Positions 1 through 64,000 of a stretch of 64,000 bases of DNA are shown here, piece by piece (the stretch's first letter is position 1; each line of letters starts with the position of its first letter). The stretch spans positions 25,322-89,321 of the forward strand of contig CAMIHP010000002.1 in the NCBI GenBank assembly GCA_946222005.1, written 5' to 3'. The DNA comes from an uncultured Candidatus Saccharibacteria bacterium (GTDB lineage: Bacteria > Patescibacteriota > Saccharimonadia > Saccharimonadales > Saccharimonadaceae). Under the pieces are notes generated by a model. The model did no database searches. It saw only the letters and a program-made list of their open reading frames with translations, and was not told where the DNA came from. The translations under genes were made by a program, and so were the position numbers.

Positions 1-41
1 CTCGTTTGACATAACCTCCAACATAGAGGATGATATAGAAT

Positions 42-488
42 ATGGCTCGCTCTGCTCGCTCACACCATCCCGATGACTTCGCGCTCAATATTGCGCATGA
101 TGAGCTCGATCTCTTTCGCTGGTTTCTATTGGTGTATTTGCTGGGCAAGCCGATTCAATCACCGGTGGCGGTGCAGACGTGGCGCCTCTTGGTGGAGCGC
201 CAGCTTGACACGCCGTGGGCGCTGCTTGCGGTGGAGCGCAGACGCCTCGTGCGACTACTGGATGAAGGCAAATACACGCGCTACGATGAGAAAACAGCGA
301 CGGCGCTGCGGCTATGCGCACAGCAGCTGATTGACTGGTATGATGGCTCGCTGATGCTGCTCATCGACAGTAGCTCGGGCGAAGCTGAGTGCACCAAACG
401 CTTGCAAAAATTCTACGGCGTCGGGCCAAAGACGGCGGAGATTTTCTTGCGCGGCATAGAGGAGTTATTTGCTCGGCGTGTGGAGTGA
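42..488 (+). CDS. HhH-motif protein (endonuclease III/HhH-GPD-like helix-hairpin-helix near the C-terminus, 'FYGVGPKTAEIFL'). The function is uncertain because the ORF ends shortly after the HhH, so the glycosylase catalytic region is absent.
   Basis: ORF of 148 aa. The GVGPKTA helix-hairpin-helix signature is seen in the translation. No downstream Asp-containing GPD loop. Confidence 0.4.
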   Translation: MARSARSHHPDDFALNIAHDELDLFRWFLLVYLLGKPIQSPVAVQTWRLLVERQLDTPWALLAVERRRLVRLLDEGKYTRYDEKTATALRLCAQQLIDWYDGSLMLLIDSSSGEAECTKRLQKFYGVGPKTAEIFLRGIEELFARRVE

Positions 489-529
489 AGATATAATAAG
501 TGAGAAAATACCAGAGATAAGGAGGAGTA

Positions 530-1540
530 ATGCCTTATAAATTTCGGAAAATAGCACACGCAGTAACTCAGTGGAGTCAGCGGCACTGGCGGGGTTTGGC
601 AGTAATTGTAGTGATTATTATAGGGCTGTGGCTCAATAATACGAGTCTCTTTGTGCCAACGCAGCACCCACGGATACTCGCTCACCGAGGCTTGGCACAG
701 ACCTTTGACTACAGCAAGGTTGGCAACGACACCAACACTGCAGCCATTATAGATAAACCCGAGCACCCCTATCTTGAGAATACAATCCCGTCAATGCGCG
801 CCGCCTTCGATCATGGTGCGGATGTGGTGGAGCTTGACCTCAAGCTCACGAAAGATCAGCAATTAGCGGTTTTCCATGATGCAACACTAGAATATCGCAC
901 AGAGGCCAAGGGCGAGATTGGCAACTACACTATGACTGAGCTCAAGCAGCTTGACATTGGTTATGGCTACACAGCGGATGGTGGCAAAACCTTTCCATTC
1001 CGCGGCAAAGGGGTTGGCTTGATGCCTACGCTTGATGAGGTGCTGACGGCCTTTCCGCACAAAGATCTTCTTTTGCATGTTAAGGATGGCAACCACCAGA
1101 CATACGAAGTGTTGTGGGGAAAGCTCCGAGCAATGACCCCTGAACGCTTCAATCAGATGACGGTCTACGGCAACGATGATGGCATTGCCTGGCTGCGCCA
1201 ACAAAGCGCGACGCTGCGTCTCTGTTCCAAGACAATGATGAAGGCCGGGTTGCTGCGGTACTTGGCGGTTGGCTGGACGGGTTATGTGCCGCACGAGCTG
1301 CACAATATGGAGCTGCACATTCCGCGGCGCTATGCACCACTGCTATGGGGCTGGCCAGGTAAGTTTGTTGACCGGATGGCGGCGGTAAACACGCGAGTAA
1401 TGTTGGTCGAAGGCGATGGACAGTGGTCAGCTGGGTTTGATACAGCGGAGAGTGTGACGCAGATACCGCCACAGTTTGGCGGGTATGTCTGGACGAACCG
1501 GATTGATCGGGTGCAGCCAGTGCTCGCGCGGCGGCGCTGA
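530..1540 (+). CDS. Glycerophosphodiester phosphodiesterase (GDPD family), N-terminally membrane-anchored.
   Basis: GDPD motifs 'ILAHRG...', 'ENTIPSMRAAFDHGADVVELDLKLTKDQQLAVFHD'. Hydrophobic N-terminal segment. Strong RBS 'GGAGGAG' 8 nt upstream of the ATG. Confidence 0.8.
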   Translation: MPYKFRKIAHAVTQWSQRHWRGLAVIVVIIIGLWLNNTSLFVPTQHPRILAHRGLAQTFDYSKVGNDTNTAAIIDKPEHPYLENTIPSMRAAFDHGADVVELDLKLTKDQQLAVFHDATLEYRTEAKGEIGNYTMTELKQLDIGYGYTADGGKTFPFRGKGVGLMPTLDEVLTAFPHKDLLLHVKDGNHQTYEVLWGKLRAMTPERFNQMTVYGNDDGIAWLRQQSATLRLCSKTMMKAGLLRYLAVGWTGYVPHELHNMELHIPRRYAPLLWGWPGKFVDRMAAVNTRVMLVEGDGQWSAGFDTAESVTQIPPQFGGYVWTNRIDRVQPVLARRR

Positions 1541-1684
1541 GTTTTATACACTTGAGTGAAATGAGGTAGGATAGGTGACAGACGCGCGCGTCTTGTTCTT
1601 GAGTAGTATACTAAACGAATCATTATTGTAATACATTTACATTAGCTCTCATCTGTGCGATAATCTTAGTGAAGGAGAAGTAGA

Positions 1685-3010
1685 ATGCACACACAATTTG
1701 ATGCACTGATTATTGGTTTTGGTAAGGCGGGCAAGACGCTGGCGGTAGCGCTGGCTGGGGCAGGTCAGCGGGTAGCGCTGGTGGAGCAGTCGCCGCAGAT
1801 GTATGGCGGGACGTGTATTAATATTGCGTGTATTCCGACCAAGACGCTGGTGAGTGCGGCAGCGGCTGGCCAGTCGATCGACGAAGCGTTTGCGCGCAAA
1901 ACAGCGGTTGTGACCAAGCTCAATAACAAGAACTACCACATGCTCGCGGATAACCCGGGCGTGATGGTTATCGATGGCACCGCGTCGTTTGTTGATGCGC
2001 ACACGGTGAGTGTCCAGGCGGGTGAGCAGCGCATTGAGCTGCAGGCAGAACGGTTATTCATTAATACCGGTGCAGTGCCGGTGATGCCGGCGATTGCTGG
2101 CATTGAGCAAACGGCCCATGTCTATACCAGTACAGAGGTGCTCAACCGGCAGCTGAAGCCACAGCGGCTAGCGGTAATTGGCGCTGGGCCAATTGGCCTG
2201 GAGTTTGCGTCAACCTATGCAGCCCTTGGCGTGGAGGTCACGCTCTACCATCGCCGAGCGCAGCTGCTTCCGCACGACGAGCCATCTGTTGCCCAAGCAG
2301 TTGCTCAGGCTCTGGAGGCGCAGGGTATAACACTCGTGCTTGCATCAGACATACAGCAGGTGCGCGATACAGACCACGGCGTTGCTGTGATACGTGGCGG
2401 TGATGAACAAGTATATGATGCCGTGCTTGTGGCCGCTGGTCGCCGGCCTAATACTAGTCAGCTTGGTCTTGCCGCCGCTGGGGTGAAGACTGACGAGCGC
2501 GGCGCTGTTGTCGTTAATGATCATTTGCAAACCACTCAGCCGCATATCTGGGCACTGGGCGATGTTAATGGTGGGCCACAGTATACCTATGTATCGCTCG
2601 ACGACTTCCGTATTGTCAAGAGCCAGCTCCTTGGTGATGGGAGCTATACGCGGGCTCAGCGTGCAGTATTGCCTCATGTGATATTTATGCAGACACCACT
2701 GGCGCGCGTTGGCCTAACCGAAGCAGTAGCTCGCGCCCAGTATGGCGACGATGTGAAGGTTAAAGAGTTGCCAGCTATGGCGGTACCGCGCATGCATGTT
2801 GATAATAAAACAACGGGGCTACTCAAAGCAGTGATCCAGCCATCGACAGGCCATATTCTTGGCGCGACGCTCTTTTGCCAGCAGGCTCCAGAGGTGATTA
2901 ATACCATCACCACCGCTATGAATGCCAAGCTACCCTATACCGTACTGCGCGACCAGATCTTTACTCACCCAACGGTGAGTGAGGCGTTGAATGACCTATT
3001 TGCTATCTAG
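1685..3010 (+). CDS. rclA: Class I pyridine nucleotide-disulfide oxidoreductase, RclA-like (FAD/NAD(P)-binding, redox-active CxxxxC 'GGTCINIAC').
   Basis: 441 aa. N-terminal 'IIGFGKAGKTLA' dinucleotide-binding motif, active-site 'GTCINIACIPTK', and C-terminal 'LRDQIFTHPTVSEALNDLF' all match my recollection of the E. coli RclA family, which is also 441 aa long. Confidence 0.7.
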   Translation: MHTQFDALIIGFGKAGKTLAVALAGAGQRVALVEQSPQMYGGTCINIACIPTKTLVSAAAAGQSIDEAFARKTAVVTKLNNKNYHMLADNPGVMVIDGTASFVDAHTVSVQAGEQRIELQAERLFINTGAVPVMPAIAGIEQTAHVYTSTEVLNRQLKPQRLAVIGAGPIGLEFASTYAALGVEVTLYHRRAQLLPHDEPSVAQAVAQALEAQGITLVLASDIQQVRDTDHGVAVIRGGDEQVYDAVLVAAGRRPNTSQLGLAAAGVKTDERGAVVVNDHLQTTQPHIWALGDVNGGPQYTYVSLDDFRIVKSQLLGDGSYTRAQRAVLPHVIFMQTPLARVGLTEAVARAQYGDDVKVKELPAMAVPRMHVDNKTTGLLKAVIQPSTGHILGATLFCQQAPEVINTITTAMNAKLPYTVLRDQIFTHPTVSEALNDLFAI

Positions 3011-3040
3011 GAATAGCGAGTTGTTTCGCTATCTATGATA

Positions 3041-3070
3041 AAAGCCTCCCCGTGTATAGGGAGGCTTTGT
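3041..3070. terminator. Bidirectional rho-independent terminator between the convergent genes ending at 3010 (+) and 3088 (-).
   Basis: Hairpin aagcctccc-cgtgtata-gggaggctt. An A-run lies on the left side, which reads as a T-run on the minus strand. Confidence 0.5.
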
Positions 3071-3087
3071 AGCTACTAGAGTGGTTG

Positions 3088-4071
3088 TTATATAAAATCA
3101 GCAATATCATCGCCGCGCGCCAGTGCGATAGTATCTTCTATATCCAGCTGGTCTAGGTTGTCGTGTGTGCTTGGGCCGGCTGCTTGTGTTTGCAGGTAGC
3201 CATCAACGAACGCATCAATATCCGCTAGGGATGGAGCAAGTGTTAACGTTTCGCGATCAAACATATTGCTTACATCGCCTAGGCGGTCGATGGTAGCATC
3301 ATGGCTGTAGCGGATATCGGTATACGTTTCGGTATCTAGGTGGCGGATGGCGCCACGCGAATCAAGTGCAAAATTCTTAGCCTGGGCATCGCCATGGATA
3401 AAGCCATGGTTGTGGAGCTCCGCCATAGCACGGCCCGCTACCTGGTACATAGCCCGGCGGGTTTCTGCTGGGGTGTTAGGGTTCCACAGGTAGTTATCGA
3501 GCGTGTTGACGTTATGCTCGTAGCGGGTTAGTACGCCAACGCGCTGCGCCCCACGTGGAGTGTCTTTTGCCCGAATAAAGCCAAGTGGTGTGTAGGTTTT
3601 GTGCTCACCAAAGCGCTCGTTCACGGCCTTGGCTGCTAGGAACTCGCGGCTGGCCGTAATAGGGTGCACATATTTAACGGCTACCAGCTCAGTGATGGTA
3701 CCGGCTTCTGGCTGCGCCATGTGCAACTGGCCAAAGGCAACCTCAGCACGACTATGCTGGCGGCCGCGCTCCAGGCCGGGCACGCGGTTGAGGCTATGGC
3801 TGCGAATATGCTGGTCATCAATGGTGGCCTGTATGCCAGAAATTTCTGGTGGCAAAAGCACCAAATCGCCAGTGGTAAGACTGCCAAGTTTGCGTATGAG
3901 CCGCTCGTTACGGAAGCCGTGTTCAGCAGCGGTTTCGCTATTGGGAATGTATTTATTCTTAAGATAGTCAACGGCACCAACCGGCTGAATTGGGTCGCCA
4001 TCAATAATTAAGTTTGGTGCGATTTTTTCACTCATATCGTTATATTTACCATGAATAGAGTTATTAGTCAA
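3088..4071 (-). CDS. Protein-kinase-like fold phosphotransferase (APH/Kdo-kinase-like). Paralogous to the ORF at 17498..18463.
   Basis: Catalytic-loop-like 'HGFIHGDAQAKNFALD' followed by 'IRHLDTE' (the HGDxxxxN ... D motif pair of the APH/ePK-like fold). Confidence 0.55.
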   Translation of the reverse strand: MTNNSIHGKYNDMSEKIAPNLIIDGDPIQPVGAVDYLKNKYIPNSETAAEHGFRNERLIRKLGSLTTGDLVLLPPEISGIQATIDDQHIRSHSLNRVPGLERGRQHSRAEVAFGQLHMAQPEAGTITELVAVKYVHPITASREFLAAKAVNERFGEHKTYTPLGFIRAKDTPRGAQRVGVLTRYEHNVNTLDNYLWNPNTPAETRRAMYQVAGRAMAELHNHGFIHGDAQAKNFALDSRGAIRHLDTETYTDIRYSHDATIDRLGDVSNMFDRETLTLAPSLADIDAFVDGYLQTQAAGPSTHDNLDQLDIEDTIALARGDDIADFI

Positions 4072-4358
4072 TGAGTTATAACCTGAATACCAAAATCTAT
4101 TATCTTGTTGTTTGCTCTTTACTGCTTACTACTCTATACCGATGAAACACGAAGGCTCAGTGTAATAAGTTGGTCGTAATCCAGTGCAAGAGGTTGATAT
4201 TTGGGAAATGTTCGTTCTAATAGTGATCTACCTGATGGAATGTGGCGTGGAGTGTGAGAATACAGAGGAATTTTAAGATTCAAATAGATAATTGACAATA
4301 CTACCACGTATCTCGTACAATAAAATCCTAGACAATAAGGAGAACACATGTCAAATTC

Positions 4359-4374
4359 AGAGAGAGAGAGAGAG
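4359..4374 (+). repeat. (AG)8 dinucleotide microsatellite inside a 10-codon micro-ORF (ATG 4348 .. TAA 4380) that is preceded by an AAGGAG RBS.
   Basis: Sequence 'aaggagaacacATGtcaaattcagagagagagagagagctttaa' in the AT-rich intergenic region 4072-4457. Confidence 0.85.
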
Positions 4375-4457
4375 CTTTAACAAGCAATGCAGAGCAGATA
4401 GATGCTAGTGAAGCTGCGGTTGAGCATGACGATCAGCAACGTACCCGCGCTATAGGA

Positions 4458-4799
4458 GTGGTGGCAGCAAAAGGAACTGAAATGGTGCCGGCTATTTCTC
4501 GTTTTAAAGACTGGCGGAAAAAAAGACGGGAAGAAAAGCGGGAGAAACGGGCAGTCGCCTACAAAGAAGCGAGGAGAACTCTTTATGGTCCAATAGTAGA
4601 CCATGTGTCTTTCGGTCTTCGTGGTGCTCGCCCAGGAACAATGATTAATGTTCCGCTAGTACTCCCTGCTACTCGGACACAAGTAGCCTACGAGGAGAGA
4701 ATGCGCCAACAATTGATGACTCCAGAGGGGCAAAAACAGCACGACGACCTTATTGAATCTCTCACACAGAAAGACGAAGAACGGCGTTCTTGGGAGTAA
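4458..4799 (+). CDS. Hypothetical highly charged (Lys/Arg/Glu-rich) protein.
   Basis: ORF of 113 aa with reduced GC relative to its neighbours. No recognisable motif. Confidence 0.35.
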   Translation: MVAAKGTEMVPAISRFKDWRKKRREEKREKRAVAYKEARRTLYGPIVDHVSFGLRGARPGTMINVPLVLPATRTQVAYEERMRQQLMTPEGQKQHDDLIESLTQKDEERRSWE

Positions 4800-4886
4800 C
4801 AAGACCAAGGTGATAAAGTACTTTAAAGGCATTAAGTAACAAAATTTCTATAACTCTGAATTGCATCACCGTATGGTGATGCATAG

Positions 4887-5459
4887 CTACGCTGCCCGAA
4901 ACTCATACACAAACGTACCTGTTTTGGGTGAGAGGCAGATGATGTCTAGGTCGGGCGAGCCGTGTTTGTCTGGGAGTGTTTGGCCAAGGTGATGAAAGCG
5001 AATGATACACGAGCTATCTGGCGTAGTGGCTGAGCTCAGCAGAGCACGTGCGTGGCCAGACACCTGCTCTGAAGAATCAAGCGGCAATGTGCGCCCAAGC
5101 TGCGAATATGCCATCCACCCTGTGCAGCCAAATTTGCAATCGCGAAACGGCTGGTTAGCGAGCAGACGCTGGCGTGCGGCGTGGTCGGTAATAGTGCCGA
5201 TGACGATGCCGCCTGGCCCATCAATATTGATAAACTCACCGCGGCTTAGGGCAATGTCGAGCGACTGCGTGGCCTCGCTTTTTACTCGCCGCGCGAGTTC
5301 CTTTGTCGCGTTCGTCCAGAGTGGTTCGGGTCGCATTGCGTGCAGGGCAGTGCTTATGCCAATGCCTACCACGATGAGCAGAATTATCACCACAAGCGGC
5401 AGCCATATATGGCGGAGAAGAGCAGAGAGGTTAGTGAGTGTGCTACGCATATATTTCAT
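4887..5459 (-). CDS. Hypothetical membrane-anchored protein (single N-terminal TM, Cys-containing extracytoplasmic domain). Lies immediately downstream of the SipW gene on the same strand.
   Basis: Hydrophobic segment 'IWLPLVVIILLIVVGIGIS' near the N-terminus. Co-directional with the upstream fibre module, with only an 87-bp gap. Confidence 0.4.
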   Translation of the reverse strand: MKYMRSTLTNLSALLRHIWLPLVVIILLIVVGIGISTALHAMRPEPLWTNATKELARRVKSEATQSLDIALSRGEFINIDGPGGIVIGTITDHAARQRLLANQPFRDCKFGCTGWMAYSQLGRTLPLDSSEQVSGHARALLSSATTPDSSCIIRFHHLGQTLPDKHGSPDLDIICLSPKTGTFVYEFRAA

Positions 5460-5545
5460 GCATATAGTATATATCAGGCGCTTGATGCTTGCAATGAGAA
5501 TAAAACGATGTAATAGCTAAGAATATAAGAGTAGCTTATCGTGTG

Positions 5546-7219
5546 TTATTTTGTGCCAGCAAGGTAGATTTCTTGCACCTGGGCATCATTCAGCGCGGTG
5601 GTGTGGACAGCCCCAAATTGCATCATACCAGTGAAGAATGTGTTTGTGCTGTTGATCGGTGTGCCATCACCATTACGCCACTCGCTAAAGCGTCCACAGC
5701 CAAACTTCCAGTAGCCACGGAAGTTTTGGGCTTGCGTGACGCTTGGGTCGTGAGCAACCAGTGTGCCATCGGCATAGAGCCGCATGCCTTGTGGTGAGAG
5801 TGAGGCGGCAACGTGGTGCCATTTGCCATCGGCGTAGTTCTTGCCGGCTGGTGAGAAGATTGAGCGCGTGGCATTGGGCCACACCGCAAAGGCAATGCGC
5901 CCTTGCTTGTCGAGAAAGAGGACGCGGTCTAAGCTTGGGTCCGCACCATTGTCTGGTGTACTGGCAAAGCCAGCGATGCGCCCATTATTGAGCCCATATT
6001 GATTGGTATTGAACCAGACAGAGAGGGTAAAAGGGTTGGGGTTGTCGATGAGCGTAGGGTAGGCAAGGCAAGTATCTTTGAAGAGGGTACTGCGCACACG
6101 GTCGCGGCGACAGGCATATGATTGTGAACCATGAGCAGCGGCCGTGCGCGTGAGCCAGGTACCCTTATTGTTATTACCAGATAGGTCGCGCTCGGTAGTG
6201 CCAGTATCGAAGAATGTCATGCCGTAGATGAAGAGCGCCTGCGAGGGGGCAGTGAGCTTGGTGGCATCAGTGCAGTTGTAGAGCACGGCGCGCGCAGTAT
6301 TAGCACTGTTGCGGATCGTACCAGAAAATGCCCCGCTCGTTAGATAAAAGTTATGAAAGATAATGAAGCATATCCCTACCAGTGTAATAATTGCTGCGAC
6401 GATGACAGAAGTTATGGGTAATGGTTGCGGTGAGCTATCGGCTGCGACAGGCCGAGATAGCTGGCGAAGGCCATAGAGCATCAGCCCAAAGGGGATAAGA
6501 CAAATGAGCATAATACACAAGACGACCCACGCTGTGTAATGAATCGTTGGCATGAAAAAATACTGTCCGTGGCTATTTTGCACCGAGACGGTAATGGTAG
6601 CATCTTGGCCGGGGTAGAGCACTGTGCCGACTGCATCGATTGGGAACACTCCGGTATTGACGATGTGCATATTCGCGCCTTCATTGGCTGGCAAGACACT
6701 GAGCACACTAAAGTTGATCCACGGATGAAACCACAGCGACACGGCGCAGAGCACCAGCGTCATGCCAATAATCCGATAATACCAGCGCCACGTTGGGCGA
6801 GCTCGGCGGGTGGCTAGATGGATGATAAGCCAGCCGATCACCACCCATGGCATCATCAGCCATACCCAGCCAAGCCATGGGTTGATGAAAATTGCTTTGC
6901 CGATGACGGCACTGTGCTTGATGGGGAGCGGATCGGCCGCGTGGTTGAGGTCGCCCTTGGTGAGGATACGCTGGTTGGTGATAGACTCAATCCGATGAGT
7001 ATACGTCCGGCCGTGGCGCTGGAAGGTGATGATATCGCCGGGGTGGTAGCTGCTAGCTGGCTGGGCAATGACGAGCGAGCCAACTGGTGCGGCGGTAGCC
7101 ATGCTCGGCGTTGTGACAAAAAAGATACGCATGCCGAGCGCCATCATCACGGCAACGAAGCCTCCAAGACAGAGGCTTAGGATAGTGATGATAATTATTC
7201 GTTGCCGCGGCATGCGCAT
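5546..7219 (-). CDS. SipW-type (archaeal/ER-type) signal peptidase I domain fused to a C-terminal LamG/concanavalin-A-like lectin domain.
   Basis: N-terminal TM followed by 'TTPSMATAAPVGSLVIAQP', 'GDIITF', 'HRI' and 'TKGDLNHAADP', which are the S26 SipW-like Ser/His boxes and the GDN..D motif. Several more TM helices follow. The C-terminal ~200 aa carry LamG-like strands 'TLSVWFNTNQ...GRIAGF...VLFLDKQGRIAFAVW...KWHHVAASLSPQGMRLYADGTLV'. Confidence 0.65.
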   Translation of the reverse strand: MRMPRQRIIIITILSLCLGGFVAVMMALGMRIFFVTTPSMATAAPVGSLVIAQPASSYHPGDIITFQRHGRTYTHRIESITNQRILTKGDLNHAADPLPIKHSAVIGKAIFINPWLGWVWLMMPWVVIGWLIIHLATRRARPTWRWYYRIIGMTLVLCAVSLWFHPWINFSVLSVLPANEGANMHIVNTGVFPIDAVGTVLYPGQDATITVSVQNSHGQYFFMPTIHYTAWVVLCIMLICLIPFGLMLYGLRQLSRPVAADSSPQPLPITSVIVAAIITLVGICFIIFHNFYLTSGAFSGTIRNSANTARAVLYNCTDATKLTAPSQALFIYGMTFFDTGTTERDLSGNNNKGTWLTRTAAAHGSQSYACRRDRVRSTLFKDTCLAYPTLIDNPNPFTLSVWFNTNQYGLNNGRIAGFASTPDNGADPSLDRVLFLDKQGRIAFAVWPNATRSIFSPAGKNYADGKWHHVAASLSPQGMRLYADGTLVAHDPSVTQAQNFRGYWKFGCGRFSEWRNGDGTPINSTNTFFTGMMQFGAVHTTALNDAQVQEIYLAGTK

Positions 7220-7237
7220 CGTCCTACTCCAGAGGAA

Positions 7238-7891
7238 TTACGCGCCAAATGTCCACGTCAGTGGTTGTGAGACCTGCAGACCTTGGTAGGTTGGGCCAGC
7301 GCTGGCGTCGAGCGACACCTCAAAGGTGATTGGTACACTCTCTCCTGCGTTGATGGTTGCTTTGCTGAGCTTGGCGAGCAGGTCAATAGCACCGCCTGCT
7401 TGCAATTGTGCGGCAGTACCCGTAAAGAATGTGCTGCTGCCTGATTTGATGGCTACCTTAACCTTGCTGCAGAGGTCGGTTGCACTACCTGCTAAAGAAG
7501 CACCAGGGACAGGTGATTGGCTACATGTGCCAGGGTTGAGGCTAAAGGATGTTGCGGCCACGCTTCCGGTGTTTTGCAGAGTAATGTTGGTTGTTTGGGC
7601 TGGCCCACCAGCAACGAGTGGTGTGCTCGTGCCACCATACTTGTTGATAGTAGAGCAGGTAGCAGAGTTGGTTGTTGCACCAGCGCCGTCTGTGCTATTG
7701 CAGGTGTAGGTGCCCGATGTTTCCTTCATGGTGAGTGTACCGGTTGAGGCGCTGTTGATGGTGTTTTGGATGCTTGCCGCAAAGCCTGCGAAGGTTGGTG
7801 TAAAGGTGAAGGCGACCAGCAGTGCACCGACGATTCCCGTTGAGATAAGGCCGATCCGCTTCTTGCTCTGGCCAGCTTGAGTTGCAATCAT
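7238..7891 (-). CDS. SipW-cognate-class secreted protein (TasA/camelysin-like or pilin-like fibre subunit candidate), Thr/Gly/Ser-rich.
   Basis: N-terminus 'MIATQAGQSKKRIGLISTGIVGALLVAFTFTPTFAGFAAS' resembles the SipW-cognate signal peptide (charged, hydrophobic, then TFA.F). It lies immediately upstream of, and co-directional with, the SipW gene with a 19-bp gap. Likely ATG at 7891, preceded by a GGGGGA RBS. Confidence 0.55.
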   Translation of the reverse strand: MIATQAGQSKKRIGLISTGIVGALLVAFTFTPTFAGFAASIQNTINSASTGTLTMKETSGTYTCNSTDGAGATTNSATCSTINKYGGTSTPLVAGGPAQTTNITLQNTGSVAATSFSLNPGTCSQSPVPGASLAGSATDLCSKVKVAIKSGSSTFFTGTAAQLQAGGAIDLLAKLSKATINAGESVPITFEVSLDASAGPTYQGLQVSQPLTWTFGA

Positions 7892-8376
7892 AAAAATCCC
7901 CCTTATGGTTATATTAACTATAAGTGTATCAAAAGCATGAGCGTTATACAAGGCAGCAGGTCGCTGATTGCTGTGCGTATAGTGTGATAGCTAAATTTAT
8001 AAATTATCAGATGTCAGTGGCGGCTTTACTAGTTTGCTCATCTCTCCTTCGGGGTGACAGAAAGATCGATTTGGTATTTTCTATAGATTGGTCTCTTCCA
8101 TTGGCGCCAAAAGCCTAATGAAGTAGATAGTAGATTTTTCCTCGATGTATGGCAGAGCAGTGAGAGAAAGGTTACTGTAAAAGATCTTGCTCATACAGAC
8201 ACATCATGTCTGTACCTCTGTTTTGCTATAGTGGCTCGTGCGAGAGAATCGGCTGCAACACTGTTATATCGCCAGCCTATCTGCCCAGCTCCCTGTAAAC
8301 CTGCTATAATAGAATATGAATAGAAAGTAAAGAGGCGCTATCGGGCAGGGTAGCGCAAGCGGAGGTCGGAGCGGAT

Positions 8377-8949
8377 ATGGCAATCAGTCAGGCGAAACTA
8401 ATTCAGGCAGCGCGGCGAGTCTTTGCCCAGGACGGCTACAAGGCGGCATCGATTGTGGAGATTGCTCAGGTGGCGGGCATTGCGGTGGGTGGTGTGTATT
8501 TGCTCTATCCGTCTAAGCTGGAGCTCTTCCTTGCGGTGTATCGTGCGGAGGACGAAAAGACGAAGAACCGGATTGTTGGACGAATCGATTGGTCGCAGCC
8601 GCGGGCGGCTTTTGCAGCCTATCTACGTGCCACGACGCAAGCCATGCGGCGTAATAAAATCCTCGCCGAGTGGCAGAGTGATGTGCCTGGCGAGCAGGTG
8701 CGTCAAGCTTACCATGATGATGCGAAGCAAGTAGGAGCGGGCAATAGTCTGGCACTGCGTGGTGAGTTCTTTGCCGAGCAGGTGCAGCAGTGGCGGCGCG
8801 ATGGCGTACTACGGCCAGGCGCGACCGACCAGATAATCAGCGAGCTCTTTACGGCAGTGGCAGCGATTGACGCACGAGAAGATATTGCACCAAAGACGAT
8901 GCGGTTTATGGTTGATGCGGTGCTTGAGCAGCTGTTTGTGAGTGAGTAG
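8377..8949 (+). CDS. TetR/AcrR family transcriptional regulator.
   Basis: N-terminal HTH 'LIQAARRVFAQDGYKAASIVEIAQVAGIAVGGVYLLYPSKLELF'. Confidence 0.8.
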   Translation: MAISQAKLIQAARRVFAQDGYKAASIVEIAQVAGIAVGGVYLLYPSKLELFLAVYRAEDEKTKNRIVGRIDWSQPRAAFAAYLRATTQAMRRNKILAEWQSDVPGEQVRQAYHDDAKQVGAGNSLALRGEFFAEQVQQWRRDGVLRPGATDQIISELFTAVAAIDAREDIAPKTMRFMVDAVLEQLFVSE

Positions 8950-9054
8950 CTGCTGCGATACGCCACTATGACTTCATATGCGACGCAGAACGCGGGAGCG
9001 AAGTTGGCGTAGTATTTGCAATTATGACTGCTTCATCGTATACTTATCACTAGT

Positions 9055-9969
9055 ATGTTGCAATATCTTCGTTCGAGTGAGGCAGATCAGACGATTACGC
9101 CGCGTGATACGCTGCGGGTTGGGTCGTGGCTGCGCTGTGAGAAGCCCAGCAGTGAGGAGATCGATACGCTCCTGGCGCTTGGTATGGACGAGAACATCAT
9201 CAAAGATGCGCTGGACCCGCACGAGGTACCGCGGGTTGAGTTTGAGGATGAGTGGACGTATTTGATTGCTCGCTTGCCTGATACGGACGATGATTTTAAT
9301 GACTTTACGACGCCGATATTATTTGGCATTCATAAAAACTACGTGGTGACACTCTCACGCGATAGCCTGGGCCGGCTCTGGCAGCCTTTTGTTGACAAGA
9401 CGCGGATGAATACGGCACGGCGGATTGAGCTCGTGGTGGCAATGATCGAGGCAGTATCGCTGCAGTACCAGCGGCGAGTGGCAACGATCAACCGGCAGAT
9501 GCGAGCAGCAACAGATGACCTCCATACACTGCGGGCGCGCGATATCGTGACGCTGACCGAGTATGAACGCAAGCTCAACGACTATCTCAACGCACTAGTG
9601 CCAATGAACTGGGCAATTGAGCGCTTGATGGCAAACCGCAGTCTCCGCCTCAAGGAGGATGATAAGGATGATGTGGAGGATATCTCGATTGATTTGGAGC
9701 AGGTGATTGCCCGTTGTAAGTCGCTTCTGCGTACCATCACTAATGTGCGTGATAGCTACCGCGCCGTGATGGACACGCGCTTGAACGAGACAATCCGCTT
9801 ACTAACAGTGATCACGGTAGCTCTGACTATCCCGACGATGATCGCTGGGCTTTATGGTATGAATGTGCCTGTGCCAGGGGCGGATGACCCGACGATGTTT
9901 TGGAAGATTACCACCGTGAGTGTGATAGCTGCCATGGCAACCGGGTATTATTTCTTGCGTCGGCGGTAG
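9055..9969 (+). CDS. corA: CorA-family divalent cation (Mg2+/Co2+/Zn2+) transporter.
   Basis: Two C-terminal TM helices with the 'YGMN' signature ('GLYGMNVPVPG') and the typical large N-terminal cytoplasmic domain. Confidence 0.75.
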   Translation: MLQYLRSSEADQTITPRDTLRVGSWLRCEKPSSEEIDTLLALGMDENIIKDALDPHEVPRVEFEDEWTYLIARLPDTDDDFNDFTTPILFGIHKNYVVTLSRDSLGRLWQPFVDKTRMNTARRIELVVAMIEAVSLQYQRRVATINRQMRAATDDLHTLRARDIVTLTEYERKLNDYLNALVPMNWAIERLMANRSLRLKEDDKDDVEDISIDLEQVIARCKSLLRTITNVRDSYRAVMDTRLNETIRLLTVITVALTIPTMIAGLYGMNVPVPGADDPTMFWKITTVSVIAAMATGYYFLRRR

Positions 9970-9972
9970 GGG

Positions 9973-10683
9973 TTATTGCACCCCACCTGCCTTGAGTAAT
10001 GTCTTTAGCCCGTGCTCGCCGCCACCAAAGCCGCTGGTGGTGTAGTCGTTGACGATCATGTAGGGCAGGCCAGTGACGCCGAGCTTGAGAGCGCGGCTGG
10101 TGTTTGTGGCGATGTCATCTTTGTGCTTCTCATTTGTCACACAGTCGCGGAAGATCTCGACGTTGAGCCCAATCGCTTCGGCTGATGTTTCGAAATAGCT
10201 AACCGGGAGGAGCGGAATTTCTTTGGGCACGGCAACGCCTTTGACGCCAATGCCTTTGTCAAAGTAGTCAGCTTTGATGCGGGGCACAATATGGTGCGTG
10301 TATTCCCAATATTTATGCTGGTCGGCTGCGCAAAATGCTGCCTCGGCGCCACGTTCAGTGTTAGGCACGATATCTTTGAGAACGGCAACAATCCGGTGTT
10401 CGTAGCGTAGCTTGCCAGACTTAATGTGCTGCTGGAAGTCTGCGGTGTTTGTAGCGGCCTCAACCTGCGCACAAAATGAGCAGAAGTAGTCGGTGTAGTC
10501 GACGAAGACATTGGGTGCAGTGTGGCTGCCCTGCGACATCGCGCTCTGCCAGGGCTCACCTTTGCCAATGTGCTTGTTGGGTGGGCGGTTGATGAGATTG
10601 TAGGCGAAGAGGCTGATGATTGTGATGACGACAATCCCAAGCATGATATGGATCAAGCTAACCCCTGTTTGTTTTGACTGCAT
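9973..10683 (-). CDS. DsbA-like thioredoxin-fold thiol:disulfide oxidoreductase, membrane-anchored.
   Basis: N-terminal TM. CxxC active site 'DYFCSFCAQ' in a DsbA-like context. Confidence 0.75.
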   Translation of the reverse strand: MQSKQTGVSLIHIMLGIVVITIISLFAYNLINRPPNKHIGKGEPWQSAMSQGSHTAPNVFVDYTDYFCSFCAQVEAATNTADFQQHIKSGKLRYEHRIVAVLKDIVPNTERGAEAAFCAADQHKYWEYTHHIVPRIKADYFDKGIGVKGVAVPKEIPLLPVSYFETSAEAIGLNVEIFRDCVTNEKHKDDIATNTSRALKLGVTGLPYMIVNDYTTSGFGGGEHGLKTLLKAGGVQ

Positions 10684-11281
10684 GATGCTCCTCCTGCTGA
10701 GCTAATGTTATGTAGATGGCGGCAATCTGGCCCGATCGATAGAGCGAAAAGAGGCTGAGCCCAAGGGCGATGATAAGCACAATGGTGCTGGCAACCGTCG
10801 CGGCCGAAGCGGCGGCTGCTCCCGAGAAAAACACTGCCACGATGGGGAGAATGAGTGATGTACCACAGGGTACGCAGCCCAGGCCAATTGCCGCCGCGAC
10901 GGAGGCAATACCGCTGAGGCCGAGCTGCTGGGTGGTTTGCTGGTTGCGCTTGTTGTGCCGGGCAGTGAAGATAATAAGCGTGAGCGATATTCCTTGTAGC
11001 ATTGAGACAAGCACAAGCAGTGCACCCGTCAGCGATGTCGCGGCCTGCCGAGCGATCTCTATAAACATCGTCCCAATGACGCTAAGTTTATCGATAAGCG
11101 GCAAGCGAGATACCAGCAGCGCGCCATAGAAACCACCGTTGGTTAAGAGAAAAATCAGCCAGGCAAAGCCAAGTGCGCCAACCAGAGCGCCAACCGCATA
11201 GCGTGGTTGGCGCAGCACCTGACTAATGCCGCTCAGGGCGGTAAGCGTGGCGTGATGTAGCGAAGAAAGGTGATGTTTCAT
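10658..11281 (-). CDS. Polytopic membrane protein with an intramembrane CxxC ('GLGCVPCGTS'). A possible redox partner of the adjacent DsbA-like protein.
   Basis: Five to six hydrophobic helices. A single CVPC pair. The 3' end overlaps the DsbA-like gene's start by 26 bp (translational coupling). Not a canonical VKOR or DsbB: it has only two Cys and no TYA motif. Confidence 0.45.
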   Translation of the reverse strand: MKHHLSSLHHATLTALSGISQVLRQPRYAVGALVGALGFAWLIFLLTNGGFYGALLVSRLPLIDKLSVIGTMFIEIARQAATSLTGALLVLVSMLQGISLTLIIFTARHNKRNQQTTQQLGLSGIASVAAAIGLGCVPCGTSLILPIVAVFFSGAAAASAATVASTIVLIIALGLSLFSLYRSGQIAAIYITLAQQEEHHAVKTNRG

Positions 11282-11338
11282 CAGTGTCTCTATTATACCA
11301 CTGAGTGCTGTAAACCTCTGTGTTCACCCCATTGATGG

Positions 11339-11971
11339 TTACTCTATGACGCCGTAGCCAAGCAGGCCAGTATAGTTGCGCTGTTGGTTCGCAAAGACAC
11401 GTATCTTGTTATTCTCGTTGCCGCCAACAGTGGTGAGTATGCCATCATCATTGCGCAGGATGATGTGCGTGTGGTCGCCAAAGACGGGCGAAGCGCGGTA
11501 GATTGCTACGTCGCCAGGGCGGGGCTGGTAGCCACTATCGGCTGGCTTGAAGCGGCCTGCTGACTCGTAATACTCACGCAGCGTGAAGGTGCCTGGGATG
11601 CGCCAGCTACCAGTGTGTGGGTTCTTGAGCGGCGCACCGGCTTGCTGCATCGTCCAGCTGACGAAGTCGGCACACCATGCCTCGTGCGCTCCTTGGCTAT
11701 ATTTCGTACCAGCGGGCTGAGCGGCAAACTCTGCTTGGGTAAGCTGGATAACCTTGCGGCGAGTAGGGCTGAGGGCTTGCGTGTTGATCTCAGGAAAATG
11801 GGCTAGTCCTGGCGAACGATCGAGCGTAGCCACATGCGACGTGCCCTGGAGCTTGTAGAGGATCTTACGCCAGCCAATCGCTGTGCCAACAATGCCGCCA
11901 ATAACGAGAAGGAGGGCAAGGCAGATGGTGATAATGGTTGCTCGGTGGCTGAGAGGGAATAATCGTTTCAT
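11339..11971 (-). CDS. CHAP-domain peptidoglycan amidase/endopeptidase, N-terminally membrane-anchored.
   Basis: CHAP Cys/His regions 'AHEAWCADFVSW' and 'GDHTHIIL'. Likely start at the internal Met 'MKRLFPL' rather than the longest ORF (12157). Confidence 0.65.
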   Translation of the reverse strand: MKRLFPLSHRATIITICLALLLVIGGIVGTAIGWRKILYKLQGTSHVATLDRSPGLAHFPEINTQALSPTRRKVIQLTQAEFAAQPAGTKYSQGAHEAWCADFVSWTMQQAGAPLKNPHTGSWRIPGTFTLREYYESAGRFKPADSGYQPRPGDVAIYRASPVFGDHTHIILRNDDGILTTVGGNENNKIRVFANQQRNYTGLLGYGVIE

Positions 11972-12050
11972 ACGTATAGTATACACCGCGTGGTGATGAG
12001 ATGCTTGTTGGGTAGTTGCCGTTCGGGCTGTGAGTGAGGATTTATTTTGT

Positions 12051-12290
12051 TTAATAGCCGCACACCATAGCAGCGAAATTGCCGAGTGCCTTGCCGACAT
12101 CTCTCCACCGACGACACCGAAACAGGTCGTGTGCGGTAATGAGCAGTGCTGCACCAATGATAATAAGCAACGCAGCTAAGGTGTACCCTGCGAGAGATGA
12201 CTGACCGATGAATAGCTGCAGCGCATAATAGCTAGCCGTGAATGCGAAGCCAAAGATGATGAGACTGAGGAGTTTGAAGAGGTAATGCAT
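12051..12290 (-). CDS. Small two-TM membrane protein (hypothetical).
   Basis: 79-aa ORF with two hydrophobic helices. Weak evidence. Confidence 0.3.
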   Translation of the reverse strand: MHYLFKLLSLIIFGFAFTASYYALQLFIGQSSLAGYTLAALLIIIGAALLITAHDLFRCRRWRDVGKALGNFAAMVCGY

Positions 12291-12511
12291 GATGGCTTCC
12301 TTTGATAATGCGAGATAACGGTAGTACCTATCGTAGAAGGTGGTTGTGTTACTGTCAAGGTTATATATTGTTCATCTTTCGCTTTCCTTTTCTCTATGCT
12401 ATAATTCGGCCCAACGGATGGTTGGTTGGCTTATAACAATATAATGCCCTGGGAGTGATTCAAGCAGAGGCCCGTTTGGGTGTGGGGCTCGTAGCATAAG
12501 AAAGGAGTTGT

Positions 12512-13276
12512 ATGACTCAGACCAAACCAATCATAACGGTGGATGGCTTGACTAAAGCCTATGCCGGCACGCCAGTGGTGGATGGGATATCCTTCACAGT
12601 TAAGACGGGTGAGATTTTTGGCTTGCTGGGGCCCAACGGCGCTGGTAAGACCACGACGCTCGAGATGCTGGAGGCGCTGCGGCCGATTGACGCTGGCCGG
12701 GCCACCATTGACGGCATTGATGTCGCCAAGCAGCCCAAGCAGATTAAGCAGATCATTGGCATTCAGCTGCAGTCGACCACCTTTTACGATAAGCTGACCC
12801 TGCGTGAGCAGCTGCGTATGTTTGCCAGCCTCTACGGCCAGCGCGTTGATGCTGATGCTTTGCTGGCCAAGGTGCAGCTCAGTGCCAAGGCCGGCAGCTA
12901 TGTCGAGCAGCTCAGCGGTGGGCAAAAGCAGCGCTTTGCGATTGCCGCCACGCTGGTGAACCAGCCCAAGGTACTCTTTTTGGATGAGCCGACTACAGGT
13001 CTGGACCCGCAAGCGCGGCGCAATCTGTGGGAGCTGATCAAAACCATTCGCGATGAAGGCATTACCATTGTGCTGACCACCCACTATATGGATGAGGCCG
13101 AGCTGCTGTGCGACCGCCTGGCGATTATGGATGCGGGCAAAATCATCACCATCGATACGCCGCAGCATCTTATCGAGCAGTTGCTGGCCCGCGGCTTTAC
13201 CAAGCAGCAAACGGTCGAGCCCGCCAACCTCGAGGATGTATTTATTGATTTAACCGGCAAGGCCATTCGGGAGTAG
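12512..13276 (+). CDS. ABC transporter ATP-binding protein (ABC-2/drug-exporter type).
   Basis: Walker A 'GPNGAGKTT', signature 'LSGGQKQR', Walker B 'LFLDEPTTGLD'. Confidence 0.9.
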   Translation: MTQTKPIITVDGLTKAYAGTPVVDGISFTVKTGEIFGLLGPNGAGKTTTLEMLEALRPIDAGRATIDGIDVAKQPKQIKQIIGIQLQSTTFYDKLTLREQLRMFASLYGQRVDADALLAKVQLSAKAGSYVEQLSGGQKQRFAIAATLVNQPKVLFLDEPTTGLDPQARRNLWELIKTIRDEGITIVLTTHYMDEAELLCDRLAIMDAGKIITIDTPQHLIEQLLARGFTKQQTVEPANLEDVFIDLTGKAIRE

Positions 13277-14443
13277 ATGATGCGAGTCAAATCATATTGG
13301 ATTGGCGTATATGGGCAGGTGCGCGCCCTACAAAAGCGCTTTATGCGTGATGGCACGTCGCTGTTTTTTACCTTTTTGTTCCCGCTGATATTCCTGCTGG
13401 TGTTTGGTGCGATTTTTAATAACCAAACCACCAGCTTTGATGTGGCGATTATTAACCACTCGAAGAGCGAATTTGCCAAGCAGTTTGTGGAGCAAGCCAA
13501 GGCAAACAAAGATACGACGCTCAAAGTGAAGGACGTCAAGGATATGCAGGAAGCGCGCGAGAAGCTAAAGCACTCGGAGCTCAGTGGCATCATCGAGCTA
13601 CCAGCCGACTTTGGCACCGTGACACTGGCCCAACCTGGCGCCCCTCAGCCCGGGCAGGGCAGTGCCGCTGGCCAAACCCAAGCACGTCCGAGCGGTACTT
13701 TGCGTGTGCTCTACGCCAAGGGCTCGGAGCAGTCTGGCAACACGCTAACGGCTATTATGGGGCAGATTATTGATGGTATTAATAAGGGTATGGGCCAGCC
13801 CGAGCCGCCGCTAAAGGTTGCGGGCCAGGCTGTGGGCGATGAGCAGCTCAAGACCTTCGACTATACCTTTACTGGCCTGCTGGCCTTTAGTTTGCTAAGC
13901 ATGGGGATCTTTGGCCTGGCTAACCAGATGCCGACGGAGAAGCAAAAGGGTTCCTACCGGCGCCTGCGAGCGTCGCCCTTTACGGCCGGGCAGCTGATCC
14001 TGGCGATGGGCATCCACTACACGATTGTCTCGCTGCTGAGTGCCGCTATGATGCTAGTGGTGGGGATGAGTGTCTTCCACTTCAACATGCGTGGTGACTG
14101 GCTACTGGCCGTGTCGTTTCTGACTCTGGCCGCGCTGCTGATGGTGGGTTTTGGCCTGCTGATTGGCGGCTGGGCCAAGAATGAGAACCAGTCGGCGCCG
14201 CTGGGCAACCTGGTGGCCTTCCCGATGATGTTCCTTTCTGGCACCTTCTTCCCATCCTTTATGTTCCCGGAGTGGCTGCGCACGCTGAGCCAGTTCATCC
14301 CCATGACACCTGTGACCGATGGCCTGCGCCTAATTATGACCGAGCACGCCAGCCTAGGGGAGGTACTGCCGTACGCCGGCGCCATTAGCCTATGGATGCT
14401 GGTGGTGTACGTAGCAGCGATCAAGCTGTTCCGGTGGGAGTAG
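13277..14443 (+). CDS. ABC-2 family transporter permease.
   Basis: Starts 1 nt after the ATPase stop. N-terminal TM, large extracytoplasmic loop, and a C-terminal six-helix ABC-2 core. Confidence 0.8.
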   Translation: MMRVKSYWIGVYGQVRALQKRFMRDGTSLFFTFLFPLIFLLVFGAIFNNQTTSFDVAIINHSKSEFAKQFVEQAKANKDTTLKVKDVKDMQEAREKLKHSELSGIIELPADFGTVTLAQPGAPQPGQGSAAGQTQARPSGTLRVLYAKGSEQSGNTLTAIMGQIIDGINKGMGQPEPPLKVAGQAVGDEQLKTFDYTFTGLLAFSLLSMGIFGLANQMPTEKQKGSYRRLRASPFTAGQLILAMGIHYTIVSLLSAAMMLVVGMSVFHFNMRGDWLLAVSFLTLAALLMVGFGLLIGGWAKNENQSAPLGNLVAFPMMFLSGTFFPSFMFPEWLRTLSQFIPMTPVTDGLRLIMTEHASLGEVLPYAGAISLWMLVVYVAAIKLFRWE

Positions 14444-14495
14444 CGAAGTAGCTAATGGAGGAGGTAAGAACTGTAAACAAAGGAAGGGGTGTCTT

Positions 14496-15035
14496 ATGGG
14501 TAGTCATACTTCAGGTAGTGTACCAAATACTGGCGTAGCTGATTTTCGTGCCTACCCAGCAGACCAGGCGATTGATATTATTCGAACAATTGCTGAGCAT
14601 CGATGGCCCATGACCGTCGAAGAGGCTTTCTCACTGCGAGACCAGTTCGGCTGGACACCCGCTCCTGACGATGGAAGATTTTTCGTTACCCCCATCAGCA
14701 ATGGAGAAGAAGACGGAACAATAAGCATCGACCGAGAGAACAGAGTTTATATATCAGGAATCGACTTCAACCTAACTTCCCAACTCCCTAAAAACGCAGA
14801 TCCTGACATTCAGTCAGAAATGCGGTCAGTATATTCGAGGTATGTCGAAGCTCTCACCAGGCAATACGGCACAGGCGAAGCCAGATCCAGCAGTGACGTA
14901 GACGGTGTTTTGTGGCACCTACCATCACGCGCGAGCGTCGACATCGGGGTCACTCATCGATCTATTTCTGTTGCTATTGAATCGCCAGCGATGACTGATC
15001 TTACTGAAGCTGAAGAGAAATATTTCGCTCAGTAA
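14496..15035 (+). CDS. Hypothetical protein in a reduced-GC segment.
   Basis: ORF of 179 aa, about 47% GC against about 57% in the flanking sequence. No motif recognised. Confidence 0.35.
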   Translation: MGSHTSGSVPNTGVADFRAYPADQAIDIIRTIAEHRWPMTVEEAFSLRDQFGWTPAPDDGRFFVTPISNGEEDGTISIDRENRVYISGIDFNLTSQLPKNADPDIQSEMRSVYSRYVEALTRQYGTGEARSSSDVDGVLWHLPSRASVDIGVTHRSISVAIESPAMTDLTEAEEKYFAQ

Positions 15036-15101
15036 ACAACCCCAAACTGCATAACATCGAGAGCGTCGAGCACTGCCTGCGGGATAATCATTCTCTACTG
15101 T

Positions 15102-16769
15102 CTAATCATCTGCAGGCTTGGTGGTCAAGGTGCGCTGGGGCAAGAAGAGGGAAACAAGGAAGCCTGTGGCCATAAGCGCGGCGCTGATGATGAAAATCTG
15201 GTGCAAGGAGTCGCTAAAGGCATTGAGAATGCGCGTGGTGTAGTCGTCTTGTTGCTGGCTTAGCTGCTGCTGGGCACGCGTGCGAGCTGGAGCAGGGAGG
15301 CGGGCCATGCCTTTGGCTGCACCCTGGCTGATGGTGTCGCGCTGGCTGTTGATACGGAGCAGAGTATCGGCATTGAGCTCGCTGTCGAGTTGCCGAGCGG
15401 CCTGTGGCGTGTGGCGCAGCGTTTGGATATAGGGAATCTGATTGACATCGCCAAGGCTGTGCAAGATACCACTAGTGAGCACGCCCGCAAAGATAGCCGT
15501 CCCCACCGTTGAGCCAAGCCCGCGGAAGAGCTGTACGCTTGAGGTGGCAGCGCCAAGATCCTGCTGGCGGAATTCATTTTGCACGGCGAGAGTAAGGATG
15601 GGCATACACATCCCCATACCAAAGCCAGTGAGTGTCATAATGATCGCCTCGTGCCAGTAGGGTGAGGTGGGCTGAAGCGTGATAAGCGAGAGAATGCTTG
15701 CTGCGGTGATGGCGCAGCCAATGACGATATAGCGCTTGTATACACCTGTCCGGCTGATGATCTGCCCTACACCGATAGAGCTGATCATCATCCCGCCTAC
15801 CATTGGCAGGAGCATTAGGCCAGCTTGCGAGGCAGTCGCACCAAAGACTTGCTGATTAAATTGCGTGAGGTAGAGGATTGCCCCGAGAAAGGCGGCACCA
15901 AAGAGCAGGCTAATGAGCATAATGAGGCGGTAGGTGGGGTTGCGGAAGAAGCGGAGAGGGAGGATGGGCTGGGCGGCTTTGCGCTCAAGCCAGAGGAAGA
16001 TACCACCGGCAAGGGCGGCAATAGCCAGTAACACGCTCTTGATGAGAGTAAGGCTCATGCCACGGTCGATGACGCTCTTAAAGACCATCTCCGTATTGTC
16101 TACTGCCAAGACAAGCGCCGCCAGGGCAATGGTGATGAAAAGAGCGCCAAGGTAGTCTGGCTTGTGCTTGCTGTCGTGCTTGATTTGTGGGCAATAGCGG
16201 ATGATGAGAGCAGTGGCGATGATGCCAATTGGCACATTGATAAAGAACGTCCAGCGCCAGTTGGTTGTGACGCCAAAGATAGTCGCACCATCGGTTAGCC
16301 AGCCACCAAGTAATGGTCCCGCTACCGAGCTCATACCAAAGGTCGCACCGATGAGCCCTTGCCAGCGGCCCCGCTCCTTAGGTGTAAAGAGATCACCGAC
16401 AATAGTAAAGGCGTTGGCGGTGATAATGCCACCACCAATTCCTTGCAGCGCCCGCCACGCAATGAGCCATTCCACGGTTGGTGCGATACCGCTGAGCAAG
16501 GAGCCAATAGTAAAGACCGCTACTCCACTCAGCAAAAGCGGCTTGCGGCCATACATATCACTGAGCTTACCTGCTAGCGGTACCGTTACAGTGGTGGTGA
16601 GCATATAGGCAGTAACGATAAAGCCAAGAGAGGAGAAGCTATTGAATTCCTTGACGATTGCGCCCAGTGCTGTCGCCACGATGGTTTGGTCAAGCGCCAC
16701 AAGGAAGAGGGCGCTCATCACGGCAAGCATGACGATGAGTTTGTGGCGTTGGGGTAGATGATGGAGCAT
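15102..16769 (-). CDS. MFS transporter, DHA2 (EmrB/QacA, 14-TM) drug:H+ antiporter family.
   Basis: 555 aa with about 14 hydrophobic helices. MFS motif A-like 'GKLSDMYGRKP'. Confidence 0.85.
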   Translation of the reverse strand: MLHHLPQRHKLIVMLAVMSALFLVALDQTIVATALGAIVKEFNSFSSLGFIVTAYMLTTTVTVPLAGKLSDMYGRKPLLLSGVAVFTIGSLLSGIAPTVEWLIAWRALQGIGGGIITANAFTIVGDLFTPKERGRWQGLIGATFGMSSVAGPLLGGWLTDGATIFGVTTNWRWTFFINVPIGIIATALIIRYCPQIKHDSKHKPDYLGALFITIALAALVLAVDNTEMVFKSVIDRGMSLTLIKSVLLAIAALAGGIFLWLERKAAQPILPLRFFRNPTYRLIMLISLLFGAAFLGAILYLTQFNQQVFGATASQAGLMLLPMVGGMMISSIGVGQIISRTGVYKRYIVIGCAITAASILSLITLQPTSPYWHEAIIMTLTGFGMGMCMPILTLAVQNEFRQQDLGAATSSVQLFRGLGSTVGTAIFAGVLTSGILHSLGDVNQIPYIQTLRHTPQAARQLDSELNADTLLRINSQRDTISQGAAKGMARLPAPARTRAQQQLSQQQDDYTTRILNAFSDSLHQIFIISAALMATGFLVSLFLPQRTLTTKPADD

Positions 16770-16930
16770 AGAATTCCTTGGTTAGTTACTATAGTTGATA
16801 TTCCGAAATGTAAATAAGGTTCTCGCTCTCGCTAGAGTATATACTCCTCCTATATGACTTTGAGATACGTCAAGTAGAGAACTGTTAACCAAATATGCTA
16901 TGATACGCCGAATAGAACTGTTTGTCAATT

Positions 16931-17398
16931 TTATACCAAGGAGCTTAGGCACTGCACCGGCTGATTGCGAGCGATGAGCTGCGCCAGATCAACCTCGGCA
17001 AGGAAGTGAGGCAAAATTGGGTACTGCTGCGGGCTAATGAAGCCGCATTCGGCGACCTCCGCTAAGCCATGCGTTGTGGCGGCAAGGTCAATTGACTGGT
17101 AGTCTTGCCAGTTAGTGATGTGGAACAAGAACTCAAGCTGTTCGCGTGGCTCGCCAGCTGCTGGCGTGGCGATAGCAAACTGCTGGACGAAGAGCAGCCG
17201 GCCAATCACTGGCTCAACGCCAGTTTCTTCGATCATCTCTCGCCGTAGGCCATCCAGTACGCTCTCTCCCAGTTCCAGCCCACCGCCCGGTGTACACCAA
17301 AAATCTCGGCCATCGCCAGTGCGCGCTGTCAAGCGCTGGCAAAAGAGCTCACCCTTGTCGTTGATGATAATTCCGCGTACGTTGATGTGTCTGTGCAT
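16931..17398 (-). CDS. NUDIX hydrolase.
   Basis: Nudix box 'GGGLELGESVLDGLRREMIEETGV'. Start chosen at 'MHRHINV', which is preceded by GGAGG. Confidence 0.75.
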   Translation of the reverse strand: MHRHINVRGIIINDKGELFCQRLTARTGDGRDFWCTPGGGLELGESVLDGLRREMIEETGVEPVIGRLLFVQQFAIATPAAGEPREQLEFLFHITNWQDYQSIDLAATTHGLAEVAECGFISPQQYPILPHFLAEVDLAQLIARNQPVQCLSSLV

Positions 17399-17497
17399 GG
17401 TGCCTCCGTTATAGAACCGTTGATAATGAATGATAGACAGCCAGTTAGGCAATTATGTCTAGTATAGCAGCAGTGAGATAGGTATTGTAAGAAGCGC

Positions 17498-18463
17498 GTG
17501 GTATTAACAACACAAGCGATAGCACAAAATTGCAGTTTGTTATATAATACTCGTATGGTTAAGCCGCATTACAACCATTGTGAGATACTGACAGCACCCC
17601 AGGATTATCGCCCACTGCCTAATCTATTGGCAGCGGTGCGACATGATGGTAAGTATAATCGGCCTGATTCTCGTTTTTCGTCTGATCCGCTATTGCGGGT
17701 TGCTGATGATTTGTCGTCAATAACACATGCAGTACCCGAAAAAGATCTTGCGCGTGGTGGATCGTCGCGTCATGGAGCATTTGTTGCTCATGTGCGCTAC
17801 ACCGAGCAGAAACGCGATACGCCCGAAACGCTTGTTATTAAACCTTCCACGGTGCCAACAGCTCTTGGTGAGTTAGCTATGACGCAGTACCTAGAGCGTG
17901 AGGGCCTTGCGCCGTTCTCGGTAGACGGGCTCGTAGTTGATGGCGCACCGGAAGGCGCAGCTGCACAGGATCGTAGCCGTGTTGCTTTGCTATTGTCGCG
18001 GTATCAGCCAGAAGTAGTGGGCTTGGATAGTCTTGCGTGGCATGAGATGAGTATGGATGATGTAGCGCTGTATGCCACCGAGGCAGCGACCGCATTGGCT
18101 GCATTACATAGAGTGGCAGTTGCGCATGGCGATGGCTATTTGCGTAATGTTGTGCGTGTCTCGGGTCAGCCAGCTCGTATGATTGATTTTGAACATGCAG
18201 TTAGTTTCTCAGACGTTGTTGATCGAGCTGACGGAGGAGATGAAGCAGCGCAGCGCCATATAGCCGATAGGATGTCGCGTGACCTCTGTGGTATAGTTAC
18301 TGATGTCGCGCAGCAGGTGCAGTTGACACGCGCAGCTGAGCGTAGTAGGTGGCTTGATCCTGCATTGAATGCATACTATGAGCAACTTGCGATGCGGGGA
18401 CATGATCAGCTCGTTATTGCCGCGTCGGCTGTTATGGCGGCAGCGCGTCGTACCGCAAGGTAG
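17498..18463 (+). CDS. Protein-kinase-like fold phosphotransferase. Paralog of 3088..4071.
   Basis: 'LHRVAVAHGDGYLRNVV...MIDFEHA', which is the same HGD..N / D-F-E arrangement as the 3088..4071 protein. The true start may be an internal Met. Confidence 0.5.
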   Translation: MVLTTQAIAQNCSLLYNTRMVKPHYNHCEILTAPQDYRPLPNLLAAVRHDGKYNRPDSRFSSDPLLRVADDLSSITHAVPEKDLARGGSSRHGAFVAHVRYTEQKRDTPETLVIKPSTVPTALGELAMTQYLEREGLAPFSVDGLVVDGAPEGAAAQDRSRVALLLSRYQPEVVGLDSLAWHEMSMDDVALYATEAATALAALHRVAVAHGDGYLRNVVRVSGQPARMIDFEHAVSFSDVVDRADGGDEAAQRHIADRMSRDLCGIVTDVAQQVQLTRAAERSRWLDPALNAYYEQLAMRGHDQLVIAASAVMAAARRTAR

Positions 18464-18573
18464 CCTACGCGGCCACCTCTCTTGATTTTCCCATTAGCAC
18501 TCGCTATACTAGAGTGCTAGAAGTGCCTTGATTGATACGGGGCGCGGTGATAAGTATAAGAAAGGGGTAACCA

Positions 18574-18840
18574 ATGAGTTCACCAATCAAGCCAATGGCG
18601 CATTTCGTCGTGGCGGTTAAGGAGAAAAAGCCAGAGAAGACTGCCAGCGGGATCTTTTTGCCCGAGTCGGCTCAGGAGAAGTCGGAAGCTGCCAAGGTGA
18701 TTGCTGTTGGATCGGCAGTAGAAGATGTCGTAGTTGACGCGCGGGTCGTTTACAAGAACTACGCAGCTACCACTATTAAGCTCGACAAAGAAGAGTATTT
18801 GATTATCAAGGACGAGGATATCCTCGCCACAGTAGAATAG
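18574..18840 (+). CDS. groES: Co-chaperonin GroES.
   Basis: Roughly 90-aa protein directly upstream of groEL, with a mobile loop and beta-barrel pattern ('KPEKTASGIFLPESAQEK...IAVGS'). Confidence 0.85.
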   Translation: MSSPIKPMAHFVVAVKEKKPEKTASGIFLPESAQEKSEAAKVIAVGSAVEDVVVDARVVYKNYAATTIKLDKEEYLIIKDEDILATVE

Positions 18841-18852
18841 GAGAACTAGTCT

Positions 18853-20496
18853 ATGGCAAAAAAAGTATTTTATGATGAAGATGCGCGCCGCCGGATTTTG
18901 GGTGGGGCAGAGATTCTCTACAACGCAGTGAAGACAACGATGGGGCCAAAGGGTCGCAACGTCGTCATTGGCAAAAGCTACGGTGGCCCAAGCGTCACGC
19001 ACGATGGTGTAACGGTGGCCAAGGGTATCGACATCGAGGATGTTGATGATGAAACACTGGGCTTTAAGGTAGGAGCAGAGCTTATCAAGCAAGCCGCTAA
19101 CAAAATGAACGATGTGGCTGGTGATGGTACAACCACTGTGACGGTTTTGACCTACCATATCCTTAGTGAGGCAAACAAGCTGATTGCTGCTGGTCACAAC
19201 CCAATGCTGCTGCGCAAGGGTCTCGAGCGCGCTGCGGCAGAGGTAACAGCCGCTTTGAGCGAGCAGGCAGAAGACATTCGCAATGATGAAACACGCGTCG
19301 CAGAGGTGGCAACTATCTCGGCGGGTGATGACGCGATTGGCCGGCTGATTGCTGATGTAATGGAGAAGATCGGGCCCAATGGTGTGGTGACGGTTGAGGA
19401 AGGTCGCGGCCTTGAGCTAGAGAGCGAAGTGGTTGAGGGCTTTACCGTTCAGCGCGGCTTCGTCAGCCCGTACATGGCGACAGACACGAAGCGAATGGAA
19501 GCGGTGTACGACAAGCCAGCTATCGTTATTACCGACAAGAAGATTTCTTCGGCGCAGGAGTTTGTCCCGCTGCTTGAGATGATTGCTCAGAGTGGTAAGA
19601 AAGACCTCGTTTTGATTGCTGACGATGTGGATGGCGAAGCGCTTGGCCTGCTTGTGCTTAATCGCCTCAAGGGTGCCTTTAATACACTGGCCATCAAGGC
19701 GCCAAGTGATAAGGATGTCCTCTACGATATTGCTGCTCTGGTAGGCGCAAAAGTCATTACCGAAGACACCGGCATGAGCTTTGATACGGTTGGCCCCGAT
19801 GTGGTCGGTTCGGCTCGCAAGGTGATTGCCACTAAGGATTTGACAACGATCGTCGAAGGGGCTGGTGCGAAGACGGCAGTCGATGCCCGGATTGACCAGA
19901 TTGCCGTTGAGATTGCCAATAGCACAAGCGACTACACCAAGAACAATCTCGTCAAGCGCCAAGCTGCCCTGACTGGCCAAGTGGCGGTGATTAAGGTAGG
20001 TGGGGCAACCGAGACCGAGATCGAAGAGAAGAAATACCGCGTTGATGATGCGGTGGCTGCTGTTAAGGCCGCTCTGGCTGAGGGTGTTGTGCCTGGTGGC
20101 GGGGTGACACTGGTCAACCTCGCGACAAGCTACGCTCACGCTGGTGATGCCGATGCGTCAGTAACCGCTGGTGAGGACTTGCTCATTCACGCGCTGGAGC
20201 AACCATTCCGCATTCTGCTGACTAACTCTGGCCTCAATGCTGATGAGTGGCTGCCACAGGTGAAGGCAGCGCAGCCTGGCTTTGGTATTAACGTTAACAC
20301 ACCAGGCGAGCTGATCGATCTCAAAGCCGCTGGCGTGGTTGACCCTGTTCGTGTTACCAAGGAAGCACTGCAGAATGCTGCGTCCATCGCTGGCACCGCA
20401 ATGACGATGGGTGCGCTCGTCGTCGACCTGCCTGAGAAGGAAGCGGCAAGCCCAGCTGGTATGCCTGGCATGGGCGGCGGTATGGGCATGTACTAG
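18853..20496 (+). CDS. groEL: Chaperonin GroEL (Cpn60), C-terminal GGM tail.
   Basis: 'GPKGRNVVI', 'AGDGTTTVTVL', and the C-terminal 'MPGMGGGMGMY'. Confidence 0.95.
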   Translation: MAKKVFYDEDARRRILGGAEILYNAVKTTMGPKGRNVVIGKSYGGPSVTHDGVTVAKGIDIEDVDDETLGFKVGAELIKQAANKMNDVAGDGTTTVTVLTYHILSEANKLIAAGHNPMLLRKGLERAAAEVTAALSEQAEDIRNDETRVAEVATISAGDDAIGRLIADVMEKIGPNGVVTVEEGRGLELESEVVEGFTVQRGFVSPYMATDTKRMEAVYDKPAIVITDKKISSAQEFVPLLEMIAQSGKKDLVLIADDVDGEALGLLVLNRLKGAFNTLAIKAPSDKDVLYDIAALVGAKVITEDTGMSFDTVGPDVVGSARKVIATKDLTTIVEGAGAKTAVDARIDQIAVEIANSTSDYTKNNLVKRQAALTGQVAVIKVGGATETEIEEKKYRVDDAVAAVKAALAEGVVPGGGVTLVNLATSYAHAGDADASVTAGEDLLIHALEQPFRILLTNSGLNADEWLPQVKAAQPGFGINVNTPGELIDLKAAGVVDPVRVTKEALQNAASIAGTAMTMGALVVDLPEKEAASPAGMPGMGGGMGMY

Positions 20497-20520
20497 GCCT
20501 CGTCCTGCCTTGTTTTGCAA

Positions 20521-20550
20521 AAACCCACCACATCTGTGGTGGGTTTTTAT
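20521..20550 (+). terminator. Rho-independent terminator after groEL.
   Basis: aaacccaccaca-tc-tgtggtggg-ttttt. Confidence 0.75.
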
Positions 20551-20600
20551 GCGGGAAAGAATCGGTTGACAGATACCCCCAGGGGGTATATCATAGGAGT

Positions 20601-20879
20601 ATGAGCAAAGATATTACCAGACGAGCACTACACCGTATCAAAATTATGAAGGGCCAGCTTGAGGGGTTAGAGAAGCGTGTGGCTGATGATGCTTACTGCA
20701 TGGATATTATTATCCAGAGTTTGTCGATCCAGAAGTCGCTGGCGTCACTCAACAAGCTGATGGTCAAGCAACACCTTGAGACGCATGTGGCTGAGATGCT
20801 GGCGTCAAGTGATACAAAGCAGCGCGATAAGGCGCTCAAAGAGCTCGATCAGCTCTATGACCTGACGAACATTCGCTAG
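20601..20879 (+). CDS. CsoR/RcnR/FrmR-family metal-sensing transcriptional repressor.
   Basis: 92-aa all-helical protein. Cys in 'YCMDII' and the H-x3-H pair 'QHLETH', which fit the ligand positions of this family. Directly upstream of the metal ATPase. Confidence 0.7.
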   Translation: MSKDITRRALHRIKIMKGQLEGLEKRVADDAYCMDIIIQSLSIQKSLASLNKLMVKQHLETHVAEMLASSDTKQRDKALKELDQLYDLTNIR

Positions 20880-20914
20880 TAGCAAGCGGATATAAGAATG
20901 GAAAGGATAATACG

Positions 20915-22972
20915 GTGCGCAGCACCGAGGAGTTTGTTATGGATACAAAACAGTCACAGCACCATCATATGACTCATGGTGAGCATGCGCACCATGAGCA
21001 GCATGCGACGGGGAGTTGTGCTCATCATGAGACGCATGGACAGAGCGGCCATTGCGGGCATGATGCGGCGCAATTTCGGCAGCGGTTTTGGCTATCGCTG
21101 CTGATAACAATCGGTGTACTGGTGTGTTCACCACTACTTCAGCAGTGGCTCGGGTATACACTACCTGAGGTGGTGAGCCGGTATGTGCCGGCCATAAGCG
21201 GGACGATATTGCTGTGGTATGGTGGCCGAGTCTTTATCCGGGCGGGGTGGCAGGAGCTACGCCAGCGCCAGCCCGGTATGATGCTGCTGATTGCTCTGGC
21301 GATCAGTGTGGCGTATGGCTACAGCCTGCTGGTGACCAGTGGCGTGGTAGCAGGGATGGATTTTTGGTGGGAGCTCGCGTCGCTCATTACCATTATGCTT
21401 CTCGGGCACTGGCTTGAAATGGCAGCGATTAAGCGGGCAACGGATGCCGCTCATACCTTAGCTCAGCTCTTACCCGAGACGGCAGAGGTTGTGACGGAGC
21501 AATCGATTGATACAGTGCCGCTTGATCATCTGGCTGTGGGGATGACCGTGCTGGTGCGCCCGGGTGGGCGTGTGCCAGTGGATGGCCAGGTGATATCTGG
21601 TGCGTCACAGGTCGATGAGTCGATGCTCACGGGTGAGTCGCGCCCTGTTGCTAAGCAGCCAGGGAGTCTTGTGACGGCAGGCACGATCAATGGCACTGGT
21701 GCGCTTCATGTTATGGCCCAGCACATTGGTAATGATACAACATTGTCGCATATTATGGAGCTGGTGCGCCAGGCTGAGCAGCGTCGGTCGCGAACGCAGG
21801 TGCTGGCAGATCGGGCAGCGGGCTATCTTTTCTATGCAGCGCTTGCTACTGCGCTGCTGGCGGGCGCTGGCTGGGCGCTGGCTGGTGCATCGCTGGGTGA
21901 AGTGTTGCAGCGAGTGGTGACAGTGCTGGTGGTGGCGTGCCCGCACGCCTTGGGCTTAGCGGTGCCGCTGGTTGTATCGATCTCGACTGGGCTTGCGGCC
22001 CAGCGCGGTATTGTGGTGCGTGATCGCCGCGCCTTTGAGGCCGCGCGGCAAGTCGATGTGGTGTTATTTGATAAAACGGGTACACTGACAACTGGCCACC
22101 TGGCAGTAGTTGCAGTCCATGGTGGGGACGAGGCGGCTATTCTGGGATTAGCGGCGGCGGCTGAGCATGAAGCAGAACACCCGATTGCAGCAGCAATTCG
22201 CCGCGCGGCAGCCGATCGCCATGTGGCGATACCTGCTGTGCGTGACCTCCAGACGGTGCCAGGTTATGGCGTGCAGGCTGTGGTTGATGGCGTGCCGACG
22301 TTAGTTGGCAATGCAGCCTTTATGCAGCAGCATCAGATTGATCGAGATGAGATAACGACGGACCATACAGTGGTTTACGTTGCCCAGGCTGGACGCGTCT
22401 GTGGTGTGATTGAGCTTGGTGATGCGCCGCGCCCTGGTGCGGCAGCGGCAGTCGCAACGCTCCAACGTCGCGGTATACCGGTTGCTATGGTAACAGGAGA
22501 TGGTGTGAGGCCAGCCAATGCGATTGCTCGCCTCGTTGGTATCACGGAGGTCCACGCTGAGGTAACACCAGCTAAGAAGGCGGCGATTGTCATGGCGTAC
22601 CAGCAGCAGGGGAAGCGAGTGTGCTTTGTTGGTGATGGCGTGAATGATGCACCAGCGCTTGCCCAGGCCGAGAGTGGTGTCGCGATTGGGACGGGGACTG
22701 ATGTTGCCGCAGCGTCTGCTGGGATTATGCTGGTTGGTGATGATCCGCAGGCGGTTGTCCGGGTGATCACGCTGGCCCAGGCGACGTACCGCAAAATGGT
22801 GCAAAACCTCTGCTGGGGAGCGGGTTACAATGTGCTGATGCTTCCCCTCGCAGCTGGGGTGCTTGCGCCAGTCGGGGTGGTTATTTCGCCCGCGATTGGT
22901 GCGGTGGTGATGTCACTTTCGACGATCATTGTTGCAGCAAATGCACAACTCTTACGCCGCACGGTGGTGTAA
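20915..22972 (+). CDS. P1B-type heavy-metal translocating ATPase of the CopB-like subgroup (His-rich N-terminus, CPH motif).
   Basis: His-rich N-terminus 'QSQHHHMTHGEHAHHEQHATGSCAHHETHGQSGHCGHD'. TM6 'ACPHALGLAVP'. 'DKTGTLT' phosphorylation site. 'GDGVNDAPAL'. Confidence 0.9.
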   Translation: MRSTEEFVMDTKQSQHHHMTHGEHAHHEQHATGSCAHHETHGQSGHCGHDAAQFRQRFWLSLLITIGVLVCSPLLQQWLGYTLPEVVSRYVPAISGTILLWYGGRVFIRAGWQELRQRQPGMMLLIALAISVAYGYSLLVTSGVVAGMDFWWELASLITIMLLGHWLEMAAIKRATDAAHTLAQLLPETAEVVTEQSIDTVPLDHLAVGMTVLVRPGGRVPVDGQVISGASQVDESMLTGESRPVAKQPGSLVTAGTINGTGALHVMAQHIGNDTTLSHIMELVRQAEQRRSRTQVLADRAAGYLFYAALATALLAGAGWALAGASLGEVLQRVVTVLVVACPHALGLAVPLVVSISTGLAAQRGIVVRDRRAFEAARQVDVVLFDKTGTLTTGHLAVVAVHGGDEAAILGLAAAAEHEAEHPIAAAIRRAAADRHVAIPAVRDLQTVPGYGVQAVVDGVPTLVGNAAFMQQHQIDRDEITTDHTVVYVAQAGRVCGVIELGDAPRPGAAAAVATLQRRGIPVAMVTGDGVRPANAIARLVGITEVHAEVTPAKKAAIVMAYQQQGKRVCFVGDGVNDAPALAQAESGVAIGTGTDVAAASAGIMLVGDDPQAVVRVITLAQATYRKMVQNLCWGAGYNVLMLPLAAGVLAPVGVVISPAIGAVVMSLSTIIVAANAQLLRRTVV

Positions 22973-23028
22973 GTCGCGAGCTCCGTTATTGACAGACTTG
23001 CGCTATCTATGTCATACTAGCGCGCAGT

Positions 23029-24069
23029 ATGCTTTCATTCTTAGGGAATTTTACCGCGTCGTTTCGGGTGGCGCTTGTGATGTGGCCATTTGCTGCACTT
23101 GTGTTGACGTTGCCGCTGTTATTGGTGCACTATATGCGCTTTCGCCGGGTGGCATTTGGCCGGGTAGTCATGACGTATTTGGTGGTGCTCTATGGCTTGG
23201 CGCTAGCTGCCTTTACGCTTTACCCGATGCCAGATAATGCGGCGCGCTTTTGCGGGAGCCACCATATCCAGCCGCAATTAGTGCCACTGGCGTCGATTTT
23301 CGATATCTCGCATGAGGGTGTGCGGGCGTTGCTACAGGTGGTGCTTAATGTTATTTTCTTTGTGCCACTGGGGGCGTTTTTGCGGGCGATGTATCGGGTG
23401 CGCTGGTGGACGGTGGTGGCGATTGGCCTTATGACGTCGGTAGTGATTGAACTCACGCAGCTCACGGGGGTGTTTGGCGTATATCCGTGTAGCTATCGGT
23501 TGTTTGATGTTGATGATTTGCTGCTTAATACGAGCGGGGCACTGCTGGGCTTTTGGTTGGGTTGGTTACTGCCAAATCTTCGTGATACTGAGCGTGGGGC
23601 AACGACGATTCACCAGCCTGGCCTCGTGCGGCGTATCGTTGCCTTTGTTGTTGATATGACTGGAGTGGCGATTGGCTCAACAATTGTGATGGTAGCACTT
23701 ACACTCTTCAATGTATTGCATTCACGGCAGTGGACTGAACAGATGCAGATGCTGACGCAGATCGTTCCGTATGGCTTTATTGCGCTCGTGCATGCCATCC
23801 TCCCATTGGTGGCGCAGGGGCGGACGCTGGGTGGCTGGCTAACGGGTATTTCGCTGGACGATCGGCCGCGGGGGTGGTTCCACCGCGTGGTATTCTATGC
23901 GGTGCGGCTGCTCTATATTGCGGTGCTGTCGATGGTGCATCTGCCGTTTGTGTCATTAATGACGCTGCTTGTCACGATCGTGCTATGGTATCGGTATAAG
24001 CAGCTGCCCTATGCAGTGCTTGATCGGTACTGGCCAACGCGTCACACGCCAACCACTGATGACGAGTAA
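23029..24069 (+). CDS. VanZ-like domain fused to an RDD-family membrane domain.
   Basis: VanZ-like N-terminal half ('NVIFFVPLGAFL...ELTQL...LDVDDLLLNTSGALLGF'). C-terminal half with TM pairs and Arg/Asp-containing RDD-like loops. Confidence 0.6.
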   Translation: MLSFLGNFTASFRVALVMWPFAALVLTLPLLLVHYMRFRRVAFGRVVMTYLVVLYGLALAAFTLYPMPDNAARFCGSHHIQPQLVPLASIFDISHEGVRALLQVVLNVIFFVPLGAFLRAMYRVRWWTVVAIGLMTSVVIELTQLTGVFGVYPCSYRLFDVDDLLLNTSGALLGFWLGWLLPNLRDTERGATTIHQPGLVRRIVAFVVDMTGVAIGSTIVMVALTLFNVLHSRQWTEQMQMLTQIVPYGFIALVHAILPLVAQGRTLGGWLTGISLDDRPRGWFHRVVFYAVRLLYIAVLSMVHLPFVSLMTLLVTIVLWYRYKQLPYAVLDRYWPTRHTPTTDDE

Positions 24070-24149
24070 CCTATACCACCTCACACTTTACCTATTCTGG
24101 CAAACGATATAGACTAGAAGGAGACAGCTAGCAAAAGCAAGGAGGCGAT

Positions 24150-25520
24150 ATGCGGACGGCAATGGTGAAAAGTGTGCTCAGTGTCATGATGATAGCAGTC
24201 GGATGCCAGCTGATGGCTCCAGTGCCAGCTCAGGCTGCGGAGCGGAGGACAATCTCAGTCTATGTCAGTGACGAGAACCTCCCAAAGGTGGCTGACGACC
24301 ATCTAAAGATGATCGATCGGCTCATTGTTCATTTTGGGCGTATTGCAGCCGATGGGCGCGTGACACTTGATACACTGCCACACCTCAAGCAAGCAGCCAC
24401 GCTGCAGCGGATTCGGGCGGTTAATCCGCGTATCTCCCTTATTCTCTCAATTGGTGGTGGTAATGATGCTGCGCGAAGTGAGTTCGATGCGATGGTGCGC
24501 CAGGTAAGCACCCGGCAGGCCTTTGTGAGCTCTGTCAAGGAGGCGCTGCACGCTCATCAGTTAGACGGGGTGGATATCGACTGGGAGTTTCCAAAGGGGA
24601 GCCAGCAGACTGATTTGATTGCTCTCTTGCGCGAATTGCGCGCAGCAACGACCACCAGCGGACGCCAGCCGAGTATTTCGATGACGGGTGCACCAGCCAA
24701 GTGGTATGCTGAGCAAAATAAGTTTGCTGAGTACCAGCAGTATCTTGACCAGATTGCGATCATGACATATGACATGCGGGGATTTGGCTCGTTCAAGACG
24801 CACGCTGGGCATCATGCTGGGCTCTATACCGCGCCGGATGACCCGCTCGACCAGAGTGCCAACTCGGCGGTGCAGCACTACCAAGCTCATGGTGCGCCAA
24901 CAAACAAATTAATGATTGGGGCGGGGTGGTATAGCCGGCGGTTTACCTCAGTTCCTGAGGTGAATCATGGGTTGCACCAGCCTGTGGGGGACACCCAGAA
25001 GGCTGGTGAATACCACACCACGTATGACCGGCTCGAGCGAGAGTATATTAATAAGAATGGCTACACTCGCTACTGGGACGACGCAAGCAAAGCGCCGTAT
25101 CTCTATAATGCTGCGCGGCGTGAGTTTATTAGCTATGACGATGCGGAGTCAATGAAGTACAAGGCAGAGTATGTCCAGCAGCATAACCTGCAAGGGATTA
25201 TTGTCTGGCGCTATCTTTCTGACCCGCAGAGTAATGATGCGTTGCTGCGCCAACTTGATCACACGCTGCATGGTAGCGCTGCGCCATTGTCGACTCAGCC
25301 GCAATCGAATCAGTCACAGAATATCACGCTGCCACCGAAGGTAATGCATATCTCACAGGCCGAACAGCCACAACCAAGCCAGCCACCGCACGAGGGAGCA
25401 TTGGCAGCGGCTGGTGATAATGTGCCGCTGCTATACTACGGTGGCGCGACGTTGGTTATGTTAGGCGTGCTTGGTGCGGCAGTGTATGCTTGGCGTCGTC
25501 GGCATATAAAAAGGTATTGA
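24150..25520 (+). CDS. Glycoside hydrolase family 18 (chitinase-like), secreted, with a C-terminal TM anchor and basic tail.
   Basis: Signal peptide '...VPAQAAE'. GH18 catalytic motif 'LDGVDIDWEFP'. C-terminal 'LLYYGGATLVMLGVLGAAVYAWRRRHIKRY'. Confidence 0.8.
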   Translation: MRTAMVKSVLSVMMIAVGCQLMAPVPAQAAERRTISVYVSDENLPKVADDHLKMIDRLIVHFGRIAADGRVTLDTLPHLKQAATLQRIRAVNPRISLILSIGGGNDAARSEFDAMVRQVSTRQAFVSSVKEALHAHQLDGVDIDWEFPKGSQQTDLIALLRELRAATTTSGRQPSISMTGAPAKWYAEQNKFAEYQQYLDQIAIMTYDMRGFGSFKTHAGHHAGLYTAPDDPLDQSANSAVQHYQAHGAPTNKLMIGAGWYSRRFTSVPEVNHGLHQPVGDTQKAGEYHTTYDRLEREYINKNGYTRYWDDASKAPYLYNAARREFISYDDAESMKYKAEYVQQHNLQGIIVWRYLSDPQSNDALLRQLDHTLHGSAAPLSTQPQSNQSQNITLPPKVMHISQAEQPQPSQPPHEGALAAAGDNVPLLYYGGATLVMLGVLGAAVYAWRRRHIKRY

Positions 25521-25554
25521 CAATAAATAGTTTAGGCAGTAAACTATTCATTGT

Positions 25555-26025
25555 ATGAAGGTAGAAGCAAAGTCAGGTGCACAGCCGCAGCGCCAAGTAT
25601 GTATTGAGAACATCACAAGCTACTTATTTCAGCTCAAGCAGCGCCTGGCACGCGCTCAGCGCCAGACGGATCAGCAGTTTGGTTTGGCGCCTGTTCACTG
25701 GCATGTGCTGGGCCTATTGCATAGTGGGGCAATCGAGACGATGGGTGATGTAGCCGCAAAGCTGTGCGTCTCCAAGGGTGCGGCGACGCAGATTCTTGAC
25801 GTGCTGGTGGCAAAACAGCTCGTCCAGCGCACGCCAGACCAGCATGATCGACGGGTGGTGCGCCTACAGTTGACTGCGCAAAGCCAGCAGATGACCGATC
25901 ACTTCCAGCAGTATATGGCGGAGACGATTGCTGATCTCTTTGCGGTACTGAGCGATGCCGAGCTGGCGCAGCTCGACCAGCTTATTGATAAAGTAGCCCA
26001 GGGCCACCGGGCGGAGCAAACATGA
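25555..26025 (+). CDS. MarR-family transcriptional regulator.
   Basis: Winged-helix region 'VHWHVLGLLHSGAIETMGDVAAKLCVSKGAATQILDVLVAKQLVQRTPDQHDRRVVRLQLT'. Confidence 0.75.
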   Translation: MKVEAKSGAQPQRQVCIENITSYLFQLKQRLARAQRQTDQQFGLAPVHWHVLGLLHSGAIETMGDVAAKLCVSKGAATQILDVLVAKQLVQRTPDQHDRRVVRLQLTAQSQQMTDHFQQYMAETIADLFAVLSDAELAQLDQLIDKVAQGHRAEQT

Positions 26026-27803
26026 CGTATATCTGGCGATTACTCCGGGGATATTGGTGGCAGCTGGGACTGCTGGTTGCTGCGACGTATGGCTCAGTGA
26101 TGGCAACGCTTAGTTTGCCAGACTTTATGGCAGCGATTGTTAACAAGGGTATCGTTGGCGCTGATATGGCCGTTCTGTGGCATAATGGCTGGCAGATGAT
26201 TGTGGTAACGCTGGCGGGTGCAGCGGGGACGATTGTCTCAGTTTTCTTTGCGACGCGGATTGCGACTGGCCTCAGTCAGCAGCTGCGCGACCAAGTGTTT
26301 GCCCGGGTGGAGGATTATGCTGTGGCGGACTTTAACCGTTTCTCGACAGCGTCGCTGATTACGCGTTCGACGAATGACATCCAGCAGATCCAATCAACGG
26401 CGATTATGCTGCTGCGCATTGCCTTGATGGCACCGATTATGGCCGTGGCTGGCCTGCAAAAGGCGCTGGCTAATGCACCGAGCCTGAGCTGGATTATTGC
26501 TCTGGCGGTTGCTGTGCTTTTGGTGGTCATTATTGGCTTGTTTATTGCGGCGATGCCTCGTTTTCAGCGCTTGCAGAGCATGGTGGACAAGCAGAACTTA
26601 GTTGCCCGCGAGAACTTGACGGGCCTGCGCGTGGTGCGCGCTTTTCATACCGAGGCAGTCGAAGAAGCAAAATTTGATGCCGTCAACCATGAGCTGACGA
26701 AGCTCAACTTGGTAGTCAATCGTCTGATGATGGTGATGGAGCCAGTGATGATGCTGGTGATGAATCTTGCGAGCGTGGCGGTGGTGTGGTATGGCGCGCT
26801 GGCAATTGGTGATGGGCACCTAGCGATTGGCAATATGATGGCTTTTTTGCAATATGCTTTGCAAGTGATTATGTCGTTCTTGATGATTTCGATGGTGTTT
26901 ATTATGGCACCACGCGCGGCTGTGTCGGTGCGCCGGGTAGCAGAGGTGCTCGATACCAAGCCGTCGATCACTGACCCAGCTGAGCCTCAGCCACTCACGC
27001 CGGGTGGTACGGGGCGGATTGAATTTCGTGATGTTACCTTTGCCTACCCAGGGGCAGACGAGCCAGTACTCAGTAACATTAGCTTTGTGACGGAGCCTGG
27101 CCAGACGACGGCGTTTATTGGCAGCACAGGCTCGGGCAAGTCGACATTAGTTAATCTGATCCCGCGGTTTTATGATGTGTCGGCTGGGCAGATTTTGCTT
27201 GATGGGGTGGATATTCGTCACCTCAGGCTGACTGACTTAGCCAGCCAGATTGGCTATGTGCCGCAAAAGGGTGTGCTGTTTCGGGGGAGTATTGCCAGCA
27301 ATATTGCCTATGGCGCACCTGAGGCCGATGAGGCGGCGATTGCTCATGCAGCAGAGGTGGCCCAGGCGAGCGACTTTATTGCCCAGCTCGATGATGGCAT
27401 GGCGAGCGAGGTGGCACAAGGTGGCACCAATGTCTCGGGTGGGCAGCGCCAGCGCCTCGCGATCGCCCGGGCCTTGGCGGCGCAGCCCCAGGTGTATATC
27501 TTTGATGATTCGTTCTCGGCACTTGATGCGCGGACGGATGCCGCGCTGCGCCGCCGCCTCACACAGGAGGTGGCGGGCAAGACGGTGCTGATCGTTGGGC
27601 AGCGGATCAATACGATCGCCCAGGCGGATACAATTATTGTCCTTGATGAAGGTCGGATCGTTGGCCAGGGGCGGCACCAGGAGCTGATGAAAACCTGTGC
27701 GGTGTACCAAGAGATCGCCGCGTCGCAGCTCAGTGAGCGCGAGCTGGCTGCGCTTGAGCGGCCTGCTCCGCTCAGCGCTGCCGCGCAAGGAGGGGCGTTA
27801 TGA
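26022..27803 (+). CDS. ABC exporter, fused permease/ATPase (first half of a heterodimeric multidrug-type exporter).
   Basis: Six TM helices followed by an NBD with 'GSTGSGKSTL', 'VSGGQRQRLAIARAL' and 'IFDDSFSALD'. Overlaps the MarR stop by 4 bp. Confidence 0.9.
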   Translation: MTYIWRLLRGYWWQLGLLVAATYGSVMATLSLPDFMAAIVNKGIVGADMAVLWHNGWQMIVVTLAGAAGTIVSVFFATRIATGLSQQLRDQVFARVEDYAVADFNRFSTASLITRSTNDIQQIQSTAIMLLRIALMAPIMAVAGLQKALANAPSLSWIIALAVAVLLVVIIGLFIAAMPRFQRLQSMVDKQNLVARENLTGLRVVRAFHTEAVEEAKFDAVNHELTKLNLVVNRLMMVMEPVMMLVMNLASVAVVWYGALAIGDGHLAIGNMMAFLQYALQVIMSFLMISMVFIMAPRAAVSVRRVAEVLDTKPSITDPAEPQPLTPGGTGRIEFRDVTFAYPGADEPVLSNISFVTEPGQTTAFIGSTGSGKSTLVNLIPRFYDVSAGQILLDGVDIRHLRLTDLASQIGYVPQKGVLFRGSIASNIAYGAPEADEAAIAHAAEVAQASDFIAQLDDGMASEVAQGGTNVSGGQRQRLAIARALAAQPQVYIFDDSFSALDARTDAALRRRLTQEVAGKTVLIVGQRINTIAQADTIIVLDEGRIVGQGRHQELMKTCAVYQEIAASQLSERELAALERPAPLSAAAQGGAL

Positions 27804-29824
27804 GCCAGCAATCGTCTACACAGCCGCGCTCATCAGGAGTGCGCCGCGGCCCAATGGGTGGGCCAGTCGCTGGTGGTGGTACGGAGAGGGCTAAGGACTT
27901 TCGCGGGACGGTGCGTACGCTACTGCGGTATCTGCGCGCCTTTCGTTGGCAACTGGTGCTGGTGATTGGTTTGACGATCATCAGCACACTGTTTGCGATC
28001 GTTAGCCCCAAGCTGCTCGGCAACGCGACTAACCAAATCGTCGATGACTACACGCGCCTGCGTACCTACGACGCTATCCACGAGAAGCTTCCCGTCGGCG
28101 CAGCGATCCCCGCGGGTATGACGGGTGAGCAATTTATGGCATCGCCCCAGGGCAAGCAGCTGGCGCAGGCGTTACCTGCCTCGGCTCGCGAAGCCGCCAA
28201 GACGCTCGATCTTGGTACGCGTCCCACCTTCCATTACGATGCGATCTTGCAGATTGTCCTCTGGCTCGTGGGGCTCTATGTGATCAGTGCGCTGTTTCGC
28301 TATGGACAGGCCTGGCTGATGACGAATATTACCCAGAAGCTGACGTACCAGCTGCGCCGCGATATCTCAAAGGCGATCAATCGCTTGCCGCTGCGCTACT
28401 TCGACACGCAAACGCATGGCGACGTTCTCAGCCGTATTACCAACGATGTCGATACGGTGAGCCAAACGCTTAACCAAAGCCTGTCGCAAATGATGAGTGC
28501 GGTGGTGATGCTAGTGGGGATCCTCGCGATGATGCTGTCGATTAGTTGGCTGCTGACTGTGGTGGCGCTCTTGGTTGTGCCGCTGTCGATGGGGTTGATC
28601 GTTGTGATTACCAAGCGCTCACAGACGCAGTTTATCCGCCAGCAAGATGAGCTAGGCGAGCTCAATGGCCATATTGAGGAGATGTATGCTGGCCACCAGG
28701 TGATGCGCGCCTTTCGTGGGCAGGAGCGGTCGCTGAAGACCTTTCGGCAGATTAACCAGCGGCTCTTCTCGAGCGCGTGGCAGTCGCAGTTTCTCTCTGG
28801 CTTGATGTACCCAGTGATGAATGTGGTGGGAAATATTGGCTATGTTGGTGTGGCGGTGCTCGGTGGCTGGCTGGCAATTGAGGGGCGGATTAAGATTGGC
28901 GATATTCAAGCCTTCATCCAGTATATGCAGCAGTTCAATCAGCCAATTGCCCAAACGGCGAATATTGCCAATGTGCTGCAATCGACGGCAGCCGCGGCCG
29001 AGCGAGTCTTTGAGTTTCTCAAAGAGCCGGCCGAAGCACCCGACCCTGTGCCCGCTACCACGCTGCCAGTGGTGCGCGGTGAAGTGGAGTTTCGCGATGT
29101 TGTCTTTGGCTATAATGCAAAGACGCCGGTTATTAAGCACCTCTCAGCTCATATCCGCCCCGGCCAGCGGGTGGCGATTGTTGGACCAACGGGTGCGGGT
29201 AAGACGACGCTGGTTAATCTGTTGATGCGATTTTATGATATTGACAGTGGTCAGATCCTGATCGATGGCGTGGATATTGCCCAGATGACGCGCAGCAGTG
29301 TCCGGCAGCTCTTTGGCATGGTGTTGCAAGATACGTGGCTTTTCCATGGGACGATCCGCGACAACCTGCGCTATGGTAATCCTGAGGCAAGCGAGACCGA
29401 ACTGCTGGCGGTGGCACGTGAGGCGCATGTTGACCATTTTGTCCGGTCGTTGCCGGGCGGTTACGACATGGTGCTCGACGAAGCGGCGACTAATATTTCG
29501 CAAGGGGAAAAGCAGTTGCTAACGATTGCTCGCGCCATGCTGGCCAAGACGCCGATGCTTATCTTAGATGAAGCGACCAGCTCGGTCGATACCCGCACTG
29601 AGGTGCTCATCCAACAGGCGATGGATAGGCTGATGCAGCACAAGACAAGCTTTGTTATTGCGCACCGCCTCAGCACGATCCGCGACGCCGATCTTATCCT
29701 TGTGGTAAAGGATGGCAACATCATCGAGCAGGACACACACGACGAGCTGCTCGCTCAAAGTGGTTTTTATGCGGAGCTGTATCGGAGTCAGTTTGCGGAA
29801 GACGTCGATAAACCGACAAAGTAA
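27800..29824 (+). CDS. ABC exporter, fused permease/ATPase (second half of the heterodimer).
   Basis: 'GPTGAGKTTL', 'ISQGEKQLLTIARAM', 'ILDEATSSVD'. 4-bp ATGA overlap with the partner gene. Confidence 0.9.
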   Translation: MSQQSSTQPRSSGVRRGPMGGPVAGGGTERAKDFRGTVRTLLRYLRAFRWQLVLVIGLTIISTLFAIVSPKLLGNATNQIVDDYTRLRTYDAIHEKLPVGAAIPAGMTGEQFMASPQGKQLAQALPASAREAAKTLDLGTRPTFHYDAILQIVLWLVGLYVISALFRYGQAWLMTNITQKLTYQLRRDISKAINRLPLRYFDTQTHGDVLSRITNDVDTVSQTLNQSLSQMMSAVVMLVGILAMMLSISWLLTVVALLVVPLSMGLIVVITKRSQTQFIRQQDELGELNGHIEEMYAGHQVMRAFRGQERSLKTFRQINQRLFSSAWQSQFLSGLMYPVMNVVGNIGYVGVAVLGGWLAIEGRIKIGDIQAFIQYMQQFNQPIAQTANIANVLQSTAAAAERVFEFLKEPAEAPDPVPATTLPVVRGEVEFRDVVFGYNAKTPVIKHLSAHIRPGQRVAIVGPTGAGKTTLVNLLMRFYDIDSGQILIDGVDIAQMTRSSVRQLFGMVLQDTWLFHGTIRDNLRYGNPEASETELLAVAREAHVDHFVRSLPGGYDMVLDEAATNISQGEKQLLTIARAMLAKTPMLILDEATSSVDTRTEVLIQQAMDRLMQHKTSFVIAHRLSTIRDADLILVVKDGNIIEQDTHDELLAQSGFYAELYRSQFAEDVDKPTK

Positions 29825-29835
29825 GATGTCTAGAG

Positions 29836-30117
29836 CTAACTGCGTTTGGGTCGCTTGATGCGGGCAAGCAGGACAGCCCAATCGCCATCAGTTCTTTCGA
29901 GGACTTCAAGAATTGTATAATGACCGGTGTTTAATTTCTGATTAAGCTCCGGCAAGCCTCGACCATCCATGTCATCGCGTGTGCCGTTAATTTTTCGGAT
30001 AACTACTTCCTCGATCTCGTAAATGACGCGACTTTTGCGCCAGGATACAACCGCAACCACGACAGAGATGATTGATATAAGTAGAGATAGGAGTGCGATA
30101 CTATCGGGTAGAGACAT
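29836..30117 (-). CDS. Small single-TM hypothetical protein.
   Basis: 93-aa ORF with the N-terminal hydrophobic helix 'IALLSLLISIISVVVAVV'. Confidence 0.3.
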   Translation of the reverse strand: MSLPDSIALLSLLISIISVVVAVVSWRKSRVIYEIEEVVIRKINGTRDDMDGRGLPELNQKLNTGHYTILEVLERTDGDWAVLLARIKRPKRS

Positions 30118-30144
30118 TGGTTTATAAAATTAATTAGTCGCTTG

Positions 30145-30606
30145 TTACCGCAAATCAAATATGTCCAGTGCGCCAAAGTTCCCTGTCAGCATGGTGCGCT
30201 CAATGATGTGCGGGGCGATTGCTTTGGAGAATTTCTTAGGGCGTGTTTTGGCGGGGAGGTCGAGCACGGTATTGAGTGCATAGACGAAGAACTGATAGCG
30301 ATGCGTCCCAAAGGCGGGGTGCGGGCCACCCCAACCGGGCTTACCCCAGGTAGTCGTGCCTTCGATAGCGCCATGAGGGAGGTAGTCGCTGCCGATTTCT
30401 GTGGTGGTGGGAGAGAGATTCCAAGCAATCCAGTGGTAGAAGCCGCCAATGAAGGGTGCGTCGGGGCTATAGCACACCACAGCGAGGCTCTGCGTACCAT
30501 CAGGGATGTCGCTGATGGTGAGAGGCGGTCGCTGGTTGCCACCGAAGCGCGAATAGATCTTTGGTATTTTGGCGTTGTTGTTGAAGGCGGGGCTGGTGAC
30601 TTTCAT
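30145..30606 (-). CDS. YbhB/YbcL-family phosphatidylethanolamine-binding protein (PEBP/Raf-kinase-inhibitor-like).
   Basis: 'YSPDAPFIGGFYHWIAWN', 'GWGGPHPAFGTHRYQFFVYAL'. Start chosen at 'MKVTSPAF'. Confidence 0.7.
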   Translation of the reverse strand: MKVTSPAFNNNAKIPKIYSRFGGNQRPPLTISDIPDGTQSLAVVCYSPDAPFIGGFYHWIAWNLSPTTTEIGSDYLPHGAIEGTTTWGKPGWGGPHPAFGTHRYQFFVYALNTVLDLPAKTRPKKFSKAIAPHIIERTMLTGNFGALDIFDLR

Positions 30607-30748
30607 GTCTATAGTATACCGTATACTGGTCATGCTCGCCAGAATAATTTCGATCAAATGGCATACAAATGGGATATGTACGGGAGAAAGCACCAAAATA
30701 AGCCGGGTAATAGCATAACAAGCAATTATTTGCTATAGTGGGCAAATA

Positions 30749-31372
30749 ATGATCACCGACCAACTTCTCCGCACCCACCCAATCATCTCCGACCAAGTGG
30801 ATGAGCGTGAGCTGCGGGTTTTGCTGCGTGAGCTTGAGCGGCTTCTGAGGGCTGGCTGTCAGGGGTCGGTTGTTGAATTTGGCTGCTATGTGGGGACGAC
30901 GAGCTTGTTTATCCGGCGCTTGCTTGATGCGTATCAGTACGTGGGAGCATTTCATGTCTATGATTCATTCGCTGGTTTGCCAGAGAAGACGGCGCAGGAT
31001 GCAAGCGCAGCTGGTGAGCAGTTTGTGGCAGGGGAGCTTGCTGCAACGCGCAAGGGATTTTTCCAGCAGTTCAAGAAAGCTGGGCTGCGCCCGCCAGTGG
31101 TGCACAAGGCGTGGTTTGCCGAGCTTACCCCGCAGGATGTGCCGGAGGACATTATGTTTGCCTTTCTCGATGGCGACTATTACCAGTCGATTATGGACTC
31201 GCTCTGGCTCGTGACGCCGAAGCTGACTCTTGATGCAGTGCTGGTGGTGGATGATTATGCCAATGAGGCGCTGCCTGGTGCGGCTCGGGCGGCCGATGCG
31301 TGGCTGCAGGCGCACCCTGGATTCCGCTGCCGGGTGGAGGCGAGCTTGGCGGTTATGACCGCAAAAAAATAA
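30749..31372 (+). CDS. Class I SAM-dependent O-methyltransferase, TylF/MycF (macrocin-O-MT) family.
   Basis: 'GSVVEFGCYVGTTSLFI' SAM-binding region and 'VVDDYANEALPGAARAADAW', typical of the TylF family. Confidence 0.6.
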   Translation: MITDQLLRTHPIISDQVDERELRVLLRELERLLRAGCQGSVVEFGCYVGTTSLFIRRLLDAYQYVGAFHVYDSFAGLPEKTAQDASAAGEQFVAGELAATRKGFFQQFKKAGLRPPVVHKAWFAELTPQDVPEDIMFAFLDGDYYQSIMDSLWLVTPKLTLDAVLVVDDYANEALPGAARAADAWLQAHPGFRCRVEASLAVMTAKK

Positions 31373-31476
31373 CCAACGGCTGGTACGCAGTTGGTAGAGT
31401 GATGATAGTATCAAGATAGGGGTGTCGTCTCCGCAGAACCACGGTGACGCCACCCCGTGTCTAAATAGTAGCGGAA

Positions 31477-31857
31477 TTATTTACTGATGTCAATAATCTT
31501 CTTTGACTTTGGAATAATAATCAGCCGTTTGACTCGTTTGATATCATGAAATTCTTTCTTAAGTCGGGCAATATTAACTGCATCGGTTATTTTCGATCGA
31601 CGAAGGTCAAAAATAATGTACTCAGATTGATGAATCGCAACCTTAAATGCGCGTTTGATAGTGTGTGGACTTCGGCCGATTGGACATTTCATCTCCCACC
31701 GCTTGTTGAGCATGATAATGTCTGGTGTATGGACTCCTTTTCGTTGATCGGGTGGAATGATTGTAATATCATAGCCTTGTTGTGTAAGGTAGACAATAGT
31801 TGCATTCTCGTGGTGATGAAGAATAACTCCATTTGTTGTGATAGACCCCTGCCTCAT
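31477..31857 (-). CDS. Hypothetical small protein in an AT-rich islet. Possible PD-(D/E)xK nuclease-fold protein.
   Basis: 126 aa at about 38% GC. The 'TPD...(10 aa)...EMK' spacing resembles a PD-(D/E)xK core. No neighbour of similar composition. Confidence 0.3.
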   Translation of the reverse strand: MRQGSITTNGVILHHHENATIVYLTQQGYDITIIPPDQRKGVHTPDIIMLNKRWEMKCPIGRSPHTIKRAFKVAIHQSEYIIFDLRRSKITDAVNIARLKKEFHDIKRVKRLIIIPKSKKIIDISK

Positions 31858-32012
31858 ACAAAACCATGATAGACTATTATGGTAATAATAGCAAAAATAA
31901 GCTTTTGTGATTCATCATTCAGTTTCATATTCGTGACACCTGTTATCCATTGCACTTACCTCAGAACATGCTACAATGAAAGCATCAACTATAAGCCACA
32001 CAGGGGGAAAAG

Positions 32013-33248
32013 GTGGACGATCCAATTCATATTACATCAGAGATTGGCCGGTTGAAGACAGTGCTCTTGCATCGGCCGGGTGAGGAGCTCGAGCATCTCA
32101 CACCAGAACATTTGCAGCGCCTATTGTTTGACGATATTCCGTATCTCAAGGTTGCGCAGGAGGAGCATGATCGCTTTGCAGAGCTGCTCCGCTCGCGTGG
32201 GGTCGAGGTGTTGTACTTAGATGAACTTGCCGCCGAGGCACTCGCTGACGAAGCAGTGCGGCGGCAATTTGTTGTTGAGATGCTGGTGGCATCGAAGCAA
32301 GACAACCAACGCGCATCGCGGACACTGGCTGAGTATTTGCTGAGCATGGAGCCACGCCAGATGGTGCGCAAGCTGATGGCGGGGGTGCGCAAAGATGAGA
32401 TTAGCCTGCCACCTGAGCAGCAGCAACTCCACACAATGGTGGCGCATGAGCAGTATCCATTCTATCTTGACCCAATGCCGAACCTCTACTTTACGCGCGA
32501 CCCAGCAGCGGCGATTGGCCAAGGTCTGACGATCAACAAGATGCACTGGCCAGCTCGGCGGCGTGAGTCGCTCTTTATGCGCTATATTATCGATTTCCAT
32601 CCGCGCTTTGCTGGCAAGAATGTACCGGTTTGGTATGATCGCAGCCAACCATTCTCGATTGAGGGCGGTGATGAGCTGGTGCTTAATAACCACACGATGG
32701 CCATCGGTATAAGCGAGCGTACCTCACCAGAAGCGATTGAGCTGATGGCGACGAAGCTCTTTGCCGAGTCGAATTTTGACACGGTGATTGCCCTTGAGAT
32801 CCCCAAGAGTCACGCCTTTATGCATCTGGATACCGTCTTTACGATGATTGACCACGACAAATTCACCATCCACCCAGAGATTCGGGGCTTTGAGGGGCGG
32901 ATGAATATCTTCGTCTTGCATAAAGCAGACGGGCAAGCCTACCCAACCATTACCAAAGAACATAATCTTGAGCAGGTGCTCAGCCAAGCCCTTGGCGTGC
33001 CGTCGATTACCTTGATCGAATGCGGTGGCGGTGATGATATCGCTGCAGCACGCGAGCAGTGGAATGACGGTAGTAATACCTTGGCGATTGCTCCTGGGGT
33101 GGTGGTCACCTACGACCGCAACTACGTTACCAACCAAAAACTGCGTGAGGCAGGTGTCGAAGTGCTGGAGATTACCGGCTCAGAGCTTGGCCGGGGCCGT
33201 GGCGGGCCACGCTGCATGAGTATGCCATTAATACGAGAGGATGTGTAA
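32013..33248 (+). CDS. arcA: Arginine deiminase.
   Basis: 411 aa. N-terminal '[22 protein letters not shown]'. C-terminal catalytic Cys 'GGPRCMSMP'. Confidence 0.9.
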
Positions 33249-34244
33249 ATGAACCTACCAACCAATCTAAAAAACCGCTCATTCCTAGCCCTCAAGGACT
33301 TTTCATCAGAGGAAATCCGGCAGATGCTCGATGTGGCACACGAGCTTAAGAAGCTTAAGCGCGAGGGCGTGCCGCACCGCTTACACGAGGGTAAGCAAGT
33401 CGCCCTCTTGTTTGAGAAGAATTCCACCCGTACACGCTGCGCCTTTACGGTAGCGGCCAATGACCTTGGCGTTGCGCCGGAGTTTCTCGGCAAGGATGAT
33501 ATCCAGCTCGGCAAAAAGGAGTCGGTTGAGGATACCGCGAAGGTGCTGGGCCGGATGTTTGATGGGATTGAGTTCCGCGGCTTTAAGCACTCGACGGTGG
33601 AAGACTTGGCCAAGCACGCTGGCGTACCAGTGTGGAATGGTTTGACCGATCAGTTCCACCCGACGCAGATTCTGGCCGACTTCATGACGCTCGAGGAGCA
33701 CATTGGGCCGCTGGCTGGCACGAAGCTGGTCTTTGTCGGTGATGGGCGCAACAATATGGCGAACAGCTTGATGATTGGCTCGGCCAAGATGGGCGTTGAT
33801 TTCCGTATCTTAGCGCCAGCTGAGCTGCACCCGAGCAGTGAGCTGGTTGATCTCGCTCGGGCGATTGCCGCCGAGACCGGCGCGCAGATTACCGTGACGG
33901 ATGATCGCGCCACGGCTCTCGAGGGAGCAGACGCGATCTACACCGACGTATGGGTGTCGATGGGTGAGGAGGCACAGTTCGCTGAGCGGATTGCCTTGCT
34001 TAAGCCATACCAAGTGAATCGTGCCATGCTCGATGAAACGCACAATCCACACGTTAAGTTCTTGCACTGCTTGCCAGCCTTCCACGATCTCAACACCGAG
34101 ACGGGGCTGAAGATCTACCAAGACTACGGCCTTGAGAGCATGGAAGTGACAGACGAGGTGTTCCGGAGTGAGCACAGTGTGGTCTTCGACGAAGCGGAGA
34201 ACCGCATGCACACGATCAAGGCAGTGATGGCACTGACGTTATAA
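33249..34244 (+). CDS. arcB: Ornithine carbamoyltransferase (catabolic).
   Basis: 'STRTRCAF' carbamoyl-phosphate-binding motif, 'HCLPA' motif, 331 aa. Starts 1 nt after the arcA stop. Confidence 0.9.
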
Positions 34245-34274
34245 CAAGTAACTGAGGCATAGGGGGCCTCACGT

Positions 34275-35750
34275 ATGACAACACAACAAACACAACAAGA
34301 GAGCAAGCTGGGGTGGCGATCACTCACCGGACTTGTTATCGGCAGTATGATTGGGGCTGGTATCTTCAATCTTGTCCGTAATACCGCAGAATCGGCTGGA
34401 CCACTGGCAACCATCATTGCCTGGCTCGTCACTGGGGTGGGGATGGTCTTCCTTGTCCTGAGTTTTCGCAACCTTGCCGAGAAGCGCCCCGACCTTGACG
34501 CTGGTATCTATAGCTATGCCGAGGCAGGGTTTGGCAAATATGTCGGGTTCAACTCGGCCTGGGGGTACTGGATCTCGGCCTGGATTGGCAACATTGCCTA
34601 TGCGGTAACGGCCTTTTCGGCGCTTGGCTATTTCTTCCCGCAGCTGTTTGCTGACGGCCAAAACTGGGCCTCGGTGATTGGTATGTCTATCCTGCTATGG
34701 GGCGTGCATTGCCTAATTCTCCGTGGTGTGCGCACGGCGAGTGTAGTGAACTTGCTCATCACGATTGCCAAGATTGTTCCGCTGATTATCTTCCTTGTGG
34801 CAATTATTGCCGCCTTTAAGCTCGATATCTTCTCGAAGGACCTCTGGGGCCTGGCTGGGAGTAATCTGAGCCTTGACGTTGTTCTGCGGCAGATCAAGGA
34901 TATGATGATCGTCACTGTCTGGGTGTTCATTGGCATCGAGGGTGCGGTGGTTTTTTCTGGTCGAGCCAAACAGCGCAGCGATGTCGTTAAGGCGACCTTC
35001 ATTGGCTTTGCTGCCGTGCTTGCGCTCTATGTCTTGATGACCGTCCTCGCCTTTGGTGTGGCAACGCAGCCGGAGCTGGCTGGCCTCAAAGACCCAGCGA
35101 TGGCACTCTTGCTTGAGAAGGTGGTTGGGCCGTGGGGTGCCTGGCTAGTCAATATCGGCTTGATCATTGCGGTGCTTGGTGGCTGGCTAGCCTGGACGAT
35201 GTTTGCAGCTGAGCTGCCCTACCAAGCGGCAAAGGTTGGCACTTTTCCGACGTTTTTTGCCAAAGAGAACAAGGTTGGCGTGCCAAAGAACTCACTGCTG
35301 GTGACCAACGCTTTGGTGCAGTTCTTTATCCTGACGATACCGCTGACGAGTGGCTCGGTGTATAACATTGGTATTGCGATTGCAACATCGGCAATTCTCG
35401 TACCTTATGCCTTGACGGCCTTCTACCAGCTGAAGCACTCGACTCTCGAGAAGCCAGAGACAAAGGGCCGGGCAGCCAATATCTTGATTGGTGTGATGGC
35501 TAGTGTGTATAGTGTCTGGCTGGTCTATGCCGCAGGCGTAGAGAACTTACTGGTGACGGTGTTCTTATATGTGCCGGGCATTGTGGTCTATGGCCTCATG
35601 CGCAAGCAGCAAGGCAAGAAGCCATTTACAGCGCTTGAGTGGCTGCTCGTTGTGGCACTGCTGGTGGCGCTGGCCTATGCGCTATTCCAGCTGCTGACTG
35701 GCGGGCTGGATAAGACACTTGGCATTACGATGCCGAAGCTGTTTAACTAA
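34275..35750 (+). CDS. arcD: Arginine/ornithine antiporter (APC superfamily).
   Basis: 491 aa with about 12-13 TM helices. 'GSMIGAGIFNL' APC signature. Lies within the arc operon. Confidence 0.8.
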   Translation: MTTQQTQQESKLGWRSLTGLVIGSMIGAGIFNLVRNTAESAGPLATIIAWLVTGVGMVFLVLSFRNLAEKRPDLDAGIYSYAEAGFGKYVGFNSAWGYWISAWIGNIAYAVTAFSALGYFFPQLFADGQNWASVIGMSILLWGVHCLILRGVRTASVVNLLITIAKIVPLIIFLVAIIAAFKLDIFSKDLWGLAGSNLSLDVVLRQIKDMMIVTVWVFIGIEGAVVFSGRAKQRSDVVKATFIGFAAVLALYVLMTVLAFGVATQPELAGLKDPAMALLLEKVVGPWGAWLVNIGLIIAVLGGWLAWTMFAAELPYQAAKVGTFPTFFAKENKVGVPKNSLLVTNALVQFFILTIPLTSGSVYNIGIAIATSAILVPYALTAFYQLKHSTLEKPETKGRAANILIGVMASVYSVWLVYAAGVENLLVTVFLYVPGIVVYGLMRKQQGKKPFTALEWLLVVALLVALAYALFQLLTGGLDKTLGITMPKLFN

Positions 35751-35813
35751 CGAGTAATCATGCGGTGTGCCGAGAAAGGTGCACCGCATTACATAAGAGA
35801 AAGGAGTGTGATG

Positions 35814-36584
35814 TTTCGCTACGCGATTACCCGTCGGCCAAGCCGTAGCTTGATCAACGGTATTAGCCAGACGCCGGAGAAGGGCAAGCCAGACTATGAG
35901 CGGGCAATGCAGCAGTACGATCAGTACGTTGCGCTGCTCCGCCAGTGCGGCCTTGAAGTGACGGTCTTGGAGCCCAATGAGGAGTATCCGGATAGCGTCT
36001 TCATTGAGGATAATGCTCTGTGTACGCCGCATGGGGTGGCGATTTTGTCGCGGCCTGGGGCAGCAAGCCGGCGCGGCGAGGCGAGCTTGCCCGATTTGCG
36101 CCAGGCACTCAGCCAGCATTATGATATTATCGAGCAGGTCGAAGCACCCGGCACCGTCGACCCCGGTGATATTATGATGGTGGGCGAGCACTACTACATT
36201 GGCCTGAGCCACCGCACCAACCAAGCGGCGGCCGAGCAGATTACTGCTATCCTTGAGCGCTACGGCATGACGGCCGAGACGGTTGAGGTGACAGGGGTTC
36301 TGCACCTGAAGGATGATGTGGTCTACTTAGATAACAACAACCTGATCGTTGCCAAGGCCTATGAGCACCACCCAGCTTTTGCAGCATTTAACAAGCTGGT
36401 GGTGGATGACGATGAGTACTATGCGGTGAATAGCTTGTGGATTAATGGCACGGTGATCGTGCCGCAGGGCTTTCCCAAGATTGAGCAGCAGATCCGCGAC
36501 TGTGGCTACCACGTAGAACTAATCGATACCAGTGAATTTGAAAAGATAACCGGCAGTTTGACCTGCATGTCGTTGAGGTTTTAA
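35814..36584 (+). CDS. DDAH/amidinotransferase-superfamily enzyme (dimethylarginine dimethylaminohydrolase-like).
   Basis: Roughly 256 aa. C-terminal catalytic Cys 'GSLTCMSLRF'. N-terminal 'FRYAITRRPSRSLINGIS' is typical of the DDAH fold. RBS 'AAAGGAG' upstream. Confidence 0.65.
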   Translation, partial: FRYAITRRPSRSLINGISQTPEKGKPDYERAMQQYDQYVALLRQCGLEVTVLEPNEEYPDSVFIEDNALCTPHGVAILSRPGAASRRGEASLPDLRQALSQHYDIIEQVEAPGTVDPGDIMMVGEHYYIGLSHRTNQAAAEQITAILERYGMTAETVEVTGVLHLKDDVVYLDNNNLIVAKAYEHHPAFAAFNKLVVDDDEYYAVNSLWINGTVIVPQGFPKIEQQIRDCGYHVELIDTSEFEKITGSLTCMSLRF

Positions 36585-36585
36585 G

Positions 36586-37527
36586 ATGAGTACAATTGTG
36601 ATTGCATTGGGTGGTAACGCCCTCCAAAGACAAGGTGAAGCAAGTGCGGCTGCCCAGCAGCGAGTGGCGAGTGAAACGGCGGCTCAGCTAGTGCCGCTGA
36701 TTGCAGCTGGGCATCGGCTGGTGATCGTCCACGGCAATGGGCCGCAGGTGGGGAACATCGTGCTCCATGAGGAGGCGATTAACACTCCTGAGGTGCCAAC
36801 GATGCCGCTTGATACGTGCGGGGCGATGAGCCAGGGGGAGATTGGCTACTGGCTGCAGCAGGCGCTGACGAATGAGTTTGCCCGCCATGGTATGCCAAAC
36901 CATGCCGTGACGATGGTGACGCAGACGGTGGTGGATGCGAATGACCCAGCGTTTGCAAATCCTACCAAGCCAATCGGGGTCTTTTATGCCTCCGAGGCTG
37001 AGGCACAGCAGTCGGCAGCAGGGCGTGATTTCGTCTTCAAAGAAGATGCGGGGCGAGGCTGGCGCCGCGTTGTGCCATCGCCACGGCCGCAGCGCGTGGT
37101 AGAAGAAGGTGCGGTGCGTGCCCTGCTTGATACCGGCTTAACAGTGGTGACGGCTGGCGGAGGCGGTATTCCGGTGGTTGAGAATGAAGCGCAGGGTATG
37201 GCTGGGGTCGAGGCGGTGATTGATAAGGACTTTACCGCTGCGGTGGTGGCTGATGCGATTGATGCCGAAGCCTTGGTGATCCTCACGGCCGTCGATAACG
37301 CGATGGTCGACTATGGTACGCCGCAGGCCCGTGCGATTAGTCAGACGACCAGCCAGGAGATGCAGGCTTATGCCGAGCAGGGGCAGTTTGCGTCCGGTAG
37401 TATGCTACCGAAGGTGCAGGCTGCGCTTAATTTCGTGGAAAAGCCTGGTCGGCGCGCCATCATTGCTAACCTAGAGCATGCCGCTGCCGCTGTGGCAGGC
37501 GAGCAAGGGACGATTATTGTGTCGTAG
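36586..37527 (+). CDS. arcC: Carbamate kinase.
   Basis: 'IVIALGGNAL', 'VIVHGNGPQVG', 313 aa. Starts 2 nt after the upstream stop. Confidence 0.9.
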   Translation: MSTIVIALGGNALQRQGEASAAAQQRVASETAAQLVPLIAAGHRLVIVHGNGPQVGNIVLHEEAINTPEVPTMPLDTCGAMSQGEIGYWLQQALTNEFARHGMPNHAVTMVTQTVVDANDPAFANPTKPIGVFYASEAEAQQSAAGRDFVFKEDAGRGWRRVVPSPRPQRVVEEGAVRALLDTGLTVVTAGGGGIPVVENEAQGMAGVEAVIDKDFTAAVVADAIDAEALVILTAVDNAMVDYGTPQARAISQTTSQEMQAYAEQGQFASGSMLPKVQAALNFVEKPGRRAIIANLEHAAAAVAGEQGTIIVS

Positions 37528-37711
37528 GATATTCGCGAAGAGAGAAGTAGATAGACACTGGTGCAAAGGGCGCTGGTGTCTATTTTTGATGGCATTGTTC
37601 TGTGGTGAGTGTGATGTAACCAGTACTTTATTTCTCAAACTACTTGACATTTCAATATACCTTGTATAGCATAGTACCAGGCAATAACAATAATATAGTA
37701 AGGAGTATCGA

Positions 37712-38986
37712 ATGAGGAGAATCGATATAATCAAGCGAGCAGGGCGGAACCTACGCCAAGCCAAGGCTCGCACAGCACTAACAGCACTGGCGATGTCGGT
37801 GGGGGCATTTACAATTGGTTTGGCGCTGATGCTGGGCAATGGCGGCCGGGCTTTCTTAACCTCGGTGATTGATAGTGCCGGTAGTGCCTCGACGGTGTAT
37901 GTGACGCATGCCCGTAACGAAAAGAAATTACCTGAATATGGCAAAGATAAGGCGGTGAATGAGAGCGGTACCCTCGTGCTGAACGATGATGATATAGCCA
38001 AGCTCAGCAAGCTTGATCACGTCAAGACGGTGCGGCCGTACGCGAATGTGACCCAAGTGGTGCGCTATGTAGAGAGCCCGGCCAACCACAAGCGGCTGAT
38101 TGCCTCGATTAACGTCAAAAATGAGGGCAAAACATCGAAGATTGTGGCCGGTGAGTTGACGAAGACTGATGATGGCACAGACCTCGTGCCTGGCCAAGCC
38201 ATCCTGGCCAAGGAATATTTGGCTGACTTTGGCTTTGCCTCGGCCCAGGATGCAATCGGCAAGACGGTGACGCTCCATGCTAAGGGGCCGGGCGGGACGC
38301 ATGATGTGCAGCTGACTATTGTGGCGGTCGAAACAGCCGGTATGGCCTCGATTGGCTACCAGCCTGGTGTGACGATTGCGACTGATGATGCACTGCTTAT
38401 CAACCAAAAGACCAAAGCTCCCGGCGCAGCTAACCAGTACCCAAGCGTCGTGGTACGGGCAGATAGCGATGATCATGCTGCTGCTGTGAAAGACGCAGTC
38501 GTCAAGCTCGGTGGTGGTACCTACCAAGCCCAGACCTTTACTGAAGCGAAGGAAGGTATGCTCAGTCTCATCAATGGGGCGCAGTACGGCCTGCTCGCCT
38601 TTGGTGCTCTCGCCTTGCTGGCTAGTATGTTTGGGATCATTAACACCATGTATATCTCGGTACTGGAGCGGACGCAGCAGATTGGCCTGATGAAGGCGCT
38701 GGGGATGCGTAGCCGTGATGTTGGTAAGCTCTTTCGCTACGAGGCTGCCCTGATTGGCGTCATCGGTGGTGCGATTGGTGCGGGCGGGGCTAGCCTACTG
38801 AGCCTGCTCAACCCATGGATCGTTGAGAAGCTCAAGTTTGAGGAGGGTATGCAGCTGCTTCTACCGGAAGCCTGGCAGATGGTCGCCCTCGTGGCTCTAC
38901 TAGCTATCCTCGGCATTATTGCCAGCTACTTACCAAGCCGCAAGGCAACCAAGCTTGACCCAATCGAGGCACTAAGGACGGAATAG
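37712..38986 (+). CDS. ABC transporter permease, FtsX/MacB-like, with an extracytoplasmic domain.
   Basis: N-terminal TM, roughly 250-aa extracytoplasmic domain, and three C-terminal TMs (FtsX-like fold). Confidence 0.8.
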   Translation: MRRIDIIKRAGRNLRQAKARTALTALAMSVGAFTIGLALMLGNGGRAFLTSVIDSAGSASTVYVTHARNEKKLPEYGKDKAVNESGTLVLNDDDIAKLSKLDHVKTVRPYANVTQVVRYVESPANHKRLIASINVKNEGKTSKIVAGELTKTDDGTDLVPGQAILAKEYLADFGFASAQDAIGKTVTLHAKGPGGTHDVQLTIVAVETAGMASIGYQPGVTIATDDALLINQKTKAPGAANQYPSVVVRADSDDHAAAVKDAVVKLGGGTYQAQTFTEAKEGMLSLINGAQYGLLAFGALALLASMFGIINTMYISVLERTQQIGLMKALGMRSRDVGKLFRYEAALIGVIGGAIGAGGASLLSLLNPWIVEKLKFEEGMQLLLPEAWQMVALVALLAILGIIASYLPSRKATKLDPIEALRTE

Positions 38987-39001
38987 AATAAGGAGAAGGA
39001 C

Positions 39002-39688
39002 ATGATTGAACTACGGCATATTACCAAAACCTATGGCAAAAAGCACAACCAATTTAAGGCACTCAATGACATCAACCTCACCATCCCTGGAGGCGCGAGC
39101 GTAGCCATCCTCGGCAAATCTGGCTCGGGTAAGTCCACCCTGATGCACGCTATCTCTGGCCTGGACCGGCCGCAAACGGGGCAAGTGGTGATCGGCGGGC
39201 GAGATATCCTGCAGATGAAGCCGCGGCAGGTTGATGCCTTCCGGGCACGGACGATTAGCTTTATCTTCCAGAGTTTCTTTGTCGAGGGTAATGACAGCGT
39301 GGTGAGCAATGTGATGCTGCCGCTGGAGATCGCTGGTGTGCCACGAGCGCAACGCAGCGCCAAGGTAAACCAGGCGCTCGAGGCGGTTGGCCTGGCCAGC
39401 AAAAAGCACAATAAGGCTAAGGATCTGTCCGGTGGGCAGAAGCAGCGTCTGGCGATTGCCCGAGCAATCGTGGGCGAGCCGAAGATCCTGTTTGCCGATG
39501 AGCCAACTGGCAACCTGGATAGCGAGACGGGTACCCAGATCGAGGAGCTGCTCTTTCGCCAGCAGCGTGAGCATGGCACAACGCTGATTATTGTGACGCA
39601 CGATGCGGATCTGGCTAAGCAATGTGACTACCAAGTGGTGATCAAAGACGGGCGTGTCACACGCCATAACATCCCAGGAGGGCACTGA
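39002..39688 (+). CDS. ABC transporter ATP-binding protein (MacB/LolD-like).
   Basis: 'GKSGSGKSTLMH', 'LSGGQKQRLAIARAI', 'LFADEPTGNLD'. Confidence 0.9.
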   Translation: MIELRHITKTYGKKHNQFKALNDINLTIPGGASVAILGKSGSGKSTLMHAISGLDRPQTGQVVIGGRDILQMKPRQVDAFRARTISFIFQSFFVEGNDSVVSNVMLPLEIAGVPRAQRSAKVNQALEAVGLASKKHNKAKDLSGGQKQRLAIARAIVGEPKILFADEPTGNLDSETGTQIEELLFRQQREHGTTLIIVTHDADLAKQCDYQVVIKDGRVTRHNIPGGH

Positions 39689-40017
39689 TGAATGCAACTG
39701 ACTATGCCGAGGCGCTGACGACGCAGCTGCGCAAAGGCTTCTTATCGTACTGCGTGCTGGTGGTGTGTGCCAAGGAGTCACGCTACACCAGCGAGATCAT
39801 CCAGCAGCTCCGTCAGGCTGACCTGATGGTGGTGGAGGGGACGATCTACCCATTACTGAGTCGCTTGCAAAAGGACGGGCTCTTGCAACACGAATGGAAA
39901 GAAAGTGAGCAAGGGCCACCACGCAAATACTATACGGCCACACCATTTGGCGCAGAGGTAACCAAGCAGCTCAAACATAATATTGCGGCACTAAGTAGTA
40001 CAATAGAGAAGTTGTAA
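39688..40017 (+). CDS. PadR-family transcriptional regulator.
   Basis: 'YCVLVVCAKESRYTSEIIQQL...GTIYPLLSRLQKDGLL...KYY', the PadR winged-helix signature. 1-nt stop/start overlap with the ABC ATPase. Confidence 0.75.
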   Translation: MNATDYAEALTTQLRKGFLSYCVLVVCAKESRYTSEIIQQLRQADLMVVEGTIYPLLSRLQKDGLLQHEWKESEQGPPRKYYTATPFGAEVTKQLKHNIAALSSTIEKL

Positions 40018-40029
40018 GGAGGATATCTC

Positions 40030-41316
40030 ATGAAGGAAATTACCAATATCCACCTCGCCAAGACGCCATTTCGTGTTGAGGTTGAGGCAAAACACGCACT
40101 GGGAGCGTATCTGACGTCGATTCAGCAGCGGATGCATGCCGAGCCAGAAGCAATGCGTGAGATCGAAGCGCGGATGGTTGAGCTGCTTGCCGAGCGCGGT
40201 GTGACGCGCGATGGTGTGGTGACTGCTGAGGATGTCACAGCGCTGCGCGGTCAGATGGGTGAACCTCGAGAGTTTGCCAGTGAAGCCGAGGCGGGAGATG
40301 ACGATGCTGCGCTGCAAGACGCGGCTGAGGCGGCTCTCGCGGACGGGGCACCCAAGCAGCTGATGCGCGATACAAATCATGCGTTGATCGGTGGGGTGTG
40401 TGCTGGGGTAGCGGCATACTTTGGAATTAGCCCGCTGTGGATTCGCTTGCTGGCGGTCGTCTCACCTTTTATGACGTTTGGGACGGCGCTGCTGATCTAT
40501 ATCGTGATGTGGCTTTCTATTCCACCAGCAGTGACTGCGTCGGATAAGCTGCGTATGGCCGGTAAGCCAGTGACGTTTGATAGCTTAAAAAAAGCCGCTG
40601 CCGAGCCTGCCGGTGGTAGCCAAGCGGCCCAGACTGCGGCGAAGGTGCTGCGCATTATGATTGGCTGTGGGGTCTTGATGATGGCGCTGGGTGCACTCAT
40701 CACATTGATGGTCGGTGGCGTCATGAGCGCGACTATGGTCTCAAGCATGGGCGACTTTGCTGCGCAGAGCTGGCTGTGGTTGGCGTATGGCTGTGCAGTG
40801 CTCGGCGGCGTGGCTCTGACTGCTTTGCTCTCACTTGGTGCATGGAGTATCTTTGCCTGGCGGCTGAAGCGGCCGGTTGGTATTGCGATGCTAGCGATGC
40901 TCCTCGTTGGGGCGGTTGCTATCTCTGGCCTAGCGGTTGGTGGCATGAATGCGGGGATGAGTCTCGACCGCCAAATGCGCGACGTGCAGCGCACCAAGGT
41001 AGTTGACATAGCCGATGCCACCACAGTGCGTGTCGATGGGACAACTCGGGCGAGCTATGGCGGCTATGCCGAGAAGCCACGCGTTGAGGTAGATTACTTG
41101 CAGATGAAAGGTGTCAAAGAGCCAACAGCGACGATTACCAAGGAAGGCAGCCGGGCTATTGTGACCGTGCAGCATGATGCCTGCCGTGATCGCCATGGTC
41201 TCTACTCGACGTGTACCTACTCGCCCAAGGATTATGTGAGCGTCCGCGTTTATGGGCCGTCGCCACAGATGATGGAGGTGGACCATCGCCCTAATGTGGT
41301 GACTGATCGGTCGTAG
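40030..41316 (+). CDS. PspC-domain membrane protein with an extended C-terminal extracytoplasmic region.
   Basis: 'NHALIGGVCAGVAAYFGISPLWIRLLAVV' PspC domain, followed by several TM helices and a C-terminal soluble domain. Confidence 0.7.
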   Translation: MKEITNIHLAKTPFRVEVEAKHALGAYLTSIQQRMHAEPEAMREIEARMVELLAERGVTRDGVVTAEDVTALRGQMGEPREFASEAEAGDDDAALQDAAEAALADGAPKQLMRDTNHALIGGVCAGVAAYFGISPLWIRLLAVVSPFMTFGTALLIYIVMWLSIPPAVTASDKLRMAGKPVTFDSLKKAAAEPAGGSQAAQTAAKVLRIMIGCGVLMMALGALITLMVGGVMSATMVSSMGDFAAQSWLWLAYGCAVLGGVALTALLSLGAWSIFAWRLKRPVGIAMLAMLLVGAVAISGLAVGGMNAGMSLDRQMRDVQRTKVVDIADATTVRVDGTTRASYGGYAEKPRVEVDYLQMKGVKEPTATITKEGSRAIVTVQHDACRDRHGLYSTCTYSPKDYVSVRVYGPSPQMMEVDHRPNVVTDRS

Positions 41317-41336
41317 CTGCGGTGAGGATAAACACT

Positions 41337-41365
41337 AAAACCCGCTTGCATGAGCGGGTTTTTAT
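41337..41365 (+). terminator. Rho-independent terminator after the PspC-domain gene.
   Basis: aaaacccgcttgcatgagcgggttttt. Confidence 0.75.
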
Positions 41366-41464
41366 ATGTTTTTGTTTTTTGGGTAGAGGGGAAGCAGAGA
41401 AGCATGCGATGGGCCGCGTCTTGGTCGGTATGGCGATTTACCTCACCTTTGCTATACTAGAGGT

Positions 41465-42475
41465 ATGAGTCAGTCGTCGTCTTCCCAGGTTTTGAGCCCA
41501 TCGGCGCTTGCGATGGTAGCGCAGCACTGTAAGGTGGCGCGCGATCAGGTGCGGGTGGTGCCAATTGACGGCGCGTCAACCGGGTGTCGACGAGCTGTTG
41601 CACTGGCTGGGACGCAGTCGGTGTTTGTCAAGGAAGCTGATCCAGAAGCTTCGAACCACGCTGCATTGGCGGCGGCTCTGAGCAAAGATGATGCGGTGAT
41701 TCGGGCACTGCAGCAGGTCAGTTCGCCTCTGGTGACGGAGTTTGTTCAGTATGATGATGAGCGGGTGATTATGCTTAGCCAGGCGTATATTGCCAAGGAT
41801 GGCTGGCAGTGGCAGCCGCCTGATGCGGCGGATAAGCTGGCTAGTCAGCGCTATATAGCGGCGGTGCTGCGGGCGATTGCCCAGCTTGAGCAAACTAAGC
41901 TGCCCAAGGCGGCGGCTGAGACGCTTGCGCTCCATGCTACGGCGTTTGACCGGGTGGTGCAGTGCCAGGGGCTTATGCTACTTCGCGATGATGCGACGCG
42001 GCGCGAGGAGCTCCAGCAGACGTACCGCTCCTGGGCCGAGCAAGCTAGTAAGCCAGTGATTCGCCAGCGCTACGAGCAATTTTGCGCTGTGCTTGATAAT
42101 ACTGAGCGCTTAGCTGATCTCGCGGCGCTAGCTCAGCAGGTAGCCGACCAGCCGTGTGATCAGTTGAGCCATGGCGATGTGCGGAGTGAGACGATTGCCT
42201 ACCATGCCGCCCAGGATATGGTGAAGCTGATTGATTGGCAGTGGGCGGCCTATGTGCCAAGGCGGTGGAGTGCAACTGAGTTCTTGCTCGACATGGCGCG
42301 CCGCGGCTACGATGTGCAGGCCTGGCAGGCTGAGCTGAACCGGCCGCTACTTGCTGCTCTAGTGGGGTACTATGCCGTGTGCAGCGCCCAGCCTGCTCCT
42401 GAGGCAGCTCAAGCAGTGCGGCGGCTCCAGGCGTATATGGCAGCCACGGCGTATGATATGCTGGGCTATGAGTAG
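41465..42475 (+). CDS. Phosphotransferase-family (APH/choline-kinase-like) protein, hypothetical.
   Basis: 'LSHGDVRSETI...LIDWQWAAY' resembles the HGD..N / ID-(F/W) motifs of the APH-like fold. Confidence 0.4.
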   Translation: MSQSSSSQVLSPSALAMVAQHCKVARDQVRVVPIDGASTGCRRAVALAGTQSVFVKEADPEASNHAALAAALSKDDAVIRALQQVSSPLVTEFVQYDDERVIMLSQAYIAKDGWQWQPPDAADKLASQRYIAAVLRAIAQLEQTKLPKAAAETLALHATAFDRVVQCQGLMLLRDDATRREELQQTYRSWAEQASKPVIRQRYEQFCAVLDNTERLADLAALAQQVADQPCDQLSHGDVRSETIAYHAAQDMVKLIDWQWAAYVPRRWSATEFLLDMARRGYDVQAWQAELNRPLLAALVGYYAVCSAQPAPEAAQAVRRLQAYMAATAYDMLGYE

Positions 42476-42639
42476 CTGACTGGTTGATGGATGCTGAGTT
42501 GGTTGCGACAAAAGTACTTATACGCGTCTAATTTTAGAGTAGCGCATTAACATGCGTCAAACACATGTAATTCTCCAGAAGATAGCAGATGAATGTTTTT
42601 TACAGCAGGTGTATAACACCAGTTTTATACAATAATGCA

Positions 42640-43875
42640 TCATTGATATGAGCGTAAAACTACCTTGAGGGTGTGTTTCTTACCAACACGCAAAATGTCA
42701 TCGTTAGCAAGTGGTGTATCTTCACTGGAAATTTTGGAGTCATTGATCTTCACGGCATTTTGCTTAATGAGCCGTCTGGCCTCGCCGCGACTTTTTGTGA
42801 TGCCCAGTCGAACAATGATATCGATAATTGACTCATGGGCATCCACCTGAACGATGTCAATATCCTTGGCAAGATTCTTCTGACTCACCTCAGAGACCCA
42901 TTGCTGCTCAGCATCAACGGCGGCGCTCGCTCCGTGGTACATTGACACTATCTCTCGAGCAAGATCCTTTTTGATATCGCGTGGGTTTTCTCCGTCGTTG
43001 AGCCGACTTTTAATTACAGCAATCTCACTCATAGACAGGCGCGTACAATCCACAAAACACTGGTAAATACCCGCATCCGCCAGCTGCATGATTTTAAAGA
43101 ACATATCTTTGGCATTCAGATCGAGACCCACACCGGTGCCAAGGCTTTTGCTCATTAATTTTTCGCCGGTTTCTGGGTTTTCGAGCAGTGTGGTTGTCAT
43201 GACAAACTTTTCTTTTTGCTTGTAGCGCTTGAGTAATGTACGGCCAGCCAGCATATTGAATGTTTGGTCGGTGCCACCAATCTCTACATCAACATCCATT
43301 GCCACGGAATCGTAGCCCTGCATCAGCGGATAGAAGAACTCATGGACGAAGAGTGGCTTCTCGGCAGCGACTCGCTTTTTGAACGCATCGCGCTCTAGCA
43401 TCTGCTGCACGGTAAAGTTGGAGGCAAGCTCCACAGAATCTTCAAATGTTAGCTTGGAGAGCCACTCCGAATTAAACTGGAATTCTATCGGGTTGTCGAT
43501 ATCGTTAAAGTCTAGAATCTTGCCAATTTGTGCCTTAAATGTCTGCAGGTTCTCCAGCACTTGTTCACGTGTTAGCTGCACGCGCATCGAAGTCTTATCG
43601 CTCGGATCACCGATCATGGCGGTAAAGTCGCCAATTAGCACAATAATCCGGTGGCCAAGAGCGTGGAACCGTTCGAGTATCAGATAATTTGTTGAGTGCC
43701 CAAGATGAACATAGTTCGCAGTTGGGTCAATACCAAGATAGAATGTGAGGCGGCGGCCACTTTGTAGCTCCTTTTTGAGGCTATCTTTGCTCGGAAGAAT
43801 TTCGGCAACTGAGCGAGATAGCGCTTCATCGATCAAGTGTTCGTCGGTAATAACGTGGTGCGCTTGAGTATTCAT
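42640..43875 (-). CDS. tyrS: Tyrosine--tRNA ligase.
   Basis: HIGH motif 'HLGH', 'KLMSKS' KMSKS motif, and a C-terminal S4-like domain. Start chosen at 'MNTQAHH'. Confidence 0.9.
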   Translation of the reverse strand: MNTQAHHVITDEHLIDEALSRSVAEILPSKDSLKKELQSGRRLTFYLGIDPTANYVHLGHSTNYLILERFHALGHRIIVLIGDFTAMIGDPSDKTSMRVQLTREQVLENLQTFKAQIGKILDFNDIDNPIEFQFNSEWLSKLTFEDSVELASNFTVQQMLERDAFKKRVAAEKPLFVHEFFYPLMQGYDSVAMDVDVEIGGTDQTFNMLAGRTLLKRYKQKEKFVMTTTLLENPETGEKLMSKSLGTGVGLDLNAKDMFFKIMQLADAGIYQCFVDCTRLSMSEIAVIKSRLNDGENPRDIKKDLAREIVSMYHGASAAVDAEQQWVSEVSQKNLAKDIDIVQVDAHESIIDIIVRLGITKSRGEARRLIKQNAVKINDSKISSEDTPLANDDILRVGKKHTLKVVLRSYQ

Positions 43876-44098
43876 GTATAGTATTTTACTACATACGAGA
43901 AGAGATAAAAAACTGAACATGCCTTGAGATCACTTGTTATGTGCCGCTGGAGCCCTATGATTTACGGTGTATCATAATGTGAAAGGGAACTGTGAGTGTG
44001 CAAATGTCTTGTTTATACATGGATGTATGACATCGCTTGTACTACTTATGCTACGGTTGATGGTAGTGCTAGGTCTGAAGATACACTACAATAATAAT

Positions 44099-44638
44099 AT
44101 GAACCAAGAATGGAACGTTATAAGTCAAAAGAAGTTGGTCGACTCGTCGTGGTACAAGCTCAATATTGAAACCGTCAGGCTCCCGTCAGGCAAAGTCCTC
44201 GATGATTATTACGTGCGAGAGGGTATGAACGCCGTTTTGATCGTTCCACGCACTCATGAAGGCAAATTTTTACTGGTGCGTCAGTACAAACACGGAGCGC
44301 AGCAAAGTGTTATAGAATTTCCTGCGGGTAAGATTGATGCGGGTGAATCTGCTTTAATTGCTGCAAAAAGGGAATTATATGAAGAGACTGGAGGCACCTC
44401 CAGTCTTTTTGTAGAGGGACCTACATTTTTTGAGGACCCTACAAATAGCCGTGTCAAGATAGCGATCGTCTTTGCTGATAATGTCACTATAAAGCATAGG
44501 CAACATCTTGACGATAATGAGGATATTGAAGTAATACAGCTAACAACTGACGAGCTACGAACTATGCTTATGAACAATGAGCTATCTGTGGCAGCATCCG
44601 TAGCAGCAGGTTGGATAGCACTAGAGAGGAGATGGTAA
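44099..44638 (+). CDS. NUDIX hydrolase (ADP-ribose pyrophosphatase-like), low GC.
   Basis: Nudix box 'GKIDAGESALIAAKRELYEETG'. The longest ORF starts at 43967, but its first 44 aa look non-coding. Confidence 0.65.
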   Translation: MNQEWNVISQKKLVDSSWYKLNIETVRLPSGKVLDDYYVREGMNAVLIVPRTHEGKFLLVRQYKHGAQQSVIEFPAGKIDAGESALIAAKRELYEETGGTSSLFVEGPTFFEDPTNSRVKIAIVFADNVTIKHRQHLDDNEDIEVIQLTTDELRTMLMNNELSVAASVAAGWIALERRW

Positions 44639-44848
44639 CATGAATACATACGAGTCTGGGACAATAAACCAGGTATTGAAAAAAGCAAACTGATGATTGA
44701 GGTGATTGATAAGGAATGAGGAGTAGGACGGAGACTGTTTATCGATATGGTATCTAGACAGATATAACTCATAAAAGGGAAAATCAGAAGTTCTATATTC
44801 GTGCTAGAATAGTCAGAGAGTAGGAAGTAGGGGGTGAGGGTAGAAAAT

Positions 44849-45610
44849 ATGCCCAAGAAGAAACTAAATAATAATACCAAACTAAGCTTCCGTACCATTC
44901 TTCTCCGTAGTATTCTCTATGTAATTGGTGTACCAACAGTCATCATGCTTCTCCTTGTTGGCGGATTCTATCTCAAATTATGTGCTGAAGCTAGCCAAGC
45001 TCAAGCAGCAATGAAAACATATCTACATAGTAAATATGGTGAAGAATTTATCGTCGAACGACCAGAAAAGAATGGAAGCGGGCTCGGTGTAGAAGGGTGG
45101 TTTGAAGCAACAGCCTACCCGAAGAATCACACAGACATCCGCTTCATTGTTATGCTGTCATCCTCAGGGAAGCATGATGGCTATGCTGGTGCTGTATGGT
45201 CAAAAGAAGAGACTGATCGACTCAAACCTATTATTCAGCGTATCTTTAGTAAAGATGTAGTGTATAGTGTAACCATCCAATCGTCTATGACGCTACAAAC
45301 GAAAGATATACAAGTTGACGGTGTAATACCACGTTTTACACAAGCGGCGGCACAATATAAGCAGCAAATTCCATATAATATCACTATTCAAAAAACACAC
45401 CAAACACGAGAATATCAGGAAAAAATGCGCATCGTCGATAATCTTAAAGAGCTTGCAAAGGATCTGCCAGATACCGTTGACACTACTATTCGCTACCAAG
45501 CACAAACATCTGGAGGTAAGAAGTTTGATTTAGATATAACAATCATGGCATTAAAATCCACACCACAAGAAACATTAGTCACAATGTTTCAAGAAAAGGA
45601 GAGTCTATAA
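44849..45610 (+). CDS. Paralog 1 of a four-member family of type-II membrane-anchored proteins (conserved N-terminal TM anchor, divergent extracytoplasmic C-domain). Candidate immunity or variable surface protein.
   Basis: 'MPKKKLNNNTKLSFRTILLRSILYVIGVPTVIMLLLVGGFYLK' is shared almost identically with paralog 3, and clearly with paralogs 2 and 4. ATG preceded by a G-rich RBS. Confidence 0.6.
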   Translation: MPKKKLNNNTKLSFRTILLRSILYVIGVPTVIMLLLVGGFYLKLCAEASQAQAAMKTYLHSKYGEEFIVERPEKNGSGLGVEGWFEATAYPKNHTDIRFIVMLSSSGKHDGYAGAVWSKEETDRLKPIIQRIFSKDVVYSVTIQSSMTLQTKDIQVDGVIPRFTQAAAQYKQQIPYNITIQKTHQTREYQEKMRIVDNLKELAKDLPDTVDTTIRYQAQTSGGKKFDLDITIMALKSTPQETLVTMFQEKESL

Positions 45611-45612
45611 AT

Positions 45613-45684
45613 ATGAGCATAACAATAGAGCAATATCTTGCACTAAGTGCACTTGCCTATAAAATACAACCTTTAAAAGAATAA
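45613..45684 (+). pseudogene. Degenerate 5' fragment of the lipase/RTX gene (24 codons) trailing paralog 1.
   Basis: Translation 'MSITIEQYLALSALAYKIQPLKE*' against the lipase N-terminus 'MVKDEQFLTLSSLAYEPFSD'. The core 'EQYLALSALAY' matches 'EQFLTLSSLAY'. Confidence 0.55.
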
Positions 45685-45710
45685 CTAGAAAGTTCCATAA
45701 TTACACTACT

Positions 45711-45734
45711 AATAGTCGCGTAGCTAAAATAGGG
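45711..45734 (+). promoter_or_regulatory. Conserved upstream element of the paralog array (copy before paralog 2), containing a -10-like TAAAAT.
   Basis: 'aatagtcgcgtagctaaaataggg' here matches 'acaatagtcgcgtagccaaaaaatagggg' at 46751-46779, with a weaker 'agaatagtc' at about 44807. Confidence 0.4.
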
Positions 45735-45752
45735 ATCTTGAGAGCAGAAAAT

Positions 45753-46505
45753 ATGTCCAATAAAAAACCAAACGATAACAGCAAACTAAGCTTCCGCACC
45801 ATCCTCTTCCGTAGTATTCTCTACGTGATTATCATTCCGACAGTTATCATGTTGGTAATATTTGGTATATTCTACACAAAATCTACTATTGATGATCATA
45901 TTGCTCAATCACATATGCGGTCATACCTCAAACGTAAGTATGGCCAAGAATTTATAGTAGAGAATTATCGAATCGAGGGGGCTGGCCTTGGAGTAGATGG
46001 TGTTGCCAAGGCTGAGGCGTATGCTAAAAGTGACCACACGATTCGATTTATGGTGAAGGGGTTTCCGGGGGACAGTCCATACAGTAATAACTATTGGGAT
46101 GGATACCCCGATATGACATGGGCAAAACACCTCAAAAAGGATATTGATCCTATGATAAAAAACGTATTTGGTGCCGACACATCGCTCGCATCAATAGAAG
46201 TTTACAGTATACCTGCAGTGAACCAAAGGATAGGAAAAGAAATACCATTGTATCGTGATGCCTTCCAGCGATTTGGTAAAGATATACATGTCGCTGTACG
46301 TATAAAGAGTAGGGTTGTCCATAATGATGTAGCCGCACAGATATACCAGATAATCGTCAAGCTGCGAGAGTTCGGTGTGTCGCTATCTATTAATTATGAG
46401 AACCCCATGGTATATGTTGCATTAGTCGAAGAAACAAGTATACGCGGTATACATTCACCACAGGATGTAAGGAAATATATAGAAATGAAGGGGGAAAAGC
46501 TATGA
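45753..46505 (+). CDS. Paralog 2 of the membrane-anchored family.
   Basis: 'MSNKKPNDNSKLSFRTILFRSILYVIIIPTVIMLVIFGIFYTK'. The C-domain is divergent but alignable in patches with the other three paralogs. Confidence 0.6.
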   Translation: MSNKKPNDNSKLSFRTILFRSILYVIIIPTVIMLVIFGIFYTKSTIDDHIAQSHMRSYLKRKYGQEFIVENYRIEGAGLGVDGVAKAEAYAKSDHTIRFMVKGFPGDSPYSNNYWDGYPDMTWAKHLKKDIDPMIKNVFGADTSLASIEVYSIPAVNQRIGKEIPLYRDAFQRFGKDIHVAVRIKSRVVHNDVAAQIYQIIVKLREFGVSLSINYENPMVYVALVEETSIRGIHSPQDVRKYIEMKGEKL

Positions 46506-46543
46506 AAATAGAACAATGCTTGGTGTTAAGCTCATTATCTTAA
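46502..46543 (+). pseudogene. Second degenerate 5' fragment of the lipase gene (14 codons) trailing paralog 2.
   Basis: 'MKIEQCLVLSSLS*' against the lipase 'MVKDEQFLTLSSLAY'. Confidence 0.5.
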
Positions 46544-46750
46544 TAGTACATCCCTAAGTAGTTTTGCCTCTAGCAGCGAGAAGCCACCATTGAGGCGCTC
46601 ATAAAACAGGGAAAAATTGACAATTATCGCCATAGCGATGGATCTATTTCTCTCGAATGCAAACCCCTCTCCTCTCTCATATCTTGACACCTCATCAACG
46701 CTACGACTTTCAGAGTAAGAAGAATAACTCAATAGTTCTGCATTTGTGCT

Positions 46751-46779
46751 ACAATAGTCGCGTAGCCAAAAAATAGGGG
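46751..46779 (+). promoter_or_regulatory. Conserved upstream element of the paralog array (copy before paralog 3).
   Basis: A duplicate of the 45711-45734 element, including the TAGCCAAAAAAT -10-like box. Confidence 0.4.
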
Positions 46780-46797
46780 TTGTTGGGAGAAGAGAAT

Positions 46798-47538
46798 ATG
46801 TCCAAGAAGGAACTAAATAATAACACCAAACTAAGCTTCCGTACCATTCTTCTCCGTGGTATTCTCTATGTCATCATTATTCCAACGGCTGTTATGATTC
46901 TCCTTATTGGTGGATTCTATCTCAAGGCCGATATTGAGGCGAATCAAGCTCAAGCAACAATGAAAACTTATTTACAAAACAAATATAATGAGGAATTCAT
47001 CGTTGAGAAACCAGAGCGGAAGAGCAGTGGCCTCGGCGTAGAGGGAGTACTAGCTGCCAATGCTTACCCTATACGGGATCCTCATATACGATTTTCTGTA
47101 AACACCTCATCGAATGGCAATCAAGATAACTATCCAGGTGTAATATGGTCCCGCTCTCAGAATGATAAGTTAATAAAGGATCATATCATAAATAACTCAT
47201 GGGCGCAGACCGACATCACTGTCAGTCTTGCAGACAATACAGCACAGTCGCTGAGCGGTACACCTAAAACATACGAAGAAGCGATAGCGTCTTATGGAAA
47301 AGATATTCACTACATAATAAGTGTTAATCGTAATACAAATCAATTGGCTGTCGATAACCGGGATCGGTACTATCTCATAAGCCTTATTAGATATATCAAT
47401 CAGCAAAAAGTTGGCTACCGTATTATACATTACAGCATACATGATACGAAGATGGACGCAGACATAGTGTGCAATATACAGGTAGAAGGTACGCGTCTAT
47501 TAGATGAAAAACAAGCCAATGAATGCTTTAGAAAATAA
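46798..47538 (+). CDS. Paralog 3 of the membrane-anchored family.
   Basis: The first roughly 130 nt are near-identical to paralog 1 at the DNA level. The C-terminal domain is divergent. Confidence 0.6.
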   Translation: MSKKELNNNTKLSFRTILLRGILYVIIIPTAVMILLIGGFYLKADIEANQAQATMKTYLQNKYNEEFIVEKPERKSSGLGVEGVLAANAYPIRDPHIRFSVNTSSNGNQDNYPGVIWSRSQNDKLIKDHIINNSWAQTDITVSLADNTAQSLSGTPKTYEEAIASYGKDIHYIISVNRNTNQLAVDNRDRYYLISLIRYINQQKVGYRIIHYSIHDTKMDADIVCNIQVEGTRLLDEKQANECFRK

Positions 47539-47556
47539 GGGGTGGGGACAGAAAAC

Positions 47557-48318
47557 ATGCACGAGAAAGAACCAGACGAGAATAATAGGCTAAGCTTTCG
47601 CACCATCCTCTTTCGTGGTATCCTCCGCGTTATCATTATTCCGACATGCGTCATACTTCTATTAACTGGTGCATTAATCGGTATATTTCATATTAAGTAT
47701 CTTATAGAGGCTCATCAAGCTCAGGCTGAAATGCGCGCCTACCTAGAGAAAAAATATCACCAGCACTTCATTATCAAGAACTATCGAATTGAAGGAGGAG
47801 GATTCGCAAGAAGAGGCGGCAAAGTTGCAGATGCACATAGAGAGGGTAGTTCTTATACCTTTCGTGTTTTAGAGAAAGATCACCGGCTCTATCGTGATAA
47901 CTACCTCTCAGCACTTTACAATGAGCAGGAAGAAAAAGATCTTACCAAGATGGTTAAAAAATTGTCTATACCTGCAGTAAAATATATGCCAGATATTACA
48001 ATTGCTCCTGATGTAGCTGATGGGATACAGGGTACGCCAGCTTTTGCTGAGATGTTGCAAAAGTATGGAGACCATATTATATATGAAGTATCTATTGTTG
48101 TAGTAGGGGATCAGGTAAAAGAAGAAGATGTCCAAAACGTAAGAAAACTTATGGAGTATGCCCAATCAAAAAACCCGAGAAGTTATGCTGTGAGATATGT
48201 TGTAAATAGCAGAACTGAAGATGCACGATATATTTGTCAGGAGTATGGAGGTATAAGCGAGAAAACGGCGCAAGAAACTTCTAAGGATTGCTTTAAAAAG
48301 AGTAAGGGAAGGATATAG
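47557..48318 (+). CDS. Paralog 4 of the membrane-anchored family. Directly followed by the lipase/RTX gene.
   Basis: 'MHEKEPDENNRLSFRTILFRGILRVIIIPTCVILLLTG'. Stop at 48318 and the lipase ATG at 48321. Confidence 0.6.
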   Translation: MHEKEPDENNRLSFRTILFRGILRVIIIPTCVILLLTGALIGIFHIKYLIEAHQAQAEMRAYLEKKYHQHFIIKNYRIEGGGFARRGGKVADAHREGSSYTFRVLEKDHRLYRDNYLSALYNEQEEKDLTKMVKKLSIPAVKYMPDITIAPDVADGIQGTPAFAEMLQKYGDHIIYEVSIVVVGDQVKEEDVQNVRKLMEYAQSKNPRSYAVRYVVNSRTEDARYICQEYGGISEKTAQETSKDCFKKSKGRI

Positions 48319-48320
48319 TA

Positions 48321-50909
48321 ATGGTAAAAGACGAACAGTTTTTAACTTTGAGCTCATTGGCATATGAGCCGTTTTCTGATAATGATATCAACAAATCTTT
48401 AAAAGAAATTATTAAGAAAGTACCTAGAAACAACCGTCTTGAACTTAAACCTCTCTCCTCCCTCGCATCCTGGCACCTCATTAACGCCACAACCACTTCA
48501 TCTGGTATGTCGGCTATTGCTGTGCAAGATCCAGCCACCAAGGACATTGTCTTTGCCTATCGCGGAACGGATATTGATAAGAATATCTGGGAGGCGATGA
48601 AAGATATTGAGTCGGATATTGCGATTGCATCGAGTGGAAATGTTTTTGTGCAGGATGGGCTGAACCAATTCCACGATGCTTACACCTTCTATACCGAGAC
48701 GATCAAGAAAGTTGGTGGCGGTGCTCATGTAGGCACCAAGAGCTTCACTGGCCATTCACTCGGTGGTGGACTAGCGCAGTATATGGCGTATAAAACTGGT
48801 GGTGCATATAAGACGGTCACCTTCGACGCGGTAGGGATTGGCCAAGTGCTGAAGAATGTCAACCCGCGGGACTATGATACCTCAGTAACGGACTACACCA
48901 ATGAGCACGATATCATTGGTATGTATGGTGTGCAGCTGGGCCGCACAGTGTACATTAAGGATATGAACAGTGATGAGCTGCGTAAGAAGGACCGTGACTA
49001 TGTGACAATACTGCAGTATGCGCAGGGTGCCATTGCTGTGGCGGCACGCAATGGCGAGCATGCCTCAGCAATGGGGTGGATGGCAGCTGCAAGCATAGCA
49101 TCGCTCGGGTATGCAGTGAATCGCACTAGCCAAGAGCTAGCTTTCGATGCACATCGTCCAAGTAGTTTATTAACTGATGATGGTACGCTAGCAGCCACTG
49201 TACCGCAGGGAGACTCCATCACGAATACATTGGCTGGCGCACTTCGTACAACACTGGAAGTATATACCGGTATTGCCAATGGTGTTCATTTCATCGTTGT
49301 TGAGATTCCAAGTGCTACAGCTGAAGAGCTTGTGCGAATAACGCTCTCTGTCGCTGAAAGTGGTAAGAAGATCATAGTCGATGTAGCACAGGTGATTCGC
49401 GATCAGGTGAATATCCTTACCTCTAGTGTATATGAAACAAGCCGGATTATGGGTGAGCAAGCCGATGCCTTTGCTCGTGTGCTGATGACACAACTTGCTG
49501 GGGCTACGCAATGGACAACTTCGCTCCGCCTCGACATTGCCGTGCTGAGTGCACTGAGTGGTGCGGCCAGAATAACGCGCGATACACTTGCTGCTATAGT
49601 AGAGACACCTGATGCGATGACACGTTGGCTGCAGATGGTCTTTGGTGCAAGTGCACATGTCGTTGGTACAGCAGCAGACGATTCTATTGATGGTTATGAT
49701 CATATCCCAGACTATGGCGTGACGAAGCGTGCGGTCTATGTAGAGGGCCGAGAAGGGAATGATTACGTAACAGGAACGAATTCTGATGATACATTGATGG
49801 GTGATGCAGGGAATGACACTATCATGGGCAAAGGTGGTAATGATATGATTTTTGGCGGTGATGGTGACGATTCTCTATATGGTGATGGTGGTAGTGATAC
49901 AATTTTTGGCGGTGCTGGCGATGACAACCTTAATGGTTCAGAAGGTGATTCTAATAAGCTCTATGGTGGCGCAGGTGATGATGGAATAAATGGTTCCGGG
50001 TTGATTGTTGGCGGCGCAGGTGATGACCGGATCGACTCTCAATTTGGGAACGATACATATATCTATAACCGCGGTGATGGTAATGACACGATTAGCGACT
50101 TTGGCGGCATTGACACTGTACGGTTTGGTGCGGGTATCGTGCCAAGCGGTGTAACGGCACGCTATGAGAGCCGCCCGTATGGCGCGCCAGGCAATGATTA
50201 TGATCTTGTCTTAGATATAAAAGGCTCTGGTAGTATTCGCATCAAAGACTATTATGGTTCGAGTGACTGGGCAGGACGGAACCGTCCCGTACCGGGTCAT
50301 CGTGTCGAGCGCTTTGTTTTTGCAGATGGCACCGTGTGGGATGAGCAGGCAATCCGCACCATGACGCATAACTTACAAGGAACAGCTGACGATGATTCTA
50401 TTGACGCCTTTGATGATGATGGTATCACGGTACATAGTGGAGCTGGTAACGACACGGTGCGTGGCGCGAGGCAAGACGCAAATGTGCTCTATGGGGACGA
50501 CGGTGATGACAGCCTCATTGGTGGTGAGAAAAATGATATGCTGACTGGTGGGCAGGGTAATGATGTGTTGTATGGTGCAGGTGGCAACGATATCTATACC
50601 TTCAAGCGAGGGGATGGTGTTGACACGATAAGTGATGATGACGGCGTTGACACACTGCAGTTTGGCGAAGGCATTAATCCGCGTGATGTGACTGTTCGAC
50701 GTATCCATCTTTCATCATATGAAAGTCTCGAGCTTGCTATCACGGGTACAGGTGATAAAATCATTATCCAAGGATATTTTGGCTCGTACTCATACGACGG
50801 GCTGCATGAGAGCACAAGCCAGCAGATCGAAAAAGTGGTTTTTGCTGATGGTACGGTATGGACACCGGAGATAATCGCGCAAATGCTTGTAGAGCACACG
50901 AGTGAATAG
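48321..50909 (+). CDS. Large secreted-effector-like protein. N-terminal lipase class 3 / Mbeg1-like alpha/beta-hydrolase domain, then RTX nonapeptide Ca2+-binding repeats and two haemolysin-type Ca-binding-related (HCBP_related-like) domains.
   Basis: 'VFAYRGTDIDKNIWEAMKDI' and the nucleophile elbow 'FTGHSLGGGLAQYMA'. Repeated 'GNDTIMGKGGNDMIFGGDGDDSLYGDGGSDTIFGGAGDDNLNG' repeats. Two copies of '...RGDG(N/V)DTISD..G(I/V)DT(V/L)(R/Q)FG.GI.P..VT.R.......VFADGTVW'. No N-terminal signal peptide. Confidence 0.8.
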   Translation: MVKDEQFLTLSSLAYEPFSDNDINKSLKEIIKKVPRNNRLELKPLSSLASWHLINATTTSSGMSAIAVQDPATKDIVFAYRGTDIDKNIWEAMKDIESDIAIASSGNVFVQDGLNQFHDAYTFYTETIKKVGGGAHVGTKSFTGHSLGGGLAQYMAYKTGGAYKTVTFDAVGIGQVLKNVNPRDYDTSVTDYTNEHDIIGMYGVQLGRTVYIKDMNSDELRKKDRDYVTILQYAQGAIAVAARNGEHASAMGWMAAASIASLGYAVNRTSQELAFDAHRPSSLLTDDGTLAATVPQGDSITNTLAGALRTTLEVYTGIANGVHFIVVEIPSATAEELVRITLSVAESGKKIIVDVAQVIRDQVNILTSSVYETSRIMGEQADAFARVLMTQLAGATQWTTSLRLDIAVLSALSGAARITRDTLAAIVETPDAMTRWLQMVFGASAHVVGTAADDSIDGYDHIPDYGVTKRAVYVEGREGNDYVTGTNSDDTLMGDAGNDTIMGKGGNDMIFGGDGDDSLYGDGGSDTIFGGAGDDNLNGSEGDSNKLYGGAGDDGINGSGLIVGGAGDDRIDSQFGNDTYIYNRGDGNDTISDFGGIDTVRFGAGIVPSGVTARYESRPYGAPGNDYDLVLDIKGSGSIRIKDYYGSSDWAGRNRPVPGHRVERFVFADGTVWDEQAIRTMTHNLQGTADDDSIDAFDDDGITVHSGAGNDTVRGARQDANVLYGDDGDDSLIGGEKNDMLTGGQGNDVLYGAGGNDIYTFKRGDGVDTISDDDGVDTLQFGEGINPRDVTVRRIHLSSYESLELAITGTGDKIIIQGYFGSYSYDGLHESTSQQIEKVVFADGTVWTPEIIAQMLVEHTSE

Positions 50910-51150
50910 CGTATAACCTCTGTCTTGGCTCCATCTCATCTGTTGTATTAGCTTTATTGTCTTTATATTGGTAGGCTAGATGGTTTGGGCTACTTTCTCA
51001 ATATTGGTGCTTAGGCAGAATACTAGCTTTCATAACTTCCTAGAGGAAGAATAAGACAGCGAGAAATAATAAATGGGCTGATATGAGCACGTCGCCTCTG
51101 CAGGAGTCTCTTTAAGCTAGCTTTCATCTCTCTCCTGCACAATACCACAC

Positions 51151-51879
51151 ATGAAAACAGCAACCATGACCCAATCAGCCGGAGCGGTAGAGGCACCCGC
51201 TGCGCCAGTGCTGCGTGCGCTTAATCCGCGAATGCTCAGCATCGATATTGTGCTGCCAGTGCTTAATGAGGTGCATGTTATTGCGCGCTCGGTGAGCACG
51301 TTGCACGCGTATTTATCACAGCATGTGCCGCATCGCTGGCGCATCATTATTGCCGACAATGGCAGCACGGACGGCACAGCGGAAGCGGCGCACCAATTGG
51401 CGGTACGTTACCCCGAGGTGTGGCTCATCCAGCTTAGCGAGAAAGGCCGCGGCCGGGCTCTCAAGCAAGCGTGGCTACAGAGCTCGGCTGATATTCTGGC
51501 CTACATGGATATCGACCTCTCTACCAATTTAGACAGCTTCGTGTCAATGATCACCCCGCTGATTATGGGTGAGGCAGCTGTGGCGACGGGCTCGCGCCTA
51601 ATGAAGCAGTCGCGCACAAGCCGCGGCTTCAAGCGTGACACTATCTCGCGTTGCTACAACTGGATTATTCGCCGGACGATGAAGACAAAATTTGTCGATG
51701 CCCAGTGCGGTTTCAAGACGATTCGGCGCGATGCGGCACGCAAGATTCTGCCTCGCATCAAGGATACTGGCTGGTTTTTTGATACCGAGCTGCTCGTCAA
51801 GGCAGAGTACGCTGGCTACACCATCCACGAGGAGCCAGTTTTTGGGCTGGCTCTCTATTATTTCTTTTATCTCAACTAA
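51151..51879 (+). CDS. Family 2 glycosyltransferase (dolichyl-/polyprenyl-phosphate sugar transferase-like).
   Basis: 'IDIVLPVLNE', 'IIADNGSTDGT', 'MDIDLS' DxD-type motifs. Confidence 0.8.
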   Translation: MKTATMTQSAGAVEAPAAPVLRALNPRMLSIDIVLPVLNEVHVIARSVSTLHAYLSQHVPHRWRIIIADNGSTDGTAEAAHQLAVRYPEVWLIQLSEKGRGRALKQAWLQSSADILAYMDIDLSTNLDSFVSMITPLIMGEAAVATGSRLMKQSRTSRGFKRDTISRCYNWIIRRTMKTKFVDAQCGFKTIRRDAARKILPRIKDTGWFFDTELLVKAEYAGYTIHEEPVFGLALYYFFYLN

Positions 51880-51887
51880 CGCAAAGC

Positions 51888-52388
51888 CTACTTGTGGCGC
51901 ATTGCCAGGCCAGCGCGGAGCGTCTCATGATAAAACGGTAGCAGCGGCAGAGCATCGATCGCGGTGAGTGGATACCACGCCGCTGCGCTATTTTCGGTAT
52001 TAAGCCGAGGCGTTATGCGCTGCGCACATTCAACGAGCACCGGATACACATACCACTGGCGGCTATGCGCTGCATCGATCTGCATCAGGGGCTGCTGCGC
52101 CACCACGATAGTGGTCCCTCGCGGGTCAATGCCTAGCTCCTCGGCCAGTTCTTGCCCAGCTAGTACCGTAATGCTCGTATCGGTTCGGTCGATGAAGCCA
52201 GAGACGCCATTGAGCATATGCGGCTGCTCCACCTCTTGCTGGCTCCGCCGCACCAGTAAAATCTCATCACCGTAGCATACCACGCAGTTGAAGACAAAGC
52301 AGATGGGCTGGCCAGTGTAGTCGATCCTTCCATCGGGCAGGCGTGGATAGTCTTTGGTTTGGTAGGCAATCATCGCAAGCGGATTCAT
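51888..52388 (-). CDS. NUDIX-family hydrolase (divergent).
   Basis: Nudix-like 'GFIDRTDTSITVLAGQELAEELGI'. Start chosen at 'MNPLAMIAY'. Confidence 0.55.
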   Translation of the reverse strand: MNPLAMIAYQTKDYPRLPDGRIDYTGQPICFVFNCVVCYGDEILLVRRSQQEVEQPHMLNGVSGFIDRTDTSITVLAGQELAEELGIDPRGTTIVVAQQPLMQIDAAHSRQWYVYPVLVECAQRITPRLNTENSAAAWYPLTAIDALPLLPFYHETLRAGLAMRHK

Positions 52389-52472
52389 ATGATTAGTATA
52401 GCATAAGAGGAATGAACAGAGGTAGAAAATACTAATGCGTAAGTCATAATATACCCTGATATATTTGCCTTT

Positions 52473-52856
52473 TTGTCTATACAAACCCTTGAGGAATGGC
52501 GTAATGAAGTAAAAAATCGAATTTTTAAGACTGCCCTAAGCCACGTCGTGCATACCACAGATACAACCATAAACAAGGAGTATACGACAATGGCACAGCA
52601 ACCAACTCTCACCACAGACGAAGCTCTCGTTTTGCAGCAGATCAACGAGCATGGCGAAGATGATGTGATTGGCCTAGAGCAGAGCCTGCGCATGAGCCGC
52701 CCAAAGCTTATGGCGCAACTCACTCACCTCAAGAACAAAGGGCTTATTACGGTCAAGATGACGACTGGTGATTGGCAGTGTGGTGAGCTATCTCCTCGCG
52801 GAGCACACCCTGCGGCCGATCCGCGCCAACATGCACGCTCAGACGCAGTTCGTTAG
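52473..52856 (+). CDS. Small winged-helix-like hypothetical protein. Its 3' end overlaps the 5' end of the truncated histidine kinase in another frame.
   Basis: 'DEALVLQQINEHGEDDVIGLEQSLRMSRPKLMAQLTHLKNKGLITVK' has a wHTH-like pattern. The true start may be the internal Met (MAQQPT). Confidence 0.35.
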   Translation: MSIQTLEEWRNEVKNRIFKTALSHVVHTTDTTINKEYTTMAQQPTLTTDEALVLQQINEHGEDDVIGLEQSLRMSRPKLMAQLTHLKNKGLITVKMTTGDWQCGELSPRGAHPAADPRQHARSDAVR

Positions 52857-53520
52857 TGATGCCAGTCATGAGCTGCGCACGCCGCTGACCGCGCTGCGTA
52901 CTGCGAACGAAGTAGCGCTGCGCAACCCCAAGCTCACCTTGGCCGAGGCCCGCACCGTCATAGAAGCGAATGTGACCGATGCGACGCGGCTGCAAACGCT
53001 AGCCAATACAATGCTTGGCTTGCTTCGGCACGACCGCTCGGTGGTGCAGCTGCAGCCAGTTGCTTTACAAACCGTGGTGAGTGAAGCGATGAACTTGGTG
53101 GTGGCACCTGCCCAAGCGAAGTCGATTGCCATTGATGACACCACGCCACCTTTGATGGTGCGGGCTCATCAGCAGCGTCTTGTTCAGCTCCTTACCATTT
53201 TGCTCGACAATGCCATCAAGTACAGCCCGGAGCATACCACCATCACCATCACCGCTGGGAGTACCAATCGCTGGGCTAGGGTGCAGATCATTGACCGAGG
53301 CATCGGGATGGACGCCGCCACGCAGCGTCAGATATTCCAGCGCTTCTACCGAGCCGACCAAGCTCGCACTGGTGGCCTAGGCCAGGGCTATGGCCTTGGG
53401 CTTGCGATTGCCCAGCAGATCATCACCGAGCATGGCGGCAAAATTACTGTCGACAGTACGCCTGGTAGTGGCACGACCTTTACGGTGAGCTTGCGCCTTG
53501 TGGGCAGGCAGAGTACGTAG
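52768..53520 (+). CDS. Histidine kinase catalytic core (partial TM2/linker + HisKA + HATPase_c) lacking N-terminal sensor/TM domains. Either a 5'-truncated gene or a pseudogene.
   Basis: H-box 'SHELRTPLTAL'. N-box 'LLDNAIKYS'. G-boxes 'DRGIGM' and 'GLGLAIAQ'. The N-terminus 'IGSVVSYLLAEHTLRPIRANMH' is the tail of a TM2/linker. A GTG start sits immediately after an in-frame TGA. No response regulator nearby. Confidence 0.7.
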   Translation: MIGSVVSYLLAEHTLRPIRANMHAQTQFVSDASHELRTPLTALRTANEVALRNPKLTLAEARTVIEANVTDATRLQTLANTMLGLLRHDRSVVQLQPVALQTVVSEAMNLVVAPAQAKSIAIDDTTPPLMVRAHQQRLVQLLTILLDNAIKYSPEHTTITITAGSTNRWARVQIIDRGIGMDAATQRQIFQRFYRADQARTGGLGQGYGLGLAIAQQIITEHGGKITVDSTPGSGTTFTVSLRLVGRQST

Positions 53521-53624
53521 TAGATAACGTTCTGTAGAAATAAAGAGCGGATGCTTGATAAATAAGCAAAGGCGCGTATCAAACGGGGCTTGGATTAGCT
53601 GGTAGTAAGGGTATATGAGTTGTA

Positions 53625-53900
53625 TTACTTTTTGAGATCAGCTAAAAATTCTTCGGCAGAGTTAAACGGCTTACTCAAGTTATTATCAGTTGCTAGCGAT
53701 GGCTCAATTTCAGTAAGCAGTGCTTTGAGTTGCGGCGTCGTTAGCTCAGGGGTATACGGCTCAATATGGCGAGTTGCAACGATTTGCGTGAGGTAGCTGT
53801 TAATTAACGCGCTCAACGTTAGGCCAGCACTTTTTGCAACTTCCTGGGCTTGGCGCTTGATATTTTCATCTAATTTTATACGCGTTGTCACCATACTCAT
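53625..53900 (-). CDS. RelB/DinJ-family (ribbon-helix-helix) type II antitoxin-like protein, with no cognate toxin gene adjacent.
   Basis: 'MVTTRIKLDENIKRQAQEVAKSAGLTLSALINSYLTQIVA' matches the DinJ N-terminal RHH domain. AT-rich locus. Confidence 0.55.
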   Translation of the reverse strand: MSMVTTRIKLDENIKRQAQEVAKSAGLTLSALINSYLTQIVATRHIEPYTPELTTPQLKALLTEIEPSLATDNNLSKPFNSAEEFLADLKK

Positions 53901-54117
53901 ACCACTGATTATGTACGAAGTAATATACTGCGTCAAGAACAGTGTTCTTTTCTTGTATCCTATTAGATAGCACACTCGAACGAAGCTTATGCAAAAAATA
54001 GTGTGAACTGAGCACGAGAAAAGCGCGCGGCAATGCGATGGGTCTGCAAGATTTCACTTTAAGCTTCTTTTAACGCCCATTCCCTATACTCGAACCATAA
54101 TAACGAAAGGAGTATGT

Positions 54118-54501
54118 ATGAAAATAGAAGATGGCTTTGCAACGGAGAAGCGTAGTACGTCGCCAACATCCCCATCGTCCACGCAAGTGCAGGTCAAAGG
54201 TGCGGCTAACCCTGGTTTGATTGCAGCGGTGATCGGCGGTGTGATCGTGGCGGCGGCGCTCGGATTTCTTGGCGGTATGCAGGTCAATAGCCGCAGCACA
54301 TCGAGCCAAAGTGGACCTGGTGGCCATGGTATGATGGGTAGTCAAACCAGCCAGGGGAATATGTCGCCACCAGGCCAAGCAGGGCAGTCGGCGGGCAGCG
54401 GCAACCAGCCAAGCGCACCGTCAAATGGAGCAAATACCACTACGCAAACCCAGCAAGGTACCACCCAACAAACCACGCAAGATACGACCAAGAATACCTA
54501 A
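54118..54501 (+). CDS. Small membrane-anchored low-complexity protein (Gly/Ser/Gln/Thr-rich tail).
   Basis: Good RBS 'AAAGGAG'. One TM 'LIAAVIGGVIVAAALGFLGG', then low-complexity 'SQSGPGGHGMMGSQTSQGNMSPPGQAGQSAGSGNQPSAP...TTQTQQGTTQQTTQDTT'. Confidence 0.45.
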   Translation: MKIEDGFATEKRSTSPTSPSSTQVQVKGAANPGLIAAVIGGVIVAAALGFLGGMQVNSRSTSSQSGPGGHGMMGSQTSQGNMSPPGQAGQSAGSGNQPSAPSNGANTTTQTQQGTTQQTTQDTTKNT

Positions 54502-54511
54502 TACTAATAAT

Positions 54512-54541
54512 AAAACCACCTCTGATATGAGGTGGTTTTTG
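54512..54541. terminator. Bidirectional rho-independent terminator between the convergent genes ending at 54501 (+) and 54559 (-).
   Basis: aaaaccacctc-tgatatg-aggtggttttt. Confidence 0.7.
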
Positions 54542-54558
54542 GCTTACTGGAGCAAGGA

Positions 54559-55326
54559 TTATTGTGGTAAGGAGATGCCCTTTTCTTTGAGGGCTGGCTC
54601 GATGACGAGCTTGCCAAAGGCGTCGGCATCGGCCCACACTTGGCGCGCATCTGAGCTGCCTGAGGTGGTGAGTTTGCCGTCCTTGACGTATTGATTGGTT
54701 ACATTCTTGCCATTGACAAGAATAGCTGGTGTGGCGCTGGCGGCATTTTGAGCGCCAGCCAGCGATTTATCGAAGGCGATCTTTTTCTTGATCCGAGCAC
54801 CTGAGCGGTCGGCCTCGGCGAGGTCGGTCTTGAAGCGGTTGACATCAAGGCCAAGCCCCTGTGCAGTGGTGGCGAAGTAGTTGGTACGTTCTGTGCCATC
54901 GAGTGACTGCCACGAATTTTGTTCGGTGTAGAGCTTATCGTGCATTTCCCAATATTTGCCTTGAAAGCCAGCTGATTCGGCGGCTGCTGCTGCCGCGAGT
55001 GCGTTGGGGTGGATAGACGAGAGAGGGTTGTTGCGGAAGATGAGCTGCACGTGATCCTTGTATTTCTCAGTGACTGCCTTGAGTGCGGGCGAGGCTTGCG
55101 AACAGCCAGGGCACTGGAAGTCTCCATATTCGATGATTGTTACCTTGGGCGTTTTGCTCCCATGGGTATGGTCGGCGATGTCGCCATTTTGGCTACTGGC
55201 GCTTTGTACCTGCAATGGGTCGATGCCCGACAGATTGATAGACTCACCTTGGCGCGACAGCCACACGAGCCCACCTAAGATTGCGAGGCAGAGCACTGCA
55301 AAGATCAGCCATGATTTTTTTGTCAT
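54559..55326 (-). CDS. DsbA-family thiol:disulfide oxidoreductase, membrane-anchored (second copy in the window).
   Basis: N-terminal TM. 'DFQCPGCSQ' CxxC site within a DsbA-like fold. Confidence 0.75.
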   Translation of the reverse strand: MTKKSWLIFAVLCLAILGGLVWLSRQGESINLSGIDPLQVQSASSQNGDIADHTHGSKTPKVTIIEYGDFQCPGCSQASPALKAVTEKYKDHVQLIFRNNPLSSIHPNALAAAAAAESAGFQGKYWEMHDKLYTEQNSWQSLDGTERTNYFATTAQGLGLDVNRFKTDLAEADRSGARIKKKIAFDKSLAGAQNAASATPAILVNGKNVTNQYVKDGKLTTSGSSDARQVWADADAFGKLVIEPALKEKGISLPQ

Positions 55327-55431
55327 AAACGAAACATTCCTCCTTATTCTTGCATATTATATCGTGCCCGAGAAGCCGAATCAAGCTGACAGAGGTGCTG
55401 CGCGGGCTAAAGCATTGAGCCGATCAGGTGA

Positions 55432-56472
55432 GTGCGCTACAATGATGGCATGGAAACGCTCATGATCATCATCTTTGCTATCTTTGTGATTGCCCTCATC
55501 CTGGCTGGTAGTGCATGGCCTGATATACCGCCGGTGAGCCAATACGAGCTCGAGCGGCGTCGCCAGCAGAATAATCGCACAGCGATTCACCAGTTGCGGC
55601 GCATTGCTGTCTACGACGATCTCGTTTCGCTCCAGCGCTGCGTGGTGGCGCTATTGCTGGTGCTGATGGTGATGGCAAGTATTGGGGCATTTGACTTTGG
55701 TGGTGGTGTGCTGGTTGCGCTCGCGGTGGCACTGCTCTATGGTGGTGTGGGGCGGATTAGCTGGGTGCACGCGATTGCCCAGCGCCTCTATAATGCAGTC
55801 GAGCCGAGCTTCGTTAGTTTTGCCGGGCGGTTCCCGCGAGTGGTGCGCATTGTTCGTTCGTTTGTGCCGCCAGTAGAGACGAATCTTCGCCTAGGGTCGC
55901 GAGCTGAGCTTGAACATCTGGTGCGTCATGCTCGGCCGTCAGTCTTGCCGCCAGTCGAGCGTGAGCAAGCGCTGGGGAGCTTGACTTTTGCGCGTAAGAC
56001 AGTCGAAACAGTCATGGTGCCGCGCAATGCTATCAAGACGGTCGAGCAAGATGCCATGGTGGGGCCGCTGTTACTCGATGAATTGCACCGCACCGGGCAT
56101 AGTCGCTTCCCAGTGGTGGATGGCGACATTGATCATATTATTGGCGTGCTACACACCCGCGACTTTATGTCGCTTAAGGAGGCAGTGTCGGCTCAGGTGC
56201 AAACGGTGATGGACCCAAACGTGTACTACATCGATGGGGCACAGTCGCTCGAGCAAGCCTTAGGTGCGTTTATTAAGACGCGCCAACAGGTCTTCATTGT
56301 CGTCAATACGTATCGTGAGACGGTGGGGATGGTGACGCTGGACGATTGTATTGAAGCCTTGCTTGGTCATGCTCCCACAGCGGATGATGACGAGGTATAT
56401 AGCCAGCCAGTAGCATTGCCCGAACCCACGCAGCCGCGCGCCCTCCCCATGGGCGAGCAGAATGATGCCTGA
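55432..56472 (+). CDS. CNNM/CorC-HlyC-family transporter (DUF21 transmembrane domain + CBS pair), putative Mg2+/Co2+ efflux.
   Basis: N-terminal multi-TM DUF21 region. Tandem CBS motifs 'VMVPRNAIKTVEQDAMV...HSRFPVVDGDIDHIIGVLHTRDF'. Confidence 0.75.
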   Translation: MRYNDGMETLMIIIFAIFVIALILAGSAWPDIPPVSQYELERRRQQNNRTAIHQLRRIAVYDDLVSLQRCVVALLLVLMVMASIGAFDFGGGVLVALAVALLYGGVGRISWVHAIAQRLYNAVEPSFVSFAGRFPRVVRIVRSFVPPVETNLRLGSRAELEHLVRHARPSVLPPVEREQALGSLTFARKTVETVMVPRNAIKTVEQDAMVGPLLLDELHRTGHSRFPVVDGDIDHIIGVLHTRDFMSLKEAVSAQVQTVMDPNVYYIDGAQSLEQALGAFIKTRQQVFIVVNTYRETVGMVTLDDCIEALLGHAPTADDDEVYSQPVALPEPTQPRALPMGEQNDA

Positions 56473-56474
56473 AA

Positions 56475-58277
56475 TTGTGGTATAATCTAACAGATATGAC
56501 ACAACGAATACTTGCCAACCAAACGCCGGATTACACCGGTCAAACCATCACTGTGGCCGGCTGGGTACACGCACGGCGTGACCATGGTGGCCTGATTTTC
56601 ATCGACCTGCGCGACCATACTGGCCTGGTGCAACTGGTCGTCAGCCCTGAGCAAACTGCGGCCTTTGCCCTGGCGGAGCATGCCCGCGACGAGTATGTCC
56701 TGCGAGCCCGTGGCGAGGTCCGCCAGCGTGGTGAGGGCCTAGCCAACCCCAATATTGCCAGTGGTAGCATCGAGCTTGTGGTAAGCGAGCTAGAGGTGCT
56801 GAACAAAGCCGAGACGCTGCCTATCCAGCCCTTTAGCGAGACCAACCAAGCGGGTGAAGACCTGCGCTTTGCCTACCGCTACCTCGACCTGCGCCGGCCT
56901 AAGCTACAAACAATGCTGCGCCGCCGCGCCGATATGTACCGCCGCATGCGCCAGTATATGGACGAGCGCGATTTCATCGAAATCCAAACGCCGATTTTGG
57001 CTAATTCCAGCCCCGAGGGTGCGCGTGACTTCCTCATCCCCAGCCGCTTGCAAGAAGGCAAATTCTACGCTCTGCCACAAGCACCGCAGCAGTTTAAGCA
57101 GCTGCTGATGGTTGGTGGTGTGCCGCGCTACTACCAGCTGGCTGCTTGCTTCCGCGACGAAGACCCGCGCGCCGATCGCCTGTATGGTGAGTTTTACCAG
57201 CTGGATCTCGAGATGAGCTTTGTGGAGGATGGTGAGCAGGTCCGCCAGATGATGGAGCCACTGATGCAGCAGCTGGTGACGGACTTTGCTGGCAAAACAC
57301 TGCTAGACCTCAGCAACCTCCCAGCTGGTGATGGCCAGCCTATCCCGCGCATCCCATATCAAACTGCCATGGAAACCTATGGTAGCGACAAGCCAGATTT
57401 GCGCTTTGGTATGGAGCTTGTTGAGCTAACGGACGTGTTTGCCGACACCGAATTTGGCGTGTTCAAAAATGCTGAGTGTATTAAGGCAATCTGCGTCACA
57501 AACGGCGCGTCGCTCAGCCGCAAGCAGATCGATGGCTTTACTCAAATCGCCAAAGCCGAGGGCGCAGGTGGTCTTGCTTACATTACTTACCAAGATGGCG
57601 CAGCCAAGAGTCCAATTGCTAAGTTCCTGAGCGAAGAAGAGCTGGCTGCTATCCAAGCCAAGACGGGGGCTAAGGACGGCGATGCAGTCTTCTTTGGGGC
57701 TGATACGCGCCCAGTAGTTAATGCAGTGCTAGGGCGGCTGCGTAGTGAGTTTGCCGAGCACTTTGGCCTAAAGGATCCGCAAGTGGTGGCGCTGGCCTGG
57801 ATTATCGATTTCCCATTCTACGAGTGGGATGAGCATGCGCGCAGGCTCGACTTTGGTCACAATCCCTTTAGCATGCCAAAGGGTGGGCTCAGCACTTTGC
57901 AAGCCGCCCAGACGGATGACGATAAGTTAGCTATTCTGGCCGACCAGTTCGATATGGTGATGAACGGCTACGAAATCTGCAGCGGCGGTGTGCGTAACCA
58001 TAACCCGGCCGTACTGTATGAAGTATTTGGGCTGCTCGGCTATAGCCGGCAGTATGTGGAAGAGAAGTTTGGCGCTATGCTGCGGGCCTTTACCTACGGT
58101 GCGCCGCCACACGCGGGCTGTGCCTTTGGTATTGACCGCATCCTGATGGAGCTAATCGGCGAGCACAACGTCCGCGAAACCCTGGCTTTCCCTAAAAATG
58201 GCAGCGGTGTCGACGTCATGATGGACTCACCCGCGCAGGTAGAACCCGGGCAGCTGAAGGAGCTGGGGTTGTTGTGA
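56475..58277 (+). CDS. aspS: Aspartate--tRNA ligase (bacterial type).
   Basis: 600 aa. 'FIDLRD' anticodon-binding region, class II motifs 'FRDED' and 'GGVRNHN', and a C-terminal 'GLDRILM'-like 'FGIDRILMEL'. Confidence 0.95.
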   Translation: MWYNLTDMTQRILANQTPDYTGQTITVAGWVHARRDHGGLIFIDLRDHTGLVQLVVSPEQTAAFALAEHARDEYVLRARGEVRQRGEGLANPNIASGSIELVVSELEVLNKAETLPIQPFSETNQAGEDLRFAYRYLDLRRPKLQTMLRRRADMYRRMRQYMDERDFIEIQTPILANSSPEGARDFLIPSRLQEGKFYALPQAPQQFKQLLMVGGVPRYYQLAACFRDEDPRADRLYGEFYQLDLEMSFVEDGEQVRQMMEPLMQQLVTDFAGKTLLDLSNLPAGDGQPIPRIPYQTAMETYGSDKPDLRFGMELVELTDVFADTEFGVFKNAECIKAICVTNGASLSRKQIDGFTQIAKAEGAGGLAYITYQDGAAKSPIAKFLSEEELAAIQAKTGAKDGDAVFFGADTRPVVNAVLGRLRSEFAEHFGLKDPQVVALAWIIDFPFYEWDEHARRLDFGHNPFSMPKGGLSTLQAAQTDDDKLAILADQFDMVMNGYEICSGGVRNHNPAVLYEVFGLLGYSRQYVEEKFGAMLRAFTYGAPPHAGCAFGIDRILMELIGEHNVRETLAFPKNGSGVDVMMDSPAQVEPGQLKELGLL

Positions 58278-58807
58278 CAGCTTACCTCGTCACTGGTGTT
58301 GCAGGCTCTGGCAAGACAACATTGCGTAACATATTTCGCAGTCGAGGATACCAAACATACGACATCGACGAAGGCTTTGCGGGGTGGGTGCACAAAGAGA
58401 CGAATATCCCAGCGGTAGAGATTGATGAGCCAGTAGAGCCGCTTAATTTACATCATGAATGGCGAATTATCAGTAGTAGGTTGGAGAATATTATACGGCA
58501 GTCTCATGGACTGATGGGCGTCTTTGGCTCGGCCCATGATTTGTATCAGTATGCATATTTGTTTGACGCTATTTTTCTCCTTGAGTATCCGAGCGAGGAA
58601 GTCTTGCGGCAGCGAATCGCTCAGCGTCCAGCCGGTAGCTACGGTCAGGAACCTGGCGAGCTAGAAAATATCATTCGCTATTGGCCAGTCTACGAAGATA
58701 GCTTTCGGAAGATTGGCGCAACAACCATAGATTGCACGCAGCCGAGTGACACAGTGTTGCGGACAATCCTCACGCAAGTAGATCCACAAGCAAAGGACGT
58801 TCTATGA
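58274..58807 (+). CDS. P-loop NTPase, small nucleoside/nucleotide-kinase-like protein.
   Basis: Walker A 'GVAGSGKTT' at the N-terminus. GTG start overlapping the aspS stop by 4 nt. Confidence 0.5.
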   Translation: MTAYLVTGVAGSGKTTLRNIFRSRGYQTYDIDEGFAGWVHKETNIPAVEIDEPVEPLNLHHEWRIISSRLENIIRQSHGLMGVFGSAHDLYQYAYLFDAIFLLEYPSEEVLRQRIAQRPAGSYGQEPGELENIIRYWPVYEDSFRKIGATTIDCTQPSDTVLRTILTQVDPQAKDVL

Positions 58808-59229
58808 GCTGGGATCTCACCGCAATCAAAACAAAACGTCATGTCCAGTCGGTTAGCGACCTGACGGAAGAAGACTGCGTGCCGCTCGAGCACCAGCAGA
58901 TGATTACCGAGCTCAAAAAGATTGCCAAAGCATGCGATGCGCAGCTAGACACGCGCGACCCGTCGTGGCTTGTGATGGAGAAGAAAGAGTGGCTGATCGA
59001 ATTCAGCCTGAGCAAACATAGGGAGCAACTCATCACGATGGGGCTGCGCGTCAGGGGTAGTAGGGAGCCAACAGAGGTATTTGCGTATCTTATCCAACAG
59101 CTTGGCATGCGGCTGGTGGAATGGAGCACTGGCGAGTTCCTGGATCTATCCAAGCAGAGCAGCTTCGGTCGCTGGCAGGGGTGGAGTGATCGGGTGCTGC
59201 GAGACCTTGCAAAGTCACGAAAATCATAA
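58804..59229 (+). CDS. Hypothetical protein (translationally coupled to the upstream kinase-like gene).
   Basis: 141-aa ORF. ATGA overlap with the upstream gene. Confidence 0.35.
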   Translation: MSWDLTAIKTKRHVQSVSDLTEEDCVPLEHQQMITELKKIAKACDAQLDTRDPSWLVMEKKEWLIEFSLSKHREQLITMGLRVRGSREPTEVFAYLIQQLGMRLVEWSTGEFLDLSKQSSFGRWQGWSDRVLRDLAKSRKS

Positions 59230-59271
59230 GTGTGTTGCGCGTGTAATAAGAATAAAATAGAGACTAGCTAG

Positions 59272-59934
59272 TTACGATAGCTCTATCGTTTCTATCCGCT
59301 TATACTTCACTCCAACCTCAGTTGCCGCTGCTGTGCAAAGTGTATCAATCAATCCCTTGCCAGCATCGCTCAAGATAGCGTCATGAACAGGGAAGGCCAG
59401 GCGCGGGGCGACGGCCTGCAAGAAGCTGCGTGCCTCGGAGAACTTGAGCCATGGTGCAGCTACAGGCAGGGCGAGGACGTCGATGGGGCGCTGAGGCAAA
59501 GCGAAGGAATCGCCAGGGTAGTAGATACGATTGTTGATCAGCGCGGCAAGGTTGTGGAGGTGCGGAATGTCTGGGCTTACTACAGCATGCTCACCGCCAA
59601 AAAACTCAAGCGTGAATGGCCCAATCTGGTATGTATCACCAGGCACCGCGGCTATTGCATGACGGACAGAGAGTATGCCTTCTGGTAGAGATATCGTTGT
59701 ACTATCTACAACGATATCATCAACACTTATAATCTCTGCTTCAGGAAATGCCTGTATAATACGCTTGATGAGCGCAGGGCTACAGTGGTCGGGATGCGCA
59801 TGGGTAATGAGAACTGCCGCGACTTGCTGCGGCATAGCAAAATCGTCGGTGTATACGCCTGGGTCGACGACCAAGCTTTGGCCGTCAATTGTAATAGTAA
59901 AGCAAGAGTGGGCGAATTTAGTCAGCGTTGTCAT
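59272..59934 (-). CDS. MBL-fold metallo-hydrolase.
   Basis: 'HAHPDH' metal-binding motif and a downstream Asp/His pattern. Confidence 0.7.
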   Translation of the reverse strand: MTTLTKFAHSCFTITIDGQSLVVDPGVYTDDFAMPQQVAAVLITHAHPDHCSPALIKRIIQAFPEAEIISVDDIVVDSTTISLPEGILSVRHAIAAVPGDTYQIGPFTLEFFGGEHAVVSPDIPHLHNLAALINNRIYYPGDSFALPQRPIDVLALPVAAPWLKFSEARSFLQAVAPRLAFPVHDAILSDAGKGLIDTLCTAAATEVGVKYKRIETIELS

Positions 59935-60216
59935 ACATCTAGTATAGCGGAGAAGAGGGCAAAGTGATAGGTTGTTTCTTGCCGTGGTACTGGTTGAGAA
60001 TATTTGACTGGTGTCAGTAACTAGAGGGCTCCCTATAGTAGAGATACATATGTACGCTCAAAAATCGCTTCCCAGTGTAAGAACTGAGAAGTTTAGCCAT
60101 GGCGTAGTAGCATTTTCTGATATTTCACAGAGAAAATAGTAGGTAGGAGAGAGATAGTCCTGAAAGTAAGCTAGGAAATCATTGTGCTATCACCCGAAAT
60201 GTGACATTATAGCTGT

Positions 60217-60798
60217 ATGAATAAAACCATTCTCTTTGTGCCGGGCTTCCAAGAAGGGCGCGCCGACCGCGATTACGATACACTTATGAACCGCTGGCGA
60301 GCGATGGGCTACGCAGTGGAATTTGTACCAATTCAATGGCATCGCACTATGCAAAAACAGTGGTTGCAGACGCTACAAGAGCGGTATCAGCAGTATGATC
60401 CAGCTGAGACCATCCTGGCTGGTTTCTCATTTGGGGCGTGTATTGCGTTCTTGGCGGCGTGTGAGCAAGCACCAAGTGAGCTGTGGCTCTTCTCGCTGTC
60501 GCCATCATTTGCAGAGTGTGCAGAGTATTGGTCTAAGCGTGACTGGCGCGTGATCGGTAAGCAGCGGCTCGAATATGCCAAGCAGGTGAGCTTGGTAGCG
60601 GCTGCGCAGCGTATTACGTGCCCTGTGCAGATTTTCGTTGGCTCGGAGGAGTTTATTAAGTGGCCAGAGATGAAACTTGTCTTTGATACTGCCGTGCAAC
60701 ATATCCCCACCGTCCATGGCACAGTAGTAGAAGGCGCTGGGCATGCGGTAGATGATCCGCGGTATGTGGCGGCAGTGTGCGACGCAATAGAGCGGTAG
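60217..60798 (+). CDS. Alpha/beta-hydrolase fold protein (serine hydrolase).
   Basis: Nucleophile elbow 'GFSFGA' and a C-terminal His 'GAGHAV'. Confidence 0.55.
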   Translation: MNKTILFVPGFQEGRADRDYDTLMNRWRAMGYAVEFVPIQWHRTMQKQWLQTLQERYQQYDPAETILAGFSFGACIAFLAACEQAPSELWLFSLSPSFAECAEYWSKRDWRVIGKQRLEYAKQVSLVAAAQRITCPVQIFVGSEEFIKWPEMKLVFDTAVQHIPTVHGTVVEGAGHAVDDPRYVAAVCDAIER

Positions 60799-60850
60799 CT
60801 ATGGAACTACGCTAGCCGTTTCCTGGCTAGCGTGAGCTTGAGCTTTAGCT

Positions 60851-61798
60851 TTATTGTATGTGCTTTGTCTCTACGTCCTGCCAGTCGTTGTTGTGCCGGA
60901 GCTCGGCGCTGTCACCAGCGAAGACCGCTTTTGCTTCGGTATTGTCGCTCAGCGTCCAGAGGAACCAGGCGGTCATGTAGGCATCGCCATATTCGAGGAC
61001 ATCTTTGTGACCAACGGTCTTGCGCCGCGCGATGACGCTCGGCTTATCTGCATTAAGAGCGCGGAAGTTCTGCTGCAAGTCGCTCAGTGGGCTAATGGCG
61101 AGGTTGTCGCTTGGGCCAGTGCCAGCCATCATGTAGGTGGCTGTCTTGAGCTTGCTGGTGTCGTAGTGCCAGTTGTTGTCGTTTGCGGTGCCATGGCCGA
61201 CGGCGCTAGCAGTGTAGAGGGAGGTATAGCGGTTACTATTGCCGTATTTTGTGGCGGCATTGATAGCACCGGCACCACCTTGGGAGTGTCCAGCGATACC
61301 GATTTTCCTTGTATTGACGAAGTCCTTAATGGGGCTGCTCTCGGCAGTGTTGAGCTCTAGTGCAGCATCAAGCATGATCGATGTCGTTGCGCCAGTGCCT
61401 GGCCAGCCATCCTCATTACCAATGACAACAAAACCCCAGCTGGCCAAATGCTCGAAGATTGGCGCATAAGTAGACGCGTAGGTGGCGGTGCCATTGACCA
61501 TCAGCACAAGTGGGAAGGTTTGGCCCGGAGCGGTGCGCTGTGGAGTGTAGATGTGATACTCTTTGATGGCTGCGCTATCGCTGCGATGAGTGTGGTGCGC
61601 AACGCGGTAGGGGCCAGGCTTAGTATAACGCTGCTCTAATGTGCCACTGGGGCTCAATTTCGCAGCATAATCCTTCGCCACGCCGTCATCGCCAGTGATG
61701 CTTTGGTTGAGGTAATTCATATAAAGCACAAGCAGCACAAAGCACACGAAAAGTATTGCTATGATGATACCCAGAATTTTCAGAAGTTTTTTCGCCAT
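60851..61798 (-). CDS. Secreted/membrane-anchored alpha/beta hydrolase of the dienelactone-hydrolase / cutinase-PETase-like type.
   Basis: N-terminal TM 'KILGIIIAILFVCFVLLVLY'. 'IGIAGHSQGGAGA' nucleophile elbow. Start chosen at 'MAKKLLK'. Confidence 0.65.
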   Translation of the reverse strand: MAKKLLKILGIIIAILFVCFVLLVLYMNYLNQSITGDDGVAKDYAAKLSPSGTLEQRYTKPGPYRVAHHTHRSDSAAIKEYHIYTPQRTAPGQTFPLVLMVNGTATYASTYAPIFEHLASWGFVVIGNEDGWPGTGATTSIMLDAALELNTAESSPIKDFVNTRKIGIAGHSQGGAGAINAATKYGNSNRYTSLYTASAVGHGTANDNNWHYDTSKLKTATYMMAGTGPSDNLAISPLSDLQQNFRALNADKPSVIARRKTVGHKDVLEYGDAYMTAWFLWTLSDNTEAKAVFAGDSAELRHNNDWQDVETKHIQ

Positions 61799-61998
61799 CG
61801 GTATGTCCTTATTCGGTTCAATAATACTAGTAATATTATCTACTATACACCGGGTGCATAGTAATGGCAAGGGAGAGTGATTTCTTTTTTACACGGTATA
61901 TTTTGGCTCTGCTAGTAAGAGATCAAGTAGCTTTACCTCTTGGCTATGGCAGTGAAGCGCCTAAGCATTGCACTCACAAGAGCCAACGGTATATACTG

Positions 61999-62778
61999 AT
62001 GAGCATGTACGAACAAGAACTTCATACCGCGCAGCGGATTGCTCGCGAGGCGGGCGATATTATGCGCCGCTATTTTGATGGCGACCAACAGCGCCAGACC
62101 AAGGCGGATGGCACGCCAGTGACAATTGCCGATACAACAATCAACTCGCTGGTGATCCAGCGCCTTCACGAGACCTTCCCGGACGATGGCGTCATTGGCG
62201 AAGAGGAGAGCACGACGGGCTATGGCCTCGGGCGGAAGTGGCTGTGCGACCCGGTTGACGGCACAAAAGCCTTTACCTGGGGTGTACCCACAGCAATGTT
62301 TTCGCTTGCACTGGTAGTTGATGGTGTGCCAACCGTCGGTGTTGGTTATGAACCAATGACAGATCGGCTCTACTGGGCAGTGCGTGGCCATGGTGCCTTT
62401 TGCAACGGTACGCGGCTGCAGGTGAATCACCAGACGCTTGCGGAGGGGATCTTTGCGGCGTCGTGCAGCTATGCGAATATCCGCCGCCATAAGTATTATG
62501 ATAAGCTGATCGAACGCAAGGTGAGTACAGCAAGCATTAGTGGTGCAGTAGCCAAGAGTGTTCGCGTGGCTGAGGGGCGCTTCGTTGGGTATTATGCCGA
62601 GAAGGTGAATGCGTATGATATGGCAGCAGTGCACGTTATTGTTGAGGAGGCTGGCGGTAAGGTTACGAGTGTATCAGGCCAGCCGCTTAATTATGCGCAG
62701 CCATTTTGTGGTGCGCTTGTGTCTAATGGCGCTGTGCACGATGAGCTGATAGCAATAGTGTGCAGTGAGTGCTCATAA
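61999..62778 (+). CDS. Inositol monophosphatase family protein (IMPase/HisN-like).
   Basis: 'VIGEEES', 'CDPVDGTKAF', and 'WDMAA'-like 'AYDMAAV' motifs. Start chosen at 'MSMYEQEL'. Confidence 0.75.
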   Translation: MSMYEQELHTAQRIAREAGDIMRRYFDGDQQRQTKADGTPVTIADTTINSLVIQRLHETFPDDGVIGEEESTTGYGLGRKWLCDPVDGTKAFTWGVPTAMFSLALVVDGVPTVGVGYEPMTDRLYWAVRGHGAFCNGTRLQVNHQTLAEGIFAASCSYANIRRHKYYDKLIERKVSTASISGAVAKSVRVAEGRFVGYYAEKVNAYDMAAVHVIVEEAGGKVTSVSGQPLNYAQPFCGALVSNGAVHDELIAIVCSECS

Positions 62779-63969
62779 ATACCGCACGCTACCAAACGGT
62801 ATTTTGCGCTTCATCTGCGTAGCAATGCCGAGAGTATCGGCTGGCTGGACGGTGTGTGGGCCGTAGAACTGGTTGATCTCGTCGATTGCGGCGGTGAGAG
62901 CCTGGCGAGCTGATGGGTCGTCGAAGAGTGCGAGCTGCGCGTCTGTCTCGCTCGTAAGAAGATAACACGACATGCCAATCTCATAGGCGGGCAGTGGCAT
63001 CGATTGGGTGAGCTGCTTGACGATATGAAAGAGCGTGACGCCATCACACAGTGGATGCTCACGACGCTCGTGGTTGTGCCAGCGGCCTGTTTGATAACTT
63101 TTGGCATAGAGGCGCACACCACGGGCGCGCACATATTGCTGCCGGAGCGCAGCCGCGATGTCTTCGCAGAGGACGTGGAAGCGGCGCAAGACTTGATCGT
63201 AATTGAGATTTGGCTGATCAAGGACGAACTGTCGCCCGACTGTCTTAAGCGGGCGCTCATCACTATCTACCTCCCAACCGCGCAGCCGCTTATACCAGTC
63301 GCGTCCTGGCTTGCCATGAAACACCATGTGCTCGAGCGTTGCTTCGTCTGCGGCCAGAAAGTCGAGTGGTGTCTGGATACCAACCTGGTGGAGGCGCTTG
63401 CTGTAGCCAGCGGCAATACCAGTGAGGTCTTCGAGCGATAGTGTAGCGAGTACTGCATGGAGATTGTCTGCAGTGATGCAAGTTAGGCCATCGGGTTTAT
63501 TGATACCGGCAGCAATCTTAGCTAGCCAGCGGTTGGTGCCAATGCCAACATTGCAGCGCATGTAGTCGCCAACCTCGCTGCGGAGGCGCTGCTTGATCTT
63601 CTGGCCGATTGCCAGCGCGCCGCGTGCCCGGATGTCGGGCGGGCTTTGGCTTAGGTCGATTACCCCCTCATCAATGCTTTTCATGGTGGCACTGGGCGAG
63701 TAGTCGCTAAGGATGGTTGCAAGTCGGTGGTAGACATAGCGATACTTGGGTGGGTCACTTTCTAGCGGAACAATATCGGGGCAAAGTAGTCGCGCTGCGG
63801 GTAATCGCATACCGGTGTGTACGCCACGCGCTTTGGCTTCGTAGCTTGCGGTGACGATAGCTGCGTGTTGGTTGCGCCGATTAACAATAACGACTGGCCG
63901 GTGGCGGAGTAACGGCCGAGATTGCTGCTCGATCGTGGCAAAGCAGCTATTAAGATCGATATGCATCAT
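62773..63969 (-). CDS. Y-family DNA polymerase (DinB/UmuC-like translesion polymerase).
   Basis: 'MMHIDLNSCFATIEQ' (catalytic Asp region), 'SYEAKARGV', a palm/fingers/little-finger arrangement, about 398 aa. Confidence 0.8.
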   Translation of the reverse strand: MMHIDLNSCFATIEQQSRPLLRHRPVVIVNRRNQHAAIVTASYEAKARGVHTGMRLPAARLLCPDIVPLESDPPKYRYVYHRLATILSDYSPSATMKSIDEGVIDLSQSPPDIRARGALAIGQKIKQRLRSEVGDYMRCNVGIGTNRWLAKIAAGINKPDGLTCITADNLHAVLATLSLEDLTGIAAGYSKRLHQVGIQTPLDFLAADEATLEHMVFHGKPGRDWYKRLRGWEVDSDERPLKTVGRQFVLDQPNLNYDQVLRRFHVLCEDIAAALRQQYVRARGVRLYAKSYQTGRWHNHERREHPLCDGVTLFHIVKQLTQSMPLPAYEIGMSCYLLTSETDAQLALFDDPSARQALTAAIDEINQFYGPHTVQPADTLGIATQMKRKIPFGSVRYL

Positions 63970-64000
63970 CAGTGGTGGGGCGGGATTGATATTGCTATGA

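What the first reader, a model, noticed from the sequence alone, without database searches (positions are those of the whole stretch)
5546..7219. SipW-type signal peptidase fused to a LamG/concanavalin-like domain
The N-terminal region matches ER/archaeal-type SPase I. It has the Ser box 'TPSMAT', a His box and 'TKGDLNHAADP', as in the SipW of TasA/pilin systems. Several extra TM helices follow. An extracytoplasmic roughly 200-aa domain then follows, with a LamG-like beta-sandwich pattern: 'TLSVWFN...GRIAGF...RIAFAVW...KWHHVAASLS...LYADGTLV'.

I know of no such fusion. A lectin-like domain on the protease could position it on a glycan or cell-wall substrate, or could itself bind the fibre.
Basis: partly seen in the sequence, partly recalled or inferred. 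Interest (0 to 1): 0.7.

Follow-up and report, generated by a model that had tools for sequence, protein, structure and literature searches.

The report
Signal peptidase fused to its substrate
A Saccharibacteria gene joins a SipW-type signal peptidase to a lectin-fold fibre accessory protein that still carries its own signal peptide and cleavage site, so the enzyme appears to be fused to one of its own substrates; this arrangement does not seem to have been described.

Summary
ORF 5546..7219 (-) encodes 557 aa. It has an ER/archaeal-type signal peptidase I domain with S39, H75, D90 and D96 invariant, then four more TM helices, then a C-terminal LamG/ConA-like domain (Pfam 8e-17, confirmed by fold search).

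The fusion is not unique. At least 241 species-level genomes carry it (Saccharibacteria, Propionibacteriaceae, Microbacterium, Sinomonas). I found no literature on it.

Related loci encode the same three parts as separate genes. Some have a 4-nt ATGA or GTGA overlap between the peptidase gene and the lectin gene. An unrelated 2-TM SipW is fused in the same way to an LTD-domain preprotein.

Best reading: a two-gene TasA-like fibre cassette in which the peptidase is fused to its TapA/TafC-like lectin subunit. Cleavage is inferred, not shown.

The parts
7238..7891 (-). Gene for the major fibre subunit (217 aa), TasA/AbpA-like. It lies 18 nt upstream of the fusion gene, so the two are probably co-transcribed.
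7787..7891 (-). Signal peptide of the fibre subunit (residues 1-35). The predicted cleavage is TFA|GFAASIQNTINSAST.
   Evidence: The n-region (KKR), h-region and c-region are conserved across homologues. P3 T, P1 A and P2' F match the TasA site TWA|AFND (PMC10269814).
5546..7219 (-). Fusion gene (557 aa): a 4-TM SipW-type signal peptidase joined to an internal signal peptide and a LamG module.
7139..7207 (-). TM1 (residues 5-27), the N-in membrane anchor of the peptidase.
   Evidence: AF2 helix 5-27. A basic N-terminus, MRMPRQR, precedes it.
6875..7138 (-). Extracytoplasmic catalytic domain (residues 28-115), with S39 (7103-7105), H75 (6995-6997), D90 (6950-6952) and D96 (6932-6934).
   Evidence: TIGR02228 scores 51.9 bits.
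6731..6874 (-). TM2-TM3 hairpin (residues 116-163) with the Arg-rich cytoplasmic turn TRRARPTWR.
   Evidence: AF2 helices 116-139 and 142-163. The turn holds 4 Arg.
6533..6730 (-). Small extracytoplasmic beta domain (residues 164-229) with the conserved motif HIVNTG.FP. It is part of the 4-TM peptidase core and is also present in unfused relatives.
   Evidence: AF2 strands 170-211. It is conserved in alignments A1 and A4. No Pfam model matches it.
6458..6532 (-). TM4 (residues 230-254). Unfused relatives end shortly after this helix, with a cytoplasmic C-terminus.
   Evidence: Unfused peptidases of 260-340 aa align up to about residue 250.
6416..6457 (-). Short cytoplasmic linker (residues 255-268, SRPVAADSSPQPLP). 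It is the fusion joint and the n-region equivalent.
   Evidence: pLDDT is below 50 at residues 256-265. In other fusions the linker varies from about 14 to over 100 residues and is low in complexity.
6332..6415 (-). TM5, the internal signal-peptide h- and c-region (residues 269-296), ending in T-S-G with predicted cleavage after G296.
   Evidence: AF2 helix 269-293. In 54 distinct fusions P3 is T/S in 53 and P1 is A/G in 53. The same segment is the N-terminal signal peptide of free-standing LamG proteins.
6290..6331 (-). Pilin-type N-terminal motif AFSGTIRNSANTAR (residues 297-310), a putative donor strand.
   Evidence: It aligns with the fibre subunit's GFAASIQNTINSAS: F at +2, I at +6, N at +8 and N at +11. 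A pilin N-terminus HMM hits this position in all 83 fusions, with scores up to 22 bits, against a maximum of 8.7 bits in 4,906 other ORFs. The window's own score is only 3.3 bits. pLDDT is below 50 at 292-326.
5549..6289 (-). LamG/ConA-like lectin-fold module (residues 311-557; the Pfam match covers 392-549, nt 5573-6046), with four invariant Cys (316, 370, 384, 508).
   Evidence: Pfam PF13385 at 8e-17. Foldseek hits to lectin and carbohydrate-binding domains. PDB profile hits to LamG and pentraxin domains.

Best explanation
Genes 7238..7891 and 5546..7219 form a minimal two-gene cassette for a TasA-like extracellular fibre that assembles by donor-strand exchange. The first gene encodes the major subunit.

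The second gene arose by fusing two adjacent genes. One encoded a 4-TM ER/archaeal-type (SipW-like, Ser-His-Asp) signal peptidase whose C-terminus is cytoplasmic. The other encoded the preprotein of a lectin-fold accessory subunit. That preprotein has a signal peptide (now TM5), then the cleavage site T-S-G|A-F, then a pilin-type N-terminal strand, then a LamG domain.

Proposed mechanism (inferred):
- TM5 inserts in-to-out like any signal peptide and places the LamG module outside the membrane.
- The peptidase domain, of the same or a neighbouring molecule, cuts after G296.
- The freed N-terminal strand AFSGTIRNSANT complements the first major subunit, as proposed for TapA with TasA and for TafC with TafE/TafA.
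- The lectin module therefore caps one end of the fibre, as a nucleator and as a glycan-binding tip or cell-wall anchor.

Shown here: domain identities, topology prediction, the shared motif, conserved gene order, the existence of split and independently fused versions, and the TasA-like fold of the neighbour. Inferred: cleavage, strand donation, lectin activity and any role in adhesion.
For: (1) The peptidase class and catalytic residues are established.

(3) The internal segment has a full n-h-c signal-peptide layout. P3 is T/S in 53 of 54 distinct fusions, P1 is A/G in 53 of 54, and P2' is F/Y/W in 50 of 54. Conserved I at +6, N at +8 and N at +11 are shared with the fibre subunits. The TasA site is TWA|AFND, and an aromatic P2' marks SipW-dedicated substrates (PMC10269814).

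(4) A pilin N-terminus HMM finds this segment in all 83 fusions, at up to 22 bits, against a maximum of 8.7 bits in 4,906 control ORFs.

(5) Split versions exist. Loci L081, L093-L095, L097, L099, L101, L102 and L104 run pilin, then LamG protein, then 4-TM peptidase. Loci L088, L089 and L091 run pilin, then peptidase, then LamG protein. L086 runs pilin, pilin, peptidase, then a DUF1080 (PF06439) protein with the pilin-type N-terminus. In every case the accessory protein has an N-terminal signal peptide plus the locus-specific pilin motif. For example, L091 has TLSGFAASITNSSNT in the pilin and TLSGFSARVTNSSNK in the LamG protein. L084 has a free 333-aa paralogue of the module next to a fusion.

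(6) In L091 and L086 the peptidase stop overlaps the lectin start by 4 nt (ATGA, GTGA), so a single indel would create the fusion.

(7) The topology fits. Unfused peptidases end in the cytoplasm after TM4, which is where a signal peptide must start.

(8) There is an independent case. P0034 (L085) is a 2-TM SipW fused to TTATHA|FFSDLGQSTQNTFSAGQF plus an LTD domain. It sits beside a Peptidase_M73/TasA-family subunit with TAGTFA|MFSDSASSTQNTFASGDL. The curated SipW-signal model TIGR04088 hits the internal segment at 17 bits against a cutoff of 19.

(9) Precedents for a lectin-fold accessory subunit with a donor strand are TafC (PMC11821415) and TapA (PMC9674648).
Against: - No experiment or multimer model shows cleavage or strand donation.
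- In the window's own clade the motif is the most degenerate. Its HMM score is 3.3 bits, which is not significant alone. Its n-region has only two Arg. The argument for this particular protein therefore rests on alignment with clearer homologues.
- The neighbour is TasA-like only at fold level. It has no sequence-model hit to Peptidase_M73, TasA or TIGR04088.
- The AF2 pTM is 0.45, so domain packing is unreliable.
- A conserved small-residue pattern after a TM helix could persist for a while after fusion without still being cut.
- Lectin activity of the LamG domain is assumed from the fold.
Confidence: 0.62

Rival explanations
1. The fusion is permanent. TM5 is simply a fifth membrane anchor and is not cleaved. 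The LamG module stays tethered to the peptidase. It acts either as a membrane-proximal anchor and nucleator of the fibre (TapA- or TafF-like, still using the strand after TM5), or as a lectin that holds the enzyme at a cell-wall glycan or holds substrates. The second option is the first reader's idea.
For: The fusion is stable over large evolutionary distances, at 32-41% identity between lineages. That suggests the physical linkage has value. TapA is thought to anchor TasA at the cell (PMC9674648). TafF is a membrane-anchored terminator in tafi (PMC11821415). The window clade has a weak n-region and a weak motif score.
Against: P3 and P1 small residues and an aromatic P2' are kept in 53 of 54 (P3, P1) and 50 of 54 (P2') distinct sequences, even though the linker is otherwise free to vary. 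Free-standing homologues use the identical segment as an N-terminal signal peptide. A strand that starts 3-4 residues from the membrane surface would force the first subunit against the bilayer. Linkage also has value with cleavage, through 1:1 stoichiometry and co-localisation.
Confidence: 0.28
2. The internal site is a pseudo-substrate. The tethered segment occupies the active site and regulates (auto-inhibits) the peptidase until a signal, such as glycan binding by LamG, releases it.
For: It has substrate-like sequence tethered in cis. The AF2 confidence is low in this segment, so it is probably flexible.
Against: No feature distinguishes it from a true cleavage site. There is no proline at P1' and no bulky P1. 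The split loci show that the module has a life of its own as a secreted protein.
Confidence: 0.05
3. The long ORF is an assembly or gene-calling artefact, that is, a frameshift that joins two genes.
For: Split versions with 4-nt overlaps exist. Some loci show frameshifted fusions, for example L040 and L084.
Against: The uninterrupted ORF recurs in more than 80 independent assemblies from many studies. These include isolate genomes of Microbacterium testaceum, M. luticocti DSM 19459 and Sinomonas spp.. About 36 of the 150 best 50%-identity cluster representatives are fusions.
Confidence: 0.01

Closest known systems
Bacillus subtilis tapA-sipW-tasA operon
   Same: [quoted passage not shown] It has an accessory protein (TapA) whose N-terminus resembles the donor strand and nucleates or anchors the fibre. 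Its cleavage site has T at P3, A at P1 and F at P2' (PMC9674648, PMC10269814). The neighbour here has TasA as its best structural match.
   Different: There are two genes here instead of three, because the accessory subunit is fused to the peptidase. The peptidase has 4 TM helices plus a beta domain instead of 2 TM helices. The accessory subunit carries a LamG lectin fold. There is no sequence-level match to TasA, TapA, Bacillus SipW (31 bits against a cutoff of 190) or TIGR04088. The hosts are Saccharibacteria and Actinomycetota.
Haloarchaeal Tat-fimbriae (tafi): TafA/TafE subunits, TafC tip protein, TafD signal peptidase, TafG, TafF
   Same: TafC is a minor subunit, about 1 per 100 TafA, with an N-terminal donor strand and a laminin-G-like domain. 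It is modelled at the fibre tip as an activator of assembly. TafD is the dedicated signal peptidase I (PMC11821415, PMC12337348). The NCBIfam TafC model touches the LamG region here weakly (E 0.0026).
   Different: TafC and TafD are separate proteins, tafi is archaeal, and export is by Tat. The TafC score here is 16.9 bits against a cutoff of 410, so this is not a family member. The window's module has no separate pilin-like domain between the strand and the LamG domain.
Unfused pilin / LamG-preprotein / 4-TM peptidase loci of Actinomycetota
   Same: They have the same three components, the same motif and the same peptidase subfamily. In some, the gene pair has a 4-nt overlap at exactly the future fusion joint.
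   Different: The components are separate polypeptides. Many of the LamG proteins are longer (460-690 aa), with an extra domain or a second LamG domain.
P0034 (locus L085): 2-TM SipW fused to an LTD-domain preprotein, next to a Peptidase_M73/TasA-family gene
   Same: It follows the same principle, with a peptidase, a cytoplasmic linker, an internal SipW-type signal peptide and a passenger domain. Its neighbour is a fibre subunit with the same motif.
   Different: It has a different peptidase subfamily, a different passenger domain (lamin-tail domain) and the canonical FFSD...NTF motif. It is evidently an independent fusion event.
Eukaryotic SEC11A/C and archaeal signal peptidase I (MEROPS S26B)
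   Same: The catalytic core has the Ser, His and GD.N..D boxes, with profile E about 1e-4 to SEC11A/C.
   Different: Those enzymes have no extra TM bundle, no beta domain and no fused substrate, and SEC11 works within a multi-subunit complex.

Membership tests
ER/archaeal-type signal peptidase I (S26B; NCBIfam TIGR02228) | The HMM score reaches the curated cutoff. | tested here: met
   The score is 51.9 bits against a cutoff of 51.85, a marginal pass (E 7.6e-14). Homologues P0289 (61.2 bits) and P0034 (88.7 bits) pass clearly.
ER/archaeal-type signal peptidase I (S26B; NCBIfam TIGR02228) | The catalytic residues are Ser-His (plus Asp) rather than the Ser-Lys dyad of bacterial P-type enzymes. 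| tested here: met
   H75, D90 and D96 are invariant in A1, and S39 is present in every sequence that covers it. They align with the SEC11A Ser, His and Asp boxes.
ER/archaeal-type signal peptidase I (S26B; NCBIfam TIGR02228) | Proteolytic removal of signal peptides. | not testable with these tools
   This needs a biochemical or genetic assay.
Bacillus SipW equivalog (NF046067) | The HMM score reaches the equivalog cutoff. | tested here: not met
   The score is 31.3 bits against a cutoff of 190. The protein is of the same broad class but is not an orthologue of Bacillus SipW.
LamG / ConA-like lectin-glucanase superfamily (Pfam PF13385) | A Pfam match above the gathering threshold, plus a jelly-roll beta-sandwich fold. 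| tested here: met
   The Pfam score is 62.2 bits against 27.6. AF2 pLDDT is 85-94 over residues 380-520. Foldseek gives probability 1.0 to lectin and carbohydrate-binding domains.
LamG / ConA-like lectin-glucanase superfamily (Pfam PF13385) | Carbohydrate or other ligand binding. | not testable with these tools
   This needs a glycan array or binding assays.
TasA/camelysin family (Pfam PF12389 Peptidase_M73; NF046066), for the neighbour 7238..7891 | A match to the sequence models. | tested here: not met
   There are no Pfam or NCBIfam hits, and no PDB sequence hit to TasA.
TasA/AbpA-like donor-strand fibre subunits (structural class), for the neighbour | A jelly-roll or Ig-like beta-sandwich most similar to TasA or AbpA. 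| tested here: met
TasA/AbpA-like donor-strand fibre subunits (structural class), for the neighbour | Polymerisation by N-terminal donor-strand exchange. | not testable with these tools
   No multimer prediction tool was available. The N-terminal region has low confidence in the monomer model.
SipW-dependent-type signal peptide (NCBIfam TIGR04088) | An HMM match on the signal peptide and early mature region. | tested here: not met
   There is no hit for the window's subunit, for the fusion segment or for the actinobacterial homologues. The independent LTD fusion P0034 scores 17 bits against a cutoff of 19 on its internal segment, and its neighbour scores 24.1 bits. The window's motif is a divergent class that shares P3 T/S, P1 A/G and P2' F with TasA.
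TafC family fimbrial protein (NF052521) | The HMM score reaches the equivalog cutoff. | tested here: not met
   The score is 16.9 bits against a cutoff of 410, over the LamG part only. The two are functionally analogous, and this protein is not a member.

The most novel reading that the evidence does not exclude
This is a self-priming fibre machine. Each peptidase molecule carries its own first substrate. A single cis-cleavage releases a lectin-headed nucleator exactly where major subunits are being processed, so one enzyme seeds one lectin-tipped fibre. Saccharibacteria acquired the two-gene cassette from their actinobacterial hosts. They use the fibre to bind host cell-wall glycans during epibiotic attachment.
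Probability: 0.25. Interest if true: 0.85.

Novelty: new variant of a known kind. Interest (0 to 1): 0.62.

Why it matters
Signal peptidases are normally free-standing enzymes. A peptidase covalently fused to one of its own preprotein substrates, with an internal signal peptide, is an unusual architecture. It has arisen at least twice, once with LamG and once with LTD passengers.

It compresses a TapA-SipW-TasA-type fibre system into two genes. This fits the very small genomes of Saccharibacteria, which live attached to Actinomycetota, the other phylum that carries the cassette.

It points to a non-type-IV, lectin-bearing surface fibre in human oral and gut Saccharibacteria that has not been studied. 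It also defines a large family of fibre subunits in Actinomycetota that has no annotation: 272 database clusters at E<=1e-3, all the named ones called 'hypothetical', with no Pfam domain recorded for any full-length member.

The predictions are cheap to test, for example by western blot with an S39A control, by N-terminal mass spectrometry, or by AF3 multimers.

Tried and rejected
- Searching the big protein index with the LamG module alone (residues 256-557) returned one fragment. It gave no list of free-standing homologues. I replaced it with locus surveys.
- The first alignment of 37 unfused peptidases was too diverse for the locus scan. I narrowed it to 12 sequences.
- NCBIfam TIGR04088, TIGR04089 and the TasA models do not hit the window's subunit or the internal segment, even at E<=10. 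Membership in those curated classes is therefore not claimed.
- A PDB sequence-profile search with the subunit family found nothing relevant. The TasA relationship is seen only at fold level.
- The promoter and terminator scan around the operon was no better than shuffles, with 4 sites against an expected 4.1 and 5 against 3.5. I drew nothing from it.
- The downstream ORF 4887..5459 (190 aa, N-terminal TM) is conserved only in close relatives, in 29 loci. It has no domain hit, so I did not count it as part of the system.
- Model coordinates are not exposed. The distance between the active site and the predicted cleavage site could not be measured.
- Literature searches for SipW with Saccharibacteria, for TasA-like systems in Actinobacteria, and for peptidase-substrate fusions found no description of this architecture.
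Full report
**1. What is there.** ORF 5546..7219 on the minus strand encodes a 557-aa protein. Its first 120 residues match the archaeal/ER-type signal peptidase I model TIGR02228, at 51.9 bits against a cutoff of 51.85 (E 7.6e-14). They also match the Bacillus SipW model more weakly, at 1.3e-7 and far below its equivalog cutoff. A profile of 19 family members hits human SEC11A and SEC11C at about 1e-4, with the Ser box (TPSM), the His box (THR) and the TKGD.N..D box in register. H75, R76, G89, D90, N92 and D96 are invariant, and S39 is present in every sequence that covers the position, down to 32% identity. Residues 392-549 match Pfam Laminin_G_3 at 8e-17.

An AlphaFold2 model (pLDDT 73, pTM 0.45) gives the following layout:
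- TM1 at residues 5-27
- a beta-rich catalytic domain at 31-113
- a TM2/TM3 hairpin at 116-163
- a small beta domain at 170-211
- TM4 at 230-254
- TM5 at 269-293
- a disordered stretch at 292-326
- a confident beta-sandwich running to residue 556

Foldseek places the sandwich among ConA-like lectin and carbohydrate-binding domains. The top hits are AbnA domain 4 at 2e-9, botulinum Hc-N and the trans-sialidase lectin domain. With basic residues at the N-terminus and in the 2-3 and 4-5 loops, the catalytic domain, the small beta domain and the LamG domain are all predicted to lie outside the membrane.

**2. The fusion is real and widespread.** The protein index returns 28 full-length homologues. 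Most are from Candidatus Saccharibacteria and two are from Sinomonas. They are annotated only as 'signal peptidase I' or 'LamG-like jellyroll fold domain-containing protein'. A scan of one genome per species finds relatives in 241 genomes. The 80 best are all fusions. They come from Saccharibacteria (including Nanosynbacter and Nanogingivalis) and from Actinomycetota (Propionibacteriaceae, Microbacterium, including isolate genomes). The window is 92-98% identical to Saccharibacteria MAGs from many independent assemblies, at least one from an oral sample (L003, label ORAL_M-P) (loci L001-L031). An assembly artefact is excluded.

An exhaustive search with residues 1-262 finds 547 clusters at E<=1e-10. 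About 36 of the best 150 are fusions of 500-820 aa, and nine of the ten scanned carry LamG. Most of the rest are unfused peptidases of 260-340 aa that end just after TM4. The fusion is thus a sub-clade of a large, unnamed 4-TM SipW-like family.

**4. The key point: an internal signal peptide.** The fibre subunits share a basic n-region, an h-region and then T-F-[AS]|[AG]-[FIL]-x-A-[ST]-I-x-N-[ST]-x-N-T-A-x-T-G-T-L. The fusion proteins carry the same pattern right after TM5. Among 54 distinct sequences the counts are as follows:

| Position | Residue | Count (of 54) |
|---|---|---|
| P3 | T/S | 53 |
| P1 | A/G | 53 |
| P1' | A/G/S | 53 |
| P2' | F/Y/W | 50 |
| +6 | I/V/M | 54 |
| +8 | N | 53 |
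| +11 | N | 44 |

In most lineages an Arg-rich n-region precedes the helix. The same holds in 29 of 36 long cluster representatives under a strict regular expression.

An HMM of the subunit N-terminus hits this position in all 83 fusions, at up to 22.1 bits. The best of 4,906 other ORFs scores 8.7 bits.

There is a caveat. The window's own segment (L-T-S-G|A-F-S-G-T-I-R-N-S-A-N-T-A, residues 293-309) scores only 3.3 bits and has a weak n-region. For this protein the inference rests on unambiguous alignment with clearer homologues.

The B. subtilis TasA site is T-W-A|A-F-N-D. An aromatic P2' is what makes TasA a poor substrate for P-type peptidases and a client of SipW (PMC10269814). The TasA donor strand is the N-terminal segment exposed by that cleavage, and TapA's N-terminus mimics it (PMC9674648).

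**5. Split versions show that the LamG module is a preprotein.** In unfused loci the same three components are separate genes.

| Gene order | Loci |
|---|---|
| subunit, LamG protein, peptidase | L081, L093-L095, L097, L099, L101, L102, L104 |
| subunit, peptidase, LamG protein | L088, L089, L091 |
| two subunits, peptidase, DUF1080 (PF06439) protein | L086 |

In every one the lectin-type protein starts with an Arg-rich n-region, an h-region and the locus's own version of the motif.

The motif co-varies between subunit and lectin protein within each locus:
- In L091 the subunit has TLSGFAASITNSSNT and the LamG protein has TLSGFSARVTNSSNK.
- In L081 the pair is TLGGFSAG and ALGGFSGT.
- L101 and L104 share a one-residue insertion.

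L084 has a free 333-aa paralogue (…IPSTQA|AFTAKVTNSTNTAGTRSFFTC…) next to a fusion gene with the same internal sequence. In L091 and L086 the peptidase stop and the lectin start overlap by 4 nt (ATGA, GTGA), so one indel would produce exactly the window's architecture. The cytoplasmic linker between TM4 and TM5 varies from about 14 to over 100 residues and is low in complexity, as expected for a fusion scar. Because unfused peptidases end in the cytoplasm, a signal peptide appended there inserts with the correct orientation.

**6. An independent example.** P0034 (locus L085) is a 2-TM, Bacillus-like SipW (TIGR02228 at 88.7 bits). It is followed by a Lys/Arg-rich cytoplasmic linker, a TM segment, the motif …TTATHA|FFSDLGQSTQNTFSAGQF… and a lamin-tail domain. 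The gene upstream is a Peptidase_M73/TasA-family subunit with …TAGTFA|MFSDSASSTQNTFASGDL…. The curated SipW-signal model TIGR04088 hits the internal segment at 17 bits against a cutoff of 19, and hits the neighbour at 24.1 bits. Fusing a SipW-type peptidase to a client preprotein has therefore happened at least twice.

**7. Mechanism proposed.** Shown here are the parts, their order, their homology and the predicted topology. The following steps are inferred:
- TM5 exports the LamG module.
- The peptidase cuts after G296, in cis or in trans.
- The exposed strand AFSGTIRNSANT complements the first major subunit, so the lectin module caps one end of the fibre.

The module has no pilin-type acceptor domain, so it can only sit at an end. 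It could be a distal tip adhesin, as modelled for TafC in haloarchaeal tafi. There TafC is about 1 per 100 TafA and TafD is the dedicated peptidase (PMC11821415; PMC12337348). It could instead be a cell-proximal nucleator and anchor like TapA. Fusion would guarantee a 1:1 supply of nucleator at the site of processing and would save a gene.

The main rival is that the site is no longer cut and the module stays tethered as an anchor or targeting domain. I put this at about 0.28. Its weakness is the strict retention of P3, P1 and P2' in an otherwise free linker. A pseudo-substrate regulator (0.05) and an artefact (0.01) are unlikely.

**8. Comparison and novelty.** The system works like tapA-sipW-tasA and like tafi. 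It fails the sequence-membership tests for Bacillus SipW, TasA/Peptidase_M73, TIGR04088 and TafC. It passes the tests for S26B peptidase, LamG and TasA-like fold. I found no paper that describes the fusion, the fibre-subunit family or a SipW system in Saccharibacteria. I rate it a new variant of a known kind.

A quick NJ tree puts all Saccharibacteria fusions in one clade nested among Actinomycetota sequences (no support values). This suggests acquisition from the host phylum of these epibionts.

**9. Limits.** There is no multimer modelling, no coordinates, no expression data and no experimental cleavage data. The lectin function is assumed from the fold. The neighbour's link to TasA is structural only.

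Noticed in passing
window 44000-51000 (ORFs 44834..45610, 45738..46505, 46780..47538, 47542..48318, 48321..50909, all +): A low-GC island (0.40 against about 0.53) holds four tandem paralogues of about 255 aa. They are 31-50% identical to each other, have an N-terminal TM helix and have no Pfam hit. An 862-aa protein with C-terminal RTX/HCBP calcium-binding repeats follows. The layout resembles an effector with an array of immunity-like paralogues.
   Followed up: partly
window 9973..10683 (-) and 10658..11281 (-): A DsbA/thioredoxin-like exported protein (PF13462, PF01323) overlaps a 207-aa polytopic membrane ORF, about 3 kb from the fibre cassette. The fibre subunit and the LamG module each have four invariant cysteines, so a nearby disulfide-forming system may be relevant.
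   Followed up: no
window 8377..8949 (+): An ORF (190 aa) that I took to be TetR-like from its sequence alone (no domain search run) is transcribed divergently from the fibre cassette across a 485-bp intergenic region. It is conserved next to the cassette only in the window's close relatives, in 33 loci. It could be a local regulator.
   Followed up: no
locus L085 5001-6500 (protein P0034) and 4360-4977: This is an independent peptidase-substrate fusion. A 2-TM SipW is joined to an internal FFSD...NTF signal peptide and a lamin-tail domain, beside a Peptidase_M73/TasA-family gene. Cohesin and Big_13 proteins lie upstream.
   Followed up: partly
loci L041, L045, L056, L070 (Propionibacteriaceae/Propionibacteriales): L041, L045 and L056 carry two tandem paralogous peptidase-LamG fusions; L070's second hit overlaps the first by 670 nt and may be a spurious high-GC ORF. 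L041, L045 and L070 have two or three paralogous fibre-subunit genes (none were found in the flank held for L056). Protein P0170 has two LamG modules on one peptidase. This points to diversification of the lectin heads.
   Followed up: no
fusion proteins of Saccharibacteria versus Actinomycetota (loci L001-L080): In a quick NJ tree the Saccharibacteria sequences form one clade nested within actinobacterial ones. This is consistent with transfer between epibiont and host phyla. There are no support values.
   Followed up: partly
window 3088..4071 (-): A 327-aa protein has weak Kdo/WaaP and protein-kinase-like matches (PF06293 at 3.9e-5). It is conserved near the cassette in only 9 loci.
   Followed up: no
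window 11339..12157 (-): A CHAP-domain (cell-wall amidase/peptidase) protein with an N-terminal TM helix.
   Followed up: no
window 1-64000: GC skew is positive in every 2-kb bin, so the window probably lies on a single replichore. No tRNA genes were found in the 64 kb.
   Followed up: no

Follow-up and report, generated by a model that had tools for sequence, protein, structure and literature searches.

Five open reading frames (ORFs) lie on one strand at positions 32013-37527 of the window, a 64-kb stretch of DNA from an oral Candidatus Saccharibacteria, and they were annotated as arcA, arcB, arcD, ddah and arcC. The order arcA-arcB-arcD-[DDAH-like]-arcC given in the original prediction was borne out, with all five ORFs co-directional. 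The genes and the signals found around them are the following:

31950..31976, + strand: possible sigma-70-like promoter (TTGCAC, 16-nt spacer, TACAAT), read by eye and tentative
32003-32007, + strand: Shine-Dalgarno sequence of arcA (GGGGG)
32013..33248, + strand: arcA, arginine deiminase (ADI), 411 aa, GTG start; PF02274 E = 1e-144, TIGR01078 556 bits (cutoff 489)
33249..34244, + strand: arcB, catabolic ornithine carbamoyltransferase (OTC), 331 aa; TIGR00658 422 bits (cutoff 281)
34275..35750, + strand: arcD, APC/APA-family arginine/ornithine exchanger, 491 aa; TIGR00905 548 bits (cutoff 409)
35760..35789, + strand: GC-rich RNA hairpin between arcD and ddah, with a stem of 12 bp and the loop GAGAAA; -23.1 kcal/mol, z = -5.1
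35802-35806, + strand: Shine-Dalgarno sequence of ddah (AGGAG), 4 nt ahead of the ATG
35811..36584, + strand: ddah, b-type DDAH-family hydrolase, 257 aa; profile and structure-sequence matches
36586..37527, + strand: arcC, carbamate kinase (CK), 313 aa; TIGR00746 403 bits (cutoff 358)
37552..37587, + strand: intrinsic terminator at the operon end, 13-bp stem TAGACACTGGTGC/GCGCTGGTGTCTA and then TTTTT; -19.3 kcal/mol, z = -3.95

The ADI-pathway set is complete, with ADI, OTC and CK all above their equivalog cutoffs and an exchanger present. The latter scored 586.4 bits against TIGR03810, just below the cutoff of 591, and was named ArcD following the usage for APA/APC-type exchangers (PMC5300872). 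The stop codon of arcA is directly abutted by the ATG of arcB, while the ATG of arcC lies 1 nt past the ddah stop, which makes translational coupling of these two genes likely. The intergenic gaps are 0 (arcA-arcB), 30 (arcB-arcD), 60 (arcD-ddah) and 1 nt (ddah-arcC), and the range of 1-30 bp proposed previously must be corrected in this sense.

Regulatory elements and the start of ddah

The TACAAT hexamer at the 5' end of the operon was the sole -10-like one in the 155-nt region upstream of arcA, and the site at 31950..31976 was absent from the output of a consensus promoter scan. Only one canonical terminator with a full T-run was found, downstream of arcC. Past it, at 37644-37672, the gene that follows has a promoter-like site.

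The hairpin between arcD and ddah was present in all 38 distinct arcD-ddah spacers (70 loci), with a median z of -6.7, and it is built from at least four unrelated stem sequences with compensatory changes; runs of A and T flank it in the lineages L034 and L063. It is probably an intra-operon attenuator or an mRNA-stability element and, given its conservation at this place, ddah-arcC may be expressed to some extent independently of arcABD.

The longest ORF of ddah comprises 274 aa and begins at an upstream ATG at 35760. The true start is likely the ATG at 35811, since AGGAG lies four bases upstream of it, the ATG at 35760 falls within the conserved hairpin stem, and homologues begin with MF(K/R)Y. 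The protein then has 257 aa, so that the short length originally predicted was right and the exact figure (256 aa) was not. That this ORF did not arise by chance is indicated by the 2544 homologues of its product at E <= 1e-3, by a dN/dS of 0.058 inside the clade, which denotes strong purifying selection, and by its conserved synteny. In addition, between clades ddah had the lowest non-synonymous divergence (pN = 0.10) among the five genes of the operon.

Family membership and active site of the DDAH-like protein

The protein matched Pseudomonas aeruginosa DDAH (3RHY_A) end to end, with residues 1-257 on 1-254 (E = 8.1e-76), and also bovine and human DDAH-1 (E about 1e-25). It obtained 47 bits with PF19420 (gathering score 23), and its top NCBIfam model was NF045658 'dimethylargininase', at full length (315.6 bits). 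The equivalog cutoff of this model (450) was not reached, although it is a strict one, under which the canonical DDAH of Vagococcus (421.7 bits) and the Saccharibacteria a-type (338.4 bits) also fall. Databases already label the gene as DDAH, and the full-length homology together with the conserved catalytic residues upholds its initial assignment to the DDAH/ADI superfamily.

A second ADI, which the original prediction had discounted on account of length, was rejected: the protein has 257 aa instead of about 410, it scored 21.2 bits with NF002381 (cutoff 414) as against the 315.6 bits of the DDAH model, and it lacks the ADI helical domain, an insert of roughly 85 residues that is missing from DDAH (PMC3474736). 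Arginine dihydrolase (ArgZ; NF052232, only 36.7 bits, cutoff 450) and citrulline hydrolase (CtlX; NF046062, only 24.7 bits, cutoff 334) were also rejected, and no amidinotransferase model appeared among the NCBIfam matches at E <= 1e-3.

Alignment with the P. aeruginosa (Pa) and human enzymes located the following codons:

36159..36161, + strand: Asp117, the triad acid (Pa Glu114, human Asp127)
36303..36305, + strand: His165, catalytic (Pa His162, human H173)
36312..36317, + strand: Asp168-Asp169, a clade-specific pair in place of Thr165-Gly166 of canonical DDAH
36549..36557, + strand: Thr247-Gly248-Ser249, with Thr for Pa D244 and Ser for Pa Gly246
36564..36566, + strand: Cys252, catalytic (Pa Cys249, human C274), in ...SLTCMSLRF

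The C-terminal Cys of ...GSLTCMSLRF, which had been proposed as catalytic, therefore aligns with Cys249 of P. aeruginosa DDAH; it must be noted that 1H70 is the C249S mutant and hence carries Ser in this column. Asp61, Glu66, Asp67, Arg87 and Arg135 align with Pa D60, E65, D66, R85 and R132. Thus, the alpha-carboxylate-binding Arg87 and Arg135 and the alpha-amino-binding Asp61 are kept, their human equivalents (R98, R145 and D73) being responsible for binding the backbone carboxylate and amino groups (PMC10958460), and the first guanidine clamp, Asp67 (Pa D66, human D79), is invariant in all sequences compared. Given the conservation of catalytic and backbone-binding residues, the substrate is expected to carry a guanidino or amidino head on an L-amino acid whose alpha-amino and alpha-carboxylate groups are both free.

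The second guanidine clamp (Pa D244, human D269), which in the human enzyme holds the substituted distal nitrogen (PMC10958460), is lost in the window protein, where it is Thr247, and Ser249 stands in place of Pa Gly246, at the position where Leu271 of the human enzyme lines the alkyl pocket. Among 132 diverse family representatives, Pa position 244 is Asp in 111, Glu in 9 and Thr in none, and Asp is never found at position 165. Seven positions specific to the b-type clade were found in the alignment. Four of these (Pa 165, 166, 244 and 246) are changed in the b-type, and none of the 106 canonical sequences compared varies there, the invariance of 165 and 244 being part of the definition of that set. 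The b-type sequences form a single clade (94/100), which is not sister to the Saccharibacteria a-type (24/100). Asp at both 165 and 244 occurs in two sequences and in the Ignavigranum paralogue. With the second clamp lost in this divergent subclade, specificity for ADMA/L-NMMA is not assured and, as the pocket for the N-omega-substituent is remodelled, the b-type may prefer a different substrate than canonical DDAH does. No characterised member of the b-type clade was found in the literature searched.

P. aeruginosa DDAH (PA1195; PDB 1H70, 3BPB, 3RHY; EC 3.5.3.18) has the same length and fold as the window protein, but the identity is only 47%. Its triad acid is Glu, whereas that of the window protein is Asp, as in mammalian DDAH-1, and the replacements from the former to the latter comprise D244 to Thr, T165-G166 to Asp-Asp, G246 to Ser and, in the lid loop, A21 to Thr. 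Unlike that of the window, the P. aeruginosa gene has not been reported within an arc operon. The Pseudomonas DDAH gene is reportedly regulated by DdaR for methylarginine metabolism.

Gene context in other genomes

The order arcA-arcB-arcD-ddah-arcC was found in all Saccharibacteria loci of sufficient length to hold it, which represents about 70 species-level genomes from three sublineages, of which two differ in their flanking genes. Other, distant Saccharibacteria present the order arcA-arcB-arcE-ddah(a)-arcC-ddah(b), and one or two DDAH genes are located within the ArcE-type arc clusters of L076, L082 and L081. The a- and b-type paralogues are consequently found together in single operons in some lineages, while only the b-type exists in the lineage of the window. 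Paralogues sharing one operon probably differ in substrate and, for this reason, the b-type may not be the ADMA enzyme. The DDAH gene may also have moved from Saccharibacteria into the actinobacterium Pseudoclavibacter alba.

Nanosynbacter lyticus TM7x and Saccharibacteria HMT-350 belong to the same phylum and have the same pathway, as a four-gene arginine deiminase system that is experimentally active in TM7x, yielding ATP and ammonia and benefiting both epibiont and host (PMC8764695). The order is arcA-arcB-exchanger-arcC; in TM7x the exchanger is ArcE (IT superfamily) and consecutive locus tags leave nothing between exchanger and arcC, whereas in the window ArcD (APC) is followed by ddah. 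The description of ddah as inserted therefore holds in a relative sense: the gene is present in addition to those of the published arcA-arcB-arcE-arcC operon, but the exchanger type differs too. DDAH is not mentioned in the TM7x paper of Tian et al. 2022 (PMC8764695).

Outside this phylum, the locus of Vagococcus sp. BWB3-3 (L086) consists of a divergent GntR regulator and the cluster DDAH-ArcD-OTC-CK, with no ADI gene in its 10.8 kb. As in the window, DDAH and an ArcD-type exchanger stand beside a catabolic OTC and a carbamate kinase, but this DDAH is canonical (421.7 bits; E114/T165/D244) and occupies the usual position of ADI. No description of this cluster was found in the searchable literature. 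Bacillus massiliigorillae has the arrangement DDAH-permease-OTC, and in Ignavigranum and L084 the DDAH gene adjoins an ArcD-like permease (45% identical to the window ArcD), without OTC or CK. The linkage of DDAH to OTC and CK in independent contexts supports the model proposed originally, in which citrulline from DDAH feeds OTC and carbamate kinase.

It must be considered that the idea of DDAH as an energy-related source of citrulline is not new, since Pereyre et al. suggested in 2009 that the DDAH of Mycoplasma hominis (MHO_2540) provides the arginine dihydrolase pathway with citrulline by a second route (PMC2751442). The hypothesis is the same (citrulline from DDAH, then ATP through OTC and CK), and this is also a genome-reduced, host-associated and arginine-dependent organism, but its DDAH is unlinked to arcABC (MHO_0630-0690), whereas that of the window lies inside the operon, as it does in about 70 species. 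No growth of M. hominis was detected with 0.5 mM ADMA (PMC2751442), and in its proteomes DDAH falls together with ArcA (PMC8895549). No description of the in-operon arrangement of ddah or of the remodelled active site was found in the searchable literature.

In the short ADI pathway, external citrulline is imported by ArcE and gives one ATP via ArcB and ArcC (Noens and Lolkema, 2017, PMC5300872). The route proposed here would likewise enter at citrulline, which in the short pathway is imported ready-made. ArcD moves citrulline poorly (PMC5300872), so a lineage bearing ArcD may instead make it inside the cell, via ADI and possibly DDAH.

Proposed function and alternative explanations

We lean towards the interpretation, based on sequence comparisons, that ddah encodes a cytoplasmic Cys-His-Asp hydrolase of the DDAH family which would convert N-omega-substituted L-arginine to citrulline and thereby fuel ArcB and ArcC, with one ATP from each molecule. 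The gene would be co-transcribed with arcA, arcB, arcD and arcC, and ArcD would bring the substrate in, exchanging it for the ornithine made. This substrate is most likely an N-omega-substituted L-arginine, the leading candidates being methylarginines such as L-NMMA or ADMA, which proteolysis of host proteins would set free. The active-site Cys would attack the guanidino carbon, with methylamine or dimethylamine leaving, and hydrolysis of the thiouronium intermediate would give L-citrulline, from which ArcB would produce ornithine and carbamoyl phosphate by phosphorolysis. ArcC would then convert carbamoyl phosphate and ADP to ATP, CO2 and NH3. Given the ArcD exchange and the ArcB and ArcC steps, the yield would be one ATP per molecule, the same as for arginine. 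Free methylarginines in body fluids are scarce relative to arginine, and the energetic gain could thus be small.

It is possible, although rather unlikely, that the reaction and its connection with OTC and CK are those indicated and that the b-type has been neofunctionalised to a substrate other than ADMA/L-NMMA. This could be one whose N-omega substituent is smaller or more polar, monomethylarginine only, N-omega-hydroxyarginine, homoarginine, a canavanine-like compound or even arginine and, where both paralogues are present, the b-type would complement the canonical a-type. The seven clade-specific positions, four of them replacing canonical invariants, agree with such a change, as do the absence of D165 and of T244 from the 132 representatives, the correspondence of 244 and 246 to the human Asp269 clamp and Leu271 alkyl pocket, the monophyly of a b-type that is not sister to the a-type, and the co-occurrence of both in single operons; the Gly-to-Ser and Gly-to-Asp changes would in addition shrink or polarise the substituent pocket. 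In this regard, the reservation 'or another guanidino compound' in the original prediction was apt. However, none of the backbone-binding or catalytic residues is altered, nor is the first clamp, the only DDAH in the lineage of the window is the b-type, which must handle methylarginines if these matter there, and the sequences with Asp at both 165 and 244 are compatible with Asp168 taking the clamp role without any change of substrate. Arginine, for its part, would duplicate the function of the intact ArcA of the same operon. A broader proposal, which we consider doubtful, is that DDAH-ArcD/E-OTC-CK clusters mark a general and hitherto undescribed way for host-associated bacteria to gain ATP, a 'methylarginine (substituted-arginine) dihydrolase' route, and that the b-type (T247, D168-D169, S249) is a member of it neofunctionalised to a non-ADMA substrate. 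If true, ultrasmall epibionts would gain a second fermentable fuel from proteins of the host or the basibiont.

A housekeeping or protective role, in which the enzyme clears methylarginines unavoidably imported by ArcD and ATP is incidental, appears improbable. These compounds might act as inhibitors of ADI, of arginyl-tRNA charging or of the exchanger, and the position of ddah directly downstream of the exchanger gene, the scarcity of free methylarginines and the presence of DDAH by ArcD-like permeases without OTC or CK in Ignavigranum and L084 are in line with this role. Nevertheless, the 1-nt gap between ddah and arcC and the ADI-less cluster of Vagococcus point to productive catabolism, and some genome-reduced Saccharibacteria keep two in-operon copies of DDAH. 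We give very little credit to activities that do not form citrulline for the pathway (amidinotransferase, ArgZ-like dihydrolase or CtlX-like ureidase) or to a host-modulating role, in which lowering of ADMA raises NO synthesis. The former belong to the same guanidino-modifying superfamily, with a common Cys/His/acid triad, but the matches to arginine dihydrolase and CtlX are weak and far under their cutoffs, compared with the full-length match to DDAH, and with a citrullinase or dihydrolase in the operon the carbamoyl phosphate step would be skipped and its ATP lost. Effects on host NO were suggested for the DDAH of P. aeruginosa and M. hominis (PMC2751442). The N-terminus of the window protein (MFRYAITRRP), however, is not signal peptide-like and aligns to residue 1 of the cytoplasmic P. 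aeruginosa enzyme, so that any effect on host ADMA would be only a by-product of uptake.

The arginine deiminase operon and its DDAH gene

Five open reading frames (ORFs) running in the same direction were identified by family models as an arginine deiminase operon, in which a gene of the dimethylargininase (DDAH) family, hereafter ddah, is located between arcD and arcC. The original prediction had described this five-gene arrangement, which was confirmed with small corrections. The features are as follows:

32013-37527, + strand: five ORFs, arcA-arcB-arcD-ddah-arcC
First ORF: arcA, arginine deiminase (ADI); TIGR01078, 556 bits (cutoff 489)
Second ORF: arcB, ornithine carbamoyltransferase (OTC); TIGR00658, 422 bits (cutoff 281)
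34275-35750, + strand: arcD, APC/APA-family basic amino acid exchanger; TIGR00905, 548 bits (cutoff 409)
35760-35789: GC-rich hairpin in the arcD-ddah spacer; -23.1 kcal/mol, z = -5.1
35811-36584, + strand: ddah, DDAH-family protein
Fifth ORF: arcC, carbamate kinase (CK); TIGR00746, 403 bits (cutoff 358)
37552-37587: intrinsic terminator at the operon end after arcC, a 13-bp stem followed by TTTTT, read and folded from the sequence

The intergenic gaps were 0, 30, 60, and 1 nt in order from arcA to arcC, and we infer that the five genes are co-transcribed. The start codon of ddah is most likely the ATG at 35811, which has an AGGAG sequence 4 bases before it and gives a product of 257 aa ending in GSLTCMSLRF, in agreement with the C-terminus SLTCMSLRF read originally. 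A longer ORF, from an in-frame upstream ATG at 35760 overlapped by the spacer hairpin, opens within the conserved stem, and the homologues begin with MF(K/R)Y. Since the ddah stop codon and the arcC ATG are only 1 nt apart, translational coupling of both genes is suggested.

A hairpin was present at this position in each of the 38 distinct spacer sequences of the 70 loci L001-L070 (median z, -6.7). The stems have no fewer than four unrelated sequences, with compensatory changes (e.g., ATGCGG/CCGCAT vs. ATGTGG/CCACAT). In the lineages of loci L034 and L063 the hairpin is placed between A and T runs, resembling an intrinsic terminator, and in the lineage of the window it has no T-run. This hairpin probably attenuates or stabilises transcripts, which would fix the arcABD to ddah-arcC ratio. 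It must be noted that a consensus promoter and terminator scan missed the clear terminator at 37552-37587 and that the internal terminators it proposed were weak matches in coding regions; therefore, negatives from that scan are unreliable. Scanning the whole window for tRNAs and Rfam families gave no matches, so that the operon is under no known riboswitch or leader.

The ddah protein aligned end to end with the Pseudomonas aeruginosa DDAH (PaDDAH; 3RHY, 3BPB, and 1H70) with an E value of 8e-76 and 47% identity; its alignments with the DDAH-1 of cattle and humans were weaker. Given this identity to solved structures, the fold of the product is already established. The best NCBIfam model was NF045658, the Pseudomonas-type dimethylargininase, with 315.6 bits over the complete profile (1-254/254), below its strict cutoff of 450. 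The Streptomyces- and Mycobacterium-type DDAH models gave 177 and 58 bits, respectively, and those of arginine dihydrolase, CtlX, and ADI only 21-37 bits. On these scores, the identities of arginine dihydrolase (ArgZ) and CtlX were rejected. A second ADI was discarded as well, given the low model score and a length of 257 aa without the helical domain of approximately 85 residues carried by ADIs (PMC3474736); the protein had been judged too short for this function from the start. The catalytic machinery is intact, according to residue roles taken from a structural review of DDAH-1 (PMC10958460).

Functional residues of the ddah product (Pa, P. aeruginosa DDAH numbering)
Cys252 (Pa C249): catalytic, conserved
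His165 (Pa H162): catalytic, conserved
Asp117 (Pa E114): triad acid, Asp in mammals
Asp61 (Pa D60): amino-binding, conserved
Glu66-Asp67 (Pa E65-D66): first guanidine clamp, conserved
Arg87 and Arg135 (Pa R85 and R132): carboxylate-binding, conserved

Conservation and gene contexts of ddah

A scan using one genome per GTDB species yielded 72 loci, 71 of them from Candidatus Saccharibacteria metagenome-assembled genomes, mostly of oral origin (Candidatus Nanosynbacter sp. is the name on two records, and L071 and L072 are fragments of approximately 1.4 kb). The remaining locus belongs to [Zimmermannella] alba, now Pseudoclavibacter alba. The order arcA-arcB-arcD-ddah-arcC was present in all Saccharibacteria loci long enough to show it, including a clade with different flanking genes and a DDAH 82-85% identical, as well as locus L040, despite an ArcC only 60% identical. 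Within the clade of the window, the dN/dS of ddah was 0.058 vs. 0.016-0.038 for the arc genes. Between clades, where saturation of synonymous sites (pS 0.73-0.90) made dN/dS not computable and pN was used instead, ddah had the lowest value of the five genes (0.10). Given the conserved order, the low dN/dS and the lowest between-clade pN, ddah is a functional and constrained member of the operon.

When gene contexts were compared, two types of DDAH paralogues emerged, a canonical one (a-type) and that of the clade of the window's protein, with an altered active site (b-type). The b-type homologues examined were in arc clusters, with the sole exception of that of P. alba, which stands alone without arc neighbours. 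The exchangers in these clusters are named ArcD when they belong to the APC/APA family and ArcE when they belong to the IT superfamily (PMC5300872).

DDAH gene clusters in other genomes (DDAHa and DDAHb, a- and b-type)
L076-L078 (L076 span 1-6774): ADI-OTC-ArcE(DcuC Pfam)-DDAHa-CK-DDAHb
L082, 2-6397: [ADI]-OTC-ArcE-DDAHa-CK-DDAHb
L081, 252-2840: DDAHa-DDAHb-CK
L086, 4216-9264, Vagococcus sp. BWB3-3: GntR, then DDAH-ArcD-OTC-CK (canonical DDAH)
L087, 4193-8417, Bacillus massiliigorillae: GntR, then DDAH-permease-OTC (canonical DDAH)

Loci L076, L082, and L081, with both types in one cluster, are from distant Saccharibacteria. The genome of L076 is a Saccharibacterium, as all named matches to its AspRS were Saccharibacteria or Saccharimonadales, and its ArcA, ArcB, and ArcC shared only 54-66% identity with those of the window. 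In view of these identities and of the ArcE-type clusters, DDAH genes occupy arc operons of deeply separated Saccharibacteria lineages in two exchanger backgrounds.

The contexts of canonical DDAHs in Firmicutes were similar. Neither the 10.8-kb Vagococcus locus nor the B. massiliigorillae locus contained an ADI gene, and both clusters look like an arc operon with DDAH substituting for ADI. In addition, Ignavigranum and L084 have a GntR-DDAH-permease arrangement whose permease is 45% identical to the ArcD of the window. That DDAH is repeatedly found beside OTC, CK, and an exchanger of the arginine/ornithine type provides, within this analysis, the best evidence that its citrulline is destined for the ATP-yielding steps. 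Among these contexts, the most telling is that with DDAH in the position of ADI, and the Vagococcus and Bacillus clusters hint at a route wider than one phylum.

With respect to the exchangers, the ArcD of the window scored 586.4 bits with TIGR03810 (arginine-ornithine antiporter), just below the cutoff of 591. That of Vagococcus (L086, 5856-7262) scored 580 and, like the former, passed the broader APA subfamily model. These near-misses may indicate that both DDAH-adjacent exchangers accept a somewhat different or wider set of substrates.

The P. alba protein (L068, 6001-6771; also L073-L075) was 75% identical and the only b-type DDAH outside Saccharibacteria. It was placed in the tree inside the Saccharibacteria b-type clade, and its gene has a G+C content of 58.5% vs. 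64-65% in its flanks, which suggests horizontal transfer from Saccharibacteria to an actinobacterium. Known hosts of Saccharibacteria come from the phylum of this actinobacterium. Ignavigranum ruoffiae (L080) carries two DDAH paralogues separated by a GntR gene, and in one paralogue both 165 and 244 are Asp.

The b-type active site and its candidate substrates

The a-type proteins showed 55-56% identity to PaDDAH and retained E114, T165, and D244, while the b-type ones, including that of the window, showed 44-49% identity and carried D114, D165, and T244. When 48 b-type sequences were compared with 106 canonical ones, seven b-type-specific positions emerged, in Pa numbering (A21T, T165D, G166D, A203V, D244T, G246S, and S248T). 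All of them except 203 are in active-site elements, namely the lid loop, the two residues past the catalytic His motif, and the catalytic-Cys loop. An exhaustive search of 50%-identity representatives, which was used solely as a varied background for residue frequencies, provided 132 diverse family representatives, with none close to the b-type clade (best match, 50% identity). Asp165 and Thr244 were absent from all 132, in which position 244 was mainly Asp (111) or Glu (9).

The human equivalent of D244, Asp269, is one of the "two clamps securing the guanidine group" and touches the substituted distal nitrogen, and that of G246, Leu271, lines the pocket of the alkyl substituent (PMC10958460); human residues were mapped to Pa numbering through the bovine DDAH alignment. 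A literature search on the role of human Ser176 (bovine Ser175, Pa Thr165) gave nothing relevant. Given the replacement of the clamp (244) and alkyl-pocket (246) residues, the part of the b-type site predicted to read the N-omega substituent is remodelled, and those holding the backbone and performing catalysis are unchanged.

In neighbour-joining analysis, b-type monophyly was recovered in 94 of 100 bootstraps and its clade with P0018 (E, G, and T at the three positions 114, 165, and 244) in 99. The Saccharibacteria a-type was monophyletic in 100 of 100 and grouped with Firmicutes DDAHs. Both types formed one clade in only 24 of 100; this value and the Firmicutes grouping led us to reject the idea that the paralogues arose by recent duplication within the operon.

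By homology, the methylarginines L-NMMA and ADMA are the leading candidate substrates. Considering the remodelled clamp and pocket, together with the fact that both types can be present in one operon, the b-type might favour another substituted arginine, which we regard as rather unlikely, though a serious contender. With methylarginines as the preferred candidates, ArcD would bring in the N-omega-substituted L-arginine in exchange for ornithine. Cys252 of the ddah product would then attack the guanidino carbon with departure of the substituted amine, and hydrolysis would release citrulline, from which ArcB and ArcC would give ornithine, CO2, NH3, and one ATP. Citrulline formation for OTC and CK was the interpretation initially advanced, and it is supported as far as sequence and gene context reach. 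The remodelled site also represents a natural experiment on the recognition of N-omega substituents by DDAH and bears on the design of DDAH inhibitors.

Relation to known systems and other features of the window

Saccharibacteria and other CPR bacteria have a minimal metabolism, and the source of their ATP is an active question. Methylated arginines are endogenous inhibitors of the host nitric-oxide synthase, so that the host could experience side effects where they are consumed in plaque or at sites of inflammation. DdaR is reportedly linked to methylarginine metabolism in work by Lundgren from 2017. The conserved fifth gene of the operon suggests that, in many oral lineages, the same ATP-yielding steps can also be supplied with substrates of a second class, which would be of physiological benefit. 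The arginine deiminase system is the one pathway with an experimentally demonstrated benefit for Saccharibacteria and their hosts in the mouth (PMC8764695). That of TM7x consists of four genes with consecutive locus tags, arcA-arcB-arcE-arcC, and the same paper does not mention DDAH (PMC8764695). Genetic tools have been reported as well (PMC10633639).

The idea that DDAH gives the arginine dihydrolase pathway a second supply of citrulline has already been published for Mycoplasma hominis, in which ddah is unlinked to arcABC and 0.5 mM ADMA gave no growth (PMC2751442). DDAH and ArcA decrease together in micro-colony proteomes of this species (PMC8895549). Moreover, NCBI annotates the Saccharibacteria homologues PID33548.1 and PID32710.1 as N(G),N(G)-dimethylarginine dimethylaminohydrolase. 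Our finding is thus not categorically new: it involves a known enzyme family and a known pathway, the hypothesis had been published before, and automatic annotation already recognises the gene. Open-access papers and bioRxiv, a scope in which absence is not proof, yielded no description of the b-type signature or of a DDAH gene located within an arc operon. What appears to be new is the conserved in-operon ddah, with two architectures, in many Saccharibacteria, the Firmicutes DDAH-ArcD-OTC-CK clusters that lack ADI, and the b-type active-site variant without the canonical second clamp.

Immediately upstream of arcA and divergent from it, a 126-aa ORF (31477-31857, - strand) contains a CdiA C-terminal toxin domain (PF18451, E = 7e-10) in surroundings of lower G+C content (49%). 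Finally, four tandem paralogous ORFs of 252-258 aa (44834-50909) share 31-50% mutual identity; they have no Pfam match, and each contains a hydrophobic segment close to its N-terminus. Their G+C content is 39-40% vs. a window mean of 52.6%, and directly downstream of them is an 862-aa protein bearing calcium-binding repeats of the RTX/haemolysin type. These ORFs and the RTX protein may represent a toxin accompanied by an array of immunity-like genes, or else an island acquired by horizontal transfer.

What the first reader, a model, noticed from the sequence alone, without database searches (positions are those of the whole stretch)
43930..51100. AT-rich roughly 7 kb island with a lipase-RTX effector and a tandem array of four membrane-anchored paralogs: a candidate novel toxin/immunity-like or phase-diversified surface system
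The window switches from about 57% to about 40% GC between tyrS (ending 43920) and the GT2 gene (51151). In between lie a Nudix gene, four co-directional paralogs and an 862-aa lipase-class-3/RTX protein. The spacing is P3-P4 3 bp and P4-lipase 2 bp.

Tandem arrays of membrane-anchored immunity genes next to a secreted phospholipase are the hallmark of Tle/Tli-type antibacterial modules. Here there is no T6SS context, and the effector carries RTX / haemolysin-type Ca-binding domains instead. An equally open alternative is a cassette system for diversifying a surface protein.

Both readings are undescribed for this kind of genome. Either one would bear on how the organism interacts with neighbouring or host cells.
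Basis: partly seen in the sequence, partly recalled or inferred. Interest (0 to 1): 0.85.

Follow-up and report, generated by a model that had tools for sequence, protein, structure and literature searches.

The report
Saccharibacterial lipase toxin with immunity-gene array
A tiny parasitic mouth bacterium (Saccharibacteria) carries a secreted-type lipase preceded by four related membrane-anchored genes, and comparison with about 30 relatives suggests a lipase toxin with an array of protective "immunity" genes, a kind of system known in staphylococci but not reported in these bacteria.

Summary
There are four co-directional paralogs (29-45% identical; cytoplasmic tail, one TM helix, about 200-aa ectodomain) and an 862-aa class-3-lipase/RTX protein, in a low-GC block. 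That block starts at about 42,500 and includes tyrS.

The organism is a Candidatus Saccharibacteria (TM7) MAG lineage. In 31 genomes of this clade the locus always lies between tyrS-Nudix and GT2-Nudix. Its content is hypervariable: 2-5 paralogs of five types, in 19 different orders.

The lipase is intact in 10 genomes, split in 7, and deleted at one identical microhomology junction in 14. All 121 paralog ORFs are intact and under purifying selection (dN/dS 0.16-0.30), with or without the lipase.

Each paralog carries its own lipase 5' end. Two such stubs lie in the window's spacers. The same "paralog + lipase stub" arrays occur in distant lineages, where the lipase is followed by a HlyB/HlyD-type exporter; none is found in this window.

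Best reading: an N-terminal ("reverse") lipase toxin with an upstream raft of cognate and orphan immunity genes. It is analogous to S. aureus TslA/TilA and TslM/TilM but RTX/T1SS-linked, with a new immunity family. Function is inferred, not shown. The phase-variable cassette reading is not supported.

The parts
42640..43920 (-). tyrS (tyrosine-tRNA ligase). Conserved left flank of the locus, already inside the low-GC block.
   Evidence: TIGR00234 E=1e-104. GC 0.46. Present left of the array in all clade loci that reach it.
44099..44638 (+). Nudix hydrolase (NudE-like). Conserved neighbour with no evident link to the lipase module.
   Evidence: PF00293 E=1e-14. dN/dS 0.14 across 19 genomes.
44849..45610 (+). 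Paralog P1: N-in single-pass membrane protein with an ectodomain of about 200 aa. Candidate orphan immunity protein.
   Evidence: 17 intact orthologues; dN/dS 0.21.
45613..45684 (+). P1-type lipase 5' stub (MSITIEQYLALSALAYKIQPLKE*). Remnant of a displaced lipase gene.
   Evidence: It matches the lipase N-terminal motif EQYLALSSLAY seen.
45753..46505 (+). Paralog P2. Candidate orphan immunity protein.
   Evidence: 23 intact orthologues; dN/dS 0.22.
46502..46708 (+). Degenerate P2-type lipase 5' stub, with stops and a frameshift. It runs into the conserved core sequence (..LECKPLSSLIS*HLINATT).
   Evidence: 87% DNA identity over 225 nt to the 5' end of the full-length P2-linked lipase of L017. 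Translation.
46798..47538 (+). Paralog P3. Candidate orphan immunity protein. It has the two conserved ectodomain cysteines.
   Evidence: 28 intact orthologues; dN/dS 0.21.
47557..48318 (+). Paralog P4. Candidate cognate immunity protein of the resident lipase, and orthologue of the single copy in other Saccharibacteria lineages.
48321..48455 (+). Lipase codons 1-45: the polymorphic N-terminal segment, whose type depends on the paralog directly upstream (here P4-type).
   Evidence: N-termini sorted by upstream paralog; mean 67% and minimum 35% identity, against 98% in the core. Confidently folded as three short helices.
48456..49220 (+). Class-3 lipase catalytic domain. Nucleophile Ser146 (GHSLGG) at 48756-48758; Asp197 and His279 are inferred triad members.
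   Evidence: dN/dS 0.08 among the 10 intact copies.
49221..49700 (+). Middle region of the lipase. Poorly modelled. The homologous region of relatives is tagged PF26745 'SPM' in precomputed hits.
49701..50909 (+). Two RTX nonapeptide blocks, each followed by an HCBP_related domain. Presumed T1SS trafficking part.
   Evidence: dN/dS 0.18.
48764..48774 (.). Upstream endpoint of the recurrent 2.2-kb lipase deletion allele. Microhomology GGTGGnnGnCTAG, with its partner at 50969-50979.
   Evidence: Identical junction in L011, L016, L019, L030, L032 and L035.
50969..50979 (.). Downstream endpoint of the same deletion allele, 60 nt after the lipase stop codon.

Best explanation
The island is a lipase toxin/effector module of a Saccharibacterium, with an upstream array ('raft') of immunity genes.

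The 862-aa protein has a 'reverse' layout. A class-3 lipase or phospholipase domain sits at the N-terminus. An RTX/HCBP calcium-binding part, of the kind exported by a HlyB/HlyD ABC system, sits at the C-terminus.

P4 is translationally coupled to the lipase (2-nt gap). It is the cognate immunity protein: an N-in, single-pass membrane protein. Its disulfide-containing alpha+beta ectodomain sits on the outer face of the producer's membrane and blocks the lipase there.

P1-P3 are orphan immunity genes. Each still carries the 5' stub of the lipase gene it once accompanied. They are kept because they protect against lipase variants made by neighbouring Saccharibacteria.

New 'immunity + lipase N-terminus' modules enter by recombination in the conserved lipase core and in the conserved 5' ends of the paralogs. 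Older modules are pushed upstream. This mirrors the orphan CT/immunity arrays of CDI and Rhs systems.

Shown: gene architecture, homology, variability, selection, stubs, and exporter linkage in sister lineages.

Inferred: lipolytic activity, toxicity, neutralisation, export, and the target. The target could be a rival epibiont, or the actinobacterial host membrane as a lipid source.
For: 1. Organism. All 30 genome loci carrying a P4 relative are Candidatus Saccharibacteria MAGs.

2. Adjacency. The family member lies directly upstream of a PF26363/class-3 lipase-RTX gene, or of a lipase 5' stub, in the window clade and in L002, L003/9, L007/8/10, L040, L041-43, L044-46, L047 and L049. Gaps range from -4 to +7 nt.

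3. Retention without the toxin. Across 31 clade genomes the lipase is intact in 10, split in 7 and deleted in 14. All 121 paralog ORFs are intact. Their dN/dS of 0.16-0.30 is the same in lipase-deleted and lipase-intact genomes. In contrast, about half of the lipase remnants carry further stops, frameshifts or GHSLGG mutations. In L007/8/10 the RTX part, hlyB and most of hlyD are deleted, yet the paralog is kept.

4. Raft dynamics. There are five paralog types and 19 different orders in 31 genomes. The lipase N-terminus type follows the adjacent paralog. Stubs occur in the window and in distant lineages.

5. Where intact, the lipase is functional-looking. The core has dN/dS 0.08, a class-3 fold, and GHSLGG with invariant D197.

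6. Export. A full-length HlyB homologue (E=1e-221, including the C39-like domain) plus a HlyD-like protein follows the lipase in L003/9, L040, L002 and L044.

8. Experimentally validated analogues behave the same way. For TslA/TilA and TslM/TilM these features are reported: multiple non-identical immunity copies, a recombination hotspot, toxins often absent or frameshifted while immunity is retained, TM-anchored extracellular immunity, and a polymorphic toxin N-terminus (PMC10730906, PMC13560087).
Against: - No experiment: lipase activity, toxicity and neutralisation are all inferred.
- No HlyB/HlyD exporter in the 64-kb window or in the 10-kb flanks of any clade locus. Export in this clade is therefore unproven, and the frequent lipase loss could mean the system is decaying here.
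- The lipase catalytic core is about 98% identical in all clade genomes. If immunity specificity exists, it would have to reside in the first 45-60 residues or be directed at lipases of other lineages. The linkage of N-terminus type to paralog type is physically forced by adjacency, so it is not independent evidence of functional pairing.
- The paralogs have no sequence or fold match to any proven lipase immunity family (DUF576, DUF1433, Tli). The best fold match is an uncharacterised DUF5037 protein.
- Loci were retrieved through P4, so universality of P4 and of the island is subject to ascertainment bias.
- All genomes are MAGs. 'Split' lipases may include assembly errors.
Confidence: 0.6

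Rival explanations
1. Lipid-harvesting machine. The lipase is a host-directed nutrient-acquisition enzyme that releases fatty acids or lysolipids from the actinobacterial host membrane. The membrane-anchored paralogs are lipid-binding or lipid-handling receptors that capture the products for the lipid-auxotrophic epibiont. They are not inhibitors.
For: Patescibacteria lack lipid synthesis, and their lipid uptake and breakdown mechanisms are unidentified. Phospholipases have been proposed to breach the host envelope (PMC11665869). The paralog-lipase link is strict across lineages. The ectodomain is anchored at the membrane surface. Paralogs could remain useful without a cis lipase if neighbours supply lipase as a public good.
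Confidence: 0.14
2. Lipase helper. The paralogs are membrane-anchored steric chaperones or activators (Lif-like foldase), or docking or secretion adaptors needed to fold, activate or retain the RTX lipase at the cell surface.
For: A TM-anchored extracytoplasmic protein encoded next to, and translationally coupled with, a lipase recalls the Lif foldases of Pseudomonas and Burkholderia (established knowledge). One T6SS lipase needs its immunity protein for activation; this is my recollection of the E. cloacae Tle/Tli work, and 7ubz appears only as a weak hit.
Against: The paralogs stay intact and constrained in 14 genomes whose lipase is deleted, and in L007/8/10. A dedicated helper should decay together with its client. 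There is no match to Lipase_chap/PF03280 or to any other Pfam family. The fold is alpha+beta, not the all-helical Lif embrace. Five diverged copies for one nearly invariant lipase core make little sense for a foldase.
Confidence: 0.1
3. Variable surface proteins unrelated to the lipase (adhesins, phage or host-recognition receptors). Their tandem diversity reflects immune or phage pressure, and the lipase neighbour is incidental.
For: Surface-exposed topology, tandem paralogy, low GC and strong between-genome variation in copy number and order.
Against: Adjacency to a lipase or to its stub in 9 of 9 lineages down to about 20% identity. Purifying, not diversifying, selection within each type. 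No silent cassettes, inverted repeats or recombinase.
Confidence: 0.05

Closest known systems
S. aureus TslM/TilM (Tsl2/Til2) T7SSb 'reverse' lipase toxin with DUF1433 immunity raft (PMC13560087)
   Same: The lipase domain is N-terminal (a class-3-like fold compared with Yarrowia Lip2 in both cases) and the trafficking domain is C-terminal. Immunity is an uncleaved N-terminal TM anchor plus an extracellular globular domain. There are several non-identical copies whose number varies between strains. Orphan immunity is retained where the toxin is absent or frameshifted.
   Different: The trafficking domain here is RTX/HCBP, with a HlyB/HlyD exporter in sister lineages. It is not LXG-like with a WXG100 partner and T7SS. 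The ectodomain is about 200 aa, two-lobed and distantly DUF5037-like, not the roughly 125-aa DUF1433. The immunity genes are co-directional and coupled, not divergent. The host is a Saccharibacterium, not Bacillota. Lipase 5' stubs accompany each orphan.
S. aureus TslA/TilA (Tsl1/Til1) on the nuSa-alpha island (PMC10730906)
   Same: A variable co-directional array of immunity genes lies upstream, with the adjacent one co-transcribed with the lipase. Most toxin polymorphism is in the N-terminal region. Some loci keep immunity genes without the toxin.
   Different: TilA proteins are DUF576 lipoproteins. Secretion is by T7SS with two helical partners. Toxin stubs are not described in the sections I read.
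T6SS Tle/Tli phospholipase effector-immunity pairs (for example class-3-lipase Tle2/TseL)
   Same: A GxSxG lipase is paired with an extracytoplasmic immunity protein, and immunity paralogs are often tandem. There is a weak profile hit to a T6SS lipase effector, 7ubz_B.
   Different: There is no T6SS, VgrG or PAAR context, and Saccharibacteria have no outer membrane or periplasm. The trafficking part is RTX. The immunity proteins are unrelated.
Orphan toxin-tip/immunity arrays of CDI (cdiA-CT/cdiI) and Rhs systems
   Same: Displaced toxin fragments, each retaining a piece of the conserved junction, sit next to their immunity genes in tandem. The arrays are generated by recombination at the conserved-variable boundary.
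   Different: The polarity is mirrored: here the variable part is the toxin's N-terminus, and orphans accumulate upstream. The variable segment is only 45-60 residues, not a whole toxin domain.
RTX T1SS substrates, including family I.3 RTX lipases (Serratia LipA, P. fluorescens TliA), with HlyB/HlyD-type exporters
   Same: An enzyme domain lies N-terminal to GGxGxD repeats. A HlyB homologue (E=1e-221) and a HlyD-like protein are adjacent in sister lineages.
   Different: The catalytic domain is class 3, not family I.3; the only NCBIfam PueAB hit lies in the RTX part. The cell type is monoderm-like with no TolC. An immunity raft is present. No exporter is present in this window.

Membership tests
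Reverse-arrangement lipase toxins with immunity rafts (Tsl1/Til1, Tsl2/Til2 of Bacillota) | N-terminal lipase domain with GxSxG and a Ser-Asp-His triad | tested here: met
   GHSLGG at aa 144-149; S146 and D197 are invariant in the family alignment and H279 is in the consensus. Class-3 lipase profile and fold matches.
Reverse-arrangement lipase toxins with immunity rafts (Tsl1/Til1, Tsl2/Til2 of Bacillota) | C-terminal LXG-like helical domain, a WXG100/Lap partner gene, and T7SSb dependence | tested here: not met
   The C-terminus is RTX + HCBP_related. No small helical partner gene is present. Sister loci carry HlyB/HlyD instead.
Reverse-arrangement lipase toxins with immunity rafts (Tsl1/Til1, Tsl2/Til2 of Bacillota) | Immunity protein of family DUF576 (lipoprotein) or DUF1433 | tested here: not met
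   No Pfam family at E<=0.01 for the four window paralogs, nor consistently for 19 + 44 family members.
Reverse-arrangement lipase toxins with immunity rafts (Tsl1/Til1, Tsl2/Til2 of Bacillota) | Multiple non-identical immunity genes, strain-variable in number, retained where the toxin is lost | tested here: met
   Five types and 19 orders in 31 genomes. 121 of 121 paralogs are intact, against 10 of 31 lipases.
Reverse-arrangement lipase toxins with immunity rafts (Tsl1/Til1, Tsl2/Til2 of Bacillota) | The adjacent gene product neutralises lipase toxicity | not testable with these tools
   Needs expression and rescue experiments, or at least multimer modelling with interface scores.
T6SS Tle/Tli effector-immunity modules | Genetic linkage to T6SS (VgrG, PAAR, Hcp or core genes) | tested here: not met
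   None among the called genes or Pfam hits of the window or of any locus.
RTX proteins exported by type I secretion | Glycine- and aspartate-rich nonapeptide repeats in the C-terminal part | tested here: met
   PF00353 E=6e-22 (4 stretches). NF033943 RTX_toxin E=1e-47 over aa 475-687.
RTX proteins exported by type I secretion | Dedicated HlyB-type ABC transporter (with C39-like domain) and HlyD-type adaptor encoded nearby | tested here: not met
   Absent from the 64-kb window and the clade flanks. Present directly next to the orthologous lipase in L003/9, L040, L002 and L044-46. The rest of the genome could not be searched.
Family I.3 RTX lipases (LipA/TliA type) | Catalytic domain homologous to family I.3 lipases | tested here: not met
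   The catalytic domain matches class-3 lipases. The polyurethane-esterase model hits only aa 703-781, within the RTX part.
Lipase-specific foldases (Lif, PF03280) | Lipase_chap homology and an all-helical periplasmic domain; function depends on the client lipase | tested here: not met
   No Pfam hit. The model is alpha+beta. The paralogs persist under constraint without the lipase.
DUF5037 (structure 4gl6, Ruminococcus gnavus) | Shared fold and detectable sequence relationship | tested here: inconclusive
Phase-variable or silent-cassette surface-protein systems | Invertible or recombinase-driven switch, or promoterless partial cassettes feeding one expression site | tested here: not met
   No inverted repeats of 20 nt or more and no recombinase gene. 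All copies are full-length with their own ATG and RBS.

The most novel reading that the evidence does not exclude
Saccharibacteria deploy a horizontally acquired HlyB/HlyD-exported, polymorphic phospholipase against the membranes of their actinobacterial host, of competing epibionts on the same host, or both. This would tie interbacterial warfare to the unsolved problem of how lipid-auxotrophic Patescibacteria obtain membrane lipids. The upstream stub-bearing arrays would reveal a general, mirror-image ('N-terminal') mode of polymorphic-toxin diversification, using a previously unannotated immunity family of more than 600 sequence clusters.
Probability: 0.22. Interest if true: 0.85.

Novelty: new variant of a known kind. 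Interest (0 to 1): 0.64.

Why it matters
Saccharibacteria are obligate epibionts of oral Actinobacteria, and very few of their effector systems are understood. A recent perspective states that lipid uptake and breakdown mechanisms in Patescibacteria are unidentified (PMC11665869).

This locus gives a concrete, widespread candidate: an exported phospholipase with a dedicated self-protection family. Its population genetics are those of a conflict system, with toxin loss, orphan immunity and module shuffling.

It would extend 'reverse' lipase toxins and immunity rafts beyond T7SS and Bacillota to an RTX/T1SS-type route in the Candidate Phyla Radiation. It adds an unannotated protein family (673 clusters at 50% identity). 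It also shows orphan arrays that keep toxin N-terminal stubs, mirroring CDI and Rhs.

It is directly testable in the now genetically tractable Saccharibacteria-host co-cultures.

Tried and rejected
- Pfam, NCBIfam and PDB sequence searches of the paralogs gave nothing usable. The only lead was a weak DUF5037 link.
It was repeated with the P4 group.
- The afdb50 fold library was unavailable.
- Rfam found no RNA family in the window.
- The search for an exporter in the window found only two MDR-type ABC half-transporters (26022-29824). They have no C39-like domain and no HlyD partner, and are 30-33% identical to the L003 HlyB homologue from residue 193 onwards. They were rejected as a dedicated T1SS.
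- The invertible-switch or cassette idea was rejected: there are no inverted repeats.
- The promoter and terminator scan is uninformative: 30 sites against 20 expected.
- The Lif-foldase idea was rejected on retention without the lipase and on fold.
- My first Nudix dN/dS of 1.8 came from a query that started one base out of frame. The corrected value is 0.14.
- Fusion-construct complex modelling was considered and dropped, because the structure tool returns no interface metrics.
- Literature searches for a prior description in Saccharibacteria found none.

Full report
**1. Observation**

- tyrS (-) 42640-43920
- a Nudix gene, 43967-44638 (likely ATG at 44099)
- four co-directional paralogs: 44834-45610, 45738-46505, 46780-47538 and 47542-48318
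- an 862-aa protein, 48321-50909
- a GT2 gene from 51151

The quoted 3-bp and 2-bp gaps are correct for the longest ORFs. Homologue N-termini and G-rich RBS-like motifs put the real starts at 44849, 45753, 46798 and 47557. With these starts the P3-P4 gap is 18 nt and the P4-lipase gap is 2 nt.

The paralogs are 29-45% identical. They share a K/R-rich tail, one TM helix and an ectodomain of about 200 aa.

The large protein has:
- RTX repeats (E=6e-22) and two HCBP_related domains;
- a sub-threshold Lipase_3 hit, which a family profile (E=2e-7 to Thermomyces lipase) and an AF2 model (Yarrowia Lip2 E=9e-7) confirm as class 3;
- GHSLGG at residues 144-149.

GC falls from 0.54-0.60 to 0.40 in the paralogs and 0.48 in the lipase. 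The low-GC block already includes tyrS (0.46) and starts near 42,500.

**2. Organism and family**

A scan of species-representative genomes with the P4 group returned 30 loci. All are Candidatus Saccharibacteria MAGs, and 29 of them are 92-99% identical to P4. The window also carries arcA, groEL and a GH18 gene.

The word-indexed protein search found only 24 clusters. An exhaustive HMM search found 673 representatives at 50% identity (323 at E<=1e-10), nearly all 200-285 aa. None has a Pfam family in the library available here.

**3. The link to the lipase is strict**

In every lineage whose context I could read, a family member lies directly upstream of a PF26363/class-3 lipase-'SPM'-RTX gene, with gaps from -4 to +7 nt. 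These are L002, L003/4/9, L007/8/10, L040, L041-43 and L044-46.

Two solitary, distant members, L047 (next to rplS) and L049, are each followed by a short ORF with the lipase N-terminal motif.

In L003/9, L040, L002 and L044-46 the lipase is adjacent to an ABC transporter and a HlyD/AprE-like adaptor. The ABC transporter is a full-length HlyB homologue, including the C39-like domain (E=1e-221 to 7sgr).

No such exporter occurs in the 64-kb window or in the clade flanks. The ABC pair at 26022-29824 lacks the N-terminal domain and an adaptor.

**4. The locus is a recombination hotspot with toxin loss and paralog retention**

I mapped the window proteins on 31 clade genomes. The island always lies between tyrS-Nudix and GT2-Nudix. 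It holds 2-5 paralogs of five types; the fifth, P5, is absent from the window. They occur in 19 different orders, and many orders are circular permutations or subsets of P5-P1-P2-P3-P4.

The lipase is full-length in 10 genomes, including the window. It is split in 7 and deleted in 14.

The deletion has one and the same junction everywhere. It joins window 48774 to 50969 through the microhomology GGTGGnnGnCTAG, just after the catalytic serine.

About half of the remnants show further decay: stops, frameshifts, or GHSLGG changed to SHSLSG.

In contrast, all 121 paralog ORFs are intact. Their dN/dS is 0.16-0.30, and it is indistinguishable between lipase-deleted and lipase-intact genomes.

A second lineage repeats the pattern. 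L007/8/10 lost the RTX part, hlyB and most of hlyD, but kept the paralog.

Where intact, the lipase core is strongly constrained (dN/dS 0.08; RTX part 0.18).

**5. Modules and stubs**

The first 40-60 residues of the lipase depend on which paralog lies directly upstream; there are P4-, P5-, P2- and P3-types. All types converge at LELKPLSSLASWHLINATT. Beyond that point the proteins are about 98% identical.

Internal paralogs keep the 5' stub of 'their' lipase. In the window:
- the P1-P2 spacer encodes MSITIEQYLALSALAYKIQPLKE* (45613-45684);
- the P2-P3 spacer is a degenerate copy of the P2-type lipase 5' end, 87% identical over 225 nt (46502-46708), running into the conserved junction.

The distant L041-43 array has the same grammar: paralog - 109-aa stub - paralog - 95-aa stub - paralog - full lipase.

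The only repeats in the island are the conserved paralog 5' ends. There are no inverted repeats.

The simplest model is repeated entry of 'paralog + lipase N-terminus' modules by recombination in the conserved lipase core. Older modules are displaced upstream, and later deletions and permutations occur between the conserved segments. This mirrors the orphan CT/immunity arrays of CDI and Rhs.

**6. Interpretation**

The pattern matches what has been shown experimentally for the S. aureus T7SS 'reverse' lipase toxins. TslA is neutralised by DUF576 lipoproteins encoded in a variable upstream array. TslM is neutralised by DUF1433 proteins that have an uncleaved TM anchor and an extracellular domain. 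Both papers describe:
- multiple non-identical immunity copies;
- recombination hotspots;
- toxins that are often absent or frameshifted while immunity genes are retained (PMC10730906, PMC13560087).

I therefore read P4 as the cognate immunity protein and P1-P3 as orphan immunity genes of a class-3 phospholipase toxin or effector whose trafficking part is RTX/T1SS-type. My confidence in this reading is 0.6.

The target is open. It could be rival Saccharibacteria, or the host membrane as a lipid source. A recent perspective states that lipid acquisition in Patescibacteria is unexplained (PMC11665869).

Rival readings:
- A lipid-capture role for the paralogs (0.14). It is weakened by the frequent loss of the lipase and by the lack of a lipid-binding fold.
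- A Lif-like helper (0.10). It is contradicted by retention without the client.
- Unrelated variable surface proteins (0.05). It is contradicted by 9 of 9 adjacency and by purifying selection.

**7. Caveats**

- Nothing functional is shown.
- The exporter is missing from this window.
- The catalytic core is nearly invariant in the clade, so the specificity of five diverged paralogs is unexplained unless it lies in the N-terminal 45-60 residues or concerns lipases of other lineages.
- The linkage of N-terminus type and paralog type follows from adjacency.
- Retrieval through P4 biases towards genomes that have the island.
- All genomes are MAGs.
- The human or oral origin is inferred only from sample labels.

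**8. Novelty**

I found no description of this system in Saccharibacteria.

It is a new variant of a known kind. The logic is the known one: a reverse lipase toxin plus an immunity raft. The new elements are:
- the secretion context (a HlyB/HlyD-type exporter in a CPR bacterium);
- the immunity family;
- the stub-bearing upstream orphan arrays.

Noticed in passing
window 51151-51879 (join near 51832-51840), compared with L006:12108-14918: The window's GT2 gene (242 aa) is the 5' remnant of a 936-aa GT2-PMT (protein mannosyltransferase-like) fusion that is intact in many relatives. A 2.1-kb deletion removes the PMT part. About ten clade genomes share the short form, and four lack GT2 altogether.
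   Followed up: partly
window ~52765-52775, and ORF 52768-53520: Relative to L006, a 1.2-kb deletion removes a response regulator and the first 85 residues of the adjacent histidine kinase. The window's 250-aa HisKA/HATPase ORF is therefore a 5'-truncated remnant. Together with the GT2-PMT deletion, this suggests ongoing decay around the island.
   Followed up: partly
window 42500-44640 (tyrS, Nudix): The housekeeping gene tyrS and the Nudix gene share the island's low GC (0.46 and 0.44). They also have lower synonymous divergence between clade genomes (dS 0.10-0.12) than the GC-rich flanking genes (dS 0.23-0.29). This suggests that the whole low-GC block is exchanged between species, or was acquired together.
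   Followed up: partly
L003:16419-19888; also L040:9903-12118, L044:739-4400, L002:9063-9443: Saccharibacteria-type contigs carry a HlyB homologue that aligns over all 700 residues with E. coli HlyB (E=1e-221), plus a HlyD-like adaptor. This looks like a proteobacterial-type RTX exporter in a cell without an outer membrane. L040's copy is 97% identical to L003's, although their lipases and paralogs are only 34-41% identical to the window's. This hints at transfer of the exporter independent of its cargo.
   Followed up: partly
L002:777-4211; L003:3220-6989; L007:832-4601: In other lineages a response regulator, a methyltransferase-like protein and a 7TM histidine kinase (HisKA_7TM) lie just upstream of the paralog-lipase module. 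A CLIPPER-domain protein lies between them in L003 and L007. They may regulate the module.
   Followed up: no
window 32013-33248: An arginine deiminase gene (PF02274, E=1e-144) is present. From my own knowledge, the arginine deiminase system is a trait of mammal-associated Saccharibacteria, which fits the human-sample labels of the related contigs.
   Followed up: no
L025, L027, L034 (Nudix gene next to tyrS): The Nudix gene upstream of the array is interrupted or truncated in 3 of 22 clade genomes, although it is otherwise under purifying selection (dN/dS 0.14). This may be real decay or MAG assembly error.
   Followed up: partly
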